From Candidatus Woesearchaeota archaeon (GTDB taxonomy: Archaea > Nanobdellota > Nanobdellia > SCGC-AAA011-G17 > GW2011-AR18), in NCBI GenBank assembly GCA_964430545.1, contig CAYSFG010000035.1:4463-68462 (forward strand): a DNA stretch of 64,000 nt, in the 5' to 3' direction. Under the pieces are notes generated by a model. It did no database searches. It was not told where the DNA came from and saw nothing but the letters and a program-made list of their open reading frames with translations. Made by a program: the position numbers and the translations under genes. Positions 1 to 64,000 of the stretch are shown here, one piece after another (positions within the stretch are counted from its first letter, which is position 1; each line of letters opens with the position of its first letter).

Positions 1-173
1 ATGCCTAAATCTTCAATCTTTTTTAATATATTCTTTCCAAGTCGAGTATCATTATTAATTTCTACATAAGCTATATTCCATGAATAGGTTTTATTATCGA
101 TAATCGCAATAATTTGTTCTCTTTCTGGTTCTGGTAGGTTTGCATATACTTTAAGAAATTTTTCTTTGCTCAT
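1..173 (-). CDS. hypothetical small protein, 5' part only (continues past window start)
   Basis: ATG at 173-171 on the minus strand is preceded by a GGAGAGGT ribosome-binding site (plus 178-185). The frame is open to the window edge (MSKEKFLKVYANLPEPEREQIIAIIDNKTYSWNIAYVEINNDTRLGKNILKKIEDLG...). It is not in the supplied ORF track because it has no in-window stop. Confidence 0.4.
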   Translation of the reverse strand, partial: MSKEKFLKVYANLPEPEREQIIAIIDNKTYSWNIAYVEINNDTRLGKNILKKIEDLG

Positions 174-242
174 AACCTCTCCTCTACTAAAAATTAATAA
201 GTTATAATACTATATAAACTCTATTGTTTATATCATTGTGGT

Positions 243-263
243 TGCTGAAAAGTAGCAAGGATT
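243..263. repeat. copy 1 of a 21-nt motif TTGCTGARAAGTRGCAAGRAT (5-bp stem TTGCT/AGCAA, 7-nt loop); candidate operator/promoter element
   Basis: Direct sequence match with 1611-1631. It lies 5 nt past the stop of CDS 267-950 and about 70 nt upstream of the start of the minus-strand CDS ending at 173. Confidence 0.5.
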
Positions 264-266
264 ATT

Positions 267-950
267 TTATTCTAATTTTAATATCGCTTCTAGGTGTTTT
301 TCAAATATTTTTTGTTCTATATATCCATGTACTCCTTGTAAGTTGTCTTTGAACTGTTTTGAATTTATTGTTTCTTTTATTTTTTCTAGTCTATCCTTTA
401 GTAAGTATCTATTTGATACTTCTTCTTTTATCCATTCTATTTTTTCTGCTTTAGGCATTAGCATGAATATGTCTCTTATGTCTGTGTTTCTGCAGCTTAT
501 CATTTTCATAACTATTAAAGCATCTATGTTTATTATTCTTAGTTTTAGTTCTTCGTTTATTGTTTTACCTCTTAATAATTTTAAGCTTGAATTTTTTATT
601 ATCCATTCTGATTCAAATGTTGCACTTGTTTGTCTGTCCAATACTTTATCAAATAATATGTCTATGCTTGCTTTAAAATTGTTTTCTAATGTTTTTTCAT
701 ACTTATAAAATTTTCCATGATAAGGCAAATCATTGTTTTCTTTAATTGATTCCTTATAATTTAATTTTAATAATTCTTTTATGATTCTATCTAATTCTTT
801 TTGTTCTTTAATTACAATATCGCAATCTATTGAGAATCTAGGAAGGGTATAAGCATTTACTGCATATCCTCCAATTATTACAAATTTAAATTTCTTTATT
901 GATTTTAATATTTTAAATATTTCTTTTTCTCTAATCTGTAGTTGATCCAT
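267..950 (-). CDS. AbiEii/AbiGii-like nucleotidyltransferase (type IV toxin-antitoxin / abortive-infection toxin family)
   Basis: N-terminal 'FVIIGGYAVNAYTLPRFSIDCDIV' fits the GG(T)A...R.S.D.D motif of the AbiEii-type nucleotidyltransferase. C-terminal 'DALIVMKMISCRNTDIRDIFML' fits the K..A...R..RD.YD motif. It overlaps the upstream gene by 20 nt, indicating operon coupling. Confidence 0.5.
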   Translation of the reverse strand: MDQLQIREKEIFKILKSIKKFKFVIIGGYAVNAYTLPRFSIDCDIVIKEQKELDRIIKELLKLNYKESIKENNDLPYHGKFYKYEKTLENNFKASIDILFDKVLDRQTSATFESEWIIKNSSLKLLRGKTINEELKLRIINIDALIVMKMISCRNTDIRDIFMLMPKAEKIEWIKEEVSNRYLLKDRLEKIKETINSKQFKDNLQGVHGYIEQKIFEKHLEAILKLE

Positions 951-1533
951 ATTTTTTCCTCATGTAATTATAGGCATAATTATACATATTATTATCTTTT
1001 GCTATTTTTAATGTGTTCTTTAATTTTTCTACCTTTAATTCATTTATTGTTTTATTTTCTATTTTCGTTACGGGTATTAATATTATATATTCTCCTATTG
1101 TTGATCCTTTATTGATATAATTAGGTACATTATATTTGTTGAAGAAGTTTTTCCAATAATTTAAATCTTTTTTTAATATTTTTATGAAGTATGGTGATTT
1201 TTCTATTCCCCTTTGTACATATGAGTAATCTGACCATATTTCAACAGCTGATAAGTTAGTGAATGCATATTGTTTATCTGATTTTTTTATTAATTCTGGT
1301 ACTTTAAATTCTAATAAATTTTTGAATATATTATTTGGTTCTAAGCATTTGTAAGTATTTTTTGATTCTTTTTTTATCCATCCAGAATTTAATAATAATG
1401 AAAATATTTTCTTCTTCATGCTATTGCCAACAATCCAGTCTAAATCAGATTGTTTGAATGATTCTATTGAACCATGCTTAGAGAAAAATAAAGCATAGGC
1501 TCTTAATCCAAATTGTGGTATCTCATTTATCAT
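931..1533 (-). CDS. hypothetical protein, putative cognate antitoxin/regulator of the downstream nucleotidyltransferase (AbiEi-like by position)
   Basis: 200-aa ORF translationally coupled to the AbiEii-like gene. I recognise no diagnostic motif; the call rests on gene order alone. Confidence 0.35.
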   Translation of the reverse strand: MINEIPQFGLRAYALFFSKHGSIESFKQSDLDWIVGNSMKKKIFSLLLNSGWIKKESKNTYKCLEPNNIFKNLLEFKVPELIKKSDKQYAFTNLSAVEIWSDYSYVQRGIEKSPYFIKILKKDLNYWKNFFNKYNVPNYINKGSTIGEYIILIPVTKIENKTINELKVEKLKNTLKIAKDNNMYNYAYNYMRKKYGSTTD

Positions 1534-1610
1534 AGTTACCTATTAGGTAACCTTATTTATATAACTTTCGTTTTCTAAACATGGTGCTGTTCTATATAAA
1601 TAAAGCATGA

Positions 1611-1631
1611 TTGCTGAGAAGTGGCAAGAAT
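1611..1631. repeat. copy 2 of the 21-nt motif TTGCTGARAAGTRGCAAGRAT (A->G substitutions keep the stem via G-U pairing)
   Basis: Lies 78 nt upstream of the start (1533) of the minus-strand two-gene module. Matches 243-263 at 18 of 21 positions, differing only by transitions. Confidence 0.5.
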
Positions 1632-1992
1632 AAAATTATGAATAATAAGTTTTATAACTTAGACAAAATCTAATAGTTCATAGAATTTCACTTTATTCCC
1701 CATTATTGTTATTAATTTTGCTCTGAACAAGATATTACTGATTATATGGTCTATTTTAAAATATTCATATGTTAAGTTATTGAATTTTAAGATGTTTCAT
1801 CAGAGTTGCGTCCACTATGCCTTTAGATGAAAGTTATACTATATTTTGTGCAGGAAAACATAAGACTTAAAACTATTTAAGTTAAGTATGGCAAATGTAT
1901 GTGCAGGAAAAGAACCATTTCCAATGCTAAGGCATCTGCCGTCGGCGTATAATTTTCTAAAACTTTAAATACTAAAAGAATATTTTTAATAT

Positions 1993-3753
1993 ATGGTTTT
2001 TTCATTATTAAATATACTAGGTTTATTTGGGTTATTATCATTAATACCTTTAATTATTTTATATTTAATAAAACCAAAACCTGATGTGCTAAAAGTTCCA
2101 TCATTAATGTTTTTTATGCAGAAAACAAAATCATCTAGAATACAATCATTATTTAGATATTTTGAAAGAGAATTATTATTTTTTTTACAATTATTAGTAT
2201 TATTATTACTATCATTAAGTTTGGCACAACCAATATTTACAATAAATAAAGATGCTATTTCAAACAATATTGTTTTTTTATTAGACACAAGTGCAAGTTC
2301 AAATGTTATAGAAGTTAATGGACAAACAAGATTAGAAATATCTAAGAATAAAATAAAAGAATTAGCAACAAACAGGAATTCATTAATATTAATAAAATCA
2401 ATTCCAACATTAGCATTAAAAAATGTAGGAAAATCAGAATTATTAAGATATTTAGATAAAATAAAAAGCACAGATGATTTAAGCGATATATCTTCCAGTA
2501 TAATTGCTGCAAGCGAACTAATAACAGAAGGAAAAGGAAGAATAATAGTTTTAAGTGATATGCACACAAGTAAAGGCATTTCCATAGAAACGGCAAGAAA
2601 TATAATTGAAGGAAAGGGAATACATGTTGATTTAATAAATACTGCATCTTATAATAGAAAAAATATAGGAATAATAAATTTATTAATAACAGAAGATAGT
2701 GCTAATTTATATATAAAAAATTATAATAAGAATCTAGAAAATGTTCAATTAAAAATAGGAAATAATCAAAAGATATTACAAATAAAACCAGGAAATACAG
2801 AACCTTATGTCTTTAAGTATAATGAAGGTGTAACTGAAATAAAAATAGAAAATAAAGATGATTTTAGCAATGATAATAAAGTGTATTTAGTAAAACCTTA
2901 TAATGAAACTGTAAAAGTATTATATATCAGCAATAGTCCTTCTAAATATATAAGTGCAGTATTAAATTCTATACCTGGATTAAAAATAACGTATTCAGAA
3001 CCTCCAATAATATCAAAAAATGATTATGATATATATATAATAAATAATATTGATTATAAAAATATACTTGCTGGAACATTAAATGAAATAAAAGAAAAAA
3101 TGGATAAAGGAAAAATAATTATTTTAACAGCACAATATGATTTAAATAAGTTAGACACAGGGTCATTAATAGGTAAATTTGATAATTTAAAAGATGGTGG
3201 AGAAATTAAAACAAATTTTGCAAGTACATTTACAAAAGATGTAGAATTCGGATATGTAAAGAAATATTATCCTATAAAAGAATTTAAAGGACAACAAATA
3301 GCTGTTGTAGAAAATGATACAATTATAGGAATAGATGAAAATCATGGAAAACTATTTTATTATGGATTGATAGATACTGAAAATGATTTTAAACTAAATC
3401 CAAGTTATCCTGTATTTTGGAATTCAATTATATCTTATTTATTAGGCAGATCAACAATAAATGAATTAAATTTACATACAGGGAATTATTTTTATATAGC
3501 AAATGAAAGTATATTATTGGATAAATCTGGTGTGTTTGATTTTGGAAAAAATAAGATAGCTGTAAATTTATTAAATGAAGAAGAATCAAATATTAATATT
3601 ATAACTAATGTTGGGGAAGTTAATAAAATAGATTCTAAACTTGAAAGCATAAAAACAAATGTTGATTATAAATTAGAATTTTATTTAATATTAATTGCAT
3701 TATTATTAATAGCTTTTGAGTTTTATTATATAAAAAGAAGAGGGGAATTATGA
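1993..3753 (+). CDS. BatA-like membrane protein with N-terminal double-TM 'aerotolerance' domain and a vWA domain
   Basis: N-terminus 'LLSLIPLIILYLIKPKP...RIQSLFRY' resembles the BatA N-terminal domain. vWA MIDAS-type motif 'VFLLDTSASS' (DxSxS). A C-terminal TM helix is followed by 'IKRRGE'. Confidence 0.6.
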   Translation: MVFSLLNILGLFGLLSLIPLIILYLIKPKPDVLKVPSLMFFMQKTKSSRIQSLFRYFERELLFFLQLLVLLLLSLSLAQPIFTINKDAISNNIVFLLDTSASSNVIEVNGQTRLEISKNKIKELATNRNSLILIKSIPTLALKNVGKSELLRYLDKIKSTDDLSDISSSIIAASELITEGKGRIIVLSDMHTSKGISIETARNIIEGKGIHVDLINTASYNRKNIGIINLLITEDSANLYIKNYNKNLENVQLKIGNNQKILQIKPGNTEPYVFKYNEGVTEIKIENKDDFSNDNKVYLVKPYNETVKVLYISNSPSKYISAVLNSIPGLKITYSEPPIISKNDYDIYIINNIDYKNILAGTLNEIKEKMDKGKIIILTAQYDLNKLDTGSLIGKFDNLKDGGEIKTNFASTFTKDVEFGYVKKYYPIKEFKGQQIAVVENDTIIGIDENHGKLFYYGLIDTENDFKLNPSYPVFWNSIISYLLGRSTINELNLHTGNYFYIANESILLDKSGVFDFGKNKIAVNLLNEEESNINIITNVGEVNKIDSKLESIKTNVDYKLEFYLILIALLLIAFEFYYIKRRGEL

Positions 3754-6131
3754 TATTAAATATAAATATAATTGATATAGCTTATAACTATTTTGAAAGA
3801 CCTTATGTTTTATTTATCTATTTATTTATTTTTATTGTATTAATATATTTAATTAATAAAAATTTTGTAGAATTGTCATTAGAAAATATAAAAAAAAGTA
3901 AATCTAAAAGATTATTTATATTCATATCAAGGGCTTTAGTATTTTTATTATTAATAATAGCATTAGCAGGACCTTTTATAGAAAAATCTAAAACAATACA
4001 TGGAGAACCCAGAATAAAAATATTAGTGGATAATTCAACATCTATGCAATTATATGACTTAAAAATAGCTGATAAACTTAAAATAGCATTAGAAAATAAA
4101 ATACCAACAGAAATAGAATATATTACATTTGGCGATAAATCGGCGATAGCAGATGCATTAATGGCAAATGTTAAAAAAAATGAAAATATATTATTAATAA
4201 GTGATGGAAATAATAATGTTGGAATTGAATTAGGTGACGTTGTTTTAAGAGCAAATGCATTAAATGCAACAATAAATGCTATAAAATTAAAATCGAAAAA
4301 TTATGATACTTCAATAAGTATTGCCGGAAGTGACAAGACAATAGCTGATGTAGAAAATACTTTTAAAGTAAGAATACAACAAACAGAAAAAAAACCACTA
4401 AGAGTAATAGTAGATGTAGATGGACAACAAATAATAAATAAAATTACAGATAAAGATTTTGATTTTAAACAAACTTTTATTTCCGGATATCATAAAATAA
4501 CTGCTAAAATAGATAATGTTGATTACTTTCCAGAAAATAGTGTTTATTATAAAACAATAAAAGTAGTGCCAAAACCTAAAATATTAATTATTGGAAAAGA
4601 AACTGATGAAATAGAAACATTGTTTAAACCAATATATGATGTTGTTATTATGGATAATATACCTGAAAATCTTAAAGACTATACTTCTTTAGTTATAGAT
4701 AATATTGACGCAAATGATTTAAATGATAAAACACATCAAATATCAAACTTTGTTGCAGAAGGAAATGGATTATTTGTTATTGGTGGTGGTAATTCTTTTG
4801 ATTCTGGAAATTATAAGGGCTCAAGATTTGAACAAATATTGCCAGCTTATGTGGCAAAAGCAGGAAAGAAAAGAGGAGAAACAAATATTGTATTTGTAAT
4901 AGATATAAGTGGAAGTACAGGACATAAATTTGGAGAATCAGTAAAAGTAGATGTAGAAAAAGCACTTGCAGTAGATATGATACAAAATTTAAGTTTAATA
5001 AATAATGTAGGTGCAGTAGCATTTAATACTTTAAGTTATAAACTTTCAGATATACAACCTTTAATATTAAATAAAAATAAAATGTTAGATATTATATCAA
5101 GATTAAAATATGATGGCGGTACATCTATAGGCCAGGGATTAGGGGCAGCTCTTGAAATGTTACAAGATAAAGGCGGAAGCAAGGACATAATTTTAATATC
5201 AGATGGAAAAAATCAAGATTTTGATGAAGCAAGAAATGCTGCAACTGTAGCTGGAAGTAAGGGAATAAGAATATATTCAGTAGGCGTAGGAGAAGATACA
5301 TATAAAGAAAATATGCAATGGTTTGCTGATATCACAGGAGGAACTTATTTTGAACCTGATTCTACAGATAGAATAAGAGTATTATTTGGAAATACACAAA
5401 GCGTAGGTAATAAAAAAATATTTCCTTTAGTTGTAATTGATAAACACCATTTTATAACAAATGAATTTAATCCAAAAGCAAGTCTCTATGGATATAACCA
5501 AATTGTACCAAGCAGCAGTGGAAAAGTATTAATAACAACAGATATTGGTGACCCTATATTAATTACAGGAAGATTAGGTCTTGGGAGAATAGTAGTATTA
5601 GCAACAGACTACAAACTTTATGGATTTGAATTATTAAACAAAGATAATTCATTATTAACAACAAGAACAATGAACTGGATAATAGGAGATCCAGAAAGAA
5701 AAAATGAAAAATATATAAATATACCTGATACAAGAGAAGATGAAGATGCTCAAATAACTATAAGATCAGAAGAACAACCAGTCTCAGATAATATAGCATT
5801 ATATAAAATAGATAATAAGTTGTATATGGGCAGTATAAGAATTGAAAAAAGAGGTTTTAATAGTGCATTAGGCGCAATATTTGCAGTAAACTATAAAAGA
5901 GAATATCAAAATATAATTATAAACCCTGAACTTGAAGAAATAGTAAAATCTACAAATGGAAGGATGTTTGAAGATAATCAAGTTGATGAAATAGTTGAAT
6001 ATGTTAAACAAAGATCTAATAGAGAGGAATTAAAAAAAGTTAATTATGCATGGATATTTGCTATGATTGCTTTAATAATTTATTTAACAGAAGTATGTAT
6101 AAGAAGAATAGCAAAAAATAAAAATTTATAA
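3750..6131 (+). CDS. membrane-anchored protein with two vWA domains (Bat-like)
   Basis: Two MIDAS motifs, 'ILVDNSTSM' and 'VFVIDISGSTG'. N- and C-terminal TM segments. The ATGA overlap with the upstream gene indicates an operon. Confidence 0.6.
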   Translation: MILNINIIDIAYNYFERPYVLFIYLFIFIVLIYLINKNFVELSLENIKKSKSKRLFIFISRALVFLLLIIALAGPFIEKSKTIHGEPRIKILVDNSTSMQLYDLKIADKLKIALENKIPTEIEYITFGDKSAIADALMANVKKNENILLISDGNNNVGIELGDVVLRANALNATINAIKLKSKNYDTSISIAGSDKTIADVENTFKVRIQQTEKKPLRVIVDVDGQQIINKITDKDFDFKQTFISGYHKITAKIDNVDYFPENSVYYKTIKVVPKPKILIIGKETDEIETLFKPIYDVVIMDNIPENLKDYTSLVIDNIDANDLNDKTHQISNFVAEGNGLFVIGGGNSFDSGNYKGSRFEQILPAYVAKAGKKRGETNIVFVIDISGSTGHKFGESVKVDVEKALAVDMIQNLSLINNVGAVAFNTLSYKLSDIQPLILNKNKMLDIISRLKYDGGTSIGQGLGAALEMLQDKGGSKDIILISDGKNQDFDEARNAATVAGSKGIRIYSVGVGEDTYKENMQWFADITGGTYFEPDSTDRIRVLFGNTQSVGNKKIFPLVVIDKHHFITNEFNPKASLYGYNQIVPSSSGKVLITTDIGDPILITGRLGLGRIVVLATDYKLYGFELLNKDNSLLTTRTMNWIIGDPERKNEKYINIPDTREDEDAQITIRSEEQPVSDNIALYKIDNKLYMGSIRIEKRGFNSALGAIFAVNYKREYQNIIINPELEEIVKSTNGRMFEDNQVDEIVEYVKQRSNREELKKVNYAWIFAMIALIIYLTEVCIRRIAKNKNL

Positions 6132-6153
6132 ACTTTAAAAATGATATAATAAC

Positions 6154-6630
6154 ATGGGATTCATAGACTATAATGCAAATTTGGGATTATTTATACTGAT
6201 AATATTAATATCAGGAATAGCAATAGGACTTACTGTATTTTATCAAGCAAATTTTAAAGATATAAATTATAAATATGATACTAAAATAAGTGAATTAAAT
6301 AAAACATTTGAAAAATTATTAGGAACACAAGATGTATTAAACAAAACAAAAGAAGAACTAGATCTAAAAGCAAAAAGAGAAGAAGATTTATCAGGAAAAT
6401 ATACATCAACAAAAGAACAAAAAGAAAGACTACAAACAGAAAATTCAGGATTATCAAAAGATTTAGCAAACACAAGATCACAAGTTGATATACTTAAAGC
6501 ACAGATAGACCAATTAAATTTGAATATAGTTAGTTTACAAACAACAATATCAGATTTAACAAGCCAAAAAAATAATCTAAATACTATAGTAAACTGCTAC
6601 AGGAGTGCAGCACCAAATGCAAATTGTTGA
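6154..6630 (+). CDS. membrane-anchored coiled-coil protein
   Basis: N-terminal TM helix followed by a long heptad-like stretch rich in E/K/L/Q; lies in the Bat-like operon. Confidence 0.45.
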   Translation: MGFIDYNANLGLFILIILISGIAIGLTVFYQANFKDINYKYDTKISELNKTFEKLLGTQDVLNKTKEELDLKAKREEDLSGKYTSTKEQKERLQTENSGLSKDLANTRSQVDILKAQIDQLNLNIVSLQTTISDLTSQKNNLNTIVNCYRSAAPNANC

Positions 6631-7393
6631 AAAAGCATTAAGAGAAATAAAACTTATGATTTATATATTTGATATTGGCAATTTACTACTTAATACATTT
6701 ATAATATTTATGATAATTTTAATATTTACAATATTATTTAATTTTAAATGGTATTTTGCTTTACTAAGTTTAGTATATTTAATATATTTTATTATAAGAG
6801 AAATTAAAAAAAATAAATATTATATTGTAGAAAATAAAGTAAGAGATTTAAGAGAAAGATTAACAACAGTAGCTGATAATTTGTATAAAACTAATCCTAT
6901 AGTTGATTCTTTAAAAGAAGATGTTGTAAAAGATATAAAAAAAATCAAAACATCTTATTTTATAGATTATAATACATTAACCAGCAGATTGATAATATTT
7001 GGATCATTAACTTTTATTGTTGTATTATTAGCTTTTTTAAGTGTGAAATTTGATTTTCAGGGATTTAAACTACCAGAAGTTAATATTGTTACAAATAGAG
7101 GATTTATTAATCAAACAGAAAATTTAAAATTTAGCTTGTCAGAAGGTAACTTAACTGATATATTAGGAAATAAATCAATAGCTGAATTAGGAAAAAAAGA
7201 ATTAAAATTAACAATAAACCCATTAGAAAGTGATACTAATTTAAATGTTATAAAACAAACTCAAAAAGAAGACTTTAATAGCCCAGATTTTCCAAAAGAA
7301 ATATATACAAGATATGATAGATCATATCAAGAAAAAATAGCTAAAGAAAACCAGAAAATAGTTAAAGATTATTTTGAAAAAATAACAAGGTGA
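6605..7393 (+). CDS. membrane protein (hypothetical, Bat-operon member)
   Basis: Several hydrophobic segments; overlaps the upstream gene; same strand and operon as MoxR. Confidence 0.4.
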   Translation: MQHQMQIVEKALREIKLMIYIFDIGNLLLNTFIIFMIILIFTILFNFKWYFALLSLVYLIYFIIREIKKNKYYIVENKVRDLRERLTTVADNLYKTNPIVDSLKEDVVKDIKKIKTSYFIDYNTLTSRLIIFGSLTFIVVLLAFLSVKFDFQGFKLPEVNIVTNRGFINQTENLKFSLSEGNLTDILGNKSIAELGKKELKLTINPLESDTNLNVIKQTQKEDFNSPDFPKEIYTRYDRSYQEKIAKENQKIVKDYFEKITR

Positions 7394-7397
7394 AAAA

Positions 7398-9722
7398 ATG
7401 GTAAGTATGGAAGAAATACAAAAAAAATTTAAATTGATAAACTCTGAAGTTTCTAAAGTTGTAATTGGACAGGATAAAGTTGTTGAACAATTATTAGTAG
7501 CATTATTATGTAATGGGCATGTTTATTTAGAAGGATATCCGGGATTAGCAAAAACATTATTAGTAAAAACAATATCAAATATAATGGATTTAAAATTCTC
7601 AAGAATACAAGGTACACCAGACTTATTACCTAGTGATGTAACTGGAACTTATATAATAGATGAAAGCAAAGGAAAAAAAGAGTTTAAATTTCAACCAGGA
7701 CCAATATTTGCAAATATAATATTATTAGATGAAGTTAATAGAGCCACCCCTAAGACCCATTCATCAATATTAGAAGCAATGCAAGAAAGACAAGTAACTG
7801 TAGGAAATGCAACATATAAATTAGAAGAACCGTTCTTTGTATTAGCAACTGGAAATCCTATTGAGCAAGAAGGAAGCTTAACATTAGATCAATCAGTTTT
7901 TATAAATGGAGAATTAAAAACAGGACATGAATTATTAGAACAAGTTAAAAATAATAATACCCAAATATTAAAAAATGGAGATTTTGATTTATATAAACTT
8001 GAAGATTCATATACATATTCTTTAAATTCTAATGGAAAACTTAAGAAAAGTGAATGTTATCTTTATACTTTGCCTTATGATGATGAAATTATAAAGGTAA
8101 AAACTAGAATTGGAAGAGAAATTAAAGTTTCTAAAAATCATCCTTTTTTAATAAATGAAAAAGGAGAAATAAAATGGAAGAAAGCAGAAGAACTAATTGA
8201 AGGAGATTATTTAGTTACACCGGCAGCATTAAATGATGAGTATCATACAGAAGAAGTAGTTTCACATTTAGGTATATTAAATGAATTAAATAAAAAGTAT
8301 AAAATAATAAAATATGAAGAATATTTAAAATTAAAAGAACATAAAGAAATAAGCTTACCATCTTGGATATTAAATTTAAACTCTGAACTAAGAAAAGAAT
8401 TTTTGAAAACATTTATTTCATTAGAAGGATGCATAAGAGATAATATGATAAAAGTTTCACAAGCAAATAAAAATAACATTAATATTTTATCTTATTTATT
8501 ATTAAAAGAGGGTATAATTTCATTGTTTTTTGAAAAGAAGAAAAAAAATCATAGTGATTATGTAATAAAAATACAAGGAGAAGACTTTTTAAAATATTTA
8601 TTAAATATAGGATGGCTAAACGAAGAAACAAGAATTGAATGGTTAAATAGAGCAAAAAATGGAAAATTTTCATCTTTCAGAGTAATACCTACACCAAGAA
8701 ATCTTGTATTAAGACTTGTAAATTTATTAGGAATAAATTTAGTTCATACATACAAAAATCGAAAAAACTTTGTTAATAGGGAATGGTATTGTGGATATAA
8801 ATCTATAAAAGAAGGAAGAGAAAATATTTCCTTAGATATGTTTAAATTAATGCTTAATGGAATGGAAAAGGAGATAAATCTTAGAAATAATGTTGATTTA
8901 AATAATATTTCTAAGTCAAAAGATATAAAAAATACGGCGATTTTATGTGGCTTATCTATTAAAGATATTGAAACAAATATTAACATACCTTTTAATAAAA
9001 TTTCTAATTATTATGAAAATAATAATAGCAAACATTCACAACAAATAATAACTTGTGTTAAAAATGAATTTTTAAACAGACTCGAAGAAGCAAAATCTAT
9101 ATTAAACTATTTAAAAAAATTAGCAACAGAAGAAGTGTTATATGACAAAATAGAAAAATTATCTTATGAACCATATAATGGATTAATATTTGGATTGACA
9201 GTTCCAGGATTGCAGAATTATATTGGAGGTTATGGTGCTTGTGGTATTAATCATAATACTTTTAAATTATCAGAGGCACAAGTTGATAGATTTTTATTTA
9301 AAATAAATGTAGAATATCCTAAAATAGAAGAAGAATTAGAAATAGTTAGTAAATACAGTGAAATAACACCAGCTGAGATAAAAATAAAAACAGTATTTAC
9401 AAGTGAAGAATTAATAAAACTACAATCTTATGCAAAACAAATACCTATAGCAAAAGATATATTAAAATATGCTGTAGATTTAGTTGTTAGTACAAGAAAT
9501 AATAAACAATTAATTGAATATGGGGCAAGTCCAAGAGCTAGCATATCTTTAATAATGGCTGGAAAAGCAAGAGCATTAATTAATGGAAGAAAATATGTAA
9601 GTAAAGATGATATTAATGTAATGGCCTTACCTGTATTAAGACACAGAATAATAATCAGCTTTGAAGCAGAAAGACAAAATATGACAGAAGACGATGTGAT
9701 AACTAAATTAATTAAGAAATAA
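7398..9722 (+). CDS. MoxR-family AAA+ ATPase interrupted by an intein
   Basis: Walker A 'GYPGLAKT'. The extein junctions rejoin to '...ATGNPIEQEG|TFKLSEAQVDRF...', which resembles the conserved MoxR block NPIEQEGTYPLPEAQLDRF. The protein is 774 aa against about 310-320 aa expected for MoxR. Confidence 0.85.
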   Translation: MVSMEEIQKKFKLINSEVSKVVIGQDKVVEQLLVALLCNGHVYLEGYPGLAKTLLVKTISNIMDLKFSRIQGTPDLLPSDVTGTYIIDESKGKKEFKFQPGPIFANIILLDEVNRATPKTHSSILEAMQERQVTVGNATYKLEEPFFVLATGNPIEQEGSLTLDQSVFINGELKTGHELLEQVKNNNTQILKNGDFDLYKLEDSYTYSLNSNGKLKKSECYLYTLPYDDEIIKVKTRIGREIKVSKNHPFLINEKGEIKWKKAEELIEGDYLVTPAALNDEYHTEEVVSHLGILNELNKKYKIIKYEEYLKLKEHKEISLPSWILNLNSELRKEFLKTFISLEGCIRDNMIKVSQANKNNINILSYLLLKEGIISLFFEKKKKNHSDYVIKIQGEDFLKYLLNIGWLNEETRIEWLNRAKNGKFSSFRVIPTPRNLVLRLVNLLGINLVHTYKNRKNFVNREWYCGYKSIKEGRENISLDMFKLMLNGMEKEINLRNNVDLNNISKSKDIKNTAILCGLSIKDIETNINIPFNKISNYYENNNSKHSQQIITCVKNEFLNRLEEAKSILNYLKKLATEEVLYDKIEKLSYEPYNGLIFGLTVPGLQNYIGGYGACGINHNTFKLSEAQVDRFLFKINVEYPKIEEELEIVSKYSEITPAEIKIKTVFTSEELIKLQSYAKQIPIAKDILKYAVDLVVSTRNNKQLIEYGASPRASISLIMAGKARALINGRKYVSKDDINVMALPVLRHRIIISFEAERQNMTEDDVITKLIKK
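7875..9257 (+). mobile_element. intein (461 aa) with probable LAGLIDADG-type homing endonuclease domain inside the MoxR ATPase
   Basis: Block A 'SLTLDQSVFINGE' begins immediately after EQEG. Block B-like 'KVSKNHPFL'. Endonuclease-like 'FLKTFISLEGCI'. C-terminal 'GINHN' is followed by Thr (+1). Removing the insert restores a contiguous MoxR. Confidence 0.75.
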
Positions 9723-9731
9723 ATTCAGTCT

Positions 9732-10583
9732 ATGGTAATACAAACAGATTTTCTAAGACAATTGGATAAATTTAACTTAGTAATACATAAAAAAGTAGCA
9801 TCAGGTTTTATTGGCGATAGAAGAGCAAATTTTACAGGATCAGGATTAATATTTAAAGATTATTCAACTTATGTACCAGGAGATGATTTTAAACATATAG
9901 ATTGGCTAGTTTATGGGAAGACAGATAAATTATATGTGAAAAGATATGAAGAAGATAGAAACTTAACAATACATATATTATTAGATATAAGTGGAAGCAT
10001 GAATTTTGGAACTAAAATTAAAAAATATGAATTTGGGAGTATGATAGCATTAGGATTTAGTTATATAGCAATGAAAAATAATGAAAAATTTGTATTAAGT
10101 ACATTTGATGATAAATTAGAATTTTTTAAACCAAAAAAAGGAGCAAGACAATTAGCTGCAATATTAAATTATTTAAATAGTAAAACAGCAAAGGGAATAA
10201 GCAGCTTTGAGCAATCATTAATTAGTTATAAAAGTTTAGTAAACTCAAGAGCAATGATTATAATAATATCAGATTTTTTTTATGATATAGAACAAATAAA
10301 GACAATATTACATAAGTATAAGAATAATAAAATAAAATTAATACAGGTTTTAGATTCAGTAGAAAAAAAAATGAATTTAGATGGAGAATATAATTTAGTT
10401 GATCTTGAAAGTGATAATAAAATGCATACTTATATAGATCCATTAGTAAGACAAGAATATTTAAAAAGATTAGAAGAACATAATACTAAAATAATAAATT
10501 CTTGTGCTGAAGTTAAAGCAGACTTTTATACTGTTAATAATGAAGAAAACATATTTGATGTATTTTATAGAATATTAAATTAA
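9732..10583 (+). CDS. DUF58 family protein (vWA-like, MoxR partner)
   Basis: 'YVPGDDFKHIDWLVYGKTDKLYVKRYEEDRNLTIHILLDISGSM' matches the DUF58 signature; lies immediately downstream of MoxR. Confidence 0.75.
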   Translation: MVIQTDFLRQLDKFNLVIHKKVASGFIGDRRANFTGSGLIFKDYSTYVPGDDFKHIDWLVYGKTDKLYVKRYEEDRNLTIHILLDISGSMNFGTKIKKYEFGSMIALGFSYIAMKNNEKFVLSTFDDKLEFFKPKKGARQLAAILNYLNSKTAKGISSFEQSLISYKSLVNSRAMIIIISDFFYDIEQIKTILHKYKNNKIKLIQVLDSVEKKMNLDGEYNLVDLESDNKMHTYIDPLVRQEYLKRLEEHNTKIINSCAEVKADFYTVNNEENIFDVFYRILN

Positions 10584-12077
10584 ATAAATATTATCTAAAT
10601 CTTCTTTAATTACATAATCCAGTTTATATTTATCTTCTGCGTAAATTTTAAATAAAATCTCTCTTTTTATAACTTTATCATTTACTTTTTTATACAAATA
10701 AATTCCCGCCCCTTTATCATAAGGAGCTCCAGCTATTTTTGCAATTTTGGAAACTAAACGATTACTAATAATTTTAATTCTACCAGATTTTTTAGATTTA
10801 TAATCAAAAGTGTATTTACCTAAACTTATATCTTCAGGTTTAATATTTGGATTGCCACCTTGAGCTTTAATAATTTCCTGCATTTTTTTATAAGCCAGAC
10901 CAGACTCTAATATTTCACTAGCTTTTTTACCACCATTTTTTACTCCAACCATTTCTAATAATAATCCTGCCATATAAACTGATTTTTTTGATAAATCTTC
11001 AGGACCATTATTTTGCAAAACTTTTAAAACATCAATCGCTTCAAGAGCGGGACCAACACCATTACCAATAGGTTGATCTCCATTTGTTATTATTACTTTA
11101 ATTTTAAGATTAAGTTTTTTACCAAGAATAATAAATTTTTTTGATAAATCTTCTGCTTTTTTTATAGATTTAAATTTAGCTTCACGACCAATAGGAATGT
11201 CAATTAAAACATGAGTAGAACCTGCGGATAATTTTTTAGCTAATATAGATGCTAATAAAAAACCTTCTGGATCAATATTTAATACTTTTTCTAATTTAAT
11301 TAATTTATCATCGGCAGAAGCCAAATCTAAAGCACCCCCCCAAACCATACAACCATTAGTTTTATTTACTATTTCCATAATTTTGTCTTTAGAAAAAGAA
11401 ACAGGAGCTAATACTTCTACACAATCTGAAGTTCCTGCGGGAGATGTAATAGACCTAGTAGAAGTTTTTGGAATTATAAAACCTGCTGCTGCAATAATAG
11501 GAACTACAATCATAGTTGTTCTGTTGTTGGGAATTCCACCTATTGAATGTTTATCTGCAATAATTTTTTTATTAAACTTTAATTTGCCACTATTATTAAC
11601 AATTGCTTTAGTTAAATATGCAGATTCGTTTAATGTCATACCATTAATGTAACAAGCAGAAACAAAATAAGTAGCTTCAACTTCTGTTAATATATTTGAT
11701 AATAAATCTTTTATAATTTGATCAATCTCTTTTTCATTTAATTCATTATTATCTAACTTCTTTTTAATATAATCTAAAGATTTTGGTATTTGAGTAGGAA
11801 AAACTTCTATAATTTCATTATCTTTTAAACTTAATTCATCAGCAACATCTATGAAAACACCTATTTCTCCCTGTTCTATCCCTTTTTTTCCTAAAGCTTC
11901 ATCTACAGAAATTATTAAACTTTTTTTATTTTTTATTTCTATCCTGTCTAAAGGTTTAATTCCTAAATCATTAATATCTTTTTCATTTAATATACCAATA
12001 AATGGTCCTTTTGTTGCTATTTGTAATATCTTAATTTTAAGTTTCAATTTTATTACCACCAAAATTAAAATAATCAT
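10575..12077 (-). CDS. deoA: AMP phosphorylase / thymidine phosphorylase family (archaeal-type, about 500 aa)
   Basis: Glycosyl-transferase family 3 motifs 'KHSIGGIPNNRTTMIVVPIIAAAGFIIPKTSTRSITSPAGTSD'; length typical of archaeal AMP phosphorylase. The true start is probably the TTG at about 12047 ('LKLKIKILQ...'), which would remove the overlap with the upstream gene. Confidence 0.8.
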   Translation of the reverse strand: MIILILVVIKLKLKIKILQIATKGPFIGILNEKDINDLGIKPLDRIEIKNKKSLIISVDEALGKKGIEQGEIGVFIDVADELSLKDNEIIEVFPTQIPKSLDYIKKKLDNNELNEKEIDQIIKDLLSNILTEVEATYFVSACYINGMTLNESAYLTKAIVNNSGKLKFNKKIIADKHSIGGIPNNRTTMIVVPIIAAAGFIIPKTSTRSITSPAGTSDCVEVLAPVSFSKDKIMEIVNKTNGCMVWGGALDLASADDKLIKLEKVLNIDPEGFLLASILAKKLSAGSTHVLIDIPIGREAKFKSIKKAEDLSKKFIILGKKLNLKIKVIITNGDQPIGNGVGPALEAIDVLKVLQNNGPEDLSKKSVYMAGLLLEMVGVKNGGKKASEILESGLAYKKMQEIIKAQGGNPNIKPEDISLGKYTFDYKSKKSGRIKIISNRLVSKIAKIAGAPYDKGAGIYLYKKVNDKVIKREILFKIYAEDKYKLDYVIKEDLDNIYLI

Positions 12078-13035
12078 TTAATATTATTATAAAAGAAGAT
12101 AAAATTATTGGTCCGACAATGAAACCTATAGCCCCGAATATGCTAATACCACCTAAGGCACCAAGTATTACAACAATGGGGTGAACATTAGCCTTTATTT
12201 GAGCAACTTTTGCTTTAATGAAATGTTCTGTTAAATTTAATATTATCCCTATAATTATTAAACCAACTACTTGTGTAGTATCTCCTTCTAAAAGTGCAAA
12301 AAATGCTATAGGAAGCCATATAACTACAGGGCCTATAAAAGGAATAAAAGCAGCTATACCTATCATCAATGCAAATAGAAATGGAGAATGAATTCCTAAT
12401 AACTTAAATCCTAATAAAGATATGATAAACTGAATTATTGCTGTTAAAAATAAGCCATATATTATAGCATCTGTTACATTTTTAATATGATTTACAAGTT
12501 CTGATCTTTTTTTAATTGGAATTATACACCTTATTTTGTCTACAAATTTTTCTCCTAAAATTAAAAAATAAAACAAAGCTAAAATTGATATAAATAATGA
12601 TATTAATTTTGATGGTACATTAAATAAAAAATTAATTGTTTCTATTTTAATGTATGATATAACTTTAGTAATACTATCTGAAATTAGTATACTTAAAGTT
12701 GGCTGATTTTTAAAATAAGATGAAGTAATATCTTGAATATTATTTACAATGTTGCCTTCTTTAATTATGTTAATTGTTTCTTTTGATATAGAATTTGCTA
12801 TAAAAACAATAGGCAATAAAAATATTATAATTATTAATATTGTTACAATTAATGCGCTTATAATATCATTTTTTATTACAGACATTAATTTTTTATATAA
12901 AGGATACCCTAAATAAGCAAGGATTGAACTTATTAATAATGCTGAAATAAATGGTTTGATTATGGTAAATGATAGATAAATTATGATTATAAGAAAACCT
13001 ATTAGGACATATTTATTAAATTCTTCTTTATCCAT
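12037..13035 (-). CDS. AI-2E family (UPF0118/PerM-like) transporter
   Basis: About 330 aa with eight predicted TM helices in the arrangement typical of AI-2E permeases. Confidence 0.45.
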   Translation of the reverse strand: MDKEEFNKYVLIGFLIIIIYLSFTIIKPFISALLISSILAYLGYPLYKKLMSVIKNDIISALIVTILIIIIFLLPIVFIANSISKETINIIKEGNIVNNIQDITSSYFKNQPTLSILISDSITKVISYIKIETINFLFNVPSKLISLFISILALFYFLILGEKFVDKIRCIIPIKKRSELVNHIKNVTDAIIYGLFLTAIIQFIISLLGFKLLGIHSPFLFALMIGIAAFIPFIGPVVIWLPIAFFALLEGDTTQVVGLIIIGIILNLTEHFIKAKVAQIKANVHPIVVILGALGGISIFGAIGFIVGPIILSSFIIILNDYFNFGGNKIET

Positions 13036-13089
13036 ACTATTATTAATCTTAATATAATTTATAAACTTTATTAATTACTTAACTTTATA

Positions 13090-15159
13090 ATGTGTGGAAT
13101 AATAGGAGTATTTGGGGATAAAAATTCAAGAAAACTTGTTCAGAAAGAATTAGAGTTAATTAATAATAGGGGCAGAGATGGAAAATTTTTTATAAGATTA
13201 GATAATGATTCTAGCGTTGGACATTGTTTACATGCTGTAGTTGGAAAGTTAAAACAACCATTAAAAGCTAAAGGAATATTTTTAGCAAATTGTGAAATAT
13301 ATAATTGGAAAGAATTAAGTTCAGAATATCTAATAAAATCTGAAAACGATGCTGATTTATTTTTTAAATTAATTGAAAAAATTGGATTAGAAGAAACTTT
13401 AGAATTAGTTGATGGGGATTATGCTGGATGTTATATTATTAATAATAAATTATATTTATTTAAAGATTTATTAGGTGTAAAACCGTTATGGTATAGTTTT
13501 AATAAAAAATTTGTATTTGCTTCTGAGAAAAAAGTTCTTGAGAATTTAGGATGTGAAAAAATATATGACCTTAGCCCTAGAATGATTTTAATTTATAACA
13601 TTAAAAATAGTAAATTAACTTTTATTAATAGAAAATTTATAGAACTTAATAAAAATGAGAAAGAATATCCTATAATAAAAAAAGAAACATTAGGATTATT
13701 AATAAATGCAATATCAAAAAGAATACCTGACAGCAAATTTGGAGTAATGTTCTCCGGCGGAATAGATTCTGTTTTTATAACATTAATATTAAAACAATTA
13801 AGAGTTAAATTTAATTGTTATACTTGTATTGTAGAAGATGGCAATTTTAACAAGGCAGAAGATCTTATATATTCTGAAAAAATAGCTAAAGAATTAGGAT
13901 TAAAATTAAAAATTATAAAGGTTCAATTAAAAGATATTAAAAAAGCTTTAAAAATAGTTCCTATAACTATAGAATCTAATAATGTTACGAAAGTTAGTGT
14001 TGCATTACCTTTTTATTTTATATCTAAAAAAGCAAAAGAAGATGGTTGTAAAGTATTAATGTCTGGATTAGGAAGTGAAGAAATATTTGCAGGATATGAA
14101 AGACATAAAAGAAGTTTAGATATAAATAAAGAATGTTATTCAGGATTATTATGGCTTTATGAAAGAGATTTATACAGAGATGATGTAATAACAATGTATA
14201 ATAGTGTTGAATTAAGAGTCCCATTTCTTGACTTAACGTTAGTAAAATATGTTTTGAATATAGATCAAAAATATAAAATTAATAATGAGAATAATAAAAT
14301 AATTTTAAGAGAAATAGCTTTTGGATTAGGGTTAAAAAAAGAATATGCTTACAGGAAAAAAAGAGCAGCACAGTATGGTGGAAATTTTGATAAAGCCATA
14401 GATAAATTAGCTAGATTAGAAAATGCTAAAAGTAAATCTGAATATTTATATAAATATTATCATAAACCTAATTTGAAATTAGGTGTATTATATTCTGGTG
14501 GAAAAGATAGTAATTATTCTATGTATATAATGCAAAAACAGAATTATGAAATAAAATGTTTAATAAGTTTAAAAAGTTTAAATAAAGATTCATATATGTT
14601 TCATACTCCTAATATAAATTTTGTAAAATACCAAAGTGAAGCTTTAGAAATACCTATATTAATACAAGAAACTAAAGGAGAGAAAGAAAATGAATTAGAA
14701 GATATGAAAAATATTTTATTAAAAGCTAAAGAAAAATATGGATTGCAAGGTATAGTAACTGGGGCCTTATATTCCAATTATCAAAGGGACAGAATAGAAA
14801 AAATATGTGATTCAATAGGTCTAAAAGTATTTTCCCCGTTATGGCATAAAGAACAATTACAAGAACTTAAAGAGATTATAAATGAAGGATTTGAAGTTAT
14901 AATAATAAGAATAGCTGCAGATGGACTAAATAAAAACTGGTTGGGAAGAAAATTAGATTTTAAAGCTGTTGAAGAATTGGAAAGGTTATATTTGAAAAAT
15001 GGACTAAATATTGCAGGTGAGGGTGGCGAATTTGAGACATTTGTTTTAAATGGCCCTAATTTTAAAAAAATAATTCATATAGAAAAGTCTAAAATAAAAA
15101 TGGAATCTGAAAATTGTGGAGATTTAATTATTGAAAAAATTGGATTAAAAGATAAATGA
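13090..15159 (+). CDS. fusion protein: class-II glutamine amidotransferase + asparagine-synthetase-like PP-loop domain fused to a Dph6/MJ0570-type ATP pyrophosphatase (diphthine-ammonia ligase-like) domain
   Basis: N-terminus 'MCGIIGVF' (Cys2 nucleophile) and 'GHCLHAVVG...CEIYNWKEL'; PP-loop 'SGGIDS' about residue 222. A second PP-loop 'YSGGKDS' about residue 470 plus 'GEGGEFETFVLNGPNF' is the Dph6/MJ0570 hallmark. Confidence 0.7.
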   Translation: MCGIIGVFGDKNSRKLVQKELELINNRGRDGKFFIRLDNDSSVGHCLHAVVGKLKQPLKAKGIFLANCEIYNWKELSSEYLIKSENDADLFFKLIEKIGLEETLELVDGDYAGCYIINNKLYLFKDLLGVKPLWYSFNKKFVFASEKKVLENLGCEKIYDLSPRMILIYNIKNSKLTFINRKFIELNKNEKEYPIIKKETLGLLINAISKRIPDSKFGVMFSGGIDSVFITLILKQLRVKFNCYTCIVEDGNFNKAEDLIYSEKIAKELGLKLKIIKVQLKDIKKALKIVPITIESNNVTKVSVALPFYFISKKAKEDGCKVLMSGLGSEEIFAGYERHKRSLDINKECYSGLLWLYERDLYRDDVITMYNSVELRVPFLDLTLVKYVLNIDQKYKINNENNKIILREIAFGLGLKKEYAYRKKRAAQYGGNFDKAIDKLARLENAKSKSEYLYKYYHKPNLKLGVLYSGGKDSNYSMYIMQKQNYEIKCLISLKSLNKDSYMFHTPNINFVKYQSEALEIPILIQETKGEKENELEDMKNILLKAKEKYGLQGIVTGALYSNYQRDRIEKICDSIGLKVFSPLWHKEQLQELKEIINEGFEVIIIRIAADGLNKNWLGRKLDFKAVEELERLYLKNGLNIAGEGGEFETFVLNGPNFKKIIHIEKSKIKMESENCGDLIIEKIGLKDK

Positions 15160-15264
15160 ATTCGATATTTTTAAATCTAATATTATAGTTAGCTAACAAA
15201 ATCTTCAGATTATTTTTAGTATTTTTTTGACTAACACTAAACCCTTTTATACCTAAAAATTTAT

Positions 15265-16404
15265 ATGGTTTACTATGTTTCTAAAAACATGAAACAACCA
15301 TTATGTAAATATTTTGGAAAATGTGGCGGATGTGTAACACAACATATAGAATATGAACTACAATTAGAAAATAAAAAAAATCTATTAAGTAAATTATTAA
15401 ATTTTGAAGATATAAAAGTTTTTTCAGATGATGAATATTATTACAGAAACAGAATGGATTTTGTATTTAATAATAAAGTAATAGGGTTAAGAAAAAAAGG
15501 AACTTGGTATGATATTATAGATATAGAAAAATGTGTTATATCAAATAAAAGATTAAATGAATTAATAAAAGAAATAAGAGAATTTTTTAAAGAAATTGAT
15601 GCTTTTGATATAATAAAACATACCGGAACATTTAGATATTCTGTAATAAGAACACCGCAACAAGACTCTTCAATATCATTTGTTTTAAATAGTAATTCTA
15701 CTAAATTAGAACAAGCAAATGAAAAAATAAAAGAATTCTCAAAAATAACTACTGCAAATAATATAATAATAACTTATGTACAAGAAAACACAGATGTAAG
15801 CATATCAGAAGATTATTTTATTGTAAAAGGAAATGATTTTTTAAAAGAAGAATTTTTTAATAAAACTTTTAAATATCCTATACAAGGCTTTTTTCAAAAT
15901 AATTATAAAATAGCAAATAAAATGTTAGGATATACCAATGAATTAATAAAAAAATATGAAACTAAAGATTTAAGCTTGTTGGATTTATATGGCGGTGTAG
16001 GAACATTTGGGATAATAAATTCAGAATTATTTAAAGATGTCTTAATAGTTGAAAGCTTAAAATCTTCAATAGATGCAGCAAATGAAAATATAAAAGAAAA
16101 TTATATAAAAAATACTAAAGCAATAATATTAGATGCAATACAATTAAAGAAGCTGGAATTTAAAAATAAACTATTTGTAATAACTGACCCACCTAGAAGC
16201 GGAATGCATCTTAAAACAATAGAACAATTAAAAAAATTAAGACCTGAAGTTATAATATATGTATCTTGCAATCCCCAACAATTAGCCAAAGATGTTGAAA
16301 AATTTAAGAAATACAAAATAAATAGTGTTGCTATATTTGATTTATTTCCACAGACAAACCATTCAGAAGCAATAGTTGAATTAGTAAAAGATAATGTTAT
16401 ATAA
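15265..16404 (+). CDS. RumA/TrmA-family RNA (uracil-5)-methyltransferase with N-terminal Fe-S Cys cluster
   Basis: 'CKYFGKCGGCVTQHIEYELQLENKK' Cys motif; SAM fold 'LDLYGGVGTFG'; catalytic 'DPPRSG'. Confidence 0.8.
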   Translation: MVYYVSKNMKQPLCKYFGKCGGCVTQHIEYELQLENKKNLLSKLLNFEDIKVFSDDEYYYRNRMDFVFNNKVIGLRKKGTWYDIIDIEKCVISNKRLNELIKEIREFFKEIDAFDIIKHTGTFRYSVIRTPQQDSSISFVLNSNSTKLEQANEKIKEFSKITTANNIIITYVQENTDVSISEDYFIVKGNDFLKEEFFNKTFKYPIQGFFQNNYKIANKMLGYTNELIKKYETKDLSLLDLYGGVGTFGIINSELFKDVLIVESLKSSIDAANENIKENYIKNTKAIILDAIQLKKLEFKNKLFVITDPPRSGMHLKTIEQLKKLRPEVIIYVSCNPQQLAKDVEKFKKYKINSVAIFDLFPQTNHSEAIVELVKDNVI

Positions 16405-16579
16405 TTTTTTAATGAGACTTTTTGCAAAATCTTTAGTAATTTATAGTTCTTATTATATTTTTACTTTTAGTAGTAAAGAAAAATGCAAAAACCATGGGTT
16501 TGTGTGATAGCACATAAAAATAAGCAATAGTATTTTCTTAAAGTAATATACATCATAAAATTATTTTAAATTTTTAAAA

Positions 16580-16852
16580 CTAACTTAACACAGATGGTAA
16601 TGCTTTCTGTAATAAAAATAATATTACAAATATAGAAAATAACCAATGAAAAATACCATTAACTGCTGCAATAAAATATAAACCAGATAAAATATCAAGT
16701 AAACTTATAGAATCTCCAATTAAACTAAAAAACAGGCCTTTTATCATAAGATATACTGCCATAATAATAACTAAAGACTTTGGTAAATATTCAATAAGAA
16801 CTAAAGATAATATTGCTAACATATCAGCTAATCCAAGTAGTTTAATTATCAT
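16580..16852 (-). CDS. small integral membrane protein (hypothetical)
   Basis: 90 aa, three hydrophobic helices; sits in an otherwise non-coding gap. Confidence 0.35.
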   Translation of the reverse strand: MIIKLLGLADMLAILSLVLIEYLPKSLVIIMAVYLMIKGLFFSLIGDSISLLDILSGLYFIAAVNGIFHWLFSIFVILFLLQKALPSVLS

Positions 16853-16900
16853 TCTAAAATTATTTTATCAAGTATTTATATTAATTTCTATGAAAATGAA

Positions 16901-17242
16901 TTATAACTCAGAATAAACACTTTCTATATATCCTATTAGTTCTTTTATCCTGTTTAATTGAGCAGAATTTAACTTACCTGGATTTGTTTTACTAAGTTTA
17001 TCTAAATTTATATAAGAATCTGGTATATCTTTCTGAAGTCTTAACATAGGCCTTTCAGGAGCTTCATTTCTTAGGATAGCTTCTGTAGAACCAATAATAT
17101 TTTTTATATTATAATCAAATAACTGAGCTTTTGACATATCAGTAATAGAAAGACCTGACCTTTCTAATAGTTGTTCAGTTTCGTAAGCAATATTTCTTAA
17201 TTCTTTTAATTTTTCTAAAACTTCTGTACTTTTGTTTTGCAT
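16901..17242 (-). CDS. hypothetical protein
   Basis: 113-aa ORF with mixed, non-repetitive charged composition; no motif recognised. Confidence 0.4.
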   Translation of the reverse strand: MQNKSTEVLEKLKELRNIAYETEQLLERSGLSITDMSKAQLFDYNIKNIIGSTEAILRNEAPERPMLRLQKDIPDSYINLDKLSKTNPGKLNSAQLNRIKELIGYIESVYSEL

Positions 17243-17292
17243 GTTATTTGTGTTATCAAAGTATTTAAAAAGTTTTGTATTAATTAAAGGAT

Positions 17293-17934
17293 ATGAAAAA
17301 ATATATACAAGTAAATAAAGAACATTATTTCCATGATTATGATAATCTTGAGAGGTTTATTTCTTATTATTATCAATGCAAATTATTATTAGACTTAAAA
17401 CCTAAAACTGTATTAGAAATAGGTGTTGGTAATAGACTAACTTCTGATTATTTAAAAAATTATGGCCTTAATGTAACAAGTTGTGATATAGATAAAGCAT
17501 TAAAACCGGATTTTATAACAGATGTTAGAAAATTAAATTTTAAAAATAATAGTTTTGATGTGGTTTATGCTTTTCAAGTATTAGAACATCTGCCTTTTGA
17601 AGATTTTGAAAAATCATTATTGGAATTATATAGGGTTAGTAATAAATATGTTGTAATATCATTACCTTTTTATGGAACAAGCTTTGAGATAATACTAAAA
17701 TTTCCATTATTGAATAAATTAATAGGAAAAAGTTATATAAATTTATTTTTTAGATTTAATTATTTTTTTAAAAAGTTTAAATTTAATGGGCAACATTATT
17801 GGGAATTAGGAAGTAAAGGATGTTCATTAAATAAAATAAGAAATATACTAAATAAAAAATTTAAGATAATCAAAGAATTAAGACCTGTATTAAATAGTTA
17901 TCATTACTTTTTTGTATTAGAAAAATTATCTTAA
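17293..17934 (+). CDS. class I SAM-dependent methyltransferase
   Basis: Motif I 'VLEIGVGNRL'; motif post-I 'CDID'. Confidence 0.6.
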   Translation: MKKYIQVNKEHYFHDYDNLERFISYYYQCKLLLDLKPKTVLEIGVGNRLTSDYLKNYGLNVTSCDIDKALKPDFITDVRKLNFKNNSFDVVYAFQVLEHLPFEDFEKSLLELYRVSNKYVVISLPFYGTSFEIILKFPLLNKLIGKSYINLFFRFNYFFKKFKFNGQHYWELGSKGCSLNKIRNILNKKFKIIKELRPVLNSYHYFFVLEKLS

Positions 17935-18792
17935 TGCTTTTACAATTAATTCAGAAACATCTATTTTAGAATGTTTGTTAAGAATTGTATTTGTTGTTAT
18001 TATATTTCTTGTATTCTGTTTTATTTCATCATAAACTCTCTTATCTGCAAAAATACCATGTATGCTAATAACGTCAATAGATTTAGGTTTATATTTTTTA
18101 ATAGTTTTAATTGCTTCTAATATTGTATGGCCTGTAGAAATGATATCATCAATTATTATTATATCTTTTTTTTCTAAATTTATATCTTTATTTAAGTGAA
18201 CCCTAACTTTATTAGAACTAAACCTATTTTTATGCATAACTGCTGCTGAAGCATTAATTTTATTAGCAATACTCTGTGCCCACTGATAACTTTCATCATC
18301 AGGACCTATTATTACAGGATTCTTATAATTTTTAGCTATATAATCATCTATTAAATCATTAGCTGATAATTTTATACATTTTATAGGATATGCTTCATTT
18401 AAATTTTTATATCTGTGAAGATGAGGATCAATAGTTATTAATTCATCAAATACTTTAAATAATTGGCCCATATATTTACTAGTTATCGATTCGCCCGGAT
18501 TAAATCTTTTATCTTGTCGCATATAAGCAAGATAAGGGCATATTGCAATGACTTTTTTAGCCCCTAAATCTCTAGCTGTGTAACCTGCAAATAATAATTC
18601 TAAAGTTGATTCATTTGGTTCATATAATGTTTGTATTAGAATTAAATTTTCATTCTTAACATTAATATTAAATCTTAAATTTAATTCACCATCAGGAAAA
18701 TGATTAACAAATAAATCTGAATATTTAACATTTAATTTTTTAGCTATAGATCTTCCTAACTCTTTTGATTTAGAACAACCTATTATTATCAT
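17926..18792 (-). CDS. prs: ribose-phosphate pyrophosphokinase (PRPP synthetase)
   Basis: 'HFPDGE' near the N-terminus; PRPP-binding motif 'IIIDDIISTGHTI'; 288 aa. Confidence 0.85.
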   Translation of the reverse strand: MIIIGCSKSKELGRSIAKKLNVKYSDLFVNHFPDGELNLRFNINVKNENLILIQTLYEPNESTLELLFAGYTARDLGAKKVIAICPYLAYMRQDKRFNPGESITSKYMGQLFKVFDELITIDPHLHRYKNLNEAYPIKCIKLSANDLIDDYIAKNYKNPVIIGPDDESYQWAQSIANKINASAAVMHKNRFSSNKVRVHLNKDINLEKKDIIIIDDIISTGHTILEAIKTIKKYKPKSIDVISIHGIFADKRVYDEIKQNTRNIITTNTILNKHSKIDVSELIVKALR

Positions 18793-18876
18793 TTTACCTC
18801 TTTATCATTCTAATAATATTATATAAATCTTGTTATTCTTAGTTTTATTTTTTTATTAACTACATAAATTTTATAA

Positions 18877-19239
18877 TTATTCTTGATAATATTCACAGCC
18901 AATGACTAAACATAATTCAGCTTTTTTAAGCTCCTTACCTAAATAAGCAATATGTTGATGAATGTTGAACCATTTTTTATTATTTTGTTTATCATATTCA
19001 AAAATAGAATTATAAATATCCTGTGCCTTAACTCCTCTAAACTCTTTAAAAATAACGTTTTTATAATCACAAATAGCAACACCAATTTCATTAGTATCTC
19101 TATAAACCCTTATTAAAACATAACAACCATCGTCATTTTTATGATCTTTATATCCATCATATGATTTACATTTAATAACTTCAAAATCTTCAGCTACATT
19201 TTTATCTTTAACCCATGATGGTCTGTAATTATCTGTCAT
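18877..19239 (-). CDS. conserved hypothetical protein (possibly DUF4346-like; C-terminal 'HIAYLGKELKKAE')
   Basis: 120-aa ORF; the family assignment is from memory of the motif only. Confidence 0.4.
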   Translation of the reverse strand: MTDNYRPSWVKDKNVAEDFEVIKCKSYDGYKDHKNDDGCYVLIRVYRDTNEIGVAICDYKNVIFKEFRGVKAQDIYNSIFEYDKQNNKKWFNIHQHIAYLGKELKKAELCLVIGCEYYQE

Positions 19240-19329
19240 AGAATATCGAAAAGTTATTAATTATATAAAATTAACCATTTATTGAAAATTTAGGAAATCT
19301 ATATAAACAGCTTAATATATTTTTTAATT

Positions 19330-20178
19330 ATGGTTTTTGAAAATATTATAGGCCCAGAAAGTGCAAAAAAGAGTCCAACTAAATTATTTTTTATAGGAAT
19401 ATTCTTTGCAATAATAGCCGTAATATTTAGTTTATGGATATTTAAACAACAAGCAAGTCTAATAATGGTTTTTTTAGTAGTGATAATGTCTTTACCATTA
19501 GTTTATTTTACATTTAATCAAGAAGAAGAAGAAGACTGGATAATCCCAACAGAAGGCGGAATAATGAGAGAACATACTAAAGCAATAAAATTTTTAATGT
19601 ATTTATTCTTAGGTTTTACTGTAGGTTTTTCATTAGTATATATATTTTTACCAGAAGTTTTAGTACAAAATTTATTTAGTTCACAATTAGAAACAATAAG
19701 TCGTATAAATAATAATGTAAGTGGAAACTCAATATCAAATTCTACTTTTTTTATAATTTTAATTAATAATATAAAAGTAATGTTCTTTTGTTTATTATTT
19801 GCTTTCTTTTTTGGAGCTGGAGCAATATTTATACTAGCATGGAATGCTTCTGTTATAAGTGCAGCGATAGGGACATATTTTAGAAATGGTTTAGCAGAAT
19901 ATGCACACATATTAGGATGGAATAAAGGGGCTATATATTTACAATTATTTGTAGGAGGATTATTAAGATATTTATTACATGGTATATTTGAAATAGCTGC
20001 ATATTTCTTTGCAGGGTTAGCAGGAGGTATTATTTCTATAGCGCTTATTAATTATGGAATAAAAAACAAAGGTTTAAAAAAGATAACTATAGACGTTTCT
20101 ATGTTAATGAGTGTAGCTGTAGGTTTGTTAATAATTGGTGCAGTGGTAGAAGTTTTTGTTACACCATTATTATTTTGA
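19330..20178 (+). CDS. SpoIIM/DUF95-like integral membrane protein
   Basis: Multi-TM protein; 'FGAGAIFILAWNASVISAAIG' resembles the DUF95 core. Ends 4 nt before aglB. Confidence 0.4.
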   Translation: MVFENIIGPESAKKSPTKLFFIGIFFAIIAVIFSLWIFKQQASLIMVFLVVIMSLPLVYFTFNQEEEEDWIIPTEGGIMREHTKAIKFLMYLFLGFTVGFSLVYIFLPEVLVQNLFSSQLETISRINNNVSGNSISNSTFFIILINNIKVMFFCLLFAFFFGAGAIFILAWNASVISAAIGTYFRNGLAEYAHILGWNKGAIYLQLFVGGLLRYLLHGIFEIAAYFFAGLAGGIISIALINYGIKNKGLKKITIDVSMLMSVAVGLLIIGAVVEVFVTPLLF

Positions 20179-20181
20179 GAA

Positions 20182-22830
20182 ATGGAAAATTCTGAAATAG
20201 AAAAAAGGAAAGAGAAATTTTTAAATTATTTTAAAGGAAGATATGATTTATTACAATACTTAATATTATTTATAATATTGATATTAGGTATTTATGTAAG
20301 AATACAACCTTTAGATAAATTAATTGATCCTACAACAGGAAAATATATTACTATAGAATTGGATTCTACTTTATTTTTAAGATATGCTACTTATATTGCA
20401 GAACATGGAAAATTATTTACCCATGATGTTATGAGATATTATCCGTTAGGTAATGAAGTTTCAATTGGTGTTTTTACATCATATTTTGTAGCTTATTTAT
20501 GGAAATTTTTAAATACATTTATTCCAACTATATCAATTGAATATGTTAATAATCTTTATCCAGTAATAGCAATGGTAATAATGACTATATTCTTATTTTT
20601 ATTAATAAGAAGGTTATTTGACTGGAGAGTTGGTTTGTTAAGTTCTTTACTAATAAATGTAAATCCTGGATTTTTATTCAGAAGCTTAGGCGGAAGCACA
20701 GATCATGATATGTTAGGAATAATGTTTATAATTATGGCATTTTATTTTTATGTCACAGGATTACAAACTACTAAGATAAAAAATACTGTTATATTTGGCA
20801 TACTAACTGCTGTAATTGTTACACTTGCTTATTTAAATGGAGGATCTATACAATTTTTTTATTTTACAATAATGGCTTTTAGTTTATTAGAATTATTATT
20901 AGGAAAATTTAATAAAAAAGACTTAGGACTATTTACTACATTTGTTATTACACTTACAATATTATTATTATCTACAGGAAGAATAACATTCTCAAGTTTG
21001 GCAACATCAATAAGTACAATGCCATTATATCTTTTATTATTTGCTGGTTTAATTTATCATTATATATTTGATAAAAATGCAAAATATTTTTACTTTGTAA
21101 AGAAATATGAAAAAATATTTGATAAAGTGCCTCCAAATATACTAGCTATAATAACTGCTTTTATATTTTCATTATTATTTTTAATAATCTTCTACGGTTA
21201 TAATACAATAATCCATATTTTTTCTGGTTTATATTATCAGATATTTAAACCATTTTCTGCGACTAGATGGGTATTAACTGTTGCAGAAAATAGAAGTACC
21301 GTAATTAAAGATTGGATAGGGCAGTATGGTAAGTTTTTAATCTATACATCTGTAATAGGATCAATATTATTATTTTATGAAGCTGTGAAAAAGTTAAAAT
21401 CTTACAAAACACTTACTATTACTTATATTATTTTTATTTTTACTTATTTTATATCAAGATATGATAATTCAGGTACTTTTGCTATAACTTCAGGTCTTTC
21501 TAAATTTTTATTATTATTTTCAGTATTATTAATAATTTTTGTAATTACTTATTATTATTTTAATACCTATAATAAAGATAAGGAAGAGTTTAAAAATATT
21601 TTAGAAATAAATAAAAAATATTCATTGATATTATTTTGGTTTATAATTATGACATTTATAGCAACTACAGCTATAAGATTTTTATTTGAATTAGCACCTA
21701 TAATAGTTATATTAAGCTCGTTTTTTATAATATATTTATTTGATTTATTTATTAATAGAAAAGAAAAATTTATAAGATATAGTGGATTGATACTTCTTGC
21801 ATTAGTTTTATTTAGTCCATTTAGTTTTGCAAGAGGTATAGTTTTTGATCAATATAATGAAGTTTACAATGTTGCAAGATTTACAGGTCCTGCATATAAT
21901 CAACAATGGCAGCAAACAGGAAAATGGGTAAGGGAAAATACACCTATTAATGCAATATTTGCACACTGGTGGGATTATGGATATTGGGTACAAAGTGGTT
22001 TTGAAAGAGCAACAGTAACAGATGGTGGAAACTTTATAGGCTGGTGGAACTATTTAATGGGGAGATATGTTTTAACCTCACAAACAGATGAAGAACCTTT
22101 GAAATTTTTATATGCTCATAATGTAACTAATCTATTAATTATACCTGATGAAATAGGAAAATATCCTGCTTATTCAAGTATTGGAAGTGATCTTAATTAT
22201 GACAGGCTTTCTTATATTCCTACATTTGCTTTAGATGATAGACTAACACAAAAAACAAGAAATTCAACTGTAATATATTATACTGGAAGTTTTGGATTTG
22301 ATGAAGATTTACAATTTAATGGAAAAATATTGCCTAGAAATTCAGCGGGTGTTGCTGGAGTTATGGTTACATTAAGTAATGATGTTAATGGTCAAATAAA
22401 TGGATTAGAACAGCCTGTAGCAATAGCTGGGCATAATAATGAAAGATATAATTTAAAAATGAGTTGTTTATACTTAGAGAAACCATACTTTTTTGATAAT
22501 TATGATATAGACGCATGTTTAAGAATAATACCTACTTTTACTGATAATAATCAAGTTAATGCAATTGGAACTGGATTTTATCTATCAAAAAAAGTTTTAC
22601 ATAGTTTAGTTGGAAGATTATATATATTAAATATAAATTCTAAATATTTTGAATTAATATATGATGAAACAACAAGAGGAATGCCATTAGCTTATTATCA
22701 AGGAAGATTAATAGGACCACACAAAGTATGGAAAGTAAATTATCCTAAAGATTTTAAACTTACTGCTGAAGAATATAATTTTTACACAAGAACTGACTAT
22801 CCTGATATAAACTTAACAAAACCCGTATAA
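20182..22830 (+). CDS. aglB: archaeal oligosaccharyltransferase AglB (STT3 family)
   Basis: Diagnostic 'WWDYGYW' motif (residues about 590); N-terminal 13-TM region; 882 aa typical of AglB. Confidence 0.85.
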   Translation: MENSEIEKRKEKFLNYFKGRYDLLQYLILFIILILGIYVRIQPLDKLIDPTTGKYITIELDSTLFLRYATYIAEHGKLFTHDVMRYYPLGNEVSIGVFTSYFVAYLWKFLNTFIPTISIEYVNNLYPVIAMVIMTIFLFLLIRRLFDWRVGLLSSLLINVNPGFLFRSLGGSTDHDMLGIMFIIMAFYFYVTGLQTTKIKNTVIFGILTAVIVTLAYLNGGSIQFFYFTIMAFSLLELLLGKFNKKDLGLFTTFVITLTILLLSTGRITFSSLATSISTMPLYLLLFAGLIYHYIFDKNAKYFYFVKKYEKIFDKVPPNILAIITAFIFSLLFLIIFYGYNTIIHIFSGLYYQIFKPFSATRWVLTVAENRSTVIKDWIGQYGKFLIYTSVIGSILLFYEAVKKLKSYKTLTITYIIFIFTYFISRYDNSGTFAITSGLSKFLLLFSVLLIIFVITYYYFNTYNKDKEEFKNILEINKKYSLILFWFIIMTFIATTAIRFLFELAPIIVILSSFFIIYLFDLFINRKEKFIRYSGLILLALVLFSPFSFARGIVFDQYNEVYNVARFTGPAYNQQWQQTGKWVRENTPINAIFAHWWDYGYWVQSGFERATVTDGGNFIGWWNYLMGRYVLTSQTDEEPLKFLYAHNVTNLLIIPDEIGKYPAYSSIGSDLNYDRLSYIPTFALDDRLTQKTRNSTVIYYTGSFGFDEDLQFNGKILPRNSAGVAGVMVTLSNDVNGQINGLEQPVAIAGHNNERYNLKMSCLYLEKPYFFDNYDIDACLRIIPTFTDNNQVNAIGTGFYLSKKVLHSLVGRLYILNINSKYFELIYDETTRGMPLAYYQGRLIGPHKVWKVNYPKDFKLTAEEYNFYTRTDYPDINLTKPV

Positions 22831-22835
22831 TAAAA

Positions 22836-24320
22836 ATGGAAATAAATCTTAAAAAAAATAAATTTTTTATTATTTCTATTATTTTACTATTAATAAATTT
22901 TTTCTTTAGACTTATTAATCAATCTAAAATGCTTAAATATTTTCCAGTTGATTATAATACAGATGGCGCTTCTTATATGGCGCAGTTGTTTTTTTTAAAA
23001 TCGTGCGGATTTCATAATATTTGTAATTATTGGTATAATGGATTTGTAAATTTTTTACATAGCCCCCCTGGATGGTATGTTTTTACACTACCAATATTTA
23101 ATATTACTAAAATTGTTAATGTTGCTACTTATATCTCTATGATAATTATATTTTTATTGTCTTTTATTATAATTTATTATTGTTATGGTAAAATAAACTT
23201 TACGAAATTTGAAAGAATAGCCTTATTTATTTTCTTTTTTGGGAATGCAATTGCGGTTGGTAACTTTATAAAATTAATAAGAGTGCATGAACTATTTGCT
23301 TGGATGAATTTTTTAATATTCTTTTTTATAATATATTATTATAAAGATAAACCTATAGATAAAAGAATATATTTAATAAGTCTTGTTTATACATTTATAT
23401 TAATTTCTTATCAAAGTGTTGGAGTAATAGTTTCAATATTATTCTTATCATTATTTTTAGTGAAAAAAGGCAAAGAAAAAATTTATGTTTTATTAGCTGC
23501 TTTATTTTCTTTAATTCTAAGCGCATTTTGGTGGCTACCAGCTATATTAAGATTTAATGATGGAGGAATAGCCGCTCTTCAGCAGGGTATTTGGCTTTTA
23601 AGATTTGATAAACTTAATTTTTATACAAATATCTTTGCTACAATAATCCCTATTATATTCTTAATTACTTTTTATTTATATTATAATAAAAATAAAGATA
23701 AAAATGAATTATTATTTTACTTGCCAGTTATAGTGTTAATTTTTATATTCTTATTTAGAGTTTATCCATTTATTCCCTTCTTTGGGAATATATTCCCAGA
23801 TCCTTATTTAGTATTTTTTATTTTTTTTATATCATTTTTATTTTTTAAAATAAAATTTAGTATTAAATTATTAAAGTTATTACCTTATATTATTTTTATT
23901 ATTGTTTTAATAAGTTTAACATTTAGTGTGTTTAGAACGCCTTTATTTATTGTGCCTAATAGTTCATTAAACATAGATATCGAAAATTCATTGTCTAAAG
24001 TTAATAAATCATTTTTATTCTTTGGTGAACTTGGATCTTACATTCAAATAAAAAATATTTATTCTTATGCTCCAACAAAGTATAATATCTCTACCCCATT
24101 TGGATGGTATCCTGAAGTTAAAAATGTTGAATATTTAGATTCTTATTATAAAAATGTAAATGATAATTTTGTTAAAAAAGACTGTAAAAATTTTAAAAAA
24201 TATGTTCTTTTATTTAATGTTACAGATATTATTACAATAGATAATGACTGTGATTTTTTACTTTCTTGTGATTTTAAATTTAAACATTCTTTTAATAAAA
24301 TATGTATTTATAGTGTTTAG
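22836..24320 (+). CDS. polytopic membrane protein, possible GT-C-fold glycosyltransferase
   Basis: 494 aa, 10 or more TM helices, first loop 'VDYNTDGASY'. Starts 6 nt after aglB. Confidence 0.4.
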   Translation: MEINLKKNKFFIISIILLLINFFFRLINQSKMLKYFPVDYNTDGASYMAQLFFLKSCGFHNICNYWYNGFVNFLHSPPGWYVFTLPIFNITKIVNVATYISMIIIFLLSFIIIYYCYGKINFTKFERIALFIFFFGNAIAVGNFIKLIRVHELFAWMNFLIFFFIIYYYKDKPIDKRIYLISLVYTFILISYQSVGVIVSILFLSLFLVKKGKEKIYVLLAALFSLILSAFWWLPAILRFNDGGIAALQQGIWLLRFDKLNFYTNIFATIIPIIFLITFYLYYNKNKDKNELLFYLPVIVLIFIFLFRVYPFIPFFGNIFPDPYLVFFIFFISFLFFKIKFSIKLLKLLPYIIFIIVLISLTFSVFRTPLFIVPNSSLNIDIENSLSKVNKSFLFFGELGSYIQIKNIYSYAPTKYNISTPFGWYPEVKNVEYLDSYYKNVNDNFVKKDCKNFKKYVLLFNVTDIITIDNDCDFLLSCDFKFKHSFNKICIYSV

Positions 24321-24354
24321 AAAGTATTAAAAAATAGAGTTATTTCTATTTATT

Positions 24355-25047
24355 ATGAATAAAGATCAGGATTATTTATGGGATTTAGGGGAACAAGATT
24401 TTTGGCATATGAATAAAGATAGAGTCTTATTAAAATTATTAAAAGGGAAAAATGTATTAGATGTAGGTGCAGGAACAGGTATGTTTTCTATAAAAATGAA
24501 TGATCTCGGTATGAATGTTACTTATATTGATTCTTATGATAAGTATGTTAATATCGCTAAGAAAAGGGCTGGAAATAGAAAAATAAAATTTATATGTGGA
24601 GATTTTTTAAAATATAAATTTAAGAAAAAATTTGATTGTGTAATTATAAGCGGATTTATAGAACATGTAGAAGATGATATAAGTTTGTTAAATGGAATAA
24701 ATAAATTATTAAAAAAAAATGGAAGATTAATATTATTAACTTCAGCTTATCCATGGTTATATTCTGCATTTGATAAAAGTGTGGGGCATTATAGAAGATA
24801 TACCAAAAAAGAGTTGCTTATGAAAATAGATATTACTGGTTTTAATGTAAAATTTATTAAATACTGGGATATTTTAGGATTTCCAGCTTTATTGTTGACT
24901 AAATTAACAGGAAGAATAGCATTTTCTTCTGAAGGATTAAAAAATAAAAAAATAAATAAATTATTAGATTTGTGGTTTAGAATATTTGAAAATAAAATGA
25001 TTATACCATTTGGATTAGATTTAATTTTAACAGCAGACAAAAAATGA
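24355..25047 (+). CDS. class I SAM-dependent methyltransferase
   Basis: Motif I 'VLDVGAGTGMFS'. Confidence 0.65.
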   Translation: MNKDQDYLWDLGEQDFWHMNKDRVLLKLLKGKNVLDVGAGTGMFSIKMNDLGMNVTYIDSYDKYVNIAKKRAGNRKIKFICGDFLKYKFKKKFDCVIISGFIEHVEDDISLLNGINKLLKKNGRLILLTSAYPWLYSAFDKSVGHYRRYTKKELLMKIDITGFNVKFIKYWDILGFPALLLTKLTGRIAFSSEGLKNKKINKLLDLWFRIFENKMIIPFGLDLILTADKK

Positions 25048-25868
25048 AAACACTATTATTAACAATGGACTTAGAAGAATTTGTTACACCAGCAGAAATA
25101 GGTATGAAAGTTAATAAAGATGAAATGTTTAAAATAAGTATAGAAGGATTAAAAAATTTTAAAAAAATATTAGATAAATATGAAAAATTAAAAGTTACAT
25201 TTTTTACAACATGGGAGTTTGCTGAAAAAGCTGAGAAAGAATTAAAAGAAATATTAGAAAATGGAAGGCATGAATTAGCATTGCATGGATTAGAACATAG
25301 TTTAGACTATCCTAAAATGAATGAAAAAAAATTACAAAAAGTATTGAGTAAAGCTAAAAAAAAATTAGAAAATAAGTTTAATACTAAAATAAAAGGTTTT
25401 AGAGCCCCACAGATGGGAAGTATTAAATTAAGTGTTTTAAAAAAAATAAGGATAAAATATGATAGTTCTTTACATCCTACTTATATACCTGGAAAATATA
25501 ATAATTTTTTTAAAAGTAGGAATATTTATTTAGAAAATGGAATATATGAAATACCTGTTTCAGTAACTCCATTGTTTAGATTACCATTTTCTTGGATATG
25601 GCTTAGAAATATGGGATTTACTTATGCTAAATTTTGTAGTAATTTAAATTTTATAAATTCAGATTATGTTAATATATATTTACATCCATGGGAATTTGTA
25701 AATATAAACATTGATCCTTATAATAAAAAAATATTAAAACTAATAATAAGAAAAACTGGTGATAAATATTTAAAACTAGTTGATAATCTAATAAAATGGT
25801 ATTTTAACAAGAACTTAAAATCTATGACAATAAATGAATATTTGGAAAAAAAATATGGAAATAAATAA
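25044..25868 (+). CDS. polysaccharide deacetylase-like (DUF3473/CE4-like) protein
   Basis: 'KVTFFTTWEFAEK...GRHELALHGLEHS' resembles the DUF3473/polysaccharide deacetylase family. ATGA overlap with the upstream methyltransferase. Confidence 0.5.
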   Translation: MKTLLLTMDLEEFVTPAEIGMKVNKDEMFKISIEGLKNFKKILDKYEKLKVTFFTTWEFAEKAEKELKEILENGRHELALHGLEHSLDYPKMNEKKLQKVLSKAKKKLENKFNTKIKGFRAPQMGSIKLSVLKKIRIKYDSSLHPTYIPGKYNNFFKSRNIYLENGIYEIPVSVTPLFRLPFSWIWLRNMGFTYAKFCSNLNFINSDYVNIYLHPWEFVNINIDPYNKKILKLIIRKTGDKYLKLVDNLIKWYFNKNLKSMTINEYLEKKYGNK

Positions 25869-26439
25869 ACATTTTGATGATAAATCTGAAAATTATACTA
25901 TAAATAGAAATAAAGGAATTTTGGGATTAATAGTAAAAGCAGAAAAATTAAAAGTTTTAGAATTTTTAAATATAAATAAAAATGATTTTATTTTAGATGC
26001 TGGTTGTGGAGATGGATTTTATTCTATAATAATAAAAGAAAAAGAAGCTCAGGTTTTAGGTTTAGACATTTCTAAAGATATGATTTATAGATTAAATAAA
26101 AGAGGTATAGAAGGAAAAGTTATGAATATAGAAAATTTAAATTTTAAGAAAAAATTTGATAAAATATTATGTGCAGGAGCAATGGAATTTTTAAAAAAAC
26201 CAAAAAAAGCTGTTGATTCATTTTATAATTCTCTAAAAAACAATGGTATCTTAGTAATACAATACCCTAGAAAATCATTATTTAGCTATTTATATAAATT
26301 ATATCATAAATTACATGGAATAAATATTAAATTATTTAGTAAAAAAGAATTTGAAATATTAGTTTGTGACGATTTTTATATAGAAAAAAATGAAAATGCA
26401 GGAATAATATCTGCTGTGATAAAATGTGTTAAAAAGTAA
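25834..26439 (+). CDS. class I SAM-dependent methyltransferase
   Basis: Motif I 'ILDAGCGDGFYS'. Confidence 0.65.
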   Translation: MNIWKKNMEINKHFDDKSENYTINRNKGILGLIVKAEKLKVLEFLNINKNDFILDAGCGDGFYSIIIKEKEAQVLGLDISKDMIYRLNKRGIEGKVMNIENLNFKKKFDKILCAGAMEFLKKPKKAVDSFYNSLKNNGILVIQYPRKSLFSYLYKLYHKLHGINIKLFSKKEFEILVCDDFYIEKNENAGIISAVIKCVKK

Positions 26440-26456
26440 ATCTTTTATATGATATA

Positions 26457-27206
26457 TTGTTTGATAATTCTATGAAAAAACCATATTATTCAATTATAAT
26501 ACCTGCATATAACGAAGAAAAAATAATAAGTTCAACAATAAATAAAGTATATTTATTTTTAAAAAAACAAAAAGTACCATTTGAATTGATTATAACTGAT
26601 GATGGAAGCAAAGACAGCACGCTTAAAATAGCTGAAGATCTTTCTAAAAAACATAAAGAAATAAGGATTGTAAGCAATAAAATAAATCAAGGCAGAGGGG
26701 CTGCTTTAAATAATGCTTTTAAAAATTCAAAAGGAGAAGTTTTAGTTTATATAGATGCTGATTTAGCAATAGATTTAAATTTATTTCCTAGATTAATGAA
26801 AGCAATAAAAGAGCAAGGGGCTGATATAGCTGTAGGATCAAAACATTTGAAAGAATCACAAGTAGAATATCCTAAATTAAGGAGAATATTTAGCAAATGT
26901 TATGCTTTTCTTGCTTATTTATTATTAAGATCAAAAATCAAAGATTATCAATGTGGATTTAAAGCTTTTAAAAGAGAAAAAATATTACAATTATTACCAT
27001 ATTTAAAAAATAAAGGATGGGCTTGGGATACTGAAGTAATAATAAAAGCACAATGGATGGGATGGAAAGTTATAGAATTACCTGCTAAAGTAATAAATAT
27101 TTATGGAAGGGAAAGTAAAGTTAAATTGTTTAATGATGTAAAAAGAATGGGATTAGATTTATTAAATTTGTATTTTGAAAAGAAAAAATTTATGAAAAAT
27201 ATTTAA
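26457..27206 (+). CDS. GT2 polyprenol/dolichyl-phosphate glycosyltransferase (Dpm1/AglD-like)
   Basis: 'YSIIIPAYNEE', 'TDDGSKDST', 'YIDADL' (DxD), 'QCGFKAF'. Confidence 0.75.
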   Translation: MFDNSMKKPYYSIIIPAYNEEKIISSTINKVYLFLKKQKVPFELIITDDGSKDSTLKIAEDLSKKHKEIRIVSNKINQGRGAALNNAFKNSKGEVLVYIDADLAIDLNLFPRLMKAIKEQGADIAVGSKHLKESQVEYPKLRRIFSKCYAFLAYLLLRSKIKDYQCGFKAFKREKILQLLPYLKNKGWAWDTEVIIKAQWMGWKVIELPAKVINIYGRESKVKLFNDVKRMGLDLLNLYFEKKKFMKNI

Positions 27207-27233
27207 TTGATATATATTCTATAAAATATAGGT

Positions 27234-27250
27234 TATATATATATATATAT
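27234..27250. repeat. (TA)8 dinucleotide microsatellite abutting a TTTAAATA TATA-like box
   Basis: 'tatatatatatatatat' followed by 'ttaaatac'; lies 48 nt upstream of the likely TTG start (27298) of the secreted-protein gene. Confidence 0.8.
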
Positions 27251-27285
27251 TTAAATACTTAAAAAAATATAATAATATAAAAATA

Positions 27286-27996
27286 GTGGTGATTATATTG
27301 GAACATAAATATAAAATTTTAACAGGAACGATATTCTTATTTATTGGATTATCAATGTTATTTTTTGTATCAAATACAATAACAGGAAATACAGCAAGAG
27401 AATCAACAGGAAATACAATAGGAAATACAACAGGAAATACAATAGGAAATACAATACCAAGAATAATAAATGTAAGTGCATATGCTGGTTATATGGCGGA
27501 TTGTGAACCTTCAGAAACTGGTTTTATAGGTTTCCGTAGTTGTCCTAGAAGAAATGATTATACTATAAATGATAATGATTGGTTGAAATTTTATTTGAGT
27601 ACGAATATACCAATGCATTCATGCTGGATTAGTTCTTTACATGATAGATATGGAAAAACAAATAAGCCTACAGCTCTAATTACCCCCAAAATTATTATGC
27701 ATAAAATTACCTCTACTTATTTTTATGTATCAATATATTCAAATGATGGCGTTCAACTATTATTTAATCAAAACCCAATTAATCCCTATGAATATTTCCC
27801 TTTATTGCAACAATCAATTTTAAAACCTGGAAGTAAATCATGGGATACTATAGAATTTGAATGCATTTCGGCAGACTCACAAGGTCAGATAACATTACCA
27901 GTTATTTCTTATAAAAAATCAAGATCAAATCATGGTGGGTGGTTATCATTATTTTGTCCAGAAAATGGAAATAATCGTGCAGATTGTGGGAAATAA
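27286..27996 (+). CDS. secreted/surface Cys-rich protein with N-terminal signal-anchor (pilin-like class III signal?) and GNTx tandem repeats; paralog of 38164-38667
   Basis: SD GGTGAT at 27288-27293. The likely true start is TTG 27298, giving 'MEHKYKILTGTIFLFIGL...TGNTA', which aligns with 'MENKNKLYLGSVFLVLGL...TGNAA' of the paralog. Six Cys; 'NVS' and 'NTT' sequons; ends 'DCGK'. Confidence 0.55.
   Translation: MVIILEHKYKILTGTIFLFIGLSMLFFVSNTITGNTARESTGNTIGNTTGNTIGNTIPRIINVSAYAGYMADCEPSETGFIGFRSCPRRNDYTINDNDWLKFYLSTNIPMHSCWISSLHDRYGKTNKPTALITPKIIMHKITSTYFYVSIYSNDGVQLLFNQNPINPYEYFPLLQQSILKPGSKSWDTIEFECISADSQGQITLPVISYKKSRSNHGGWLSLFCPENGNNRADCGK
27385..27456 (+). repeat. in-frame 12-nt tandem repeat (ggaaatacaaya; 4 contiguous copies plus one nearby) encoding GNT[IT] repeats
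   Basis: Exact or near-exact 12-mers at 27409, 27421, 27433 and 27445, and a diverged copy at 27385. Confidence 0.75.
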
Positions 27997-28114
27997 ATTA
28001 ATTATTTTTAGTTTATAGTTAAATAAAAATAAACTTCTTTATATCTAATAATTTATACCGTTTGTTATATTTTATATTAGTAAAACATATAAAACTTAAA
28101 GAAATTATAAAACT

Positions 28115-29653
28115 ATGCTAAATAATAAAAAAGTAAATTATTCTTTAATACTAATAATATTATTAACATTATTCCTAAGATTATTTTGGTTAAATCATAC
28201 AATATTAGAAGGAGATATGTTTAGAGATTTAACTATTGCCGATAATATTATTAAAGGAAATATTAGATTAGTTGGAATAACTGCAGGGATAGAAGAAACA
28301 TCAACTCAACAATCATTTGGTCCTATAATGTATTATATACTTGCTTTTTTAATGTTAATATCTAAAAATCTTTTATTTATTGTAGGATTTGTGGCTTTAT
28401 TAAATTCATTAGCTGTGTTATTAACTTATTATTTTTGTAGAAAATATTTTGATGAAAAAACTGCGATAATTGCTTCTTTATTATATGCTATAAACCCATG
28501 GGCTATATATATGAGCGATATATTCTGGAATCCCAATTTTTTACCGATATTTTCAATATTATTATTTTATTTTTTATTTAAATTAATTATAAATGAAAAT
28601 AATTGGGCTTTTCCTATAACCAGCTTTTTAATAGCAATAATGCTAAACTTTCACCTAACACCATTATTTTATTTACCAATATTAATTTTATCAATATTAT
28701 TATTTAGAAGAGATATAAAACTTAAATATTATTTTTATAGTTTAATAACTTTTTTATTACCATTTATACCCTTTATTTATTTTAATTTAAAACACGGATA
28801 TTCATTACTAGGACCAGTATTATATGGTTCAGTAAGAGAATCAAGCACATTTTTTACAAGTTTAATAGAATCTATAGGAATACCTATAATGTTAGCTACT
28901 AATTATTTAGGAAAGTATGTTTATGGAGAAAGTTTTATTTTTTATAATAAAATAATGTATTATCTGGTTTTATTTATAACTGCTATAACAGTATTATTAT
29001 TTGGATTAGGATTATTATATTTAATTTTACAAATAAGAAAAGATATAATTTTAAAGAATAATACTAAGGTAAAATATTATTTAATTTTATTTATTATAAT
29101 TATACCTATGTTATTACAATTTATAAGATTTAGCAATATAAGCCCACACTACTATTTTATGTTATATCCAATACAATTTGTATTACTAGGTTTAATAATT
29201 AAAAAATTAATAGAATATAAAAATCTTAAAAAAATAACTTATTTTATACTTGTTTTAATAATTTTAATCAATTTATTTACGATATATGCCTTACATGATT
29301 ATATAGAAAAAAATGGAAGCACAAAATATGGGGAATTTAGTATATCTTATAAAAATAAACAAGAAGTAATTAATTTTATAGTCAATGATTCAAAAGAACA
29401 ACCAATAAAAATACTATTTTATGGAAGAAGTTATAAAAGTTTTAAATACTTATTTGATAATCAAAACATTAAAATAGATTATAAAACTATAGATAATAGT
29501 GATAATATTAAAAATTTTAATGGTTATTATTTAATATTAGACAAAGTATCTTATCATAGAGTAATATTAAATAAAGAACAAGAAGACTTTTTTAATAATT
29601 TAAAGATACATTATATTATAAGAAGCGTTGATTTATACAAAATTAAAGAATAA
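28115..29653 (+). CDS. polytopic membrane protein, GT-C-fold (ArnT/PMT-like) glycosyltransferase candidate
   Basis: 512 aa; about 11 TM helices in the N-terminal two-thirds, then a soluble C-terminal domain. Confidence 0.45.
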   Translation: MLNNKKVNYSLILIILLTLFLRLFWLNHTILEGDMFRDLTIADNIIKGNIRLVGITAGIEETSTQQSFGPIMYYILAFLMLISKNLLFIVGFVALLNSLAVLLTYYFCRKYFDEKTAIIASLLYAINPWAIYMSDIFWNPNFLPIFSILLFYFLFKLIINENNWAFPITSFLIAIMLNFHLTPLFYLPILILSILLFRRDIKLKYYFYSLITFLLPFIPFIYFNLKHGYSLLGPVLYGSVRESSTFFTSLIESIGIPIMLATNYLGKYVYGESFIFYNKIMYYLVLFITAITVLLFGLGLLYLILQIRKDIILKNNTKVKYYLILFIIIIPMLLQFIRFSNISPHYYFMLYPIQFVLLGLIIKKLIEYKNLKKITYFILVLIILINLFTIYALHDYIEKNGSTKYGEFSISYKNKQEVINFIVNDSKEQPIKILFYGRSYKSFKYLFDNQNIKIDYKTIDNSDNIKNFNGYYLILDKVSYHRVILNKEQEDFFNNLKIHYIIRSVDLYKIKE

Positions 29654-31613
29654 TAATTGCTATTATAACAATACATAAAGTTACTAAACTTATAATCTCA
29701 AATATTTTAGGTATAGCTATAAATTCTAATGTAAAGTTTGTTCGACCTTTAGGAATTTCCAAACCTATAAGCTTATTACTAGTTTCATAAATCTTTATAT
29801 TATTATTTATTTTCCAATAAGGATGATACGAAAACTTTAATTCAATATTTTGTTTATTACTACTATTAATTAGAAATTCTATTTTATCATTATTTATAAA
29901 ACTAATGTTATAATCCAATGGCTTTTCATAACTTATCCATAAAGGATTATAATCTTTAAAATTAAATACAGAAAAAGTTTTGCCTTCTTTTTCTAAAATA
30001 AAATCTTTAGAACTTAAAAGTTTATTTTTTAGTATTTTATCTGAAGTAATTACATATTTAGAATTATAAGTTATTAAAATATTTTTAAATTCATTAATTG
30101 AAACATTTTCAATTTTATTTTTACCTATAACGCCAGTTTCTGTAATTAAAAACTCTTCAGTATGATAAACTCTAGTAATCCAAGAGGTTAAAAAATTTAC
30201 TTTTGTATAAATTGGTGAAATTGATAATATCATATTTTTTCTTTCAATATTAGAATTACCATATGTATTTTGATCAAAAACTCTTGTTTTATAAGGGTCT
30301 ACTGTATTATTAATCCATAAAATAGTTTCAATAGCCTCATTAAATGTAATAGAAGAACTTGAAGTTTGAGTAAGTGATTTATTAGGAATATTAATAGTAA
30401 TAAACATCAATGGAATAATTAGCATACCTAATAAAGTTAAATATAAGACTTTTTTATATTTTTTAATTAAGAATGATAAACCTATAACTGCAAAAAATGG
30501 AAGTAATATTTTTGCTGTATAAACTGCACGTGCAGGATAAACTGCAATAGTATTAAGAATTGTTATATCAGTAAAAAATGGAATTAAGAGCCAAAAATTA
30601 CTTGCATATAATACTAATATTAGAAAGAAAATAAACATGGTCCTTATTTCTATATTTTTTAAAAGTTTATTTTTAAATATATAAAAAATTCCTAAAAATG
30701 CTAATAAATCTAAAAGTAAAACTGATAAATTTTTAAAAATAGAATAGAATAATTCTAAAAAACCTTCTTTTAAGTTAATATTTAAAATTTTTATTATGGG
30801 TTCTAAATGAATTTTTAGAGAAAATAACATTCCTGTCTCAATAAATATAATCTCTTTTAGACTATTGCCAAGACCAATCCTTGTTCCTATTGGTGTGTTT
30901 GTATAATTACTTGTTTGAATTATTGGAAAAATGTAAAAACTGCTTAATAATATCCCTATGACTAATACAATCAATAAATAATAAATATTTCTCTTATAAT
31001 TTTTATAATCTGCTAAAGTTTTGCAAAACAAAAACATTATAGCAATAATCCCGATAATATTGTGGGCTAGTATTATTAAAAATAAAATTATAGCAAGAAT
31101 CAATGAATTTTTTAAATTTTGTTTTAATTTAAATGAAAAATCAATTAATAATATTAATAAGCATAAAGCAATACCTGTTGCCCATAAACCCGTCAATATA
31201 GCTCCATGCCAGCTTTCAATAAATAATAAAGATATAGAAACTAATAAACTTGGAAGTATTTTAAATCTAAACTTTAAAAATCTAAACATTAATAATGAAG
31301 GACCGATAAAACTTAAAAATAAAATTATTTTATAGGCTAATTCTATATTTATAATTAAAGATAGTAAAACTATAAGATAATGACCTAATATTGGAATATA
31401 TGTGTAAAGAGGAATACCTGCAAAAACATAAGGGTACCATCCAGAAATATTTCCATTTGCTATTAATGTTTTTAAATAATATAATTCAATAAAATGTGGA
31501 ATATTATCTGAATAAGTCATCAAGCCCGGAGAAAATATAGAATGTAGTAAAATAAAAGCAGTAAATAATAGTATAAAATAAGGAATATACTCTTTTGAAT
31601 TGTTTATTTTCAT
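29643..31613 (-). CDS. large polytopic membrane protein (YfhO/GT-C-like) with C-terminal extracytoplasmic domain
   Basis: 656 aa; about 13 TM helices followed by a roughly 250-aa hydrophilic domain and a terminal TM helix. Confidence 0.4.
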   Translation of the reverse strand: MKINNSKEYIPYFILLFTAFILLHSIFSPGLMTYSDNIPHFIELYYLKTLIANGNISGWYPYVFAGIPLYTYIPILGHYLIVLLSLIINIELAYKIILFLSFIGPSLLMFRFLKFRFKILPSLLVSISLLFIESWHGAILTGLWATGIALCLLILLIDFSFKLKQNLKNSLILAIILFLIILAHNIIGIIAIMFLFCKTLADYKNYKRNIYYLLIVLVIGILLSSFYIFPIIQTSNYTNTPIGTRIGLGNSLKEIIFIETGMLFSLKIHLEPIIKILNINLKEGFLELFYSIFKNLSVLLLDLLAFLGIFYIFKNKLLKNIEIRTMFIFFLILVLYASNFWLLIPFFTDITILNTIAVYPARAVYTAKILLPFFAVIGLSFLIKKYKKVLYLTLLGMLIIPLMFITINIPNKSLTQTSSSSITFNEAIETILWINNTVDPYKTRVFDQNTYGNSNIERKNMILSISPIYTKVNFLTSWITRVYHTEEFLITETGVIGKNKIENVSINEFKNILITYNSKYVITSDKILKNKLLSSKDFILEKEGKTFSVFNFKDYNPLWISYEKPLDYNISFINNDKIEFLINSSNKQNIELKFSYHPYWKINNNIKIYETSNKLIGLEIPKGRTNFTLEFIAIPKIFEIISLVTLCIVIIAIIIL

Positions 31614-31669
31614 TTAAACTTTGTATATCAGAAAAATATATAAATGCTTAAGATTAACAATAGTTTACT

Positions 31670-32491
31670 ATGGTAGATATAAAAAAGGTTTTATTTGTAA
31701 ATCCTAAACCTCAGGTTTCTCAGGTAATAATGGAAGCAACACAATATCCACCACTAGGAATAGCTTATACTGCGGCTTATTTAGAAACTCATGGAATAGA
31801 ATGTAAAATTATAGATGCAGATATTTTAAATTTAGAAAATGAAGAAATTTATGAAAATATAAAAAATTTTAATCCTGATATGGTAGGAATAACATTTAAT
31901 GTAGCAAAAGTACAGGAAGCAATAACAATATCAACTTGGATAAAAAATACTTTAGGAAAAATAGTTATTTTAGGAGGGCCATCTTCATCAGGAGATGTTA
32001 AAGAAGTATTAAAAAAATCAAAAGCAGATTGTATAGTAAAATCAGAAGGAGAAATAGTTACATTAAATATTGTACAAACAAAAGCAGATTTTAAAAACAT
32101 AAAAGGTATAGTTTATTTAAATGGTGAAGAGTTAATAGTAACACCAGACCAAGAACCAATAAGAGACTTAGATTCATTACCTATACCTGCATATCATTTA
32201 TTACCTCCATTAAAATTATATAAAACCAGGGCAAGAAAAATGCCAGTAGTTCCTATGGTCACAGAAAGAGGATGCCCCTATGGTTGTATGTTTTGTAATT
32301 CTGCAAAAACAGGATTCAGACCAAGAAGCCCAGAAAATGTTGTAAAAGAAATAGAAACATTAATCAATAAATTTGGGGTGAAACAAATAGATATCTTAGA
32401 TGATAATTTTACTTTTAATTTAGATAGAGCACATAAAATATGTGATTTAATATTGGAAAAAAAAAATAAAAATATTAATAACTTTTCCTAA
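31670..32491 (+). CDS. B12-binding radical SAM protein, N-terminal fragment (gene split by frameshift in an A10 run)
   Basis: B12-binding domain 'KVLFVNPKP...PPLGIAYTAAYLETHGIECKIIDADI'; radical SAM 'ERGCPYGCMFC' (CxxxCxxC). Confidence 0.6.
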   Translation: MVDIKKVLFVNPKPQVSQVIMEATQYPPLGIAYTAAYLETHGIECKIIDADILNLENEEIYENIKNFNPDMVGITFNVAKVQEAITISTWIKNTLGKIVILGGPSSSGDVKEVLKKSKADCIVKSEGEIVTLNIVQTKADFKNIKGIVYLNGEELIVTPDQEPIRDLDSLPIPAYHLLPPLKLYKTRARKMPVVPMVTERGCPYGCMFCNSAKTGFRPRSPENVVKEIETLINKFGVKQIDILDDNFTFNLDRAHKICDLILEKKNKNINNFS

Positions 32492-32534
32492 TGGATTAAG
32501 AGCAGATAGATTAACAGAAGAATTAGTTGCAAAA

Positions 32535-33080
32535 ATGGCAAAAGCTGGAGTTTATAGGACAGGAATAGGAATAGAATCAGGAGAACAAAAAATAGTAGAC
32601 GGAATAAAAAAATCATTAGACTTAGAAAAAGTAAGAATAGCAATGAAATGGTTAAGAAAATATGGAATAATCTCATTTGGATATTTCCAATTTGGCTTAC
32701 CTGGAGAAACATTTGACTCAATGCAAAAAACAATAGATTTTGCAAGAGATATAAACCCAAACTGGGCAAATTTTGGAGTAACAACACCATTACCAGGTAC
32801 TTTATTATATAAAATGTTAAAAGATACTAATAAATTAAATACTTCTGAAGATCAAAATATATCTACTGGATTTTATTCAATAAAAAAAGGATATGGTGAT
32901 ACAGAAACTTTAAAAATGCAGGATGTTTTAGATTATCAAAGAAAAGCATGGATGAAGTTTTATTTCAGACCAAGTAAAATGTTTGATGTACTTAAAACAA
33001 TAAAATCCTATGGAGAATTAAGGTGGACATTATCTCTAGCTTTTCCTATATTAAAAGGAATTATAAATAAAGGAAATTAA
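32535..33080 (+). CDS. B12-binding radical SAM protein, C-terminal fragment
   Basis: An alternative frame upstream of the annotated Met continues 'FPNGLRADRLTEELVAKMAKAGVYRTGIGIESG', the canonical radical SAM core, contiguous with the upstream fragment after a 1-nt shift at 32457-32466. Confidence 0.6.
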   Translation: MAKAGVYRTGIGIESGEQKIVDGIKKSLDLEKVRIAMKWLRKYGIISFGYFQFGLPGETFDSMQKTIDFARDINPNWANFGVTTPLPGTLLYKMLKDTNKLNTSEDQNISTGFYSIKKGYGDTETLKMQDVLDYQRKAWMKFYFRPSKMFDVLKTIKSYGELRWTLSLAFPILKGIINKGN

Positions 33081-33129
33081 TATTGAAATTAAGCTTTCAA
33101 ATGTGTTAAATAATTCATATAATATCACT

Positions 33130-33852
33130 CTAAAATTTTTTTATACCTAATACTTGGATTCCATGACCTTCTCTTTTTATAATATTGTTATAACCAGCTT
33201 CTTTATACCATTTTTCTATTTCTTCAAAAGTATGAATGCTTTGATATTTTGGAGATAAATAATCAAATATTAAAAATTCAAGAGATTTTATAGTAAATTT
33301 CCTATTATATTTTGAAAAGTAATTTAATATATTAATAGGTATATAAATGAATAATGCAAATATTAAAGAAATTAATTTTATGATTGAGTAATGATACTTA
33401 TATACTATAAAATATTTTCTAATTAACATAAATATATTTCTTTTAGAATAAACCATAATATACAATCTATCTTTATTTACTCTTGCAAGTTCCATAAAAG
33501 CTTTTTTTGGATTAGGAGTATGATGTAAAACCCCCTCACAATAGATTATATCAAAAAATGAATCAGGAAACGACAAATTCATAATATCTGCTTTAATAAA
33601 TTTTAAATTTTTACTTTTAGGCAAAGTAATTATATCAATACCATATACTTTTTTAGAATACTTTGAAATAGACTTAGTTAATCTTCCTGAACCACATCCA
33701 GCATCAAGAATCTGTTTATTAGTTAGGTTATAAGGCTTTAATTTTATATCATTACAAAATTTATAAAATTCTTCCTTTTTACTTAATCCATAGGTTAAAT
33801 ACTTTGTATCATAATTTTTCCATTGATATTCAAAAGACCAAGTTTTATTCAT
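33130..33852 (-). CDS. class I SAM-dependent methyltransferase
   Basis: Motif I 'ILDAGCGSGRLT'. Confidence 0.65.
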   Translation of the reverse strand: MNKTWSFEYQWKNYDTKYLTYGLSKKEEFYKFCNDIKLKPYNLTNKQILDAGCGSGRLTKSISKYSKKVYGIDIITLPKSKNLKFIKADIMNLSFPDSFFDIIYCEGVLHHTPNPKKAFMELARVNKDRLYIMVYSKRNIFMLIRKYFIVYKYHYSIIKLISLIFALFIYIPINILNYFSKYNRKFTIKSLEFLIFDYLSPKYQSIHTFEEIEKWYKEAGYNNIIKREGHGIQVLGIKKF

Positions 33853-33919
33853 AAAATCACTTTATAATAAAGATTTCTGGTTTTTATTAAACTTTTTATT
33901 TTATTAGTTTTGTGTAATT

Positions 33920-34717
33920 TTATTTTTTAGTTATATAACCATAAATAAAAGAACCATAATTATGTTTAAAATATGTTTTATTTAAAAGCCATTCAAAAAA
34001 ATTATATGGATATACTAAATAACATAAAGGAGAACTAAATAATCTTTTAAAATATTCTTTAGAATAACTAATATTAGAAATACCATCAAGAACAATAATA
34101 TTAAAATTAAATTTTTCAAAATTTTTTTTTATATCTTCTTTTATGACAAACTTTTCATTAGGAGTTCTCATATTATTGCTGTTAAAAGGAGATTTCTCAT
34201 CTCTAAAAAGCCATAAAACTGGGTTTTTAGCATTAGGTTCAAAGATAAATACTTTACCATTATTTTTTAATATTCTATTAATTTCTCTAATAACCTTTTC
34301 ATAGTTAATAAAGTGATGTAAAATACCGCATAAAAATATTATATCTACAGACCCTTTTTTAAGTTTAGTATTCTCTATATCGCCAACTATAAATTTTATA
34401 TTTTTGAAATTTTTTTTAGCCATACTAATACAATTATTAGAAATATCAATACCCAATATGTTGTTAAGATTATTTTTACTTATTTTATAGGTTATTTCTC
34501 CAGTACCACAACCCATATCTATAATTAAATCTTCTTTAGATGGTTTTGTAAGATTAATAAACAAATTAATAATTTTATCATAAGTTTTTGAAGAGAACGC
34601 ATTCCAATGTTGTTCTATGGTAAATTCATTAAAATAATTTTTTTCTTTGGTTTTGTCTTGCATAAAACTTAAAATTAATTGTGCTATATAAATATAATCT
34701 TTATTAAAAATATTCAT
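33920..34717 (-). CDS. class I SAM-dependent methyltransferase
   Basis: Motif I 'IIDMGCGTGEIT'; motif II 'DIIFLCGILHH'. Confidence 0.65.
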   Translation of the reverse strand: MNIFNKDYIYIAQLILSFMQDKTKEKNYFNEFTIEQHWNAFSSKTYDKIINLFINLTKPSKEDLIIDMGCGTGEITYKISKNNLNNILGIDISNNCISMAKKNFKNIKFIVGDIENTKLKKGSVDIIFLCGILHHFINYEKVIREINRILKNNGKVFIFEPNAKNPVLWLFRDEKSPFNSNNMRTPNEKFVIKEDIKKNFEKFNFNIIVLDGISNISYSKEYFKRLFSSPLCYLVYPYNFFEWLLNKTYFKHNYGSFIYGYITKK

Positions 34718-34827
34718 ATTTTAGTGTTATAATAATATTTTAATTAAAAAATTAAATTTTTATATTATATAAATAACCATTTTAATTTATTAGTAAAACA
34801 TATAAAACTTGTAGAAATTCTTAAAAC

Positions 34828-36120
34828 ATGCTAAAAATATATAATGGGAAGAAAAAAGTATTAATATTGGGTGGTGGGTTGTCTGGATTAGCAGCAGCTG
34901 ATAGATTGTTGGATACTCAAGATTATGAAATTTTAATTTTAGAAAAAGCTTCATTTTTAGGGGGATTAGCCTCAAGTTTTCTGAAAGATGGAGAAGAAAT
35001 ACCTAGGTTTAATCATCATATTGTAAGTAGTAATAGGATAACATTAGATTATTTAAAAAGATATAATTTAATGGGTGAAAATATCTGGAAAAAAGTAAAA
35101 ATGGCCATATGTGTATATGGAGAATTATATAATATAAATACTTTAATGGGTTTATTAAAATTTAAGTTTTTAAGTTTAAAAGGAAGAATAAAATTAGGCC
35201 TTTTTGGAGCTTACTTAATATTTTTAATGGATCCAGAAAAAATACCAGATAATATGGATGCAGAAAGTTGGTTATTAAAATATGCAGGAAAAGAAGTCAC
35301 TGAAAAAGTATGGTATAATTTATATGCTAGAAATAAATTTAATTTAAACTTAAAACAGATATCTGCAAAACAATTTGCTAATAGATTATATGAAAAAGAA
35401 GGATATGATGATTTTACTTACCCTATGAAAGGAATACAGGGAATGATAGATGGATTGGAAAGAGATATAAAAGATAAAAAAGGAAATATACTTATGTCTG
35501 TAAATATAAAAGAACTCGATATAGAAAATAAAACAATTAAGTATATTGTAGATGATAAAGAAGAAAAATATTATTTTGATATTATAATTAATACAATACC
35601 TGTACCAGAATTATTAAAATTTACAAAAGGATTACCGAAAGAATATATAAAAGAAATTAAAAAATTAAGATATGTGCCTGTTGTTGGATTATGTTTTGGT
35701 ACAAAAGAATATTTAGACAAAGATAATTATTGGATAAATCTAATAAATGAAAGAATACATGTAATCTACCAACATTCATTATTAATAGATAAATATAAAT
35801 CAAAAGTATCATGGTGTATAAGATATGGTGGAAGTGAAGAAGATTTAATTAAAACAGATGAAGATATAAAAGAAAAATATTTGGAAGTAATTAAAAAATA
35901 TTTTCCAGAAATGAAATTAGAATGGTGTATGGTATTTAGAGAAAAATATGCAGAACCAATATATGATAAAGAGTATATAAAATATTGCCCTAAATATAAA
36001 ACACCAATACCTTATTTATTTAACTCAGGAATACAAGTAACATTCCCTAAAATAAGAAATATGAATGTGGCTTTAGAATCTGGAATAAAAGTTGCAGAAA
36101 TAATTATGGGGAAAAAATGA
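34828..36120 (+). CDS. FAD/NAD(P)-binding oxidoreductase (amine-oxidase / phytoene-desaturase / UDP-galactopyranose-mutase-like Rossmann family)
   Basis: N-terminal dinucleotide-binding 'VLILGGGLSGLAAADRLL...ILEKASFLGGLA'. Confidence 0.6.
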   Translation: MLKIYNGKKKVLILGGGLSGLAAADRLLDTQDYEILILEKASFLGGLASSFLKDGEEIPRFNHHIVSSNRITLDYLKRYNLMGENIWKKVKMAICVYGELYNINTLMGLLKFKFLSLKGRIKLGLFGAYLIFLMDPEKIPDNMDAESWLLKYAGKEVTEKVWYNLYARNKFNLNLKQISAKQFANRLYEKEGYDDFTYPMKGIQGMIDGLERDIKDKKGNILMSVNIKELDIENKTIKYIVDDKEEKYYFDIIINTIPVPELLKFTKGLPKEYIKEIKKLRYVPVVGLCFGTKEYLDKDNYWINLINERIHVIYQHSLLIDKYKSKVSWCIRYGGSEEDLIKTDEDIKEKYLEVIKKYFPEMKLEWCMVFREKYAEPIYDKEYIKYCPKYKTPIPYLFNSGIQVTFPKIRNMNVALESGIKVAEIIMGKK

Positions 36121-36971
36121 AAATAAAATCATTATTATTGTTATTAAGAATTAACCAATGGTATAAAAATTTAGTTATATATTTGGGAATAATATTTTCA
36201 GGACTATTATTAAATATAAATTTATTATCTTTAGTAACATTAGGTTTTATTAGTTTATGTTTACTATCTTCTACAAATTATATAATAAATGATATTATAG
36301 ATAGAAAAAAAGATATAGAACATCCTGAAAAGAAAAAAAGACCTATAGCTTCTGGGGAAATAAATATATATATTGCACTAATTTTAGCTTTAATATTATT
36401 TATAATATCATTATATCTAGCTTATATTATAAATCTTAATTTTTTTTATACTGTAGTAATCTTATTTATAATTACTACTTTTTATTCTATATTATTAAAA
36501 AATGTATTATTTTTAGATATATTAATAATATCAACAAATTTTGTAATAAGGGCTGTATCAGGAATATTTATAATTAAGAAAACATTATCTCCATGGTTAG
36601 TGTTATGTCCATTCTTTTTGGCATTGTTTTTAGTTGTTGGAAAAAGGAAAGCAGACTTAGATTTATTAAAAACAAATGCAGAAAGTCATAAACTAGTATT
36701 AAAACATTACACACCAGAAATAACAAATGCGTTATTAATTATATCTACTACACTTTTAATAATTTCTTATTCGTTATATGCTTTTCTAAGTGAACATAAA
36801 TATTTATTATTAACTTTGCCATTTGCTATTTATGTTATATTTAAATATTTATTTTTAATATATACAGAATCAGAAATAGCAAGAAAACCACATATAATAT
36901 ATAAAGATAAAGAATTATTAATTGGAATAATAATGTGGATATTAATTACTTTATTACTTTTATATCTCTAA
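36117..36971 (+). CDS. UbiA-family prenyl-phosphate transferase (motif resembles the decaprenyl-phosphate phosphoribosyltransferase subgroup)
   Basis: 'NYIINDIIDRKKDIEHPEKKKRPIASG' (NDxxDxxxD...RPIASG); 8-9 TM helices; ATGA overlap with the FAD oxidoreductase. Confidence 0.7.
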   Translation: MKIKSLLLLLRINQWYKNLVIYLGIIFSGLLLNINLLSLVTLGFISLCLLSSTNYIINDIIDRKKDIEHPEKKKRPIASGEINIYIALILALILFIISLYLAYIINLNFFYTVVILFIITTFYSILLKNVLFLDILIISTNFVIRAVSGIFIIKKTLSPWLVLCPFFLALFLVVGKRKADLDLLKTNAESHKLVLKHYTPEITNALLIISTTLLIISYSLYAFLSEHKYLLLTLPFAIYVIFKYLFLIYTESEIARKPHIIYKDKELLIGIIMWILITLLLLYL

Positions 36972-38035
36972 TATTTTTTAAATAATTCTCCCCATTCTGT
37001 TTTCATAAATTTATTAATCCTATATTTACCTATAGTATTATACCATAAATAATCATGATAAAATTCACTTCCAAAAATACATGCTTTAAATAATGGGGTG
37101 TGAAATAATATTTTTTCTATAAATCTAGAAGATTTTTTCCTAAACAATTGATCGAAGAATATTACTGGAGATTTACCAGTAGAAAAATTAAAATTAACAT
37201 TAGAAATATCTTCACCTATAATATCAATTTGTCTAATATCTCCAATACCTAACCCTCTATCGTGGGCAATTTTAATAAAGGGTATTTTTAATGGATCAAA
37301 ACCCATCATCTTAGCTGAAACAGCATCTATTGCTACTTGATCTGAACTTGCTAAAATATAATTTTTAATTTTAGGAATCATAGTACGAGGGCCATTACCA
37401 TCTCCACAGACTGTTCCGTCAGCTACAGCAAAAATATTCTTATGAATTTCTTTTTGAATTTGTAGTAAATCAACTAAAACTTCATGAATCATTTTGTGAC
37501 AATGATGTCTCCTTTCTGTTATTAAACCCCCGAATGCATTTTTAAGAGCGCCGGTTATTGTTGTATGGCCATGGCATTTTAAAGTATTTAAGTGAATAAT
37601 ATTAGTATTCATGAATAATTTAGGAATCTTATGACCATCAGAAAAAATTTTATCTAAAGCTAACATTTCATGTTTTGGTTTATAAGTTACCCATTCAGTT
37701 TCTGTTAATGGGGTATATTTTAAATTATATTTTTCTAAAACTGGAAGCCATTTATTTCCTATGGCCCCTTCCCATACATTTGTAACGACGGTACGATTTT
37801 CTACTGGAATAATATTTTTATAATTATCTTCTATAAGCTTTTTGACAACACCTTCTAATTGCCAAGGTTCACTAGAACAAGAAGGAAAATATTTTGACCA
37901 TGAAAGATTTAATTTTAAAATAGTATTATATTCTTTTAATATAATTTTTTTATAATTTGCTAGATCCATTAGTTTAGAATAATCATCTAATATATTTTTT
38001 GGAGATGTTTTTAATACAACAACTTTTGATTTCAT
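36968..38035 (-). CDS. DUF362-like protein
   Basis: 'HGHTTITGALKNAFGGLITERRHHCH' resembles the DUF362 core; the assignment is from memory. Confidence 0.4.
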   Translation of the reverse strand: MKSKVVVLKTSPKNILDDYSKLMDLANYKKIILKEYNTILKLNLSWSKYFPSCSSEPWQLEGVVKKLIEDNYKNIIPVENRTVVTNVWEGAIGNKWLPVLEKYNLKYTPLTETEWVTYKPKHEMLALDKIFSDGHKIPKLFMNTNIIHLNTLKCHGHTTITGALKNAFGGLITERRHHCHKMIHEVLVDLLQIQKEIHKNIFAVADGTVCGDGNGPRTMIPKIKNYILASSDQVAIDAVSAKMMGFDPLKIPFIKIAHDRGLGIGDIRQIDIIGEDISNVNFNFSTGKSPVIFFDQLFRKKSSRFIEKILFHTPLFKACIFGSEFYHDYLWYNTIGKYRINKFMKTEWGELFKKY

Positions 38036-38103
38036 AAAAATTTGAATATTAGAAAGGTATAAATATATTTTGATTATTAAAGTATATGCTGTAATATGGA
38101 TGT

Positions 38104-38118
38104 TATATATATATATAT
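38104..38118. repeat. (TA)7 microsatellite abutting a TTTAAATA TATA-like box
   Basis: 'tatatatatatatat' followed by 'ttaaataac'; lies 46 nt upstream of the ATG at 38164. Same architecture as 27234-27257. Confidence 0.8.
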
Positions 38119-38163
38119 TTAAATAACTATTAACTTAAAATATAAAATATAAGAGGTGATTAT

Positions 38164-38667
38164 ATGGAAAATAAAAATAAATTATATTTAGGTAGTGTAT
38201 TTTTAGTTTTAGGATTATTTGCTATATTTTTAAGTAGTAGTTATACTGGAAATGCAGCATTTAATAGATTACCAAGTACACCAAGTTCAGGAAATCAAGC
38301 TGGAATTGCTAATTTAGCAGGATCTAAATTTGAATGTATAAAACTAAGTGCTCCACTTGCTTGGACTTTTGATAATAATGGTAATTTAAATTCAACACTT
38401 AATTCTTCCCAAGTTGATGCTAGACTCACAGGTTATGGAAATTGTAGAAGAACTGGTTATAATTCACTGTGTCTAATAGATAGGCATAAAATGACTGTGG
38501 ATAAAACTAACAATCAATGCCCCCTGTACGGCACTAATATAAAATATATCTATACTAGTGATTCGATAGAAACATGTGATAATAAACCTAAAAGAATTGA
38601 TATAACATGTCGTGTAGGTTATAGTCAAGATATTTCTTATATGGATGAAGTTTTATGTTGTAAATAA
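38164..38667 (+). CDS. secreted/surface Cys-rich protein with N-terminal signal-anchor; paralog of 27286-27996
   Basis: SD GGTGAT at 38155-38160. 'MENKNKLYLGSVFLVLGLFAIFLSSSYTGNAA'. Eight Cys; 'NST' and 'NSS' sequons; ends 'LCCK'. Confidence 0.55.
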   Translation: MENKNKLYLGSVFLVLGLFAIFLSSSYTGNAAFNRLPSTPSSGNQAGIANLAGSKFECIKLSAPLAWTFDNNGNLNSTLNSSQVDARLTGYGNCRRTGYNSLCLIDRHKMTVDKTNNQCPLYGTNIKYIYTSDSIETCDNKPKRIDITCRVGYSQDISYMDEVLCCK

Positions 38668-38836
38668 AAGTAATAAATTATTTTTTTATTTTTCTTTAAT
38701 ATAAAAAAAAAATTATATAATTTTTTGATTAAAACTTATTTATTATTAATTAACAACAAACAAAATATAAACTTATTAATCTTTTTATGAATCAATTATT
38801 CGAAACCTTTTTAATATATAACAAATTTTTTAAATT

Positions 38837-39835
38837 ATGATATCTGTTTATATTTATGGAATTATAAGTTTTGTAGCAACATTCCTAGTTTGTAAATGGT
38901 TAATAAGGTATTTATATAGAATAGGATTAGTTGTCAAAGACCAAAATAAAGAAAATAAACCTTTAGTGCCTATATCAGGAGGATTAGCAGTTTTAGTTGG
39001 TATTTTTTCAGGATTATTAGTTTTTATATTTAACAGAACTTTTTTTAATGGCAAATATGATTTAATATTAAACAATAATAATCTAGTAATATTATTTGCT
39101 GCTATGATATCTTTGTTTATATTAACCTTAGTAGGTTTCTTAGATGATTTAGTTATAAAACCTTCAAAAGAAAGCTCAGCAGGATTAAGACAATGGCAAA
39201 AACCATTATTAACATTAACTGCTGCAATTCCTTTAATGGTAATAAATATTGGTACAACACATATTGGACTGCCCTTTTTTGGAGTTATCGAACTAGGGCT
39301 TTTATATCCTTTAATCATAGTTCCCATAGGTGTTGTAGGTGCGGCTAATATGGTTAATATGTTAGCTGGATATAATGGTATGGAAACTGGAATGGGAATA
39401 ATTTATATAGGAAGTTTAGGATTGTATGCTTTTGTATATGAAAGACATATTGCAGCTTTAATAGCTTTAGTAACATTTGGAGCATTATTAGCTTTTTATT
39501 ATTATAATAAATATCCTGCAAAAATATTGCCGGGAGATAGTTTAACTTATTTATTAGGGGGGATAATAGCAATAATTGCGATAGTTGGAAACTTAGAAAG
39601 AGCTGCATTAATAATATCAATACCATTTTTTATAGAATTTATATTAAAAGCAAGAAGTAAGTTTCAAGCAAATAGTTATGGATATTATAAAAATGGGAAA
39701 ATTCAATCATTACATAATAAAATTTATTCAATACCTCATCTATTAACTAGAAAAGGAGCATTTACTGAAAAACAAGTAATTTATTTTGTTATTGCTATAG
39801 AATCTTTTTTCAGTATATTAATATGGTTAATCTAA
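38837..39835 (+). CDS. UDP-HexNAc:polyprenol-phosphate HexNAc-1-phosphate transferase (GPT/MraY/WecA family; AglH-like)
   Basis: 'VGFLDDLV' (DDxxD-like) and 'AANMVNMLAGYNGMETG'; about 10 TM helices. Confidence 0.6.
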   Translation: MISVYIYGIISFVATFLVCKWLIRYLYRIGLVVKDQNKENKPLVPISGGLAVLVGIFSGLLVFIFNRTFFNGKYDLILNNNNLVILFAAMISLFILTLVGFLDDLVIKPSKESSAGLRQWQKPLLTLTAAIPLMVINIGTTHIGLPFFGVIELGLLYPLIIVPIGVVGAANMVNMLAGYNGMETGMGIIYIGSLGLYAFVYERHIAALIALVTFGALLAFYYYNKYPAKILPGDSLTYLLGGIIAIIAIVGNLERAALIISIPFFIEFILKARSKFQANSYGYYKNGKIQSLHNKIYSIPHLLTRKGAFTEKQVIYFVIAIESFFSILIWLI

Positions 39836-41094
39836 AAAAAATATTTGAATATCATAAGGAAGATAGTTTGATAAGAGATAGTGCTATATTATTTTTAGCA
39901 GCATCTGGATTGACATTATCTGGATTTTTATTTCATTTTTATATGGGAAGAAAATTAGGACCTGCAAGTTATGGTGATCTAGGAATAATATTTTCTATAT
40001 TATATATTTTTTTAGTAGCTTTTTTTGTTATACAAACAATAATAACAAGTTTTGTTGCCACATACAAAGCTAAAAATGAAGAAGATAAAATAAATGTTTT
40101 ATTAAGAAGGGCATTAAAAAGATTTTTAAAAGCAGGAATAATTATTGCTTTTTTATTTTTATTGATTAGTAAGTTTATATCTAATTTTTTACGTATTAAT
40201 ATAATTTATTTATGGATAATGGTTCCAATGATAATTTTATTATTTTTATTACCTGTAACAAGAGGAGTAATGCAGGGATTGGAAAATTTTAAATTATTAG
40301 GATTTAATATGACAGTTGAAGGATTTATTAAATTATCTATGGGAGTTTTATTTGTGTTTATTGGATTTGGAGTAGCAGGAGCAATATGGGCTTTGTTTTT
40401 AAGTTATACATTAGCATTTGGGCATTCATTTTTTTCTTTAAAAAAATATATATCTAAAAAAGAAATAGAATTTGATAGCAAGCCAATATATAAATATGCA
40501 ATACCTGTAATATTATCTTTATTTTTATTTACTGGATTTTATACAATTGATGTATTATTAGTAAAACATTTTTTTGATGAACATACAGCTGGATTGTATA
40601 TTGCTTTGTCATTTTTAGGAAAAATAATTTTCTTTGGAACACAAAGTGTAGCAACTGTAATGTTTCCTAAAGCTGTATCAAATTTTACTGTAAATAAAAT
40701 AAGTAAAAAACTTGTAAATAAAGCAATGTTTTTAGTAGGGATAATAGGTGGATTAGCAGTTATTGCTTATTTTATAATACCTAAAATAGCAGTAATGATA
40801 TTATATGGAAAAACTTACCTTGAAATTGTACCTTACTTAGGTCTTTATGGATTAGTAATGCTTATATTATCATTAAGTTATGTTTTAGTATTTTATAATT
40901 TATCCTTACATAGAAAGAAATTTATTTTAATATTACTAATATTTATAATTGCAGAAGCTTTAATATTAACAATATTCCACAATAGTATTATGCAAATAAT
41001 TTTAATATTATTGGCATTAATGTCTTTAATGTATATAAGTTTATTAATTTATACTTACTATGATAAAATTATCAATAATAATACCGGCATATAA
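39823..41094 (+). CDS. Wzx-like oligosaccharide flippase (MOP superfamily polysaccharide biosynthesis protein)
   Basis: 423 aa; 12 or more TM helices in the topology typical of MOP flippases. Confidence 0.5.
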   Translation: MVNLKKIFEYHKEDSLIRDSAILFLAASGLTLSGFLFHFYMGRKLGPASYGDLGIIFSILYIFLVAFFVIQTIITSFVATYKAKNEEDKINVLLRRALKRFLKAGIIIAFLFLLISKFISNFLRINIIYLWIMVPMIILLFLLPVTRGVMQGLENFKLLGFNMTVEGFIKLSMGVLFVFIGFGVAGAIWALFLSYTLAFGHSFFSLKKYISKKEIEFDSKPIYKYAIPVILSLFLFTGFYTIDVLLVKHFFDEHTAGLYIALSFLGKIIFFGTQSVATVMFPKAVSNFTVNKISKKLVNKAMFLVGIIGGLAVIAYFIIPKIAVMILYGKTYLEIVPYLGLYGLVMLILSLSYVLVFYNLSLHRKKFILILLIFIIAEALILTIFHNSIMQIILILLALMSLMYISLLIYTYYDKIINNNTGI

Positions 41095-41818
41095 TGAGGA
41101 ATTTAGAATAATAAACACTTTAAATAGTTATTATAATTTTTTTTATGAAATTTATAAAAATAATTTTGAAATAATTGTAGTAGCAAATAACTGCAAAGAT
41201 AAAACTACTCTTATTGTTAAAAAATTTATGGAAAATAAAAAACAAGTAAAACTTTTAGATATTGTGACTAATGTTGGTAAAGGTGGTGCAATAATAGAAG
41301 GATTTAATATTGCTAAAGGAGAATTATTAGGCTTTGTAGATGCAGATAATTCAACAAAACCAGAAGCATTTAATGATTTAATTTTAAATATAAAAAATAA
41401 TGATGGAATAATCGCTTCAAGATGGATGAAGAAATCTAAAGTAAGCCCAAAACAATCATTAAAAAGAAGAATAGCATCTAGAACTTTTAATATTTTAATA
41501 AGATTATTATTTAAAATAAAATTAAGTGATACACAATGTGGGGCTAAATTATTTAAAAAAGAAGCTATAAAAAATGTTATTTATAAATTAGGAATAACTA
41601 GATGGGCTTTTGATATTGATTTATTATATTTATTAAAAAGAAATAATTTTAAAATAATAGAAATTCCAACTGTATGGAGTGATGCCCCCGGATCTAACCT
41701 TAATGTAAGAAAAGCATCTTTTGAAATGTTTTTAGCAATAATAAGACTAAGATTTATATATTCACCTTTTAAATTTATAGTTAAGTTATATGATAAAATT
41801 ATGGTGTGGTTAAAATGA
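41060..41818 (+). CDS. GT2 polyprenol-phosphate glycosyltransferase
   Basis: 'LSIIIPAYNEE', 'FVDADN', 'QCGAKLF'. Confidence 0.7.
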   Translation: MIKLSIIIPAYNEEFRIINTLNSYYNFFYEIYKNNFEIIVVANNCKDKTTLIVKKFMENKKQVKLLDIVTNVGKGGAIIEGFNIAKGELLGFVDADNSTKPEAFNDLILNIKNNDGIIASRWMKKSKVSPKQSLKRRIASRTFNILIRLLFKIKLSDTQCGAKLFKKEAIKNVIYKLGITRWAFDIDLLYLLKRNNFKIIEIPTVWSDAPGSNLNVRKASFEMFLAIIRLRFIYSPFKFIVKLYDKIMVWLK

Positions 41819-42909
41819 AGATATTAGTATTTAATTGGAAGGATATAAAGCATCCTTATGCTGGCGGAGCAGAAGTAAATATACATGAACAAGCAAAAAG
41901 ATGGATAAAGAAAGACCATTTTGTAACTCAATTTAGCCCTATGTTTAAGGATGCGAAAAAAAGTGAAATAGTAGATGGAATTGAAATAATAAGAAAAGGT
42001 GGCAGATATAGTGTTTATTTATGGGCTGTTTTATATTATTTTTTTAAACTAAGAAAAGATGCTGAAGTTGTGATAGATATTGAGAATGGAATACCATTTT
42101 TTACACCATTATTTTCAAGAAAACCAAAACTTGCTATAATGCACCATGTTCATGATGGAGTATTTTTTAAAGAATTACCCTATTTAGTAGCATGGATACC
42201 GTATTTATTGGAAAGATATGGAATAAGAATATTTTACAAAAATGTAAAATTTATAGCAGTATCAGAAACTACTAAAGAAGAAATGATAAATAAATTAAAA
42301 TTAAAACCTAATAATATAAAAATTGTATATAATGGTTTAAATCATGAAAATCTTAAAAGTAAAATTATAAAAAATAAAAACCCAACAATAATATATTTTG
42401 GAAGATTAATGAAGTATAAAAGAATAGATTTGTTAATGGATATATTTTCCGAAGTATTAAAAGAAATTCCAGAATCTAAACTTTATATAGCAGGAACTGG
42501 AGTAATAGAAGAAGAATTAAAAGAAAAAACCAAAAATATGAAATTAGAAGATAAGATAATATTTTGTGGATATGTAAGCGAAGAAAATAAAAAAGATTTA
42601 TTAAAAAGTTCATGGATATTTGTAAATCCATCAAGCATGGAAGGATGGGGAGTAACTGTAATAGAAGCAAATGCTTTAGGATTACCAGCTTTAGCATTTA
42701 ATGTACCAGGCTTAAAGGAAGCAATAAAAAATAATGAAACAGGATTTTTAGTTGAAAACGAAAAAGAAATGAAAGAAAAGATTATAAGATTATTAAACGA
42801 TAAAAAACTAAGAGAAGAATTAGGAAAAAATGCTATAAAATGGAGCAAAAATTTTAGTTGGGACAAAACAGCTGAAAAAACAATGAATATATTAAAGAGT
42901 TTAAAATGA
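41806..42909 (+). CDS. GT4 glycosyltransferase (GT-B fold)
   Basis: 'EGWGVTVIEANALGLPALAFNVPGLKE' (EX7E motif). Confidence 0.8.
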   Translation: MVKMKILVFNWKDIKHPYAGGAEVNIHEQAKRWIKKDHFVTQFSPMFKDAKKSEIVDGIEIIRKGGRYSVYLWAVLYYFFKLRKDAEVVIDIENGIPFFTPLFSRKPKLAIMHHVHDGVFFKELPYLVAWIPYLLERYGIRIFYKNVKFIAVSETTKEEMINKLKLKPNNIKIVYNGLNHENLKSKIIKNKNPTIIYFGRLMKYKRIDLLMDIFSEVLKEIPESKLYIAGTGVIEEELKEKTKNMKLEDKIIFCGYVSEENKKDLLKSSWIFVNPSSMEGWGVTVIEANALGLPALAFNVPGLKEAIKNNETGFLVENEKEMKEKIIRLLNDKKLREELGKNAIKWSKNFSWDKTAEKTMNILKSLK

Positions 42910-43715
42910 AAAATAAAAAAGTATCTGTTATAATAACTACAAGAAATGAACAGAAAAATATAGAAAAAATATTAAAAAGCATTAAAAAACAGACATACAA
43001 AAATATAGAAATAATAATTGTAGATAATAATAGCAATGATAAAACAAAAGAAATAGCAAAAAAATACGGAAAAGTTTTTGATAGAGGGCCAGAAAGAAGT
43101 GCACAAAGAAATTATGGCGCTGAAAAATCTAAAGGAGATTATTTATTATTCTTAGATGCTGATATGGAATTAACTCAAAATGTTATCAAAGAAGTTGTTA
43201 TTAATATTAAAGAAAATATTGCAATGATAATACCTGAAAAATCTGTAGGAAAAAGTTTTTGGGGTAAGGTTAAAGTCTTAGAAAGAAATTGTTATATAAA
43301 TGATTTAGATATGGAGTTACCAAGATTTTATGAAAGAAAAACTTTTTTTAAATTAAAAGGATTTGATGAGAAAATAACAGGACAAGAAATAGAAGATTTA
43401 TACAATCATGCTTTAAAATTAGGAAATGTCGGAAGAATAAATGAATTTATAATACATAATGAATTGATGAATAGTCTTTGGTTAATAATAAATAAAAAAT
43501 ACTATTATTGTTTAACATTGGATAGATATATAAAAAAAAGTAATAATCTGGCTAAAAGACAATTTAAATTTTTCAGACCAGCTTATTTAAGAAATTTTAA
43601 AGAATTCTTAAAACATCCAATATTAACCTATGGATTTTTAGTAATGAGAACAGGAGAAAGTATTGCAGCAATAATAGGGTTATATACTGGAAAAATAAGA
43701 AAAAATGATCGATAA
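42906..43715 (+). CDS. GT2 glycosyltransferase
   Basis: 'VSVIITTRNEQKNI...IIVDNNSNDKT...FLDADM'. Confidence 0.7.
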   Translation: MKNKKVSVIITTRNEQKNIEKILKSIKKQTYKNIEIIIVDNNSNDKTKEIAKKYGKVFDRGPERSAQRNYGAEKSKGDYLLFLDADMELTQNVIKEVVINIKENIAMIIPEKSVGKSFWGKVKVLERNCYINDLDMELPRFYERKTFFKLKGFDEKITGQEIEDLYNHALKLGNVGRINEFIIHNELMNSLWLIINKKYYYCLTLDRYIKKSNNLAKRQFKFFRPAYLRNFKEFLKHPILTYGFLVMRTGESIAAIIGLYTGKIRKNDR

Positions 43716-43974
43716 ATTAAAAGAAAATATAATAAATTCACATGCATTATGCCACGATCCTTTACTAAATATATCAAAAATTAAAAAAGAAATTGAAAAA
43801 TCAATAGAAGAGATAAATAGCATAAAAGATGAAATATTAAATAAGGAAATAAAAACAATACTTCAAGAAATATTAGATTATATAAATAAAAATGAATTAA
43901 AAATTATAGAAAAAAATATTAATTATATTGACGATAATATAAGGAAAGTATGGGAAAAAATAGAAAATTTATAA
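43705..43974 (+). CDS. hypothetical small coiled-coil protein
   Basis: 89-aa ORF overlapping the upstream glycosyltransferase by 11 nt; charged helical composition. Confidence 0.3.
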   Translation: MIDKLKENIINSHALCHDPLLNISKIKKEIEKSIEEINSIKDEILNKEIKTILQEILDYINKNELKIIEKNINYIDDNIRKVWEKIENL

Positions 43975-44010
43975 CAAAAGTATTATAAATTAAATTATAT
44001 TACAAAATAT

Positions 44011-45132
44011 ATGGGATTAGGAGAAACTATACTAAAAGCTACTACAAAACCTACAAAAGTTTTAAGATTATTTGGAAATGGCCTGCAAAGTTTTATTTCT
44101 GGAAGAAAAGCGTCATCTTTACCTTATAGATTACAAATAGAAAATGGAAATATATGCAACTTAAGATGTACTATGTGCGCTTTAAATGTTATGAAAAGAA
44201 AAAAAGGAATGATGAATCTTGAAAAATTTAAAGAAGTATTTGATACAGTAAAACCAGCTTATGTAAATTTAACTGGTTATAGTGAAATGATTTTAAATAA
44301 AGATATGTTTGATATAATAAAATATGCGAAAAGTAAAGGAGCATTTGTAAAAATAGATTCTAATGCAACACTAACTACAGATGATAAAGCTAATAAAATA
44401 ATTGATTCTGGAATAGATTTAATATCAATAAGTGTTGATGGAGCAACCAAAGAAACATATGAAAAAATAAGAATACCTGCTAAATTTGAAGTTGTAATAG
44501 AAAATTTAAAAAATTTAGTAAAAGTAAGAAATGAAAGAAAAAGTAAAACACAGATTCATATGGCGTTTGTATGTCAATTGCCTAATTTTCATGAACTACC
44601 TGCAATAATAAAATTAGCAGATGAATTTGGTGTAGACCAACTAAATAGCCCCTTTGTTACTGAATATGACATTAAGATGAATGAAAAATATAAACTAGAC
44701 AAAGTAGACTTTGAAAAATTAAAATCAATATACAATGAAGCTTTAGAAGTTAGTAAAAACGTAAAAGTAAAAACAAACATAGAAAGTATAGGATATTATC
44801 TTAAAAAAATAGAAGCAGGAACAATGTTTAAGATGAATGATGCACACTGTTATCTGCCTTGGTATAGCGCTTATATAACTTGGGAAGGAGATGTATTACC
44901 ATGTTGTTATTATTATGATGGACAAGTAAACTTTGGGAATATATTTCAAAAATCATTTAATGAAATATGGCATAGTAATGAATATCAGAATTTTAGAGAA
45001 CAATTAGTTAAACAAAAAATAGGCATATGCGCAACATGTGGTTATAGAGATGATTTTTTACAAGATAGATTTGCTAAATTTACAAAATATTTACCATTCA
45101 CAAAATTAATAAGTAATAGAAAAAGTTTTTAA
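44011..45132 (+). CDS. radical SAM protein with C-terminal SPASM/twitch-like Cys-rich domain
   Basis: 'GNICNLRCTMCA' (CxxxCxxC); C-terminal 'CYLPWYSAYITWEGDVLPCCY...GICATCG'. Confidence 0.75.
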   Translation: MGLGETILKATTKPTKVLRLFGNGLQSFISGRKASSLPYRLQIENGNICNLRCTMCALNVMKRKKGMMNLEKFKEVFDTVKPAYVNLTGYSEMILNKDMFDIIKYAKSKGAFVKIDSNATLTTDDKANKIIDSGIDLISISVDGATKETYEKIRIPAKFEVVIENLKNLVKVRNERKSKTQIHMAFVCQLPNFHELPAIIKLADEFGVDQLNSPFVTEYDIKMNEKYKLDKVDFEKLKSIYNEALEVSKNVKVKTNIESIGYYLKKIEAGTMFKMNDAHCYLPWYSAYITWEGDVLPCCYYYDGQVNFGNIFQKSFNEIWHSNEYQNFREQLVKQKIGICATCGYRDDFLQDRFAKFTKYLPFTKLISNRKSF

Positions 45133-45133
45133 A

Positions 45134-46627
45134 TTATTTTTTAACTTCTAATATTAAAACTATAGGCTGAGCTTTATTTTCAGATAAATAAAACGATGCA
45201 ACTGGCTTTAATTTATCTTGATTAGTTTTAACACCTTCTATAAATTTATCAGGCATTTGATTAAAAAAAGATAGTACAACATACTTAATTTTTGGATTAG
45301 AAAAAGCTTCATTAATATCCACAGCATTATTTTGTCTTTCAGAATGATACTGAATCTCTGCAGAAGTAGCTGGAGAAATATAACCCTCATCTTTTGAAAG
45401 ATGTTGATTAAGCCATATACCTGCTTCCTTAACTTGCTTAAATGAATCAGCTTTTGAGATTATATTGGAGTTAGCCATTTCAATATTGGAATTAATAATA
45501 AAAACAATAATTAAAATAACTATAATAGTAGAAATGGATTTATTATACTTTCTTAATATATTATACATTTTTGATAATACTAAACCTGCTGCTAAAAATA
45601 AACCTACAAAAAAATTAAAATAATACCTCTCTTCAATATAATAACCATAGTTGATCTTTGCTGCAAATAAAATAGTTAAAACAATCCACAAAAATAAAAA
45701 TAATTTATTACCAAGAGCTTTATCTTTATTTTTAATAATAATATCCAAGCCAAGAAATATTTGTAATAAATATAAAAAACCTAAAATAGATAAAACCATT
45801 AAAATAATACCTTCAATAGAAAGAAAAGATTTTAATTGAGAAGTTAAAGAACTAATAAATGATCTTCCTAATGTTGTTCTAGTACCAAATGTCTGTAAAA
45901 AAAAAGCAATAGGAGAACCATAAGAAATATACTGCCAAATAATAAAAGGAATTATCAAAATAAAACTTATTAATGTACTTTTAATTAAATGTTTATTTTT
46001 AATAAAAGAAAATCTTTCAGTAATTATCAAATATAAAATAATTAGTATAGCAACTAAGGCATTTGTATACTTCATCAAAAATCCAAGAACTAAAGTTGGA
46101 ATTAATAACAAAGTGTAAATATTATTTTTATTATTTATATATCCTTTAAAGAAAAATAATATCGTTAACAACCAAAATGTTAATACTGGGACATCAACTA
46201 ATAACCTATATGAAAAAAATAAATGAGACCAAAATACAGCAGTAAAAATAGAAGCAAATAAAGCAGTAAGATCATCAAACATTTCTTTACCAATAAGATA
46301 AATGAGTATTATATTTGAAAAATAGAATAAACCCATAAATATTCTTATTCCTATTTCATTAATATTTAATTTAAAAAATAAAGCTGTTATTAATGAAAAT
46401 AAAATTGGTCTTATGGGACTAAATGTAGCTATTGGAAAATCCTTGGCTAGATATTTGGCATAATTAAGATAATCAGCTTCGTCAAACCACAAAGCTTGAG
46501 AAAATGTTTTTGTAAAATAATAAATGAAGTAAATTAATGATAATAACAAAATAATAAGAAATATTTTATTATAAATTGATTTATTATAAAATTCTCTAGA
46601 TTTTTTTATGATACTATTAATAATCAT
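45134..46627 (-). CDS. GT-C-fold membrane glycosyltransferase (GT39/GT83-like)
   Basis: 497 aa; about 12 TM helices; first loop 'WFDEADYLNYAK' (DE motif). Confidence 0.45.
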   Translation of the reverse strand: MIINSIIKKSREFYNKSIYNKIFLIILLLSLIYFIYYFTKTFSQALWFDEADYLNYAKYLAKDFPIATFSPIRPILFSLITALFFKLNINEIGIRIFMGLFYFSNIILIYLIGKEMFDDLTALFASIFTAVFWSHLFFSYRLLVDVPVLTFWLLTILFFFKGYINNKNNIYTLLLIPTLVLGFLMKYTNALVAILIILYLIITERFSFIKNKHLIKSTLISFILIIPFIIWQYISYGSPIAFFLQTFGTRTTLGRSFISSLTSQLKSFLSIEGIILMVLSILGFLYLLQIFLGLDIIIKNKDKALGNKLFLFLWIVLTILFAAKINYGYYIEERYYFNFFVGLFLAAGLVLSKMYNILRKYNKSISTIIVILIIVFIINSNIEMANSNIISKADSFKQVKEAGIWLNQHLSKDEGYISPATSAEIQYHSERQNNAVDINEAFSNPKIKYVVLSFFNQMPDKFIEGVKTNQDKLKPVASFYLSENKAQPIVLILEVKK

Positions 46628-46661
46628 ATATTTATACTTAATCTATAATTTATAATACTTT

Positions 46662-47528
46662 TTATTTAGTAGATTCAATCCTTGACCATATTTTATTAAA
46701 ATTTTGTTTCCTAATCTTTATTTTTATAAAAATCATAAACCACAAATAAAGACGAGCAAATAATAATAAAATAGTATAAATAAATTCTTTAGATTTTTTA
46801 GCATAAATAAAAACTTCTAAAAAACCTAATGATTCTGAAGCAAAAGACCTACGCATCTTAATATTAGATTTCGTAAAACTTCTTATTTGATAATAACCAC
46901 CAGCACTTCTAATTTTTTGATTAGTCCAATCCTTAAATGTAGTAGGATATTTAACATAAACTAAAGCATTAGGTGCATAGAAAATTTTATAACCTTTATC
47001 AAGAATAATATTTGAGATAATAGCATCATCAGATAAGGAATTTTCAGGAATGCTTCCAACAATATTCCTAATAGCCATAAGATAGCCTGTACAAACAAAA
47101 TTTTTACCACTTAATCTCAACTTATGGGCCATATTAGTAAGAACAAAAGACCAGTAGCCTAAAATATTATCTTTAGGATTTAAAGAAATAGGATGACCAG
47201 AAACAGCACCAACTTCTTTATTTGAAAAATAACTTAATAATTCTTTTAATGAATCTTTACCTACAAAAACATCACCATCTGTAAATATCATTATATCATT
47301 TTTATTTGTAAATTTTTTAAAAACTAAATTAAGGGCTGAAGGTTTTCCTTTGCTTTCATCTTGAATATGCAAAACATCCTTAAATCTCAAAAATTCATTC
47401 TTAGTTTCTAAATCAGGGCATACTACATAAATTTTATATTTTTTATTTAATTTTTGCTCTTTAAAAGAAGAAATAGCCTTAGCTATCGTGTTAGGTTCTT
47501 TATATGCAATAATAATAATACGAATCAT
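46662..47528 (-). CDS. GT2-like glycosyltransferase
   Basis: 'IIIIAYKEPNTI', 'FTDGDVF'; C-terminal TM helix. Confidence 0.55.
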   Translation of the reverse strand: MIRIIIIAYKEPNTIAKAISSFKEQKLNKKYKIYVVCPDLETKNEFLRFKDVLHIQDESKGKPSALNLVFKKFTNKNDIMIFTDGDVFVGKDSLKELLSYFSNKEVGAVSGHPISLNPKDNILGYWSFVLTNMAHKLRLSGKNFVCTGYLMAIRNIVGSIPENSLSDDAIISNIILDKGYKIFYAPNALVYVKYPTTFKDWTNQKIRSAGGYYQIRSFTKSNIKMRRSFASESLGFLEVFIYAKKSKEFIYTILLLFARLYLWFMIFIKIKIRKQNFNKIWSRIESTK

Positions 47529-48640
47529 TTCAATAACTCCTTATATAATATCTCTAAATCATTACTTATGGAGTCCCAAGTAAAATTTTTAACTCTATTA
47601 TAACCTTTTAATTGAAGTTTTTTTAATAATTTTTTATTACTAATGAGAATAGAAATTTTATCTTTTAAATCTACTAAATTATTATCTTCAAAAATTAAAC
47701 CTGCATTACCAACAACAGAAGGTAATCCTCCTCTATCAGAAGTTATAACTGCGCATTTTCTTGAAAACGCTTCTAGTACCACTATACCAAAAGCTTCATA
47801 ATGACTAGGATGAATAAAAATATCAGCATCATTTAAAGCTTCAAATTTTTCTTTATCTGAAAGGTCTTTTAATATTAAAATATTAATCTTATTTTTAGAT
47901 AACTCTTCAAGATTTTTACTATTAGGATCATTACTACCAATAATAACAAACATAACATCTGGAAATGAATCAGCTACTTCAATAACTTGATCCAATCCTT
48001 TACTTTTATTAAGTCTAGCTATTGATATTGATAATAATTTATTTTTAATTTTATAACGCTTTTTAAAACTAGATTTAATATTTTTTAATAAAAAACTTGG
48101 AATACCATTTGGAATTATACTAATCTTGTTTTTATCAATATTAAAATTATTAATAATCCATTCTTTCTCTGGAATATTAAGTGCTATTAGTTTATTATAT
48201 TTCTTTAAGATAATCTTACCCAATGTCTTATCAAAAACAGGAATAATTTTATCTATTATATAATTTCTTAAACCCTTAGGATAATTTGGCCAATGAAGAG
48301 TCAAAACTGACTTTTTACTAGAAAAAAAAGGAACTAAATTATGTGGCTGTCTATAAGCATGAACGTGAATGATATCTGAATTAGACTTTCTAATATAATT
48401 TAAAACTGAAATGAAAACAGGACTGAACTCACCAATATTAAATAAAGTATTAAATCTAACAATAGAAATTCCATTATAATTTTCTTTACCAATATTTATT
48501 TTTTTATTCCTCAAACTATTAGAAGTTAAAACCTCGACTTCATGACCTTTCTTAACCATTTGTCTTGCTAGATTAAGAACATGATTCTCCATACCACCCT
48601 TAACAGGATAAAAAAAAGGACAAACATAAGTTATTTTCAT
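47525..48640 (-). CDS. GT4 glycosyltransferase
   Basis: 'SHYEAFGIVVLEAFSRKCAVITSDRGGLPSVV'. Confidence 0.75.
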   Translation of the reverse strand: MKITYVCPFFYPVKGGMENHVLNLARQMVKKGHEVEVLTSNSLRNKKINIGKENYNGISIVRFNTLFNIGEFSPVFISVLNYIRKSNSDIIHVHAYRQPHNLVPFFSSKKSVLTLHWPNYPKGLRNYIIDKIIPVFDKTLGKIILKKYNKLIALNIPEKEWIINNFNIDKNKISIIPNGIPSFLLKNIKSSFKKRYKIKNKLLSISIARLNKSKGLDQVIEVADSFPDVMFVIIGSNDPNSKNLEELSKNKINILILKDLSDKEKFEALNDADIFIHPSHYEAFGIVVLEAFSRKCAVITSDRGGLPSVVGNAGLIFEDNNLVDLKDKISILISNKKLLKKLQLKGYNRVKNFTWDSISNDLEILYKELLK

Positions 48641-49791
48641 TTTAATAATTTTAAATACTCCTCCTCAAGCTTTAAAGAAATATTATCATATCTAAATTCT
48701 TTTACTTTTATAAAATTATTAAACTGCAATTTAGTTCTCAATTTATTATCTTTTATTAATCTTATAAAACATGTTTCTAATTGTTTAAGATTATTAAAAT
48801 CATATAATAAACCATTATCTTCAGAAACTAAAAATTTTCCACCTTCTGTTCTTGTGGAAATAATAACATTTCTCTTAGCCATAGCTTCAAGAATAGTTAT
48901 ACCAAAAGCCTCCCACTCACTTGGAAAAACATAAATCTCAGATAATTCAAGAATCGAAAGTTTCTCTTCATCACTAGGATCAAGAATAATTCTAACATTG
49001 TTTTCTAAATTATAATTTTTAACTAATTGATTAATACTATTATAATAACCAGCATCACTACCCATAACTACAAGAATAATATCTTTATTTAACTTTAACA
49101 AGTTAGGAAGAACTTTAATAACTTGATCAATACCTTTATACTCGTGAATCCTGCCTAAATAAGATATAACAAACTTATTTTTTAGATTATATTTTTTATT
49201 AACATTAATTGAATTATTTCTTTTAAGTAAATCCTTAGATATACCGTTAGGAACGTAAACTATTTTATCTTTCTTAAAACCATAATCCTTAGAAAGCCAT
49301 TTATATTGATAAGGATTAACTTGAATTACTAAAGAATAGATTTTATTAATCTGAAACTCAACTAAATTTACAAAAAATTTTAATATTTTCTGCCATAAAG
49401 GATAAAATTTTAATGCCATGAATGGTCCGTGAGGTGTAATAACAAATTTTGTTTCAGGATCTTTTATTTTTTTTAATAATATACAAATATCATGCCATAA
49501 AAATCCTAAAGAATGAACATGTATTATATCAAAATCTTCTTTTAACAAAGCCTTTAACATATCAGGATAAAAAACAAAATAATAGCGATATCTAAAAATA
49601 GTTTTAAATCTATGAATTTTTATATTTTCAATTACTTCATATTTTTTATTTATTATTTTATCATCTTTCCTATTCGATGTAAAAACATGAACTTCATGAT
49701 TTTTTGCAAGTTCTTTAGCTAAATAATAACAATTATTCTCTGCACCACCATAAAAAGGATGGAAATAAGTTGAAATGAATCCAATTTTCAT
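48637..49791 (-). CDS. GT4 glycosyltransferase
   Basis: 'SEWEAFGITILEAMAKRNVIISTRTEGG'. Confidence 0.75.
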   Translation of the reverse strand: MKIGFISTYFHPFYGGAENNCYYLAKELAKNHEVHVFTSNRKDDKIINKKYEVIENIKIHRFKTIFRYRYYFVFYPDMLKALLKEDFDIIHVHSLGFLWHDICILLKKIKDPETKFVITPHGPFMALKFYPLWQKILKFFVNLVEFQINKIYSLVIQVNPYQYKWLSKDYGFKKDKIVYVPNGISKDLLKRNNSINVNKKYNLKNKFVISYLGRIHEYKGIDQVIKVLPNLLKLNKDIILVVMGSDAGYYNSINQLVKNYNLENNVRIILDPSDEEKLSILELSEIYVFPSEWEAFGITILEAMAKRNVIISTRTEGGKFLVSEDNGLLYDFNNLKQLETCFIRLIKDNKLRTKLQFNNFIKVKEFRYDNISLKLEEEYLKLLK

Positions 49792-49850
49792 GTATTTTAT
49801 ATTATAATAAGATTTAATAGTATTTCTAATAGTTATTTTAGCTTATAACA

Positions 49851-50495
49851 ATGCTTAAAAATCATCTATGTTACTTTAGAATTATGCAATTAAAAGAATC
49901 ATTAAATTTAGTTCAAAAATTAATTGAATTAGAAACATTTAAGTCTATAGGATTAGAAACTGGATTAATTGTAAATGAAGAAGAAATTGAAATAAAAAGA
50001 AGATTGATTTTAAAAAGTTTTTATGATAAAAATAAATTAGCCTATGATGTATCAAGAGGAATAGAATCTTATGTTAAATTAATAGAACCAATAGAAGAAA
50101 GATATAACTCACTCTGGAAAAAATCTACAACACCCAAGAAAAATCCTAAATTAGAAGAAGAAATCATAAAAGTTTTTACCTCAATAAATAATATAGGAGC
50201 AGCTTATATCCCAAATATAGAAAGTTTCACACGTAATGGGCGAATAAAAGCCATGCAACCTATGGATATATTTTCATTATTGACAGGCATGACATTTTCT
50301 TCATTATCTTACTTAAATATTACTAATACTAATTTATCTAATTTATCTAATTACTATTATTTAATTCCAGTTAGTTTTTTAGTTTTGCCTTACTTAGTGC
50401 TTAGGCCTACAGATGCTACTTTAAAATATAGTCTCGAAGCATTACATCAATCTGCAGAAAAAACAGATAATTATTTAAGAAAAAACACAATTTAA
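49851..50495 (+). CDS. hypothetical protein
   Basis: 214-aa ORF between divergent GT operons; the real start may be the internal Met (MQLKES...). Confidence 0.3.
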   Translation: MLKNHLCYFRIMQLKESLNLVQKLIELETFKSIGLETGLIVNEEEIEIKRRLILKSFYDKNKLAYDVSRGIESYVKLIEPIEERYNSLWKKSTTPKKNPKLEEEIIKVFTSINNIGAAYIPNIESFTRNGRIKAMQPMDIFSLLTGMTFSSLSYLNITNTNLSNLSNYYYLIPVSFLVLPYLVLRPTDATLKYSLEALHQSAEKTDNYLRKNTI

Positions 50496-50531
50496 TAAAA
50501 TTAATAAATAGAATACAAATCAATAATTCTA

Positions 50532-51254
50532 ATGTTATCATTATTTATACCTGTTTATAATGGAGAAAGAATACTAGAAGTAAATATATCTAGGGTTTAC
50601 AATTTCTTAAAAAAAAATAAATATGACTTTGAAATAATAATAGTAGATGATAATTCTAATGATAATACACTTGAAATATCAAAAAAATTATCAAAAAAAT
50701 ATAAAGAAATAAGATATTTATATTATAATAATGGTCCTTCAAGAAGAGAAAATCTAGGAAAATCATTTTATCAATCTAAAGGGAATATTATTTTTTTTAT
50801 GGATTTAGATTTATCTGTAGATTTAATTTATTTTAATGAATTAATAAATAAAATAAAAGAAAATGATATTGTAATAGGAAGTAGATATCAAGGAATAAAA
50901 GCAGAAAGAAGCATAGAGAGGTTATTAATAAGCAAGATTTATAATCTTATAATGAAAATAATCTTTAATTCAAAAATACAAGACCATCAATGCGGTTTTA
51001 AAATATTTAAAAAAGAAAAAATGTTAGAAATATTAGATTATATGGGTTATGATAAAACATATCAAAGAGGATGGTTTTGGGATGTAGAATTATTAGTAAG
51101 AGCACAAAATAAATTGTTTAAAATAAAAGAAATACCTGTAAAATGGAAAGGAGATATGGAAAGCACATTTAATATTAAAAGAGAATTAAGAATACTAAAA
51201 TATATATTAAGAAATAGAAAAAAAATAAGAAATGGAGAAAAAAATAATGAATAA
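50532..51254 (+). CDS. GT2 polyprenol-phosphate glycosyltransferase
   Basis: 'LSLFIPVYNGE', 'IIVDDNSNDNT', 'FMDLDL', 'QCGFKIF'. Confidence 0.7.
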   Translation: MLSLFIPVYNGERILEVNISRVYNFLKKNKYDFEIIIVDDNSNDNTLEISKKLSKKYKEIRYLYYNNGPSRRENLGKSFYQSKGNIIFFMDLDLSVDLIYFNELINKIKENDIVIGSRYQGIKAERSIERLLISKIYNLIMKIIFNSKIQDHQCGFKIFKKEKMLEILDYMGYDKTYQRGWFWDVELLVRAQNKLFKIKEIPVKWKGDMESTFNIKRELRILKYILRNRKKIRNGEKNNE

Positions 51255-52905
51255 AAAAGTATTTTATATATTGTTATTTTTTATTATTATCTTTGGACTA
51301 TTCTTAAGATTAAAATATACAAATTTTCATGCAGAACTATCATCAGATGAAGGAGAATCTTTATTGCTTGCAAAATCAATATTTACAGGAAATGTATTAC
51401 TTCAATGGTCATATTATAGACCATTTTTACTCCCATTACTATGGGGATTATTATTTAAATTAGGATTTGGAGAGACAGCCATACACTTAACTGTAATAAT
51501 ATTTTCTTTAATAGGGATATTTTATATCTGCTTACTAGGAGAATACTTATTTAATAAAAAAACAGGTTTAATAGCTGCTTTATTATATGCTATATTTAGT
51601 CAGGATATATTATATAGTGGAAGAGTATTACTAAATACGCCATCAATGGCATTGTGGGTAGTTGGAATCTATTATTTTGTAAGATCATTAGATAATGATA
51701 ATAAAAGTTTATACTTATGTGGAGTAATATCTGGAATTTCTGTATTAATATATAATCAAATGATACCAATGTTCTTATTATTTCTAATATATTTAATATT
51801 TACTAAAGGAATATTATTTTTTAAAGAAAAAGAATATAGAAATTTTATTTTAATATTCACCATAATATATCTTATAAATTTTATATTTAGTTATATAATG
51901 TATAAAAATCCATTTAAGATGTTAATATATGGATTGTGGTTAAGTTATGCCGGGTATAGTTATTTTGGGCTTTTTAATGTCCTAAGAGATATAGGAACAT
52001 TTTTTTATATTTCATTAGGAACAATATTTCTGTCATTATTTTTATTATCATTATTATACTTTATTAAACCAATAAAATTTTTATTTAATAGTTTATATAA
52101 TTACCTTAAAAAAAATACTAAAATATTTTATAGCATACTATTTAGCATTATTTTATTAATTTTTATATTTATTATTCTGAAATATTTTACTAGAAATAAA
52201 GAAATTATAACTCAGTTTATAATAACAAATATCTTTACATTTTTTATTTTAATTACAGGAATTTATATATTATACAAATTAAAGTATTACTTTTCTTATA
52301 CTTCAAAGAAAATAGAAAAACTAGATATTAATCTATTATTTTTAATCTGGGTTTTTATAATACCCATATTCATATTTAAAGTAACTGGACATTTTGAAGG
52401 CAGATATTTTATGCCAATATTTATACCCATGTTTATTTTAATTGCATTGTCAATAAATAAATTAACACAATATTCAAAATACACAACAATATTTGTTATA
52501 TTAATTCTTATTTTTGGGATATATTTACAAATTAATAATACAAACAAAATAGTAAATAATTTTGGTTTTAGCGAAGGATTAAACGAGTTTGGAAAGTGGA
52601 TACAAAAAAATACAAATGAAAAAGATATAATAGTTGGACCATGGAATTCAGCTTTAGCATATTATATGAACAGACAGATATATTATTACCCACATGGAAG
52701 ATATAGTTCTGGTATAGAATATGAAAAATTTGATAAAGAAATGAAACAATTAAAACCAAAGTATATTATAATATATGAACTTGATAAATATAAAGAGTAT
52801 AATGATTATTATAAAAATTTTTTACAAGAAAATAAACAATATAATTTAATATATAGTTTTGTTACAAAAAATAGCAATACTAATCTAAACGTGTATTCTA
52901 TATAA
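51232..52905 (+). CDS. GT-C-fold membrane glycosyltransferase (ArnT/PMT-like)
   Basis: 557 aa; first loop 'LSSDEGESLLLAK'; about 13 TM helices plus a C-terminal soluble domain. Confidence 0.45.
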   Translation: MEKKIMNKKVFYILLFFIIIFGLFLRLKYTNFHAELSSDEGESLLLAKSIFTGNVLLQWSYYRPFLLPLLWGLLFKLGFGETAIHLTVIIFSLIGIFYICLLGEYLFNKKTGLIAALLYAIFSQDILYSGRVLLNTPSMALWVVGIYYFVRSLDNDNKSLYLCGVISGISVLIYNQMIPMFLLFLIYLIFTKGILFFKEKEYRNFILIFTIIYLINFIFSYIMYKNPFKMLIYGLWLSYAGYSYFGLFNVLRDIGTFFYISLGTIFLSLFLLSLLYFIKPIKFLFNSLYNYLKKNTKIFYSILFSIILLIFIFIILKYFTRNKEIITQFIITNIFTFFILITGIYILYKLKYYFSYTSKKIEKLDINLLFLIWVFIIPIFIFKVTGHFEGRYFMPIFIPMFILIALSINKLTQYSKYTTIFVILILIFGIYLQINNTNKIVNNFGFSEGLNEFGKWIQKNTNEKDIIVGPWNSALAYYMNRQIYYYPHGRYSSGIEYEKFDKEMKQLKPKYIIIYELDKYKEYNDYYKNFLQENKQYNLIYSFVTKNSNTNLNVYSI

Positions 52906-52959
52906 TATATAATTTAATTATTAGAAAAGGTTATAAAGATTCTAAAATTTTGCTTTTTT

Positions 52960-54639
52960 ATGATAATATTAGGGGTACATGATGGACATGATTCTGGAGC
53001 TAGCTTAATAAAAGATGGAAGAATAATAGCCGCAGTAAACGAAGAAAGACTAAATAGAACAAAATTATTTACTGGATTACCAAAGTTATCAATAGAAGAA
53101 GTCTTTAAAATATCAGGTATAGAAAAAAGTAAAGTAGAAGGAATTGCTTTATCTGGAACATCAGGATTAATGGCAAATATAGGATGGGAAAATGTTTCTT
53201 TTAAAAAAAAATTATATCAAACAATAGCAAACAATACTCCATTTCCTAAATATATAACATTTTCACATTTACAAAGAACAATATTTAATCCATTAAGAGA
53301 TAAAACTACAGAAAAATATCTAAAACAAAATGGATTTGATGCAGAAATAAAATATTTTGATCATCATAAATGTCATGCAGCAACAGCATATTATGCATCT
53401 GGAAAAAATGAATGTTTAATATTTACAACAGATGGAAGTGGCGATGGACTAAGCGCTAGTGTATACCATTGTAAAGATGGAGAGATGAACTTAATTAAAG
53501 AAATACCAACATTTCATTCATTAGGATATTTCTATGCATATGTAACGATGCTTTTTGGATTTAAGATGTTTAAGCATGAAGGGAAAACAACAGGCCTAGC
53601 AGCATTTGGAAATCCAGAAAAATGTTATAGTTATTTTGAAAAATATTTTGACTTCAAAGATGGAAAATTAGTAAATACCTCAGGATTAATAGGAAAACCA
53701 GCATATGAATATCTAAAGAAAGAATTAGAAAGTTATAGCAGAACAGATATTGCTGCAGCTTTACAGAAAAGATTAGAAGATGTAATGATAAAATTCGTAA
53801 AATACTATGTAGAAAAAATAAAAGTTTATGACTTAGCATTAGCTGGCGGGGTATTTGCAAATGTAAAATTAAATCAAAAAATATTAGAACTACCAGAAGT
53901 AAATAGCGTTTTTATATATCCAAATATGGGAGATGGAGGATTAGCTAGTGGGGCAGCTTTTAATATGTACAAGATTAAAAATGATAAGTTAAGGCCTTAT
54001 AGATTAGATAATGTTTATTTTGGTTCTAGTTTTACTGACGAAGAAATTCTTAATGAAGTAAAAGAACAAGGATTAGAAGCTGAATATGTAAAAGATATAG
54101 AGAAATATGCAGCTGAATTAGTGTCTCATAAAAAGATAGTTGGAAACTTTAGTGGAAGAATGGAATATGGACCAAGAGCATTAGGAAATAGAAGTATAAT
54201 AGCAGACCCAACAGATAAAACTATAAATGATTGGCTAAATAAAAGAATGCGTCGCTCGGAATTTATGCCTTTCGCCCCTTCAATAATGAAAGAATATTGT
54301 AATGATTATTTTGAAAACTTTGAAAAAGCAGAATATCCTTCAGAATTTATGACAATAACCTTTAATTGTAAAGAAATAGCAAGAAAAGCAGAAGCTGTAG
54401 TTCATGTAGATAATACTGCAAGACCACAAGCTGTGACAAAAACTAATAATTTAAGATATTATAAAATATTAGATAATTATAATAAAATAACTGGACTCCC
54501 AATATTTATCAATACAAGTTTTAACATACATGAAGAACCAATAGTATGCACACCAAAAGATGCATTAATAAGTTTGAAAAAAGACTGTGTTGATGTAGTA
54601 ACAATAGGAAATTATGTTGTTTACGATAAGAATAATTAA
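52960..54639 (+). CDS. carbamoyltransferase (NodU/CmcH family)
   Basis: N-terminal 'ILGVHDGHDSGASLIKDGRIIAAVNEERLNRTK' and a C-terminal carbamoyltransferase domain; 559 aa. Confidence 0.85.
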   Translation: MIILGVHDGHDSGASLIKDGRIIAAVNEERLNRTKLFTGLPKLSIEEVFKISGIEKSKVEGIALSGTSGLMANIGWENVSFKKKLYQTIANNTPFPKYITFSHLQRTIFNPLRDKTTEKYLKQNGFDAEIKYFDHHKCHAATAYYASGKNECLIFTTDGSGDGLSASVYHCKDGEMNLIKEIPTFHSLGYFYAYVTMLFGFKMFKHEGKTTGLAAFGNPEKCYSYFEKYFDFKDGKLVNTSGLIGKPAYEYLKKELESYSRTDIAAALQKRLEDVMIKFVKYYVEKIKVYDLALAGGVFANVKLNQKILELPEVNSVFIYPNMGDGGLASGAAFNMYKIKNDKLRPYRLDNVYFGSSFTDEEILNEVKEQGLEAEYVKDIEKYAAELVSHKKIVGNFSGRMEYGPRALGNRSIIADPTDKTINDWLNKRMRRSEFMPFAPSIMKEYCNDYFENFEKAEYPSEFMTITFNCKEIARKAEAVVHVDNTARPQAVTKTNNLRYYKILDNYNKITGLPIFINTSFNIHEEPIVCTPKDALISLKKDCVDVVTIGNYVVYDKNN

Positions 54640-54955
54640 GGAGAATGTTATGAAAAAATCATTATTAAAAATTTTAATATGCCCATTATGTAAAAATAAT
54701 TTTAAATTAAAAATTCAAGAACAAAATGAAAAAGAAATACTAGAAGGAACACTAAAATGTAAATGCAATGAATATAAGATAAATAATGGAATACCAAGAA
54801 TGGTGATAGATAAAGATTTAACTAATGTGAAAAAAAGAACATCTAAAGTATGGGGATATCAATGGAATTATTTTAAAAATTTTATAAAAGAAAGTGAAGA
54901 ACAATTCTTAAGATGGTTAACGCCAATAAAAAAAGAATACTTTCAAAAAAATTAA
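54614..54955 (+). CDS. Trm112-like zinc-ribbon domain, N-terminal fragment of a frameshifted Trm112-methyltransferase fusion
   Basis: 'LLKILICPLCKNNFKL...LKCKCNEYKINNGIPRMV'; the likely real start is the Met at about 54650. Confidence 0.45.
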   Translation: MLFTIRIIKENVMKKSLLKILICPLCKNNFKLKIQEQNEKEILEGTLKCKCNEYKINNGIPRMVIDKDLTNVKKRTSKVWGYQWNYFKNFIKESEEQFLRWLTPIKKEYFQKN

Positions 54956-55623
54956 TATTAGACGCCGGATGTGGAACAGGAAGACATTCTTATTTCAGTG
55001 CAAAATTTGGAGGTAGAGTAATAGGAATAGATTTAAGTAATGCAGTTGAAACAGCAAGGGAAATAAATAAAGATAAAAATGTAGAAATAATACAAGCAGA
55101 TGTATATAATTTACCTTTTAAAGATAACACTTTTGATTTTATTTATTCAATAGGTGTTATACACCATTTACCCAATCCTACTAAATGTGTAGAATCATTA
55201 ACAAAAAAACTAAAACCCGGAAAACAAATAAGTATATGGTTGTATGGCTATGAAAATAGTTTAATAATGGTAAAATTAATAGAACCATTTAGAAAACTAC
55301 TTAAAAATATTAATTTAAGACTTCTAAACTATATTTCTTTAATAATAACAATACCTTACTTTCTAATAACTAAACTAATCTATAAACCAATAAATAAATT
55401 AAGAATAAAAATTTTAGAAAATATCTTACCATACAATGAATATTTTTATCAATTCTCAAGCTTCGGATTTAATCATCACTGGATGAACGTATTTGATAAA
55501 TTAAATGCACCATTAGCTAATTATTATAAAAAAGAAGAAGCTAAAGAATTATTAAAAGGACTAAAAGATGTAACTATATATCCTGTTAATAATATTAGCT
55601 GGACTGTTCATGGAATTAAGTAA
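54913..55623 (+). CDS. class I SAM-dependent methyltransferase (C-terminal part of the Trm112-methyltransferase fusion)
   Basis: Motif I 'ILDAGCGTGRHS' lies only 17 residues from the annotated Met; the frame is restored with the upstream ORF by a 1-nt shift in the A7 run at 54928-54934. Confidence 0.6.
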   Translation: MVNANKKRILSKKLILDAGCGTGRHSYFSAKFGGRVIGIDLSNAVETAREINKDKNVEIIQADVYNLPFKDNTFDFIYSIGVIHHLPNPTKCVESLTKKLKPGKQISIWLYGYENSLIMVKLIEPFRKLLKNINLRLLNYISLIITIPYFLITKLIYKPINKLRIKILENILPYNEYFYQFSSFGFNHHWMNVFDKLNAPLANYYKKEEAKELLKGLKDVTIYPVNNISWTVHGIK

Positions 55624-55677
55624 TTATTAAATTCATTAAAGAAAATATTTAAATAATATGTTATACTGTATTCTATA

Positions 55678-56460
55678 ATGTTAAAATGGAATAAAAAAAT
55701 ATTTTATCTTTTAATTATAATTCTGTTAACTGTATTTATTATATATTTAATGAAAATTTTAATATTTCATGAAGTTATAATAGATAATAGTGTTGTAACT
55801 ACAAATTTAACAATGCATAAAACTACATTGAAAATAATGCCTTTAGGTGATTCTATAACTGAGGGAGACTTATATGGGGGTTATAGGGTTAATTTAAAAC
55901 AAATGATGGATAATGTTGGCTTTAATACTGATTTTGTTGGAAGAAAAACTACAAATGGAAATACTACAGGATTTATAGATATAGAACACGAAGGATATAA
56001 TAGTGCAACTATAGATACTTTGGGATATCCTTATTTAATTTCTGATGAAATAGATGAAGATATTATAGAAACATTTAAACCAAGAATTGTACTGCTTTTG
56101 ATCGGAACTAATGACTTATTTTGCCAATGTAAGAGTGAAATTCAAATAATAGATAGTTTAAGTATACTAATTAATAAAATATTAAATAAAGATGAAAAAT
56201 TGTATATTATAGTAGGAACTGTTCCCCCATTAGGTTCTTCAAGAGAATTATTAAATAATAGAGTAAATAAACTAAATTTGTTATTACCTACAATGATCTC
56301 TTCTAAAGGAAATAGGGTTTCTTTAGTTGACATTAATTTAGCTCTTAATAGATTTGTAGACTTAAGTGATGATATACATCCCAATAGAGATGGTTATAAA
56401 AAAATAGCAGAAGTTTGGTTTAGTAGAATTAATGAAATGATAAATTTAACAATTACCTAA
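55678..56460 (+). CDS. SGNH/GDSL hydrolase with N-terminal membrane anchor
   Basis: Block I 'LGDSITEG'; block V 'DDIHPN'. Confidence 0.75.
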   Translation: MLKWNKKIFYLLIIILLTVFIIYLMKILIFHEVIIDNSVVTTNLTMHKTTLKIMPLGDSITEGDLYGGYRVNLKQMMDNVGFNTDFVGRKTTNGNTTGFIDIEHEGYNSATIDTLGYPYLISDEIDEDIIETFKPRIVLLLIGTNDLFCQCKSEIQIIDSLSILINKILNKDEKLYIIVGTVPPLGSSRELLNNRVNKLNLLLPTMISSKGNRVSLVDINLALNRFVDLSDDIHPNRDGYKKIAEVWFSRINEMINLTIT

Positions 56461-56604
56461 ATTAAAATAGAAATAAACTGATAAAAAAGTAATTTAAATA
56501 ATTAAATTAATAAATATTTTTTTAAAAAAATTTTATAATTTTAATAAAATAAACTACTTTTTTTAAAAACAAAACTTTAAAAGCAATGTTATTATCCTGA
56601 AATT

Positions 56605-57495
56605 ATGGCAATAAAAATATTTGTTACAGGTGCATCTGGGTATTTAGGTACTAATTTAGTAAGAAAATTAAATCAAAAAGGTTATTTCATAAAAGCACTT
56701 GTAAGAAATGTTAATAAAGCAGAAGCTTTAAAATCTAAAAATGTTAAAGTAATAATAGGGGATATAATAAATATTAACAGTTATGAAAAAGAACTAAAAG
56801 ACGTAGACGTAATATATCATTTAGCTGCAATAATAGGAAATAATAATAAAGAATTAAATTTCTTAGTACATGTTGAAGCTGTAAAAAAATTAATAGAAGC
56901 TGCAAAAAAAAATAATGTTAAAAGAATAATTTATGTAAGTACAATATCAGCATCATATTTAAAAAGAAGCCATTATGCAGAATCAAAACTACAAGCAGAA
57001 AAACTATTTTTTAATTCTGGGATACCAACAACAATAATAAGACCAAACTTAATAATTGGAAGAAAAAGCCCGCAATTAGAAAAAATAAGCACAATGGTTA
57101 AATTACCTTTAATACCTGTAGTAGGATCTGGAAAAAAACTAATACAACCAATAAATGTAGAACAATTAAGCGAAGTCTTAATAAAACTATTAGAAAATAA
57201 AAATTTTATAAACCATACAATATCAATCTCTGGATCAGAAAAAATAACATTTAATCAATTTTTAGATATAATAAGCAAAAATATAATAGGAAAAACAAAG
57301 TTTAAATTACACTTACCAATATTTGCTTGTAGTATACTAGCAACAATATTAGAAAAAGGACTAAAAGATAAAGCTCCATTAAATAAAGGACAAGTTATAT
57401 TATTAAACCAAGATTCAGTATCTTCATTTAATGATGTTAAAAAACTATTTGATCTTAAAGAAGAAAAAATAATGGATATTATAGGAGAAAAATGA
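56605..57495 (+). CDS. NAD-dependent epimerase/dehydratase (SDR) family
   Basis: 'VTGASGYLGTNL'; 'YAESK' catalytic YxxxK. Confidence 0.8.
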   Translation: MAIKIFVTGASGYLGTNLVRKLNQKGYFIKALVRNVNKAEALKSKNVKVIIGDIININSYEKELKDVDVIYHLAAIIGNNNKELNFLVHVEAVKKLIEAAKKNNVKRIIYVSTISASYLKRSHYAESKLQAEKLFFNSGIPTTIIRPNLIIGRKSPQLEKISTMVKLPLIPVVGSGKKLIQPINVEQLSEVLIKLLENKNFINHTISISGSEKITFNQFLDIISKNIIGKTKFKLHLPIFACSILATILEKGLKDKAPLNKGQVILLNQDSVSSFNDVKKLFDLKEEKIMDIIGEK

Positions 57496-58382
57496 AAATT
57501 TTACTAACAGGGGCAAATGGATTTTTAGGTAAAATAGTAACAACAAAATTAATAAATGAAGGTCATAATATAACTGCATTAGTAATACCAGAAGAAGATA
57601 CAACATATTTAGCAACATTAAAAAATGTTAATGTTTTAAGATGTGATATAACTGATTCTAATAGTATAAAAGATGTAATGAAAAAAATAGATGTAGTAAT
57701 ACACTTAGCGGCATTATTAAATAGTTCTGATGAAAACTTAAATATGAAAATAAATTATGAAGGAACAAGAAATATAGCTGATCTTGCTGAAAAAAATAAT
57801 GTTAAAAGATTTATTTTTACATCATCAATGACAGCCACATCAAATAATCCAAATGCTTATGGGAAATCAAAAAAATTAGCAGAAGAATATCTTAATACAA
57901 AAAAATTTAATACAATAATAATAAGACCAACATTATTATATGGAAAAGGAGGAGCAGCTTTTAATAAATTAAAAGACATGATAAACATCCTTCCAATATT
58001 TGTACCAGTAATAGGAAAAGGAAATTCAATAAAACAACCAATATATGTTGAAGATGCAGCTGAAATAATAAAAAAAGCAGCAACAATAGAAATTAATACA
58101 AATAAAATTTATCAAATGGGCGGACCAGAACAAATAGAATTTAAAGAATATGTGAAAAAAATATTAAAAATACAAGGTAAGAATAAAAAATTATTATATA
58201 TACCGAGATTCTTTATATGGACCATGTTGGGAATAATTGAAAAAGTAACTAAAAATCTCCCAGTAACTAGAGAAGCAATACTAGAATTAGAAACTGATAC
58301 AAAAGTAGATTTTACAATAATAGAAAATGATTTTACTATAAAATTAATAAAATTAGATGAAGGAATTAAGAAAAGTTTATAA
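57492..58382 (+). CDS. NAD-dependent epimerase/dehydratase (SDR) family
   Basis: 'LTGANGFLGKIV'; 'YGKSK'. ATGA overlap with the upstream paralog. Confidence 0.8.
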   Translation: MKILLTGANGFLGKIVTTKLINEGHNITALVIPEEDTTYLATLKNVNVLRCDITDSNSIKDVMKKIDVVIHLAALLNSSDENLNMKINYEGTRNIADLAEKNNVKRFIFTSSMTATSNNPNAYGKSKKLAEEYLNTKKFNTIIIRPTLLYGKGGAAFNKLKDMINILPIFVPVIGKGNSIKQPIYVEDAAEIIKKAATIEINTNKIYQMGGPEQIEFKEYVKKILKIQGKNKKLLYIPRFFIWTMLGIIEKVTKNLPVTREAILELETDTKVDFTIIENDFTIKLIKLDEGIKKSL

Positions 58383-60251
58383 TTATTTTTCAATAAATTT
58401 TTCATACCATAATTCAAAAGTTAACAAAGACCATAACTGTCTAGCATAAAATAAAGGTGAACTATTAAAATTCTTAATCATCTTATTAATAATATAATAA
58501 TCAAAAATACCTTGTTTATTAATATTCTTAATAGATAATTTATCTTCTATTAAAGACATTAAATCACTTTTTAACCATAAATCAATAGGAACATAAAATC
58601 TTTGTTTTTTTCTATTAATAATATCTTTAGGAAGCAGATCAGAAACAATTTTTCTTAAAATATACTTATTTTTAAAACCATTAAGTTTAAGATGATTAGG
58701 CATACTAAAAGCAAGATTAACCAATTTATAATCTAATAAAGGAACTCTAGATTCAACACCAAAAGCCATAGTCATTCTATCAGATTTAGTTAACATATTC
58801 TCAGGAAGTAATACTTTAGTCTCAAAATTAAGAATCTTATTAATATTATTATTAGCTATAAAATAATTGTTAATGTAAGATTCAGGAGGAATGATTTTTT
58901 TATTGTTTAAATAATTTTTTTGTTCATCATAATCAAAAATACTAGTAATTTCAGTATAAGCTTTAGGTAAATCATGAATAGAATCTAAAAATTTAACAGC
59001 CCTATTTTTACCTTCATTACCTAGACTAGAACTATATTTAAAAAATTTATTAAGAATAGCATTGGGTACAAGTTTAATAGCTGATTTACTAAAATTAATA
59101 GCTAAAGGAATTTTTTTAATTTTATTACCATAATGTAAGAATTTAACCTGTTCATAACCTGCTAATGTTTCATCTCCACCATCACCAGTTAAAACAACAG
59201 AAACATATTTTTTAGCGTTCTTAGAAAGAAGATAAACAGGAATCATAGCAGGATCACATAATGGTTCATCAGCATGATAAATAATATTATTAAGATCATT
59301 AATAATATCAGACTTTACAACAAATTCTTTATGATCAGTATTAAAAAAATCTGAAACTTTTTTAGCATAAGGAAGTTCATTAATTTTTTTGTGATCAAAA
59401 CCAACTGAGAAAGTCTTAATATCATTAACTTTTAATTTATTCATCATAGCAACAACAGAACTAGAATCAATACCTCCACTAAGATAAACACCAAGAGAAA
59501 CATCACTCATTAATCTAGAACTAACAGATTCAGTATAAAACTTTTTATATTTTTTTAAATAAAAACTATCATTATAAAACTTATTAGAAAAATTGATGTT
59601 ATAATAATTGTTTTTCTTTAATTTTTTAGTTTTTAAATCAAATATTAAATATTCACCAGGAAGCATCCTAAAAATATTATTAAAAATAGTGTTTGAAGTG
59701 AAAACAAACCTATAAGCAAGATATTGTGATAAAGCATCATTATTAATAATCCTATTAATTGTATTATCTTCAAGAATTGACTTAATTTCAGAAGCAAAAA
59801 TAAACTTATTATTATCATAATAATAAAATAAAGGCTTAACACCAATATGATCCCTAGCTAATAAAAAGATATTTTTATTTATATCATATAAACAAAAAGC
59901 AAAATCCCCATTTAATTTTTTTAAACATTCTACTCCATATTCTTTGTAAGCATAAATTATAGTTTCAGTATCAGTTTCAGACTTAAAATTATATTTTTTT
60001 TCTAATTCTCTTCTTAATTCCCTATAATTATATATCTCTCCATTAAAAGTAATCCAAATAGTTTCACTATCATCAGACATAGGTTGTTTACCTTTAATAC
60101 TTAAATCAATTATTGCTAATCTTCTATGCCCTAAAGAAACATTTTTATCTGTGTAATAACCAAAACCATCAGGACCCCTATGGATCAATTTATCAGACAT
60201 TCTCCTAATCAAAACTTTATCAAACCAATTAAAACCAACAATACCGCACAT
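58383..60251 (-). CDS. asnB: asparagine synthase (glutamine-hydrolysing)-family amidotransferase
   Basis: 'MCGIVGFN', 'LGHRRLAIIDL', PP-loop 'SGGIDSS'; 622 aa. Confidence 0.85.
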   Translation of the reverse strand: MCGIVGFNWFDKVLIRRMSDKLIHRGPDGFGYYTDKNVSLGHRRLAIIDLSIKGKQPMSDDSETIWITFNGEIYNYRELRRELEKKYNFKSETDTETIIYAYKEYGVECLKKLNGDFAFCLYDINKNIFLLARDHIGVKPLFYYYDNNKFIFASEIKSILEDNTINRIINNDALSQYLAYRFVFTSNTIFNNIFRMLPGEYLIFDLKTKKLKKNNYYNINFSNKFYNDSFYLKKYKKFYTESVSSRLMSDVSLGVYLSGGIDSSSVVAMMNKLKVNDIKTFSVGFDHKKINELPYAKKVSDFFNTDHKEFVVKSDIINDLNNIIYHADEPLCDPAMIPVYLLSKNAKKYVSVVLTGDGGDETLAGYEQVKFLHYGNKIKKIPLAINFSKSAIKLVPNAILNKFFKYSSSLGNEGKNRAVKFLDSIHDLPKAYTEITSIFDYDEQKNYLNNKKIIPPESYINNYFIANNNINKILNFETKVLLPENMLTKSDRMTMAFGVESRVPLLDYKLVNLAFSMPNHLKLNGFKNKYILRKIVSDLLPKDIINRKKQRFYVPIDLWLKSDLMSLIEDKLSIKNINKQGIFDYYIINKMIKNFNSSPLFYARQLWSLLTFELWYEKFIEK

Positions 60252-60286
60252 AAGAATTTCTAGTTTAGATATTATTATAAAATTAA

Positions 60287-61213
60287 CTATAAAATGTTTT
60301 CTATACTATAAGTTGTTTTATTATGTACTTTATGATATATCCTAACAAGAACTTCACCTAAAAACCCAAGAATTATAGACAATGTACCAGTAATTATTAA
60401 TATTGCCGCTCCTAATGCTACTGGCCCTACAGGCACTGTTTTGGTTATTATTAATTTTATTAGTTGTTCAATTATTAAAATTATGGCTATGATATATTGA
60501 AATATACCAATAAGACCGAAAAAATGCAAAGGTCTGGTAGAATAATCAGCCCAAAACTTTAAGAAAATCATATCAAGAAAACCATGTAATAACCTTTTGG
60601 CGTTGTATTTAGTCTTACCATATTTACGTTCACGATGGTTTACCTGAACTTCAGTAACTTTAAAACCTTTTAATTTTATAATTGTTGTAATATATCTATG
60701 CATTTCTCCATATAATTCAATATCTTTAATAGATTCATTAGTATAAGCTTTCAAGGTACAACCAGAATCATGTATAGTCTCATTAAACAATAACCTTCTT
60801 AGTTTATTAGCAATCTTAGAATTAATTTTTTTACCAAATGAGTCATTTCTATTATATCTCCATCCAGAAACTACATCATAACCAGATTTAATCTTTTCAA
60901 TTAATTTAGGAATATCCCTAGGATCATTTTGTAAATCACTATCTATTGTTATTATTATATCTCCTTTAGAATTTTTAAAACCTGCATCAAGAGCAGCTGT
61001 CTGACCAAAATTTTTTCTAAATTTTATTATTTTTACGTATTTATCTTTACTCTTAATTCTTATTAATTCTTCAAAACTTTTGTCAGTACTACCATCATCA
61101 ATAAAAATAATCTCATAATTAATATCTAATTTTGATAAAACACTCTTTAATTCAGAATATAAAATAGAAATATTTTTTTCTTCATTGTATACTGGCACTA
61201 CAATTGATAACAT
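60287..61213 (-). CDS. GT2 polyprenol-phosphate glycosyltransferase with C-terminal GtrA-like TM region (DPM/AglK-like)
   Basis: 'LSIVVPVYNEEKNI', 'FIDDGSTDKS', 'TIDSDLQNDP'; two or three C-terminal TM helices. Confidence 0.8.
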   Translation of the reverse strand: MLSIVVPVYNEEKNISILYSELKSVLSKLDINYEIIFIDDGSTDKSFEELIRIKSKDKYVKIIKFRKNFGQTAALDAGFKNSKGDIIITIDSDLQNDPRDIPKLIEKIKSGYDVVSGWRYNRNDSFGKKINSKIANKLRRLLFNETIHDSGCTLKAYTNESIKDIELYGEMHRYITTIIKLKGFKVTEVQVNHRERKYGKTKYNAKRLLHGFLDMIFLKFWADYSTRPLHFFGLIGIFQYIIAIILIIEQLIKLIITKTVPVGPVALGAAILIITGTLSIILGFLGEVLVRIYHKVHNKTTYSIENIL

Positions 61214-61255
61214 AAATACTAAAATAATACAATAAGTAAATAAAGCTTACTAAAA

Positions 61256-62434
61256 TTATTTAGAATTATAATTAATAGCCTCATTAACATTAGATATTGA
61301 TAAATCAGGAAGCATTCCATTTTTATACAATGGATGAGTTTCAATAGGAATAGGAACTTTATCAAATTTAAAAATAGGATTCATATAATTACAAACAAAT
61401 TCTCTACTATAAGCAGCATAACACATCTTGTGACGTTTAGTAAATAAAGGACTATTGCAAGCTTTCTCCCATGCTTGTCTTAATGACATATTTTGAACAT
61501 TACCTAAAGATAAAGGAATAAAAAAACAAGGAAACATTTCACCAGTAACATTAACACCAATATAAGCATTACCAGCAGGACAACCAAAACCAAAATAATT
61601 ATTAGTCAAATGAGTGGAAACATAGACACTTCTTCTAGCTATTTTATTTAATTTTTTAACATCTTCATTATTTAATAAAATATCTTGTTTAGTAGAAGCA
61701 TAACCTGTAGGGATAATAGGATTAACAGTTATGTATATTTTCTCTTTTTCAGCAAAATTAATCATCTTATCAAAAGTACCATCACTAAAATCTTTATGAG
61801 AAACCACACTAGCCATAGAAAAGTCTAAACCATACTTTTTACAATAGTCTTTAACTTTGAAAGCAGTTTCATATGCACCTTTAATTTTTAATATTGAATC
61901 ATGCTTTTCTGCTTCTAAAGAATGAATTGAAATAGTAATATTGTTTAAACCTAAATCAGCAAGCTCCTTTACTTTAGTTTCATTTAATAAAGTTCCATTA
62001 GTAGCTAAAATACTATAAATACCGTGATGTTTAGCTCTCTTAACAAGTTCATTAATCCCTTTGTATAACATAGGTTCACCACCGATCAAACCTATAACAG
62101 GAACATTTAATTCTGCACATTGATCAATAATATCTAAATAATTTTCCAGAGAAAGAATTCCTACTTTTTTTGTGAATAAACCATTAGAACAAAAATCACA
62201 TCTAGCATTACAAGCAAGAGTTACAAATATTTCTACAAATCTTATTTGTTCTTTTTTAAGAAAATTAACCCTAAAATAACCTTTTACAAATCTTTTAAAA
62301 ATTTTAAAGTTAGGAATTAGTTTTAAAACAAATAAAGCAGTATAATATTTTGTAATAAGATTATCAAAAAAACTTAACTTTTCCTCTTTCTTATTTGATA
62401 AAGATCCTTTTTGACAATTTGAACAATCATCCAT
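61256..62434 (-). CDS. radical SAM protein with Cys-rich N- and C-terminal extensions
   Basis: 'TLACNARCDFC' (CxxxCxxC); an N-terminal 'CSNC' pair and additional C-terminal Cys residues (twitch/SPASM-like). Confidence 0.75.
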   Translation of the reverse strand: MDDCSNCQKGSLSNKKEEKLSFFDNLITKYYTALFVLKLIPNFKIFKRFVKGYFRVNFLKKEQIRFVEIFVTLACNARCDFCSNGLFTKKVGILSLENYLDIIDQCAELNVPVIGLIGGEPMLYKGINELVKRAKHHGIYSILATNGTLLNETKVKELADLGLNNITISIHSLEAEKHDSILKIKGAYETAFKVKDYCKKYGLDFSMASVVSHKDFSDGTFDKMINFAEKEKIYITVNPIIPTGYASTKQDILLNNEDVKKLNKIARRSVYVSTHLTNNYFGFGCPAGNAYIGVNVTGEMFPCFFIPLSLGNVQNMSLRQAWEKACNSPLFTKRHKMCYAAYSREFVCNYMNPIFKFDKVPIPIETHPLYKNGMLPDLSISNVNEAINYNSK

Positions 62435-62523
62435 TTTTTTAATAAAATTGTACTATTATTTAAATATTTTGAATTTTAAAAATAAAACATTAAATTTATA
62501 TATTTTAGATAAAATAAAATTGT

Positions 62524-62742
62524 ATGAAAATAATACATGAAAGAGAAAAATGTATAGGATGTGGAATGTGTGTTGAACATGCGCCAACATTTTGGAAAAT
62601 TTCTGAAGATGGAAAAGCAATGTTAATAGGATCTAAAGAAAGTAACAGACTATTTAGCAAGAATATACAAGATAAAGATTTAACTTCTAATCAAAATGCT
62701 GTTAATGATTGTCCTGTAAACGTGATAAAGATAAAAAAATAA
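62524..62742 (+). CDS. small ferredoxin-like 4Fe-4S protein
   Basis: 'CIGCGMCVEHAP' ... 'CPV'; 72 aa; divergent from the radical SAM gene. Confidence 0.55.
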   Translation: MKIIHEREKCIGCGMCVEHAPTFWKISEDGKAMLIGSKESNRLFSKNIQDKDLTSNQNAVNDCPVNVIKIKK

Positions 62743-62774
62743 AAACTTAAATATCAATTGGTTATACAAAAGAT

Positions 62775-64000
62775 ATGAAATTATTAGAAAATACTAAATT
62801 TATATTATTATTCTTAATATTTTTATCACTAATAACTATAGATTATAATATAAAAATTATTAATAGTGATTTATTAATGCTCGGTCCAAGTGTTGAAAAA
62901 ATGATAGATAATAGTTTATACGCAAATGATTTTACAATAACTGTACATAAACAAATTTATCCAGATGGTTTTAAGTATTTAATTTTAATATTTACTATAA
63001 TAACAAAAGACCAAGGCATATCAAATTTAATATTATCAATAATCTTTAAGATATTATTTGTTTTATCAATGTATAAGTTATTATTATATTTATTAAAAGA
63101 TAAAAAACAAGCATTTCTTGGAGCAGCATTATCTATATTAACTTATCACGGAATACCTGGATGGCAATTTGGAATTGCACAAATAGTGCCACAAATGTTG
63201 GTAGATACATTCTATCCATTAATGTTTTATTTAACATTCAAATCACTGAAAGATATAAAATATATTTATTATGTTTTTATAATAACAGGAATATTATTTT
63301 ATATACATCCATTATCAATACCCCCATTACTATTATTTATTTTTATTATATTTGTATTTTATGGAAGAAAAGAATACAAACATTTTATATTAGCTGGATT
63401 ATTATTTTTAGTAATAATATCACCGGCAATAATAAAAAGTAAAAGTGCTACATTTTTTAAAAATGATGAATTATACTTTAATATAGTTGAGAAAAGAGTA
63501 GCTGAAGTACACCTACCGGAATTAAGCTTTGGAACAATAAAATTAATATTATTATCCTTTTTAGGATTACTTGGATATTATTTTAAAGAAGAAAAAAATA
63601 AAGAAGACAAAGCAATTTTATACTGGATTATAGGTTTAATTATAGTTTTTTTCATATTATCTTTATTAATGAAACAATTTAAACTACTTTATTCAATTGA
63701 ACCAACAAGATATCCAAGATTTCTAATACTATTTTCTTTTATATATTTAGCACCGTTATTAAAAAAACTAAAAAAAATAAGTAAAATAATACCATTATTA
63801 ATAATTTTATTATTATTTATATTATCATGGCAGTTTTCACATATATTCCTAATATTGCCTGGTATAAATAATGTATTTTGTAGTTCATTAAATAATACAA
63901 AAAATGTATGGTCTTGTATGCCTCAACAACAAAAAATAACTTATCCTAAAGAAGTAAAGCAAGTATGTGAATGGTTAAAAGAAAATACACAAAAAGATGA
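62775..64000 (+). CDS. polytopic membrane protein, 3'-truncated by the window end (possible GT-C-like)
   Basis: ATG at 62775 opens a frame with no stop through 64000; I checked it codon by codon. Multi-TM. It is not in the ORF track because it has no stop. The track ORF 63161-63442 lies in another frame and is spurious. Confidence 0.5.
   Translation, partial: MKLLENTKFILLFLIFLSLITIDYNIKIINSDLLMLGPSVEKMIDNSLYANDFTITVHKQIYPDGFKYLILIFTIITKDQGISNLILSIIFKILFVLSMYKLLLYLLKDKKQAFLGAALSILTYHGIPGWQFGIAQIVPQMLVDTFYPLMFYLTFKSLKDIKYIYYVFIITGILFYIHPLSIPPLLLFIFIIFVFYGRKEYKHFILAGLLFLVIISPAIIKSKSATFFKNDELYFNIVEKRVAEVHLPELSFGTIKLILLSFLGLLGYYFKEEKNKEDKAILYWIIGLIIVFFILSLLMKQFKLLYSIEPTRYPRFLILFSFIYLAPLLKKLKKISKIIPLLIILLLFILSWQFSHIFLILPGINNVFCSSLNNTKNVWSCMPQQQKITYPKEVKQVCEWLKENTQKD

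What the first reader, a model, noticed from the sequence alone, without database searches (positions are those of the whole stretch)
267..1533. Translationally coupled two-gene module resembling an AbiEi/AbiEii type IV toxin-antitoxin (abortive infection) pair
The downstream gene (267-950) carries both signature blocks of the AbiEii/AbiGii nucleotidyltransferase toxins: an N-terminal GG-x-A...R-x-S-x-D-x-D block and a C-terminal K..A...R..RD.YD block. It overlaps a 200-aa upstream gene by 20 nt. I recognise no family for the upstream protein. It could be a divergent AbiEi-type antitoxin or a new partner for this toxin family in an AT-rich archaeon. This is the only obvious defence or addiction-type locus in the window.
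Basis: partly seen in the sequence, partly recalled or inferred. Interest (0 to 1): 0.5.

Follow-up and report, generated by a model that had tools for sequence, protein, structure and literature searches.

The report
Archaeal AbiE-like toxin–antitoxin gene pair
Two overlapping genes in a DPANN archaeon most likely encode a nucleotidyltransferase toxin and a repressor–antitoxin of the known AbiE/MenAT kind, so this is a divergent archaeal branch of a known system and not a new one.

Summary
Two minus-strand ORFs, A (931-1533, 200 aa) and B (267-950, 227 aa), overlap by 20 nt.

B is a DUF6036/AbiEii-clan nucleotidyltransferase. Its only solved relative by sequence is MenT1. The catalytic GG...R-x-S-x-D-x-D block and a K/R/DxxD block are invariant across 32 homologues.

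A has no family at sequence level. A confident AlphaFold model (pLDDT 91.7) shows an N-terminal winged helix plus a C-terminal nucleotidyltransferase-like domain with no conserved acidic residues. This is the AbiEi architecture, and it has the same structural neighbours that were published for AbiEi.

The pair is conserved as a unit in more than 140 DPANN loci. A 17-bp palindrome, GTTACCTAWTAGGTAAC, lies between the TATA box and the start codon of A in 129 of 130 loci and nowhere else in 805 kb of flanks. B was never found without A, whereas A occurs with B lost or broken.

Neighbouring genes differ between genomes, and other toxin–antitoxin pairs often sit next to it. Homologous pairs lie beside parA on haloarchaeal plasmids.

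Verdict: a new, unannotated archaeal member of a known toxin–antitoxin kind. Toxicity and mechanism are inferred by analogy. The repeat-bounded cassette structure around the pair is unexplained.

The parts
931..1533 (-). Gene A, 200 aa: AbiEi-like repressor-antitoxin. [quoted passage not shown]
267..950 (-). Gene B, 227 aa: MenT1/AbiEii-like (DUF6036) nucleotidyltransferase, the putative toxin. Key residues are G27 G28, R38, S40 (phosphoacceptor position), D42, D44, D97, K149, R154, D157 and D160.
   Evidence: The segment 'PRFSIDCD' aligns with MenT1 'PRFTRDVD'. The pattern R-x-[ST]-x-D-x-D equals AbiEii R63/T65/D67/D69 (PMC3985639; preprint).
931..950 (-). The 20-nt overlap between the end of A and the start of B, suggesting translational coupling.
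   Evidence: The same 20-nt overlap is found in most related loci and a 14-nt overlap in a second group of loci.
958..961 (-). Shine-Dalgarno-like GAGG inside gene A, with seven bases between it and the ATG of B.
   Evidence: Sequence. GAGG or GGAG lies at -18..-4 in 55 of 91 loci, against 7.3% of random 15-nt windows inside gene A.
1535..1551 (.). Perfect 17-bp palindrome GTTACCTATTAGGTAAC, the putative operator. It ends 1 nt before the ATG of A.
   Evidence: It is the only copy in the window. It is present with at most 3 mismatches in 129 of 130 non-identical loci and is perfect in 85. It ends 1 nt before the ATG in 79 loci. No other copy with at most 1 mismatch occurs in 805 kb of flanking DNA.
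1553..1570 (-). TATA-like box (minus strand TTATATAAATAA, 1553-1564) preceded by CGAAAG (1565-1570). This is the putative archaeal promoter of a leaderless A-B transcript.
   Evidence: Sequence. A TATA-like box within 20 nt upstream of the palindrome is found in 126 of 129 loci, mostly with a gap of 3-6 nt. Promoter function is inferred.
242..259 (+). Downstream copy of a hairpin-containing direct repeat (TTGCTGAAAAGTAGCAAG) that bounds the module.
   Evidence: Only two copies occur in 64 kb, where 0.11 are expected. Homology with the closest relative, L007, ends at window 260.
1611..1628 (+). Upstream copy of the same repeat (TTGCTGAGAAGTGGCAAG).
   Evidence: Homology with L007 ends at window 1628.

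Best explanation
This is a two-gene toxin-antitoxin module of the AbiE/MenAT (DUF1814-superfamily nucleotidyltransferase) kind, carried on a small mobile cassette in a DPANN (Woesearchaeota-type) archaeon.

Shown by the tools:
- B is a MenT1/AbiEii-like nucleotidyltransferase with an intact active site.
- A has the AbiEi architecture: a winged helix plus a nucleotidyltransferase-like domain with no conserved acidic residues.
- The genes overlap and are inherited as a unit.
- A conserved palindrome lies between the TATA box and the start codon of A.

Inferred by analogy with AbiE and MenAT:
- B adds nucleotides to the 3' CCA end of tRNAs and so blocks charging and translation.
- The C-terminal domain of A binds B. 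It either occludes the active site or makes B phosphorylate its own invariant Ser40, which switches B off (type VII logic).
- A dimer of the winged helix of A binds the palindrome and represses the leaderless A-B transcript.
- The overlap and the internal Shine-Dalgarno-like motif tie B synthesis to A synthesis.
- The biological role is stabilisation of the cassette or island, antiviral abortive infection, or both.
For: B:
- Pfam DUF6036 above cut-off and AbiEii 0.6 bit below it.
- PADLOC AbiEii, E = 5e-6.
- MenT1 is the only real PDB hit, E = 1.7e-5, and 'PRFS' aligns with 'PRFT'.
- Catalytic and phosphoacceptor residues are invariant.

A:
- Model pLDDT 91.7.
- These are the same neighbours published for AbiEi (PMC7319586).
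- Three distant relatives, tested one by one, touch Pfam AbiEi_4 at 16.6-22.5 bits, all below the cut-off of 25.

Genomic logic:
- Operator present in 129 of 130 loci and exclusive to this promoter.
- B lost or broken in 7 of about 77 loci found through A. A missing in 0 of 65 loci found through B. Fisher p = 0.016.
- Neighbouring genes differ between genomes.
- Adjacent cassettes are HEPN-MNT by Pfam, and MazEF-like and NYN-like by my reading of their translations.
- Distant relatives of A also precede AbiEii/DUF6036-like nucleotidyltransferases.
- On Haloarcula plasmid pNG600 both partners are homologous (hhalign 99.4% and 99.1%) and lie beside parA.

Mechanistic precedent.
Against: - No experiment exists. 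Toxicity, neutralisation, the target and DNA binding are all inferred.
- The window's B scores below the PF08843 gathering cut-off.
- A is more conserved than B in 135 of 138 loci. I would expect the toxin, not the antitoxin, to be the more conserved partner, but I did not check this against other toxin-antitoxin families.
- The loss asymmetry is modest. It falls to p = 0.07 if the one partial A is counted, and some frameshifts may be assembly errors.
Confidence: 0.78

Rival explanations
1. This is a dedicated transcription factor plus a non-toxic nucleotidyltransferase with a physiological job, such as RNA, tRNA or small-molecule modification. In that case it would be a regulated enzyme operon, not a toxin-antidote pair.
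For: Sequence conservation is very high: A averages 68.8% and B 59.1% identity to the window proteins across orders. The regulator is the more conserved partner. Both genes are intact in about 90% of loci. DUF6036 has no tested function.
Against: The C-terminal domain of A is a nucleotidyltransferase-like fold with no conserved acidic residues, as in AbiEi, and not a typical ligand sensor. Genomic context is variable and the pair co-locates with HEPN-MNT and MazEF-like cassettes. The module is exchanged as a 1.37-kb unit between genomes that share nothing else in the DNA compared. B never occurs without A. Relatives lie next to parA on plasmids.
Confidence: 0.12
2. A is itself an active enzyme that covalently modifies B, as MNT antitoxins AMPylate HEPN toxins. 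It would not be a passive binder or inducer.
Against: No G[GS] or DxD equivalent and no conserved acidic residue is found across the diverse alignment. The only invariant or nearly invariant positions are L47, G51, A96, W100, W127, G147, L152, P154 and V168. AbiEi itself does not bind nucleotides (preprint).
Confidence: 0.05
3. The pair is a gene cassette of an integron-like or other site-specific cassette-capture system, with the flanking repeats acting as recombination sites. The toxin-antitoxin function then serves to stabilise the array. This reading is compatible with the best explanation and concerns how the module moves.
For: The module is bracketed by the only two copies of a hairpin repeat in 64 kb. 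Homology to L007 stops at the repeats. L007 has a HEPN-MNT cassette between two further copies. L077 and L034 have 4 repeat copies separating cassettes. Seven of 64 loci exceed the 99th percentile of a cross-locus null. Archaeal integrons with toxin-antitoxin cassettes are known in Nanoarchaeota (PMC9668308).
Against: The repeats do not form extended attC-like hairpins; z-scores are -0.5 to -2.6 for most and slightly positive (up to +0.6) for three. By eye I saw no RYYYAAC/GTTRRRY core in the copies I inspected. No integrase was sought or found. Some repeats lie in coding sequence (L053, L014). Most loci show no significant flanking repeat.
Confidence: 0.15

Closest known systems
AbiEi-AbiEii of Streptococcus agalactiae / Lactococcus lactis (AbiE; type IV, reclassified type VII in a 2026 preprint)
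   Same: Bicistronic and overlapping, with the antitoxin first. The antitoxin is a winged helix plus a nucleotidyltransferase-like C-terminal domain. The toxin is a pol-beta-type nucleotidyltransferase with GG...R-x-[ST]-x-D-x-D and K/R/DxxD motifs. Inverted repeats lie in the promoter.
   Different: A has no detectable sequence similarity to AbiEi. B is shorter (227 aa; the tagged AbiEii weighs about 33 kDa) and has 13 residues between the GG and the first Asp, where AbiEii has 15. Motifs III and IV are compressed. There is one 17-bp palindrome between an archaeal TATA box and a leaderless start, in place of two 23-bp repeats in a bacterial promoter. The overlap is 20 nt, not 4. The host is a DPANN archaeon.
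MenA1-MenT1 (and MenA3-MenT3) of Mycobacterium tuberculosis
   Same: MenT1 is the only solved protein that B matches by sequence, with 'PRFT/S-x-D-x-D-IVV' shared. It is a short, minimal toxin with the phosphoacceptor at the same position. MenT toxins add nucleotides to tRNA 3' ends.
   Different: From my recollection, not checked here, MenT1's partner MenA1 is a small protein and not a two-domain AbiEi-like repressor. The pairing of a MenT1-like short toxin with an AbiEi-like antitoxin is what sets this family apart.
Unstudied HTH + nucleotidyltransferase pairs on haloarchaeal plasmids (e.g. Haloarcula marismortui pNG600, WP_011222400.1 / WP_011222399.1)
   Same: Both partners are homologous to A and B (hhalign 99.4% and 99.1%). 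The gene order is the same and the genes overlap (4 nt).
   Different: Identity is only about 17-28%. They are plasmid-borne and lie next to parA. They are annotated only as HTH or nucleotidyltransferase family proteins, and their function has not been tested.
HEPN-MNT type VII toxin-antitoxin modules
   Same: They are small two-gene cassettes that involve a nucleotidyltransferase fold and often a winged helix. They are found directly beside the A-B pair in L004 and L007.
   Different: In HEPN-MNT the nucleotidyltransferase is the active antitoxin and HEPN is the toxin. Here the active nucleotidyltransferase is the putative toxin, and the nucleotidyltransferase-like domain of A lacks catalytic residues.

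Membership tests
AbiE / MenAT (DUF1814-superfamily nucleotidyltransferase toxin-antitoxin) | Bicistronic operon with the antitoxin gene first and the genes overlapping | tested here: met
   A at 931-1533 and B at 267-950 share 20 nt. The order is conserved, and the overlap is 20 or 14 nt in most loci. S. agalactiae abiE overlaps by 4 nt. Co-transcription was not tested.
AbiE / MenAT (DUF1814-superfamily nucleotidyltransferase toxin-antitoxin) | Toxin motifs I and II: hG[GS]-x(9-15)-D-h-D, with an Arg inside motif II | tested here: met
   I26-G27-G28, 13 residues, D42-C-D44, with R38. All are invariant in 32 homologues. Definition from PMC3985639.
AbiE / MenAT (DUF1814-superfamily nucleotidyltransferase toxin-antitoxin) | Toxin motif III (KLxAaxxR) and motif IV (+DxxD) | tested here: inconclusive
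   B has K149-MISC-R154 (K-x4-R, where the motif is K-x6-R) and T156-D157-I-R-D160 (DxxD preceded by T, not K/R). The K, R and both D residues are invariant, but the spacing departs from the definition.
AbiE / MenAT (DUF1814-superfamily nucleotidyltransferase toxin-antitoxin) | Toxin reaches the Pfam AbiEii (PF08843) gathering score | tested here: not met
   21.9 bits against a cut-off of 22.5. DUF6036 (PF19502) passes with 26.1 against 23.6. Many homologues carry a precomputed PF08843 hit.
AbiE / MenAT (DUF1814-superfamily nucleotidyltransferase toxin-antitoxin) | Ser/Thr phosphoacceptor two residues before the first catalytic Asp (MenT1 T39, MenT3 S78, AbiEii T65) | tested here: met
   S40 is invariant. 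It aligns with the Thr of MenT1 'PRFTRDVD'. The AbiEii pattern is R63-x-T65-x-D67-x-D69. Phosphorylation itself cannot be tested here.
AbiE / MenAT (DUF1814-superfamily nucleotidyltransferase toxin-antitoxin) | [quoted passage not shown] | tested here: met
AbiE / MenAT (DUF1814-superfamily nucleotidyltransferase toxin-antitoxin) | Antitoxin C-terminal domain with the AbiEi core fold (nucleotidyltransferase-like) | tested here: met
AbiE / MenAT (DUF1814-superfamily nucleotidyltransferase toxin-antitoxin) | Antitoxin matches a Pfam AbiEi family (e.g. PF13338) or a solved AbiEi by sequence | tested here: not met
   No hit for the window protein. Profile searches of the PDB miss 6y8q and 1zel. Only distant relatives touch PF13338, at up to 22.5 bits against a cut-off of 25.
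AbiE / MenAT (DUF1814-superfamily nucleotidyltransferase toxin-antitoxin) | Inverted repeats in the promoter that are bound by the antitoxin (negative autoregulation) | tested here: inconclusive
   The sequence feature is present: a 17-bp palindrome in 129 of 130 loci, exclusive to this promoter. Binding and repression cannot be tested with these tools.
AbiE / MenAT (DUF1814-superfamily nucleotidyltransferase toxin-antitoxin) | Toxin inhibits growth and the antitoxin neutralises it; abortive-infection phenotype | not testable with these tools
   Only indirect support: B never occurs without A (0 of 65), while A occurs with B lost or broken (7 of about 77).
Integron gene cassette (attC-bounded) | attC site: an imperfect, extended hairpin of 55-140 nt with RYYYAAC ... 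GTTRRRY cores | tested here: not met
   The flanking repeats fold weakly, with z from -2.6 to +0.6, and show only a 5-10 bp local stem. By eye I saw no core-site consensus in the copies I inspected.
Integron gene cassette (attC-bounded) | Integron integrase (IntI) in the genome or adjacent to the array | not tested
   The window's other ORFs were not screened for tyrosine recombinases.
HEPN-MNT-type module (active nucleotidyltransferase as antitoxin) | Catalytic G[GS] ... DxD in the nucleotidyltransferase domain of the antitoxin | tested here: not met
   No conserved acidic residue or GS motif is found in the C-terminal domain of A across alignment A3.

The most novel reading that the evidence does not exclude
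The A-B pair is one cassette of a previously undescribed cassette-exchange system in DPANN archaea. In it, small toxin-antitoxin and defence modules (A-B, HEPN-MNT, MazEF-like, NYN) are separated by genome-specific, short hairpin-containing repeats that are not attC-like. These modules move as units between genomes through recombination at the repeats. The L007 junction, which carries the 3' end of B in front of the hairpin, would then be the scar of a circular intermediate.
Probability: 0.12. Interest if true: 0.6.

Novelty: new member of a known kind. Interest (0 to 1): 0.3.

Why it matters
The finding extends the AbiE/MenAT nucleotidyltransferase toxin-antitoxin kind to DPANN archaea, and through homologous pairs to haloarchaeal plasmids.

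It identifies an archaeal antitoxin family that current annotation misses. Public records call its members 'hypothetical', 'HTH domain', 'MarR', 'Lrp' or even 'sigma-70'.

It offers a clean, testable archaeal autoregulation model: one perfect palindrome between the TATA box and a leaderless start codon, conserved in about 130 loci.

It also shows that genome-reduced DPANN cells keep and exchange such modules. None of this overturns existing ideas. The mechanism is borrowed from bacterial relatives.

Tried and rejected
- SerRS lead: A hits archaeal SerRS PRK00960 at E = 4.5e-5. This was tempting because MenT3 targets tRNA-Ser. Only 2 of 29 family members give the hit, and the score is 22 bits against a cut-off of 611, so I rejected it as chance or composition.
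- Rfam scan of 1-2200: only a sub-threshold snoRNA hit inside gene A. No tRNA genes in the window.
- First structure model, built from close homologues only: poor, pLDDT 62.6. It was replaced by a model from a diverse alignment.
- PDB sequence searches with profiles of A: nothing.
- Foldseek against the PDB: no hit below E = 1e-3. The afdb50 library was unavailable.
- The second wHTH + DUF6036 pair in L004 is not detectably related to A.
- IMG/VR scan: no copy on 2.9 million viral contigs, so the module is not virus-borne.
- attC/integron reading of the flanking repeats: not supported by folding.
- The exact hairpin motif of the window occurs only in the window and in L007, not in the other 80 or so loci.
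- A search seeded with distant relatives returned no protein named AbiEi.
Full report
**1. The observation**

The mechanical ORF list shows two minus-strand ORFs. Gene A spans 931..1533 (200 aa, ATG) and gene B spans 267..950 (227 aa, ATG). They share positions 931-950, so the 20-nt overlap is real.

B carries I26-G27-G28 ... In an alignment of 32 homologues with 56-100% identity, G27, G28, R38, S40, D42, D44, D97, K149, R154, D157 and D160 are all invariant.

The actual string is K149-MISC-R154-NT-D157-IR-D160. This is a compressed variant of AbiEii motifs III (KLxAaxxR) and IV (+DxxD) as defined by Dy et al. 2014 (PMC3985639).

**2. What B is**

- Pfam places B in DUF6036 (26.1 bits, cut-off 23.6) and 0.6 bit below the AbiEii PF08843 cut-off (21.9 against 22.5).
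- PADLOC's AbiEii models hit at E = 5e-6.
- A profile of the family finds one meaningful solved relative, M. tuberculosis MenT1 (8an4), at E = 1.7e-5. 'viGGyavnaytlPrfsvdcdivv' aligns with 'LVGGFAVSARSEPRFTRDVDIVV'.
- The invariant S40 therefore sits where MenT1 carries the only Thr of that segment. The published phosphoacceptor is T39. The one-residue numbering offset is my inference.
- S40 also matches the AbiEii pattern R63-x-T65-x-D67-x-D69.

B is thus a short, MenT1-like member of the AbiEii/DUF1814-DUF6036 nucleotidyltransferase group with an intact active site.

**3. What A is**

A has no Pfam, PADLOC or PDB sequence relative. A nominally significant NCBIfam hit to archaeal SerRS appears in only 2 of 29 family members, and I dismiss it.

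The family is abundant but forms a tight island in sequence space:
- About 1000 clusters at 90% identity, nearly all of about 200 aa, and 68-77% identical among the 120 best listed.
- Only 75 representatives at 50% clustering among 1.84 billion proteins, most of them fragments.

Adding the few full-length distant relatives (19-35% identity) gave a diverse alignment. This raised the AlphaFold2 model from pLDDT 62.6 to 91.7, with pTM 0.79.

The model has a winged helix (helices 7-20, 28-31 and 37-49; wing 53-63), two linker helices, and an alpha/beta domain (89-195).

Across the diverse alignment no acidic residue or G[GS] motif is conserved in this domain, so it is unlikely to be catalytic. AbiEi itself does not bind nucleotides (preprint). 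Three distant relatives, tested one by one, touch Pfam AbiEi_4 over the winged helix at 16.6-22.5 bits, below the cut-off of 25.

Conclusion: A has the AbiEi architecture at fold level and is not a member of the AbiEi families at sequence level.

**4. The module as a unit**

In 80 species-level DPANN genomes found through A (Woesearchaeota, Pacearchaeota and Nanoarchaeia labels), B follows A directly. The overlap is 20 nt in most loci and 14 nt in a second group.

Exceptions among these loci:
- B absent in L003, L061 and L070.
- A 36-residue remnant of B in L028.
- B split by frameshift or stop in L019, L024 and L054.

In 65 metagenome loci found through B that have enough upstream DNA, 64 have a full A and one has A residues 11-199. 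None lacks A.

The asymmetry is 7 of about 77 against 0 of 65, Fisher p = 0.016. It falls to p = 0.07 if the partial A is counted. This is what a toxin-antidote pair predicts, but the evidence is modest, and some frameshifts may be assembly errors.

A GAGG/GGAG motif lies 4-18 nt upstream of B's ATG in 55 of 91 loci, against 7.3% of random 15-nt windows in gene A. This is consistent with coupled internal initiation.

**5. The promoter**

Directly upstream of A lies a perfect palindrome, GTTACCTATTAGGTAAC (window 1535-1551). It is preceded by a TATA-like box (1553-1564) and CGAAAG.

Across 130 non-identical loci:
- 129 have the palindrome with at most 3 mismatches, and 85 are perfect.
- 126 have a TATA-like box within 20 nt upstream, mostly 3-6 nt away.
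- In 79 loci the palindrome ends 1 nt before the ATG, which implies a leaderless transcript.
- No second copy with at most 1 mismatch occurs in 805 kb of flanking DNA, and the window has only this one copy.

A site between TATA box and start that is exclusive to its own promoter is the expected footprint of autorepression by the winged helix of A. It parallels AbiEi and Rv2827c binding to inverted repeats. Binding itself is inferred.

**6. Context and mobility**

Neighbouring genes differ between genomes. In the window the pair abuts a BatA/vWA/MoxR/DUF58 cluster.

The closest relative, L007, has A 94% and B 93% identical. It shares 1,370 nt at 92.8% with window 260-1628, plus a 110-nt stretch of the adjoining upstream flank (82.7%) and a 37-nt copy of the repeat, and nothing else of its 6.7 kb. 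The main homology block ends at the only two copies in 64 kb of an 18-nt hairpin-containing repeat, at 242-259 and 1611-1628, where 0.11 copies are expected.

In L007 a HEPN + wHTH-MNT cassette lies between two further copies of the repeat. The copy in front of A carries the last 12 nt of gene B ahead of the hairpin.

Other loci have unrelated flanking direct repeats of 29-148 nt. Seven of 64 exceed the 99th percentile of a cross-locus null. L077 has four copies separating four cassettes; by my reading of their translations these are MazEF-like, NYN-like, MNT-like and A-B.

The repeats do not fold like attC sites. No copy of the module occurs on IMG/VR viral contigs. Integrons with toxin-antitoxin cassettes are known in Nanoarchaeota (PMC9668308), but I cannot file these repeats there. 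The means of mobilisation remains unexplained.

**7. Wider family**

Distant relatives of A (P0246, P0265, P0295) also precede AbiEii/DUF6036/NTP_transf_5-like nucleotidyltransferases of 225-236 aa.

On haloarchaeal plasmids such as Haloarcula marismortui pNG600, an HTH protein (224 aa) and a nucleotidyltransferase (231 aa) overlap by 4 nt and lie next to parA. Both are homologous to A and B (hhalign 99.4%, E = 2.5e-21; and 99.1%, E = 1.3e-18).

Public names for this partner family are 'HTH domain', 'MarR', 'Lrp' and 'sigma-70', never AbiEi.

**8. Mechanism and verdict**

Most likely (confidence about 0.78) this is an AbiE/MenAT-type toxin-antitoxin module.

The following steps are inferred by analogy with bacterial relatives and are not shown here:
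- B nucleotidylates tRNA 3' ends, as MenT1, MenT3 and AbiEii do.
- The C-terminal domain of A binds B and triggers autophosphorylation of S40 or occludes the active site.
- A represses its own leaderless promoter through the palindrome.

Rivals:
- A regulated non-toxic enzyme operon (0.12).
- A as an active modifying enzyme (0.05).
- An integron-like cassette (0.15), which concerns how the module moves and is compatible with the main reading.

One odd feature remains. A is more conserved than B in 135 of 138 loci.

Novelty: a new, unannotated archaeal member of a known kind. Interest is modest at 0.3. The repeat-bounded cassette arrays are the most novel thread and deserve a separate look.

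Noticed in passing
window 242-259 and 1611-1628; L007 739-756 and 1980-1997: An 18-nt hairpin-containing direct repeat brackets the A-B module exactly and marks the limits of homology with the closest relative. In L007 the same repeat also brackets a HEPN-MNT cassette, and one copy is preceded by the last 12 nt of gene B. This suggests movement of cassettes at these sites.
   Followed up: partly
L077 283-4789; L034 2343-6923; L014 2715-5470: Arrays of small cassettes are separated by 3-4 copies of genome-specific repeats of 45-148 nt. By my reading of the translations the cassettes include MazEF-like, NYN-domain and wHTH-MNT genes and AAA+ ATPase-like proteins of 422 and 437 aa, alongside A-B. 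The L077 and L034 repeats share the core TTTTTGATATACTTTGTGTAAAC. They are not attC-like when folded.
   Followed up: partly
window 7398-9722 (+): A MoxR-type AAA_3 ATPase gene is interrupted by an intein (Pfam Intein_splicing over residues 204-620). It lies inside a BatA / vWA / DUF58 cluster spanning 1993-10583.
   Followed up: no
window 3-173 (-): The start of a gene cut off by the window edge (MSKEKFLKVYANLPEPEREQ...), with GGAGAGG ending two bases before the ATG. It has no family hit. It lies just beyond the downstream repeat and could be the next cassette.
   Followed up: partly
L004 5523-7890: Directly upstream of the A-B pair in another Woesearchaeota genome lie a second, unrelated wHTH (208 aa) + DUF6036 nucleotidyltransferase (232 aa) pair and a HEPN + MNT pair. 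This is a small toxin-antitoxin island.
   Followed up: partly
L172 (Haloarcula marismortui pNG600, NC_006394.1 6997-8363); L173 (Natrinema versiforme pNVE500): An HTH (224 aa) + nucleotidyltransferase (231 aa) pair homologous to A and B lies beside parA on haloarchaeal plasmids. It is 78-96% conserved across many genera and is annotated only generically.
   Followed up: partly
window 931-1533 versus 267-950, and 138 related loci: The putative antitoxin is more conserved than the putative toxin in 135 of 138 paired loci (68.8% against 59.1% identity to the window proteins). I would have expected the opposite for a toxin-antitoxin pair, but did not check that expectation.
   Followed up: no
window 1552-1992: The intergenic region between the divergent gene A and the BatA-like gene is about 460 bp, which is unusually long. 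Rfam finds no RNA there. It contains the upstream repeat copy and a second TATA-like stretch.
   Followed up: partly

Follow-up and report, generated by a model that had tools for sequence, protein, structure and literature searches.

Inteins are known to cluster in ATPase motifs (PMC4760082), and those of the archaeal MCM/CDC21 proteins are found in the P-loop (site a) and at further positions specific to MCM, but not in the post-sensor-1 loop (PMC10643990, PMC4760082). [quoted passage not shown] It is encoded in a window of 64,000 nucleotides, the whole stretch analysed, from a contig of a Candidatus Woesearchaeota archaeon. We consider it highly probable that this is a MoxR-site class-1 intein that is competent to splice and whose endonuclease has decayed through a deletion of 174 aa. 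No published description of a MoxR intein was found in the literature searched, inteins of DPANN and of Woesearchaeota included; machine annotations in the public databases already flag relatives of it.

The MoxR assignment of the host ORF is based on its AAA_3 core (aa 41-165, Pfam E = 6e-53) and AAA_lid_2 domain (aa 702-770, E = 3e-20), on the Walker A and B, sensor 1 and arginine-finger motifs (Table 1), and on its VWA/DUF58 neighbours. A protein identical to the ORF is present in the NCBI and Logan assemblies. After removal of the insert, the 313-aa sequence matches the solved MoxR structure 2R44 with E = 7e-79, residues 8-313 aligning without gaps, and residues E626, A627, Q628, D630, R631 and F632 of the C-extein are near-invariant in our extein alignment (A2). 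A VWA gene lies upstream of MoxR and a DUF58 gene, presumed to encode its cochaperone partner, downstream; the order MoxR followed by DUF58/VWA is also seen at loci L003 and L005. The ORF is the sole MoxR in this conserved BatA/VWA/DUF58 operon, and phmmer searches with the intein and the exteins against the 77 ORFs (stop to stop) that reach 100 aa or more revealed no second MoxR and no further intein in the window. Rfam and tRNA scans of the window returned no matches and hence no direct taxonomic marker; the taxonomic placement drawn from our analysis comes from the names of homologues and from synteny to a Woesearchaeota MAG. The contig is AT-rich and the genome has a GC content of 23%. The exteins show 77% identity to those of database protein P0019 and 79% to P0168.

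Table 1. Positions in the window of the MoxR precursor, its intein and the adjacent gene.
Feature	Position (nt)	Strand	Remarks and basis
MoxR AAA+ ATPase precursor ORF, intein inside	7398..9722	+	774 aa plus stop; ORF list, Pfam
N-extein, aa 1-159	7398..7874	+	motif location; alignment to solved MoxR structure 2R44
Walker A GYPGLAKT	7533-7556	+	N-extein
Walker B region IILLDEVNR	7716-7742	+	N-extein
Pre-sensor-1 hairpin	7791-7838	+	N-extein
Sensor 1 N153 within VLATGNP	7839-7859	+	N-extein
IEQEG	7860-7874	+	N-extein end
Intein, Ser1 to Asn461	7875..9257	+	461 aa, precursor residues 160-620; Pfam, PDB sequence matches, AF2, Foldseek
N-terminal splicing (HINT) subdomain, intein residues 1-120	7875..8234	+	HMMER alignment to PabCDC21-1 intein; beta-rich AF2 model
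Block A SLTLDQSVFINGE	7875-7913	+	N-terminal HINT subdomain
Block B GREIKVSKNHPFLI, with S86 and H89	8112-8153	+	N-terminal HINT subdomain
Deletion scar YEEYLKLKE/HKEISLPSW	8313..8366	+	junction nt 8339/8340, intein residues 155/156
Sole remaining LAGLIDADG half-domain, intein residues 163-246	8361..8612	+	alpha-beta-beta-alpha-beta-beta-alpha; Pfam LAGLIDADG_3, AF2
LAGLIDADG motif EFLKTFISLEGCIRDN, conserved acidic E183	8397-8444	+
Helical region with helix-turn-helix (HTH), intein residues 247-418	8613..9128	+	AF2 helices 351-357, 362-369, 373-381
HTH TAILCGLSIKDIETNINIPFNKISNYY	8934-9014	+	AF2 helices and sequence pattern
C-terminal splicing subdomain, intein residues 419-461	9129..9257	+	Pfam Intein_splicing reaches profile position 155/155
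Block F LIFGLTVPGLQNYIGG	9183-9230	+	HMMER alignment to PabCDC21-1 block F
Block G YGACGINHN, with H460 and N461	9231-9257	+	C-terminal splicing subdomain
C-extein, aa 621-774, plus stop	9258..9722	+	contains AAA lid domain after arginine finger
Thr+1 (T621)	9258-9260	+	C-extein start
Arginine-finger motif VDRF, R631	9288-9290	+	C-extein
DUF58/VWA-domain gene (context, outside intein)	9732..10583	+	directly 3' of MoxR; Pfam DUF58 E = 5e-35, VWA_2

The initial annotation, made from the DNA letters and translated ORFs, had placed an intein of 461 aa in this ORF and expected a host of about 315 aa; its coordinates and sequence proved exact, and excision leaves 313 aa. The insert begins with SLTLDQSVFINGE after NPIEQEG and ends with GINHN before TFKLSEAQVDRF. 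Comparison with profile HMMs, one of the checks that had been suggested, gave a match to Pfam Intein_splicing that is far beyond chance (68 bits, E = 1e-18; cut-off 35.8 bits) and one to LAGLIDADG_3 (26.5 bits, E = 8e-6; cut-off 22.5 bits) that covers intein residues 173-246 and includes FLKTFISLEGCI. Sequence matches of the insert in the PDB are to inteins only, namely Pab/PhoCDC21-1, TFIIB, PI-PkoII and RadA. An AlphaFold2 (AF2) model of the intein (pLDDT 81.2, pTM 0.78) returned the TliVMA intein as best Foldseek match (E = 5e-14), followed by PI-PfuI and PI-PkoII and then by many mini-inteins, with more than 30 solved inteins matched at probability 1.00. Profile score, model and structural matches all point to the HINT fold. 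Excision restores the conserved host, as had been claimed: the 313-aa product aligns over 313/313 residues without gaps, and with 79% identity, to the intein-free P0168. All of the best 120 extein homologues, each 310-317 aa long, have an empty site, and so does the syntenic locus L005, where the DNA reads AATCCTATTGAACAAGAAGGA/ACATTTGTTCTT (also given as …GCGACGATGAATCCTATTGAACAAGAAGGA/ACATTTGTTCTTAGCGAAGCACAAGTAGAT…). From its sequence and modelled fold we therefore class the insert as a class-1 intein. A naturally split intein was rejected because the ORF in the window is contiguous. Class 3 inteins have no N-terminal nucleophile and carry a Trp-Cys-Thr triad with Cys at F:4; this class was rejected since Ser1 never varies among the same-site inteins and F:4 holds Gly in place of Cys.

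Following the motif order of sensor 1, post-sensor-1 loop and arginine finger (PMC13036017), the intein sits six residues past sensor 1 (N153) and 11 ahead of the arginine finger. It splits the second region of homology of the ATPase, which comprises sensor 1 and the arginine fingers (PMC3471820). Because the insertion lies in a conserved block, MoxR ATPase function must depend on splicing, a dependence that the initial annotation had proposed and that our analysis supports, splicing itself being inferred from the sequence.

Comparison of site occupancy among MoxR homologues, also suggested at the outset, revealed about 39 database proteins with an insert at the NPIEQEG/S…HN/T site. In 17 of them the intein is complete, with a range of 192 to 631 aa, and every one of these has Ser1, a terminal His-Asn and Thr+1. 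The boundaries claimed for the window intein were Ser1 at the start, GINHN at the end and then Thr+1. The sizes at this junction are 631, 619, 593, 589, 544, 523, 522, 507, 461, 452, 325, 302, 197, 193 and 192 aa; the hosts are MoxR genes of further DPANN and of other archaea, and the mini-inteins of 192-197 aa lie in otherwise intact genes. The relatives (P0002-P0029 and others), which come from public metagenome assemblies of Woesearchaeota and Nanoarchaeota, share the insertion point, Ser1, HN and Thr+1 with the window intein, show 34-66% intein identity to it, and are annotated by machine as 'LAGLIDADG family homing endonuclease' or 'AAA family ATPase'. Whereas these relatives span the series from the full 631 aa to mini-inteins of 192 aa, the window intein has a 174-aa deletion of its own. 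Inteins of 452, 325 and 302 aa in other relatives carry different deletions, and neither the 461-aa form nor the 174-aa deletion was found in any other retrieved database sequence. Locus L003, the closest syntenic relative, has a same-site MoxR intein that is frameshifted, so either dead alleles of this kind occur or these assemblies contain errors. P0037 has Pro at +1, a residue reported to block splicing (PMC10643990). Several relatives could suggest split inteins: P0002, P0006, P0007 and P0011 are called as separate ORFs starting at about intein residue 25-40, and in P0013, P0014, P0012 and P0015 an ORF ends or starts inside the intein. We rejected the split-intein reading for both groups. 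At L002 the reading frame runs on upstream of the called start, indicating a gene-caller start and not a split; the break in L003 is a frameshift and not a split intein; and P0014 lies near a contig end.

All 17 complete same-site inteins have S1, L2 and the H-P of block B; the N before and the F-L after H-P are at least 80% conserved, and the C-terminal pattern GL.VP...NY..G.G.CG..HNT is again invariant. The first-residue nucleophile, Ser1, is Ser160 of the precursor. The block-B TxxH motif is S86-K-N-H89 in the window intein and mostly T-K-N-H in the relatives, the conservative change of Thr to Ser being shared with P0026; the C-terminus is GINHN/T, and HN-T is found in 17/17. Block F is recognisable by alignment of IFGLTVPGLQNY to VYDLQVPGYHNF of PabCDC21-1, but F:4 is an invariant Gly where the aligned PabCDC21-1 residue is D, the usual block-F His is Gln in the window intein (Q, H or K in the family), and the spacer from F to G is three residues longer than in PabCDC21-1. 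Asp at F:4 is common in class-1 inteins but not universal. Since the atypical features of blocks F and G are invariant in 17 same-site inteins of intact genes, mini-inteins included, the alignment suggests that they are family traits and not lesions. The last ∼12 intein residues have low AF2 confidence, in the isolated intein and in the precursor alike. A special role for the invariant Cys at -6 was considered and dropped, as inspection by eye showed Ile or Leu at this position in related aIF2-gamma inteins; it is probably a core residue. Taken with an intact ORF and the presence of all three nucleophiles (S1, N461 and T+1), these comparisons suggest that the window intein is probably able to splice.

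The endonuclease is a different matter. The initial annotation had described a homing-endonuclease-like core with LAGLIDADG-like segments, and the LAGLIDADG_3 match bears out the nature of that core; however, it contains a single motif and amounts to half an enzyme. BLASTP and global alignment to P0019 (631 aa, the closest full-length relative) show that a block of 174 aa, P0019 residues 315-488, is gone, and the same single-block gap is seen against L003 by tblastn and in our intein alignment (A1). The missing block, in which IAFFLAFILSDGG stands, holds an HTH-like module and LAGLIDADG motif 1; this motif is present in P0003, P0005, P0019 and L003. The deletion scar falls in a region of low pLDDT. 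By these alignments the window intein is a deletion derivative. Its remaining motif lines up with motif 2 (FISLESS) of the relatives and keeps the acidic residue (FISLEG, E183; E in relatives), that of the other motif having gone with it, and the Pfam search and the model agree in finding one LAGLIDADG_3 match and one alpha-beta-beta-alpha-beta-beta-alpha unit (helices 170-184, 199-211 and 235-244; strands 185-188, 191-196, 217-222 and 227-234). The HTH farther downstream is presumably, from the model, a former DNA-recognition module of the endonuclease. Pfam gave no HTH match on segment 242-421 of the window intein; at the homologous position the relatives show weak, sub-threshold Pfam HTH matches, and the JGI name of P0011 is 'intein/homing endonuclease/DNA-binding XRE family'. 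With one half of the LAGLIDADG core left, the endonuclease is probably inactive and the intein probably no longer mobile. The remaining half is nevertheless 67% identical to P0019, as against 68% for the splicing domain, so a residual function of this half is possible.

A reading of the 461 aa as an ordinary domain insertion, or as a HINT or bacterial-intein-like module that does not splice and is kept in the mature protein, is extremely improbable and effectively refuted already. The insert splits the second region of homology between sensor 1 and the arginine finger; blocks A, B, F and G, which the initial annotation had expected an ordinary domain to lack, are present together with the terminal HN and the +1 nucleophile; the site is empty in the closest 120 homologues; and a length that varies from 192 to 631 aa at a fixed junction is usual for inteins but not for functional domains. 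A splicing-dead intein, with MoxR a pseudogene or the source of an ATPase that stays interrupted and inactive, and with the insert a decaying relic, deserves more attention, although we judge it unlikely. The non-canonical block F (Gly at F:4, Gln for His), the Ser in place of the block-B Thr, the low AF2 confidence of the C-terminal splice junction, a large internal deletion that could disturb folding, and the broken or dead alleles among relatives (the L003 frameshift, and Pro at +1 in P0037; PMC10643990) would all be consistent with loss of splicing. Yet the 2.3-kb ORF is unbroken in a genome whose 23% GC lets stop codons arise easily, the atypical blocks F and G are shared by all 17 same-site inteins of intact genes, none of the nucleophiles is missing, extein identity to relatives is still 77-79% and every AAA+ motif is intact, and the operon has no other MoxR.

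LAGLIDADG enzymes with a single motif that act as homodimers exist, and the window intein might likewise splice and remain mobile if its one half homodimerised in the manner of I-CreI with help from the HTH region. The retained acidic residue (LEG), a full alpha-beta-beta-alpha-beta-beta-alpha fold with good pLDDT, and an identity to P0019 that matches splicing-domain conservation would fit such an enzyme. We nonetheless think it improbable, because the larger relatives all have two motifs per chain and so recognise an asymmetric site, the empty-site DNA of L005 is not palindromic, an HTH-like module was lost in the same deletion, and the absence of the 461-aa form from other database sequences gives no sign of spread. 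Slightly less probable still is a further reading, in which the MoxR-site inteins form a mechanistically distinct subgroup, marked by oxygen nucleophiles throughout (Ser1/Thr+1), by Gly at F:4 where the coordinating Asp would stand, and by a longer, Gly-rich spacer from F to G that holds an invariant Cys. Their splicing might then be slow or conditional, gating the MoxR-VWA system in DPANN archaea, and the half-LAGLIDADG/HTH module might be kept for a non-homing role such as supporting splicing or binding DNA. Independently of this, the mini versions of 192-197 aa could serve as redox-insensitive splicing tools.

Under the preferred reading, a splicing-competent class-1 intein with a decayed endonuclease, the canonical pathway and the conserved residues suggest the following steps. 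The 774-aa precursor would be translated and the HINT fold would assemble from intein residues 1-120 and 419-461; Ser1 would carry out an N-to-O acyl shift at Gly159/Ser160, and the resulting ester would be attacked by Thr+1. Cyclisation of Asn461, assisted by His460, would release the intein, and an O-to-N shift would join NPIEQEG to TFKLSEAQVDRF, giving an active 313-aa MoxR that may work with the neighbouring DUF58/VWA proteins. Comparison with the relatives shows the window intein to descend from a mobile intein of ∼620-630 aa with the endonuclease layout HTH, LAGLIDADG-1, LAGLIDADG-2 and helical/HTH region. A single 174-aa deletion in the window lineage removed the HTH-like module and LAGLIDADG-1. 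The endonuclease would no longer be functional, and we infer the intein to be kept only through the need to splice for MoxR. The window intein would stand partway through the homing cycle, heading to mini-inteins of 192-197 aa such as those of its relatives.

To an intein specialist nothing here is surprising. The MoxR-site size series with its syntenic empty sites is a compact, naturally occurring illustration, from uncultured DPANN archaea, of the decay cycle of homing endonucleases, and the Ser1/Thr+1 mini-inteins of the family may interest protein engineers. The right annotation of the gene is a MoxR ATPase with an intein; in public databases, the gene calls of several relatives begin within the intein or are interrupted at it.

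Among known systems, WhiA and other degenerate LAGLIDADG-plus-HTH proteins resemble the window module in combining a LAGLIDADG-derived fold with a C-terminal HTH (weak structural matches 3hyi, probability 0.97, and 8dy9, 0.77). WhiA, a free-standing transcription factor, has two LAGLIDADG halves, both degenerate, whereas the window module has one and lies inside an intein; going by the model, the likeness is one of fold, and we claim no further homology. The MCM inteins PabCDC21-1 and PhoCDC21-1 give the best sequence match to the N-terminal splicing domain (E = 5e-9) and likewise lie inside a clade-7-type AAA+ ATPase core; they were solved as mini-inteins and, unlike the window intein, have the canonical Asp and His in block F. 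In the archaeal class-1 inteins PI-PfuI, PI-PkoII and TliVMA/PhoVMA, its best structural matches (Foldseek E = 5e-14 to 2e-10), an endonuclease likewise interrupts the HINT splicing domain. They too sit within a conserved motif for nucleotide binding, of an ATPase or a polymerase, and have the canonical splicing residues: a nucleophile at the N-terminus, the His of block B, HN at the end and a +1 nucleophile. The window intein differs from these in its MoxR host and post-sensor-1 location, in its exclusive use of oxygen nucleophiles (Ser1 and Thr+1), in Gly and not Asp at F:4, and in its single LAGLIDADG half, its full-length relatives having extra HTH modules that flank the core.

The MoxR gene of the window (7398-9722, + strand) encodes 774 amino acids, and the position assigned to its insert in the initial annotation proved exact when the ORF was checked (see table). 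Excision of the insert leaves a 313-aa protein in which …ATGNPIEQEG is joined directly to TFKLSEAQVDRF…. The insert is flanked by the Pfam domains AAA_3 (aa 41-165, E = 6e-53) and AAA_lid_2 (aa 702-770); inside it, Pfam matches Intein_splicing (E = 1e-18, 68 bits against a cut-off of 35.8) and a single LAGLIDADG_3 domain (26.5 bits against a cut-off of 22.5; intein residues 173-246). These matches establish that the observation of an intein is real and far above chance. The intein has a GC content of 22.6% and its exteins 27.5%, the window overall being at 23.4%. Neither another intein nor another MoxR is present in the window.

Features of the MoxR precursor and its intein
Feature	Coordinates	Reference	Remarks
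Intein, SLTLDQ…GINHN	7875-9257	window nt, + strand	precursor aa 160-620; 461 aa
Walker A	G46-T53	precursor
Walker B	within I107-R115	precursor
Sensor 1	N153	precursor	VLATGNP
Intein insertion point	directly after G159	precursor
Arginine finger	R631	precursor	in VDRF; R170 once spliced
Ser1	first residue	intein	intein N-terminus
Block B	S86 and H89	intein	VSKNHPF
Retained LAGLIDADG unit	helix 170-184, strands 185-196, helix 199-211, strands 217-234, helix 235-244	intein	AF2 model; first helix ends L-E-G
Three-helix HTH, in the helical region beyond the LAGLIDADG unit	351-381	intein	AF2 model
Block F		intein	IFGLTVPGLQNY
Intein C-terminus	H460-N461	intein	followed by Thr+1 of extein

The MoxR segment said to be restored by excision was recovered without a single gap when the conceptually spliced protein was aligned with P0168, an intein-free homologue of 313 aa. 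Residues 8-313 of the spliced protein also align to the solved MoxR structure 2R44 (E = 7e-79), whose sequence at the junction is NPVEQEGTYPLPEAQVDRF. Each of the 120 best database matches to the extein has a length of 310-317 aa and lacks an intein domain; those with a name are annotated as MoxR ATPases from Woesearchaeota or Nanoarchaeia. Other homologues carry inteins at the same site. Locus L005, which harbours P0168, has the gene order of the window (BatA/VWA, VWA, a 156-aa gene, DUF7502, MoxR, DUF58 and, on the opposite strand, an AMP-phosphorylase-like gene), and is an empty-site allele for the window intein. The window extein is 79% identical to this empty allele and 77% identical to P0019, the closest intein-bearing allele; judged by these identities, it is about equally close to both, the sporadic distribution expected for a mobile intein.

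The surrounding operon (window 3750-10583) encodes a 793-aa VWA protein, a 158-aa coiled-coil-like protein, a 262-aa DUF7502-like protein (weak match), MoxR and DUF58/VWA. It is conserved and co-linear with L005 and a second syntenic locus, L003, the counterpart of the 793-aa gene being two ORFs in L005. ORFs overlap by between a few bases and 26 nt (6605-6630; 10575-10583, on opposite strands). ARAGORN found no tRNA genes, and no Rfam family reached its gathering threshold, across the 64-kb window.

In MoxR-type AAA+ proteins the motifs run from Walker A through pore loop, helix-2 insert, Walker B, pre-sensor-1 hairpin, sensor 1, post-sensor-1 loop and arginine finger to sensor 2 (PMC13036017), and in CoxD the second region of homology bears sensor 1 (Asn) and the arginine finger(s) at the end of alpha-4 (PMC3471820). 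The window intein interrupts the post-sensor-1 loop, 6 residues past sensor 1 and 11 ahead of the arginine finger. The same loop of NorQ forms part of the pore lining and touches the VWA partner (PMC13036017), and a precursor that retains the intein would therefore be expected to lack activity. Inteins are known to favour conserved ATPase motifs (PMC4760082), and this site fits that preference.

The intein alone was used as query in a word-indexed search, which gave 17 relatives, and in an exhaustive HMMER scan of 1.84 billion cluster representatives, which gave 356 matches at E ≤ 0.001, including 14 at E ≤ 1e-30. About 39 retrieved proteins had the junction NP(I/V/T)(E/D)xxG followed by S and/or HN followed by T(Y/F)xL(P/S)EAQ, and 17 had both. 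These 17 complete inteins measure 192, 193, 197, 302, 325, 452, 461 (window), 507, 522 (three), 523, 544, 589, 593, 619 and 631 aa. All share S1-L2, the block-B H-P, GL.VP…NY..G.G.CG..HN and Thr+1, and the block-B flanks of H-P (N, F-L) are at least 80% conserved. At window 9195-9257 (intein residues 441-461), Gly at F:4 and the Cys six positions ahead of the C-terminal Asn are invariant in 17/17, and the F-to-G spacer, where AF2 confidence is low, is Gly-rich throughout. Because the mini-inteins occupy otherwise complete MoxR genes, the simplest reading of the shared sequence traits is that they mark a family able to splice. Possible splicing-defective alleles, from their sequences, are P0037 (248 aa; GINHN followed by PFRLSEAQ, with Pro at +1 and an ORF start within the intein) and P0044 (GINKN followed by T, with Lys in place of the penultimate His).

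The labelled sources of the relatives are Woesearchaeota, Nanoarchaeota, 'Euryarchaeota archaeon' and one contig of Candidatus Komeilibacteria, a CPR bacterium; this last relative (P0008, 521 aa, on a 5.3-kb contig) represents either a mis-binned archaeal contig or a cross-domain occurrence. Remoter matches are inteins of other hosts, including the aIF2-gamma-like GTPases P0032 and P0041, which have a similar endonuclease module. Their inteins follow GHVD(S/H)GK, with Cys1 and Thr+1, and the module (HTH, two LAGLIDADG motifs, second HTH) is 25-26% identical to the endonuclease region of the window intein, a likeness that suggests an endonuclease lineage common to different host genes. Public databases already contain the exact protein encoded here and many of its relatives, some of them machine-annotated with names such as 'LAGLIDADG family homing endonuclease'. 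No published description of a MoxR intein was found in the literature searched, papers with both words using them in unrelated contexts. A halobacterial survey lists 13 intein-invaded genes, and a term search of the paper returned no ATPase or AAA exteins (PMC4071816). MoxR as an intein host, and this insertion site, are apparently undescribed in the literature.

Several public ORFs resemble intein halves, but natural split inteins were rejected as their explanation. At locus L002 the reading frame runs uninterrupted from the genuine MoxR start past the called one. In L002:3455-5968 (GCA_038046685.1), P0002, P0007 and P0011 the gene has been called from a Met within the intein (residue ~25-40), so that the N-extein is missed, apparently through a systematic error of gene calling. 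L003:5001-7804 (GCA_018302485.1, JAGVZP010000027.1), the closest syntenic relative (to window 3750-12077), has a full-length (~621 aa) version of the intein; a frameshift near L003 5870-5880, either an assembly error or the mark of a pseudogenised allele, splits its gene into ORFs of 296 and 529 aa.

The homing-endonuclease-like core initially annotated was upheld in part: LAGLIDADG_3 is matched, but as one domain only, and alignment with P0019 shows that the other half is deleted. Full-length relatives (P0003, P0005, P0019, P0020 and the L002 and L003 genes) carry two LAGLIDADG motifs, for example FAFWIAFLLSDGSIGEK and FLRTFISLESS, and the longest have an additional HTH-like module before the first. 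P0019, whose 631-aa intein is 49-74% identical to that of the window in its aligned parts, forms two collinear blocks with the window protein (window 1-314 with P0019 1-314; window 315-774 with P0019 489-944). Its residues 315-488 (174 residues), comprising the HTH-like module and motif 1 (IAFFLAFILSDGG), are missing from the window as a single block, and TBLASTN against L003 gave the identical gap. What is retained is modelled as exactly one alpha-beta-beta-alpha-beta-beta-alpha unit, and AF2 confidence is low at the deletion scar (intein residues 121-160). Identity to P0019 is 67% in the retained LAGLIDADG half and 68% in the N-terminal splicing domain, so the two are equally conserved; it is lower in the HTH region (53%) and in the scar (49%).

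The window intein thus falls outside the intact two-motif homing endonucleases and, having lost one half, is very probably inactive as an endonuclease, because a monomeric intein endonuclease requires both halves; homodimerisation of the retained half could conceivably rescue activity. Among same-site inteins, those of 452 and 544 aa have lost part of the C-terminal HTH region, and those of 302 and 325 aa have lost more. Such differing deletions across lineages are, on alignment, consistent with repeated, independent decay towards mini-inteins, and the window intein is a tidy example of endonuclease decay.

Searched against PDB sequences, the insert matches almost exclusively inteins (PabCDC21-1, PhoCDC21-1, TFIIB mini-inteins, PI-PkoII, RadA, KlbA, DnaB, VMA), in alignments that span blocks A-B and block F. 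An AlphaFold2 model of the intein, built with 18 homologues (mean pLDDT 81, pTM 0.78), has as its top Foldseek structures the TliVMA intein (E = 5e-14), PI-PfuI (2e-12) and PI-PkoII (2e-11), followed by dozens of mini-inteins and the Hedgehog autoprocessing domain. The splicing residues form a full set, and in mechanism and structure the element is an ordinary class-1 intein carrying a LAGLIDADG-type insert. The chief reasons for doubt on the predicted splicing are an atypical block F and spacer, together with low AF2 confidence in the last ~12 intein residues, seen in the isolated intein and in the 774-aa precursor model (pLDDT 83 overall, <50 at residues 616-620). PabCDC21-1 has Asp at F:4 and His in block F, whereas the window intein has aligned Gly and Gln, respectively; by manual count, the window intein exceeds PabCDC21-1 by three residues, and the related aIF2-gamma inteins by one, in the length of its spacer between block F and the terminal HN. 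Because these block F and spacer traits are invariant across the MoxR-site inteins, we treat them as characteristics of the family.

Follow-up and report, generated by a model that had tools for sequence, protein, structure and literature searches.

The locus described here raises the question of what an AsnB-like module contributes to an archaeal enzyme of diphthamide synthesis when both are made as one polypeptide. Diphthamide on EF-2 is a modification conserved in archaea and eukaryotes. In the established Dph6 reaction, the diphthine carboxylate on EF-2 is adenylated and then amidated to diphthamide, and this last step is defined with free ammonia as the nitrogen source (EC 6.3.1.14). The DNA that was analysed (64,000 nucleotides, called the window below) comes from an AT-rich (about 23% GC) archaeon of DPANN type, and the gene under study belongs to a family of AsnB-like/Dph6 fusions.

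The fusion gene and its distribution

The gene encodes 689 amino acids in one unbroken frame that starts with MCGIIGVF. Its features, with the evidence for each, are the following:

13090..15159, + strand: complete CDS of the three-module AsnB-like/Dph6 fusion (689 aa plus stop; intact ORF, 120 collinear homologues, AF2 model)
13090..13659, + strand: class-II (Ntn) glutamine amidotransferase (GAT) domain, residues 1-190 (Pfam GATase_7, GATase_6)
13093-13095, + strand: codon of the Cys2 nucleophile, within the GAT domain
13228..13233, + strand: Leu47-His48, aligned to Arg49-Leu50 of E. coli AsnB, the glutamine anchor (family alignment)
13660..14409, + strand: AsnB-type PP-loop (adenylating) domain, residues 191-440 (Pfam Asn_synthase; Foldseek to 1ct9)
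13753-13770, + strand: first PP-loop, SGGIDS, in the AsnB-type domain
14068..14070, + strand: Leu327 codon, at the position of the catalytic Glu (E. coli E348, human E364; family and pairwise alignments)
14410..14475, + strand: conserved inter-module connector, residues 441-462 (column conservation, pLDDT, ends of stand-alone proteins)
14476..15156, + strand: Dph6 (diphthine--ammonia ligase, DUF71/PF01902) domain, residues 463-689 (TIGR03679, PDB matches, Foldseek)
14494-14511, + strand: second PP-loop, SGGKDS, in the Dph6 domain
15019-15036, + strand: EGGEFE motif of the Dph6 domain (GEGGEFETFV at 15019)

A reading of the sequence alone had proposed a glutaminase/AsnB-like module and Dph6 on a single polypeptide, and the intact ORF together with its Pfam and NCBIfam domains bears this out. 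The Pfam annotation that it suggested as a check finds GATase_7 at residues 55-151, Asn_synthase at residues 203-342 and in a second stretch, and Diphthami_syn_2 at residues 463-683 (E = 3e-66). The domain boundary that it placed at about 450/460 agrees with the HMM and PDB alignments, and both PP-loops and the GEGGEFETFV signature lie where it had them (13753, 14494 and 15019). All homologues have PF28410 among their precomputed domains. GC content is flat along the gene (0.227-0.231).

An assembly chimera or a hidden frameshift was considered and rejected, since the ORF is intact and has 120 + 56 collinear homologues. The 120 database homologues (682-720 aa; from NCBI, JGI, ENA and Logan, on contigs of up to 1 Mb) have the identical domain set and cover 96-100% of the query at 51-100% identity. 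The other 56 are full-length copies in GTDB species-representative archaeal genomes. They occur in Woesearchaeota, Nanoarchaeota, Iainarchaeum, Diapherotrites and Altiarchaeota MAGs, and also in genomes of Methanolobus, Methanomethylovorans, ANME, Methanomicrobiales and Halobacteria. Among the species-representative genomes, the fusion is kept at 39-55% identity between very distant archaeal lineages. The search for the same fusion in other genomes, also proposed by the sequence-only reading, thus shows it to be common across several lineages of archaea. Many of the proteins already carry the NCBI title 'diphthine--ammonia ligase'; automatic pipelines give the paralogues considered here either this name or 'asparagine synthase'.

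The same reading took the architecture to be undescribed, which is not the case. An AsnB(GAT-II + Asn_Synthase_B_C)-DUF71 fusion was published in 2012 for Methanohalophilus mahii, Methanosalsum zhilinae and 'Ca. Nanosalinarum sp. J07AB56', together with the proposal that the GAT-II domain supplies NH3 (de Crecy-Lagard et al., Biol Direct 7:32, PMC3541065). The window protein is a further member of this architecture. Our literature search on the Dph6/DUF71 fusion found it discussed in that paper only, and the searchable literature yielded no experiment on any member.

The Dph6 domain and the AsnB-like module

By family score, motifs and fold, the C-terminal domain counts as an orthodox Dph6 of archaeal type. 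It scores 276.4 bits with TIGR03679 (Dph6_archaeal, residues 466-683), above the equivalog cut-off of 197.3, and 223.5 bits with PF01902 (cut-off 23.2). Among solved chains it matches PH1257 (2d13, E = 3e-61) and PF0828 (3rjz, E = 7e-58), and Foldseek superposes the domain on these two with TMt 0.95-0.97, an rmsd of 1.2-1.5 A and 40-46% identity. The Dph6 motifs are present as S469-G-G-K472-D473-S474 and E644-G-G-E647-F-E649, the latter corresponding to the C-terminal EGGE-x-E in the E183/E186/E188 region of PF0828 (PMC3541065), and none of S469, K472, D473, E644, E647 and E649 varies among 121 family members or the 56 genome copies. The HMM results thus speak for the assignment of the C-terminal half to the Dph6/MJ0570 family, as the sequence-only reading had it, and not against it.

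The N-terminal module has the AsnB fold and retains the Ntn cysteine, the Asn of the oxyanion hole and all of the ATP/PP-loop site. In 121 fusion proteins, the GAT residues Cys2, R27-G28, N67, E69 and D87 (E. coli C1, R30-G31, N74, E76 and D98) are invariant, and in the clade of the query Cys2, R27, N67, E69 and D87 are conserved together with an R/K125-D126 motif. The PP-loop S222-G-G-I-D226-S227 and the AMP contacts S325, G326, Y336, D360, R363, K403 and K424 are conserved across 121 + 56 sequences. Given its GAT residues, the glutaminase is plausibly active in this protein. That it uses glutamine is not assured, because the anchor of the alpha-carboxylate, Arg49, is absent from every fusion member. 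This residue (human Arg-48) contacts glutamine in the known enzymes (PMC4659947, PMC6748925). At E. coli Arg49-Leu50 the fusions have Leu47 and His48, each in 121/121 proteins, and Arg occurs in none of the 56 genome copies; Gly75 of the oxyanion hole is replaced by Cys68 in 116 of the 121.

The changes extend to the synthetase site. Leu327 occupies the catalytic Glu position in 115 of 121 fusion proteins and Glu in none; the 56 genome copies have L, S, M or T there and again no Glu. In a pairwise HMMER alignment L327 faces human E364, and it is from data on this human residue that the role of E. coli Glu348 is taken: human ASNS is inactive as E364A and as E364Q (PMC6748925). Further replacements relative to E. 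coli AsnB are Lys376 to Gly352, Arg325 to Gly/Ser303 and Thr323 to Lys. Position 327 is Leu and position 352 Gly in the DPANN clade, while Methanolobus, Methanomethylovorans and several MAG copies have Ser and Asp, respectively.

Could the N-terminal module nevertheless be a true glutamine-dependent asparagine synthetase that was incidentally fused to Dph6? The best models for residues 1-455 are indeed those of AsnB (TIGR01536, E = 1e-73; human ASNS 6gq3, E = 2e-27), and the fold of the PP-loop domain agrees with 1ct9 (Foldseek TMt 0.81, rmsd 2.7 A). However, the module misses the family cut-offs, with 249.2 bits against 267.1 for TIGR01536 (asn_synth_AEB) and 201.2 against 499 for NF006949, and it does not reach that of PRK09431 either. 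Arg49, Glu348, Lys376 and Arg325, residues that real asparagine synthetases need, are all replaced, and the window encodes another protein that passes TIGR01536. We consider this explanation highly improbable and reject a canonical AsnB function of the module on the grounds of its scores and its replaced active-site residues; it is not an asparagine synthetase. The description of the N-terminus as being as in AsnB thus holds for the fold, Cys2 and the PP-loop, but not for family membership by TIGR01536 or for the positions of Arg49, Gly75, Glu348, Lys376 and Arg325. For annotation, this means that residues 1-455 should not be scored as a capability for asparagine biosynthesis.

The other protein is encoded on the minus strand at 58383-60251. 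It had been called a separate canonical asnB, and it is present and passes TIGR01536 with 481 bits; it sits, however, amid sugar-nucleotide epimerase-like and glycosyltransferase genes, and its role may lie in amidating glycans instead of providing asparagine. The neighbours of the fusion gene encode an AI-2E transporter, an AMP-phosphorylase-like protein, a tRNA U5-methyltransferase, other methyltransferases, a PRPP synthetase and STT3. Neither an EF-2 diphthamide motif nor a second Dph6 motif was found within the 64-kb window, nor any Dph2 or Dph5 domain in the 27 other window ORFs that were scanned. An operon link to the diphthamide pathway was rejected on these neighbours and on the lack of an EF-2 motif in the window.

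Coupling of the modules and possible roles of the N-terminal part

One alternative to a joint function is that an AsnB-like amidotransferase with a metabolic role of its own and Dph6 came onto one chain when an intergenic stop was lost, and still work independently of each other. In favour of this, each half also exists as a stand-alone protein, and stand-alone Dph6 genes are common among related genomes (L071-L081). The stand-alone AsnB-like proteins stop 3-15 residues past the position aligned to residue 453. No Dph6 gene was found within 5-8 kb of them in the four loci examined (4/4), which fits an independent function.

Three observations speak against an accidental union. The first is its retention over very distant archaeal lineages, at the identities given above. 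The second is the way in which the modules are joined. In the connector, conservation is 90% or higher at S450, Y452, L453, Y457 and N461 and 84% at F456, and its pLDDT in the AF2 model is about 93-97. The whole chain is modelled with a mean pLDDT of 92.9 and a pTM of 0.90, and these values over the full length point to a single compact body with a fixed arrangement of the modules and a predicted interface between them, as opposed to loosely tethered domains. Nearly invariant columns make up 22-23% of each of the three modules, all of which are equally constrained.

The third observation is that the pairing recurs in other forms, which chance does not predict. Six genomes have two-domain fusions without GAT (L056, L059-L062, L065). 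In 6 of the 56 full-length fusions (L040, L043, L045, L046, L049, L052) the GAT site is degenerate: all six have N74 changed to D and G75 to A, D98 is replaced by Ser or deleted, and three have also lost the Cys2 nucleophile. Two further loci encode the AsnB-like protein and Dph6 as separate adjacent genes, overlapping by 4 bp in L070 and divergent, 53 bp apart, in L078. Taken together, we consider independence of the two halves improbable. The GAT-less, dead-GAT and split relatives indicate that the constant partnership is that of the AsnB-like PP-loop domain with Dph6. As the GAT is dead or absent in some of them, the fused glutaminase is not indispensable to Dph6, and the Dph6 of the fusion family can work without it.

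With the AsnB-like PP-loop domain as the constant element and the glutaminase as an option, this domain probably makes an ATP-dependent contribution of its own to the process that Dph6 serves. Its PP-loop and ATP-contact residues are invariant, which counts against a mere ammonia conduit, as that would not need them. The question is then what this contribution might be.

One answer is that two coupled ATP reactions take place: the AsnB-like domain would adenylate and amidate, or ligate in some other way, a second carboxylate, on EF-2 or elsewhere in the translation apparatus, while Dph6 amidates diphthine, and the GAT would chiefly supply the PP-loop domain next to it, in the manner of AsnB. 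The aspartate-specific residues have given way to conserved K301, L327, G352 and Y362-R363-D364-D365, while the PP-loop and the AMP/ATP contacts are invariant; an ATP site that is kept while the aspartate side is exchanged for other conserved residues is expected of a change of substrate, not of a loss of function. The stand-alone genes of the subfamily have housekeeping surroundings, adjoining Cbf5/TruB, eIF-6, prefoldin and SRP54. Against this, archaeal EF-2 is not known to carry a second amidated residue. The Glu that the adenylate chemistry of asparagine synthetase needs is lost, which makes ordinary acyl-adenylate formation doubtful, and the gene neighbourhoods yielded no candidate substrate. 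The same question was put by L. Aravind as a reviewer of the 2012 paper, who asked which PP-loop domain uses the NH3 (PMC3541065). On balance, we regard two coupled reactions as rather unlikely.

Together, our data suggest a model in which the C-terminal domain most likely amidates diphthine on EF-2 with nitrogen that would be provided by the N-terminal module. In this model, the C-terminal domain would adenylate the diphthine carboxylate and amidate it to diphthamide, and the N-terminal module would be its dedicated, rigidly docked partner. An amide donor, in the simplest case glutamine bound in a non-canonical way, would be hydrolysed at Cys2, and the ammonia would pass through an interdomain tunnel of the AsnB type to the PP-loop domains, which would free diphthamide synthesis from its need for free ammonia. 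The AsnB-like PP-loop domain would be the constant partner of Dph6 and the glutaminase an optional add-on. That glutamine nitrogen is channelled to Dph6 is an inference. The authors of the 2012 paper arrived at this idea independently (PMC3541065). Against it count the loss of Arg49 in the whole family, the invariant ATP contacts of the AsnB-like domain, the relatives with a degenerate or missing GAT, and the stand-alone AsnB-like genes that lie away from Dph6. As an overall explanation, a docked AsnB-like module that feeds Dph6 glutamine-derived ammonia and has an ATP role of its own is the one we put forward, tentatively and with a little less than even confidence.

A more far-reaching possibility, which we consider rather doubtful, is that the AsnB-like module represents an uncharacterised subfamily of PP-loop amidotransferases that is obligatory in archaeal diphthamide synthesis or in a further modification coupled to it. 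The candidate hallmarks of this subfamily are H-x-L-H (not H-x-R-L), N-C-E, Lys301, Leu/Ser327 and R-K-K-x-A-A-Q-Y-G-S. If this were true, archaeal diphthamide would need two cooperating PP-loop domains, and the optional glutaminase would confer independence from free ammonia. Should the AsnB-like module feed or assist Dph6, there would be a glutamine-dependent route to diphthamide and a role for a widespread archaeal 'asparagine synthase' paralogue.

Comparison with known systems

The closest known systems are the AsnB-DUF71 fusions (COG0367-COG2102, PMC3541065), which have the same module order as the window protein, GAT-II, Asn_Synthase_B_C PP-loop and DUF71/Dph6. Over its whole length, the window protein shares 44-47% identity with the Methanolobus and Methanomethylovorans fusions (L019-L025), for instance over residues 1-689 at 46% with that of Methanolobus bombayensis DSM 7082 (L021). 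With the copy of Methanohalophilus sp. RSK (L057), which aligns from residue 107 only, it shares 44% identity over residues 107-669. The window copy differs from the fusions of 2012 in its DPANN (Woesearchaeota/Nanoarchaeota-like) lineage and its 23% GC.

E. coli AsnB (1ct9) and human ASNS (6gq3) share the two-domain fold of the N-terminal module (TMt 0.78-0.81). Common to AsnB and the fusion are the Cys1 nucleophile, Asn74, Glu76, Asp98 and the SGGxDS PP-loop, and the AMP contacts S346, G347, Y357, D384, R387, K429 and K449 of AsnB are retained. The AsnB-like module is, however, about 100 residues shorter than asparagine synthetase B and has Dph6 attached at its C-terminus. The archaeal stand-alone Dph6 proteins (PH1257, 2d13; PF0828, 3rjz/3rk0/3rk1) share SGGKDS, EGGE-x-E and the fold with the C-terminal domain; they have about 220-240 aa and use free ammonia by the definition of EC 6.3.1.14, whereas the fusion adds a 460-aa N-terminal AsnB-like module and a conserved connector.

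The eukaryotic enzyme offers a parallel. Yeast Dph6 (YLR143W) consists of DUF71 and two RidA/YjgF domains, which have been proposed as a local source of ammonia (PMC3541065). As in the archaeal fusion, the Dph6 domain has a putative ammonia-producing partner, but the eukaryotic partners are RidA deaminase-like and C-terminal, while the archaeal partner is AsnB-like and N-terminal.

An unbroken three-module gene and its surroundings

The sequence-only reading had described a single polypeptide that joins a GAT-II domain, an AsnB-like PP-loop domain and a Dph6 domain, and this description holds, since the ORF is intact and the Pfam, NCBIfam and solved-structure matches agree. A motif check in the window likewise finds the EGGEFE motif and each PP-loop exactly where that reading had placed them.

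Features discussed in the text
1993-6131, BatA-like and VWA proteins, upstream of the MoxR-type ATPase
7398-9722, + strand, MoxR-type AAA ATPase (AAA_3 + AAA_lid_2), interrupted by an intein (Intein_splicing match, residues 204-620)
9732-10583, DUF58/VWA protein, after the MoxR-type ATPase
10575-12077, - strand, AMP-phosphorylase/thymidine-phosphorylase-like protein, 500 aa
12037-13035, divergent, AI-2E-family transporter, upstream flank of the fusion
13090-15159, + strand, three-module fusion CDS, single unbroken ORF of 689 codons, N-terminus MCGIIGVF
105 bp downstream of the fusion, same strand, tRNA (uracil-5)-methyltransferase homologue
17926-18792, - strand, ribose-phosphate pyrophosphokinase, flanking the region together with the AMP-phosphorylase-like gene
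56605-58382 (+ strand) and 60287-62434 (- strand), neighbourhood genes of the second AsnB
58383-60251, - strand, second AsnB, 622 aa

Pfam places GATase_7 at residues 55-151 of the fusion, Asn_synthase at 203-342 with a second stretch beyond, and Diphthami_syn_2 at 463-683 (E = 3e-66). Among NCBIfam models, TIGR03679 ('Dph6_archaeal') scores 276.4 bits against the C-terminal third, above its equivalog cut-off of 197.3, and TIGR01536 ('asn_synth_AEB') scores 249.2 bits against residues 2-342, slightly under its cut-off of 267.1. Comparison with solved structures pairs PH1257 (2d13) with residues 464-668 (E = 3e-61), PF0828 (3rjz) with 464-688 (E = 7e-58) and human asparagine synthetase (6gq3) with 1-428 (E = 2e-27).

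A chimera or hidden frameshift, which the sequence-only reading had named as a possible error, is rejected. Among 5.8 billion proteins searched there are at least 120 collinear homologues of 682-720 aa with the identical domain set (96-100% query coverage, 51-100% identity), drawn from four independent data sources and contigs of up to 1 Mb. When one genome per prokaryotic species was scanned, 56 of 80 matched loci proved to be single ORFs aligned from residue 1 to at least 655, and GC content is even along the gene. In that scan, the hosts are MAGs of Woesearchaeota, Nanoarchaeota, Iainarchaeum, Diapherotrites and Altiarchaeota; further hosts are Methanolobus (including the cultured M. bombayensis DSM 7082), Methanomethylovorans, Methanohalophilus, ANME-3, ANME-1, Syntrophoarchaeum, and Methanomicrobiales and Halobacteria MAGs. 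The nearest named homologues, among the matches listed, are from Woesearchaeota and Nanoarchaeota, and the window itself looks like that of a DPANN archaeon (23% GC, an STT3/AglB homologue, the intein-containing MoxR ATPase, the AMP-phosphorylase-like gene). PF28410.1, a Pfam family newer than the Pfam copy used, appears in the precomputed domain lists of all 120 homologues.

Two long ORFs, at genome locus L009 (16-3150, + strand) and in database protein P0147 (1005 aa), join an unrelated N-terminal protein, a DRG/Obg-like GTPase and an SMC N-terminus respectively, at fusion residue ~14-15, so that the Cys2 nucleophile is missing. Because a DRG-like gene directly adjoins the AsnB-like gene at another locus, L078, the join in L009 may reflect a deletion or a misassembly.

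Neither dph2, dph5 nor an EF-2 gene turned up in the part of the window that was scanned. The operon context gives no support for assignment to the diphthamide pathway, which rests on the Dph6 domain itself. The genes at 1993-10583 look like a MoxR-VWA/Bat-like cluster. The AMP-phosphorylase-like protein and ribose-phosphate pyrophosphokinase are both typical of nucleotide salvage in reduced archaeal genomes.

Active sites of the two halves

The C-terminal domain is a Dph6 domain and, by its residues and predicted fold, an orthodox one. S469, G471, K472, D473, E644, G645, G646, E647 and E649 never vary across 121 family members and 56 genome copies, and the predicted fold superposes on the solved archaeal Dph6 folds of PF0828 and PH1257 with TM 0.95-0.97.

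The N-terminal module folds like AsnB (TMt 0.81 to 1ct9 for the predicted structure), and its residues were mapped by alignment with E. coli AsnB and the second AsnB of the window.

Active-site residues of E. coli AsnB and their fusion counterparts (counts over 121 fusion proteins)
Glutaminase site, kept: Cys1, C2; R30-G31, R27-G28; D33, D30; Asn74, N67; Glu76, E69; Asp98, D87
Tunnel-side motif, kept: R137-D138, R/K125-D126
PP-loop, kept: S222-G-G-x-D226-S227 in the fusion
AMP contacts, kept: S346, S325; G347, G326; Y357, Y336; D384, D360; R387, R363; K429, K403; K449, K424
Replaced: Arg49 by Leu47 (121/121), followed by His48 (121/121); Gly75 by Cys68 (116/121); Glu348 by Leu327 (115/121; Glu in 0/121); Lys376 by Gly352; Arg325 by Gly/Ser303; Thr323 by Lys301 (invariant in the family)

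Arg49, Asn74, Gly75, Glu76 and Asp98 serve glutamine positioning and hydrolysis, and K376, D384, R387 and K449 contact beta-aspartyl-AMP (PMC4659947); a T-T-x-R motif binds aspartate and ATP (PMC5775275), and the side chain of human Arg-48 is placed to contact glutamine (PMC6748925). In a HMMER pairwise alignment, L47 and L327 stand opposite human R49 (Met-numbered) and E364, respectively; the human mutants E364A and E364Q are inactive (PMC6748925). The second AsnB retains Arg, Gly and an acidic residue at the corresponding positions and passes TIGR01536 (481 bits). The likeness to AsnB proposed earlier thus stands for the fold, the Cys nucleophile and the PP-loop, the Ntn and ATP sites being intact, but not for the six replaced residues or the sub-cut-off TIGR01536 score. 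By this pattern of kept and replaced residues, the module is a distinct, strongly constrained AsnB-like subfamily that very probably does not make asparagine; that it is nevertheless a true asparagine synthetase is contradicted by the same active-site data and highly improbable.

The second AsnB may itself serve glycan amidation rather than asparagine supply: its best match is TIGR03108, an EPS-type amidotransferase model (487 bits, under that model's cut-off), and its neighbours encode two SDR sugar-epimerase-like proteins, an ArnC/AglJ-like GT2 glycosyltransferase and a radical SAM/SPASM protein.

Forms of the subfamily and the roles of its modules

Architectural series (phmmer with fusion residues 1-455 against 1.84 billion cluster representatives, plus genome loci)
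Full fusion: the commonest form
GAT-less fusion, AsnB-like PP-loop plus Dph6: stop-to-stop ORFs of 480-531 aa (L056, L059, L060, L061, L062, L065)
Split genes, L070: 44-844 and 841-1503, + strand, 266-aa AsnB-like PP-loop gene overlapping a 220-aa Dph6 gene by 4 bp
Split genes, L078: 5057-5950 (-) and 6004-6684 (+), 297-aa AsnB-like PP-loop and 226-aa Dph6 genes, divergent, 53-bp spacer
Full fusion with a GAT site that looks catalytically dead: L040, L043, L045, L046, L049, L052
Stand-alone GAT + PP-loop: ~440-470 aa, ending a few residues past the position aligned to 453, same hallmark residues
Stand-alone PP-loop only: 260-310 aa

The GAT-less fusions, from six species-representative archaeal genomes, have a Met start 25-50 residues ahead of the PP-loop, and no GAT-like ORF lies elsewhere in their fetched flanks. 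The dead-GAT fusions (Halobacteria, Methanospirareceae, ANME-1, Methanomicrobiales and one Methanosarcinales MAG) all carry N74 to D and G75 to A, with D98 changed to Ser or deleted and, in L043, L045 and L046, Cys2 changed to Thr or Tyr; both their PP-loops are intact. As 56 of 56 fusions preserve the Dph6 motifs and each PP-loop, and about one fifth of fusions have lost the glutaminase or carry a disabled one, the AsnB-like PP-loop domain appears to be the constant partner of Dph6 and the glutaminase, which seems intact in the query's clade, an accessory. The fusion is selectively retained.

Locus L082 belongs to a related archaeon and sits on a 1.07-Mb contig; its stand-alone AsnB-like gene without Dph6 domain (8001-9350, 449 aa) has an AI-2E-family transporter gene (3715-4740) ~3 kb upstream; the same transporter family directly precedes the fusion in the window, which may be remnant synteny.

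Nearly invariant columns make up 22% of the GAT, 23% of the AsnB-like PP-loop and 23% of the Dph6 domain, and several positions of the 22-residue connector are more than 90% conserved. The AlphaFold2 model of the whole 689-residue chain (120-sequence alignment; mean pLDDT 92.9, pTM 0.90) contains no low-confidence linker, which argues for three modules held in a fixed arrangement, as one compact predicted body. That the two halves are independent, unlinked enzymes is improbable: the connector is conserved, pTM is high and the adjacency recurs, all of which disfavour it.

The best explanation, which we advance tentatively, is that the Dph6 domain amidates diphthine on EF-2 and the docked N-terminal module delivers the nitrogen. 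The C-terminal domain would carry out the ATP-dependent amidation, and its partner would, in this protein, obtain nitrogen from an amide donor hydrolysed at Cys2, most simply glutamine, bound without the usual Arg49 contact. One may speculate that Glu348 to Leu converts the former aspartate site to a passage or a regulatory ATP site. Several observations count against this explanation: the ATP site that the AsnB-like domain keeps invariant exceeds the needs of a conduit, GAT-less and GAT-dead variants exist, and stand-alone members lie distant from Dph6 genes (none beside the AsnB-like gene at four of four long-contig loci, L082, L083, L084 and L085, all four genes being complete). A less likely alternative is a second reaction, in which the AsnB-like domain itself carries out an ATP-dependent ligation whose substrate has changed and may lie on the same macromolecular target.

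Relation to known systems

The sequence-only reading took the architecture to be undescribed. It was published in 2012 (de Crecy-Lagard et al., Biol Direct 7:32, PMC3541065), with COG0367/AsnB, comprising a GAT-II domain and an Asn_Synthase_B_C PP-loop domain, placed N-terminal to DUF71 in proteins of Methanohalophilus mahii, Methanosalsum zhilinae and 'Ca. Nanosalinarum'; its authors proposed that NH3 comes from the GAT-II domain. The reviewer L. Aravind asked there what reaction the Asn-synthetase-like domain performs and which of the PP-loop domains consumes the ammonia; our literature search, citing papers included, found no later paper taking this up. Many homologues already bear the NCBI name 'diphthine--ammonia ligase'. 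Both architecture and hypothesis are therefore a rediscovery, and glutamine feeding remains plausible as an already published interpretation.

The fusion itself will not surprise a specialist. The 2012 question on the PP-loop roles is sharpened by how the AsnB-like module diverges at the level of single residues and by the series of forms in which GAT is optional, and it could be addressed in cultured Methanolobus or Methanohalophilus. The protein is a further DPANN member of this published architecture, widespread in databases; compared with E. coli AsnB and human ASNS, its N-terminal module shares the fold and the Ntn and ATP sites but differs in the substrate-side residues.
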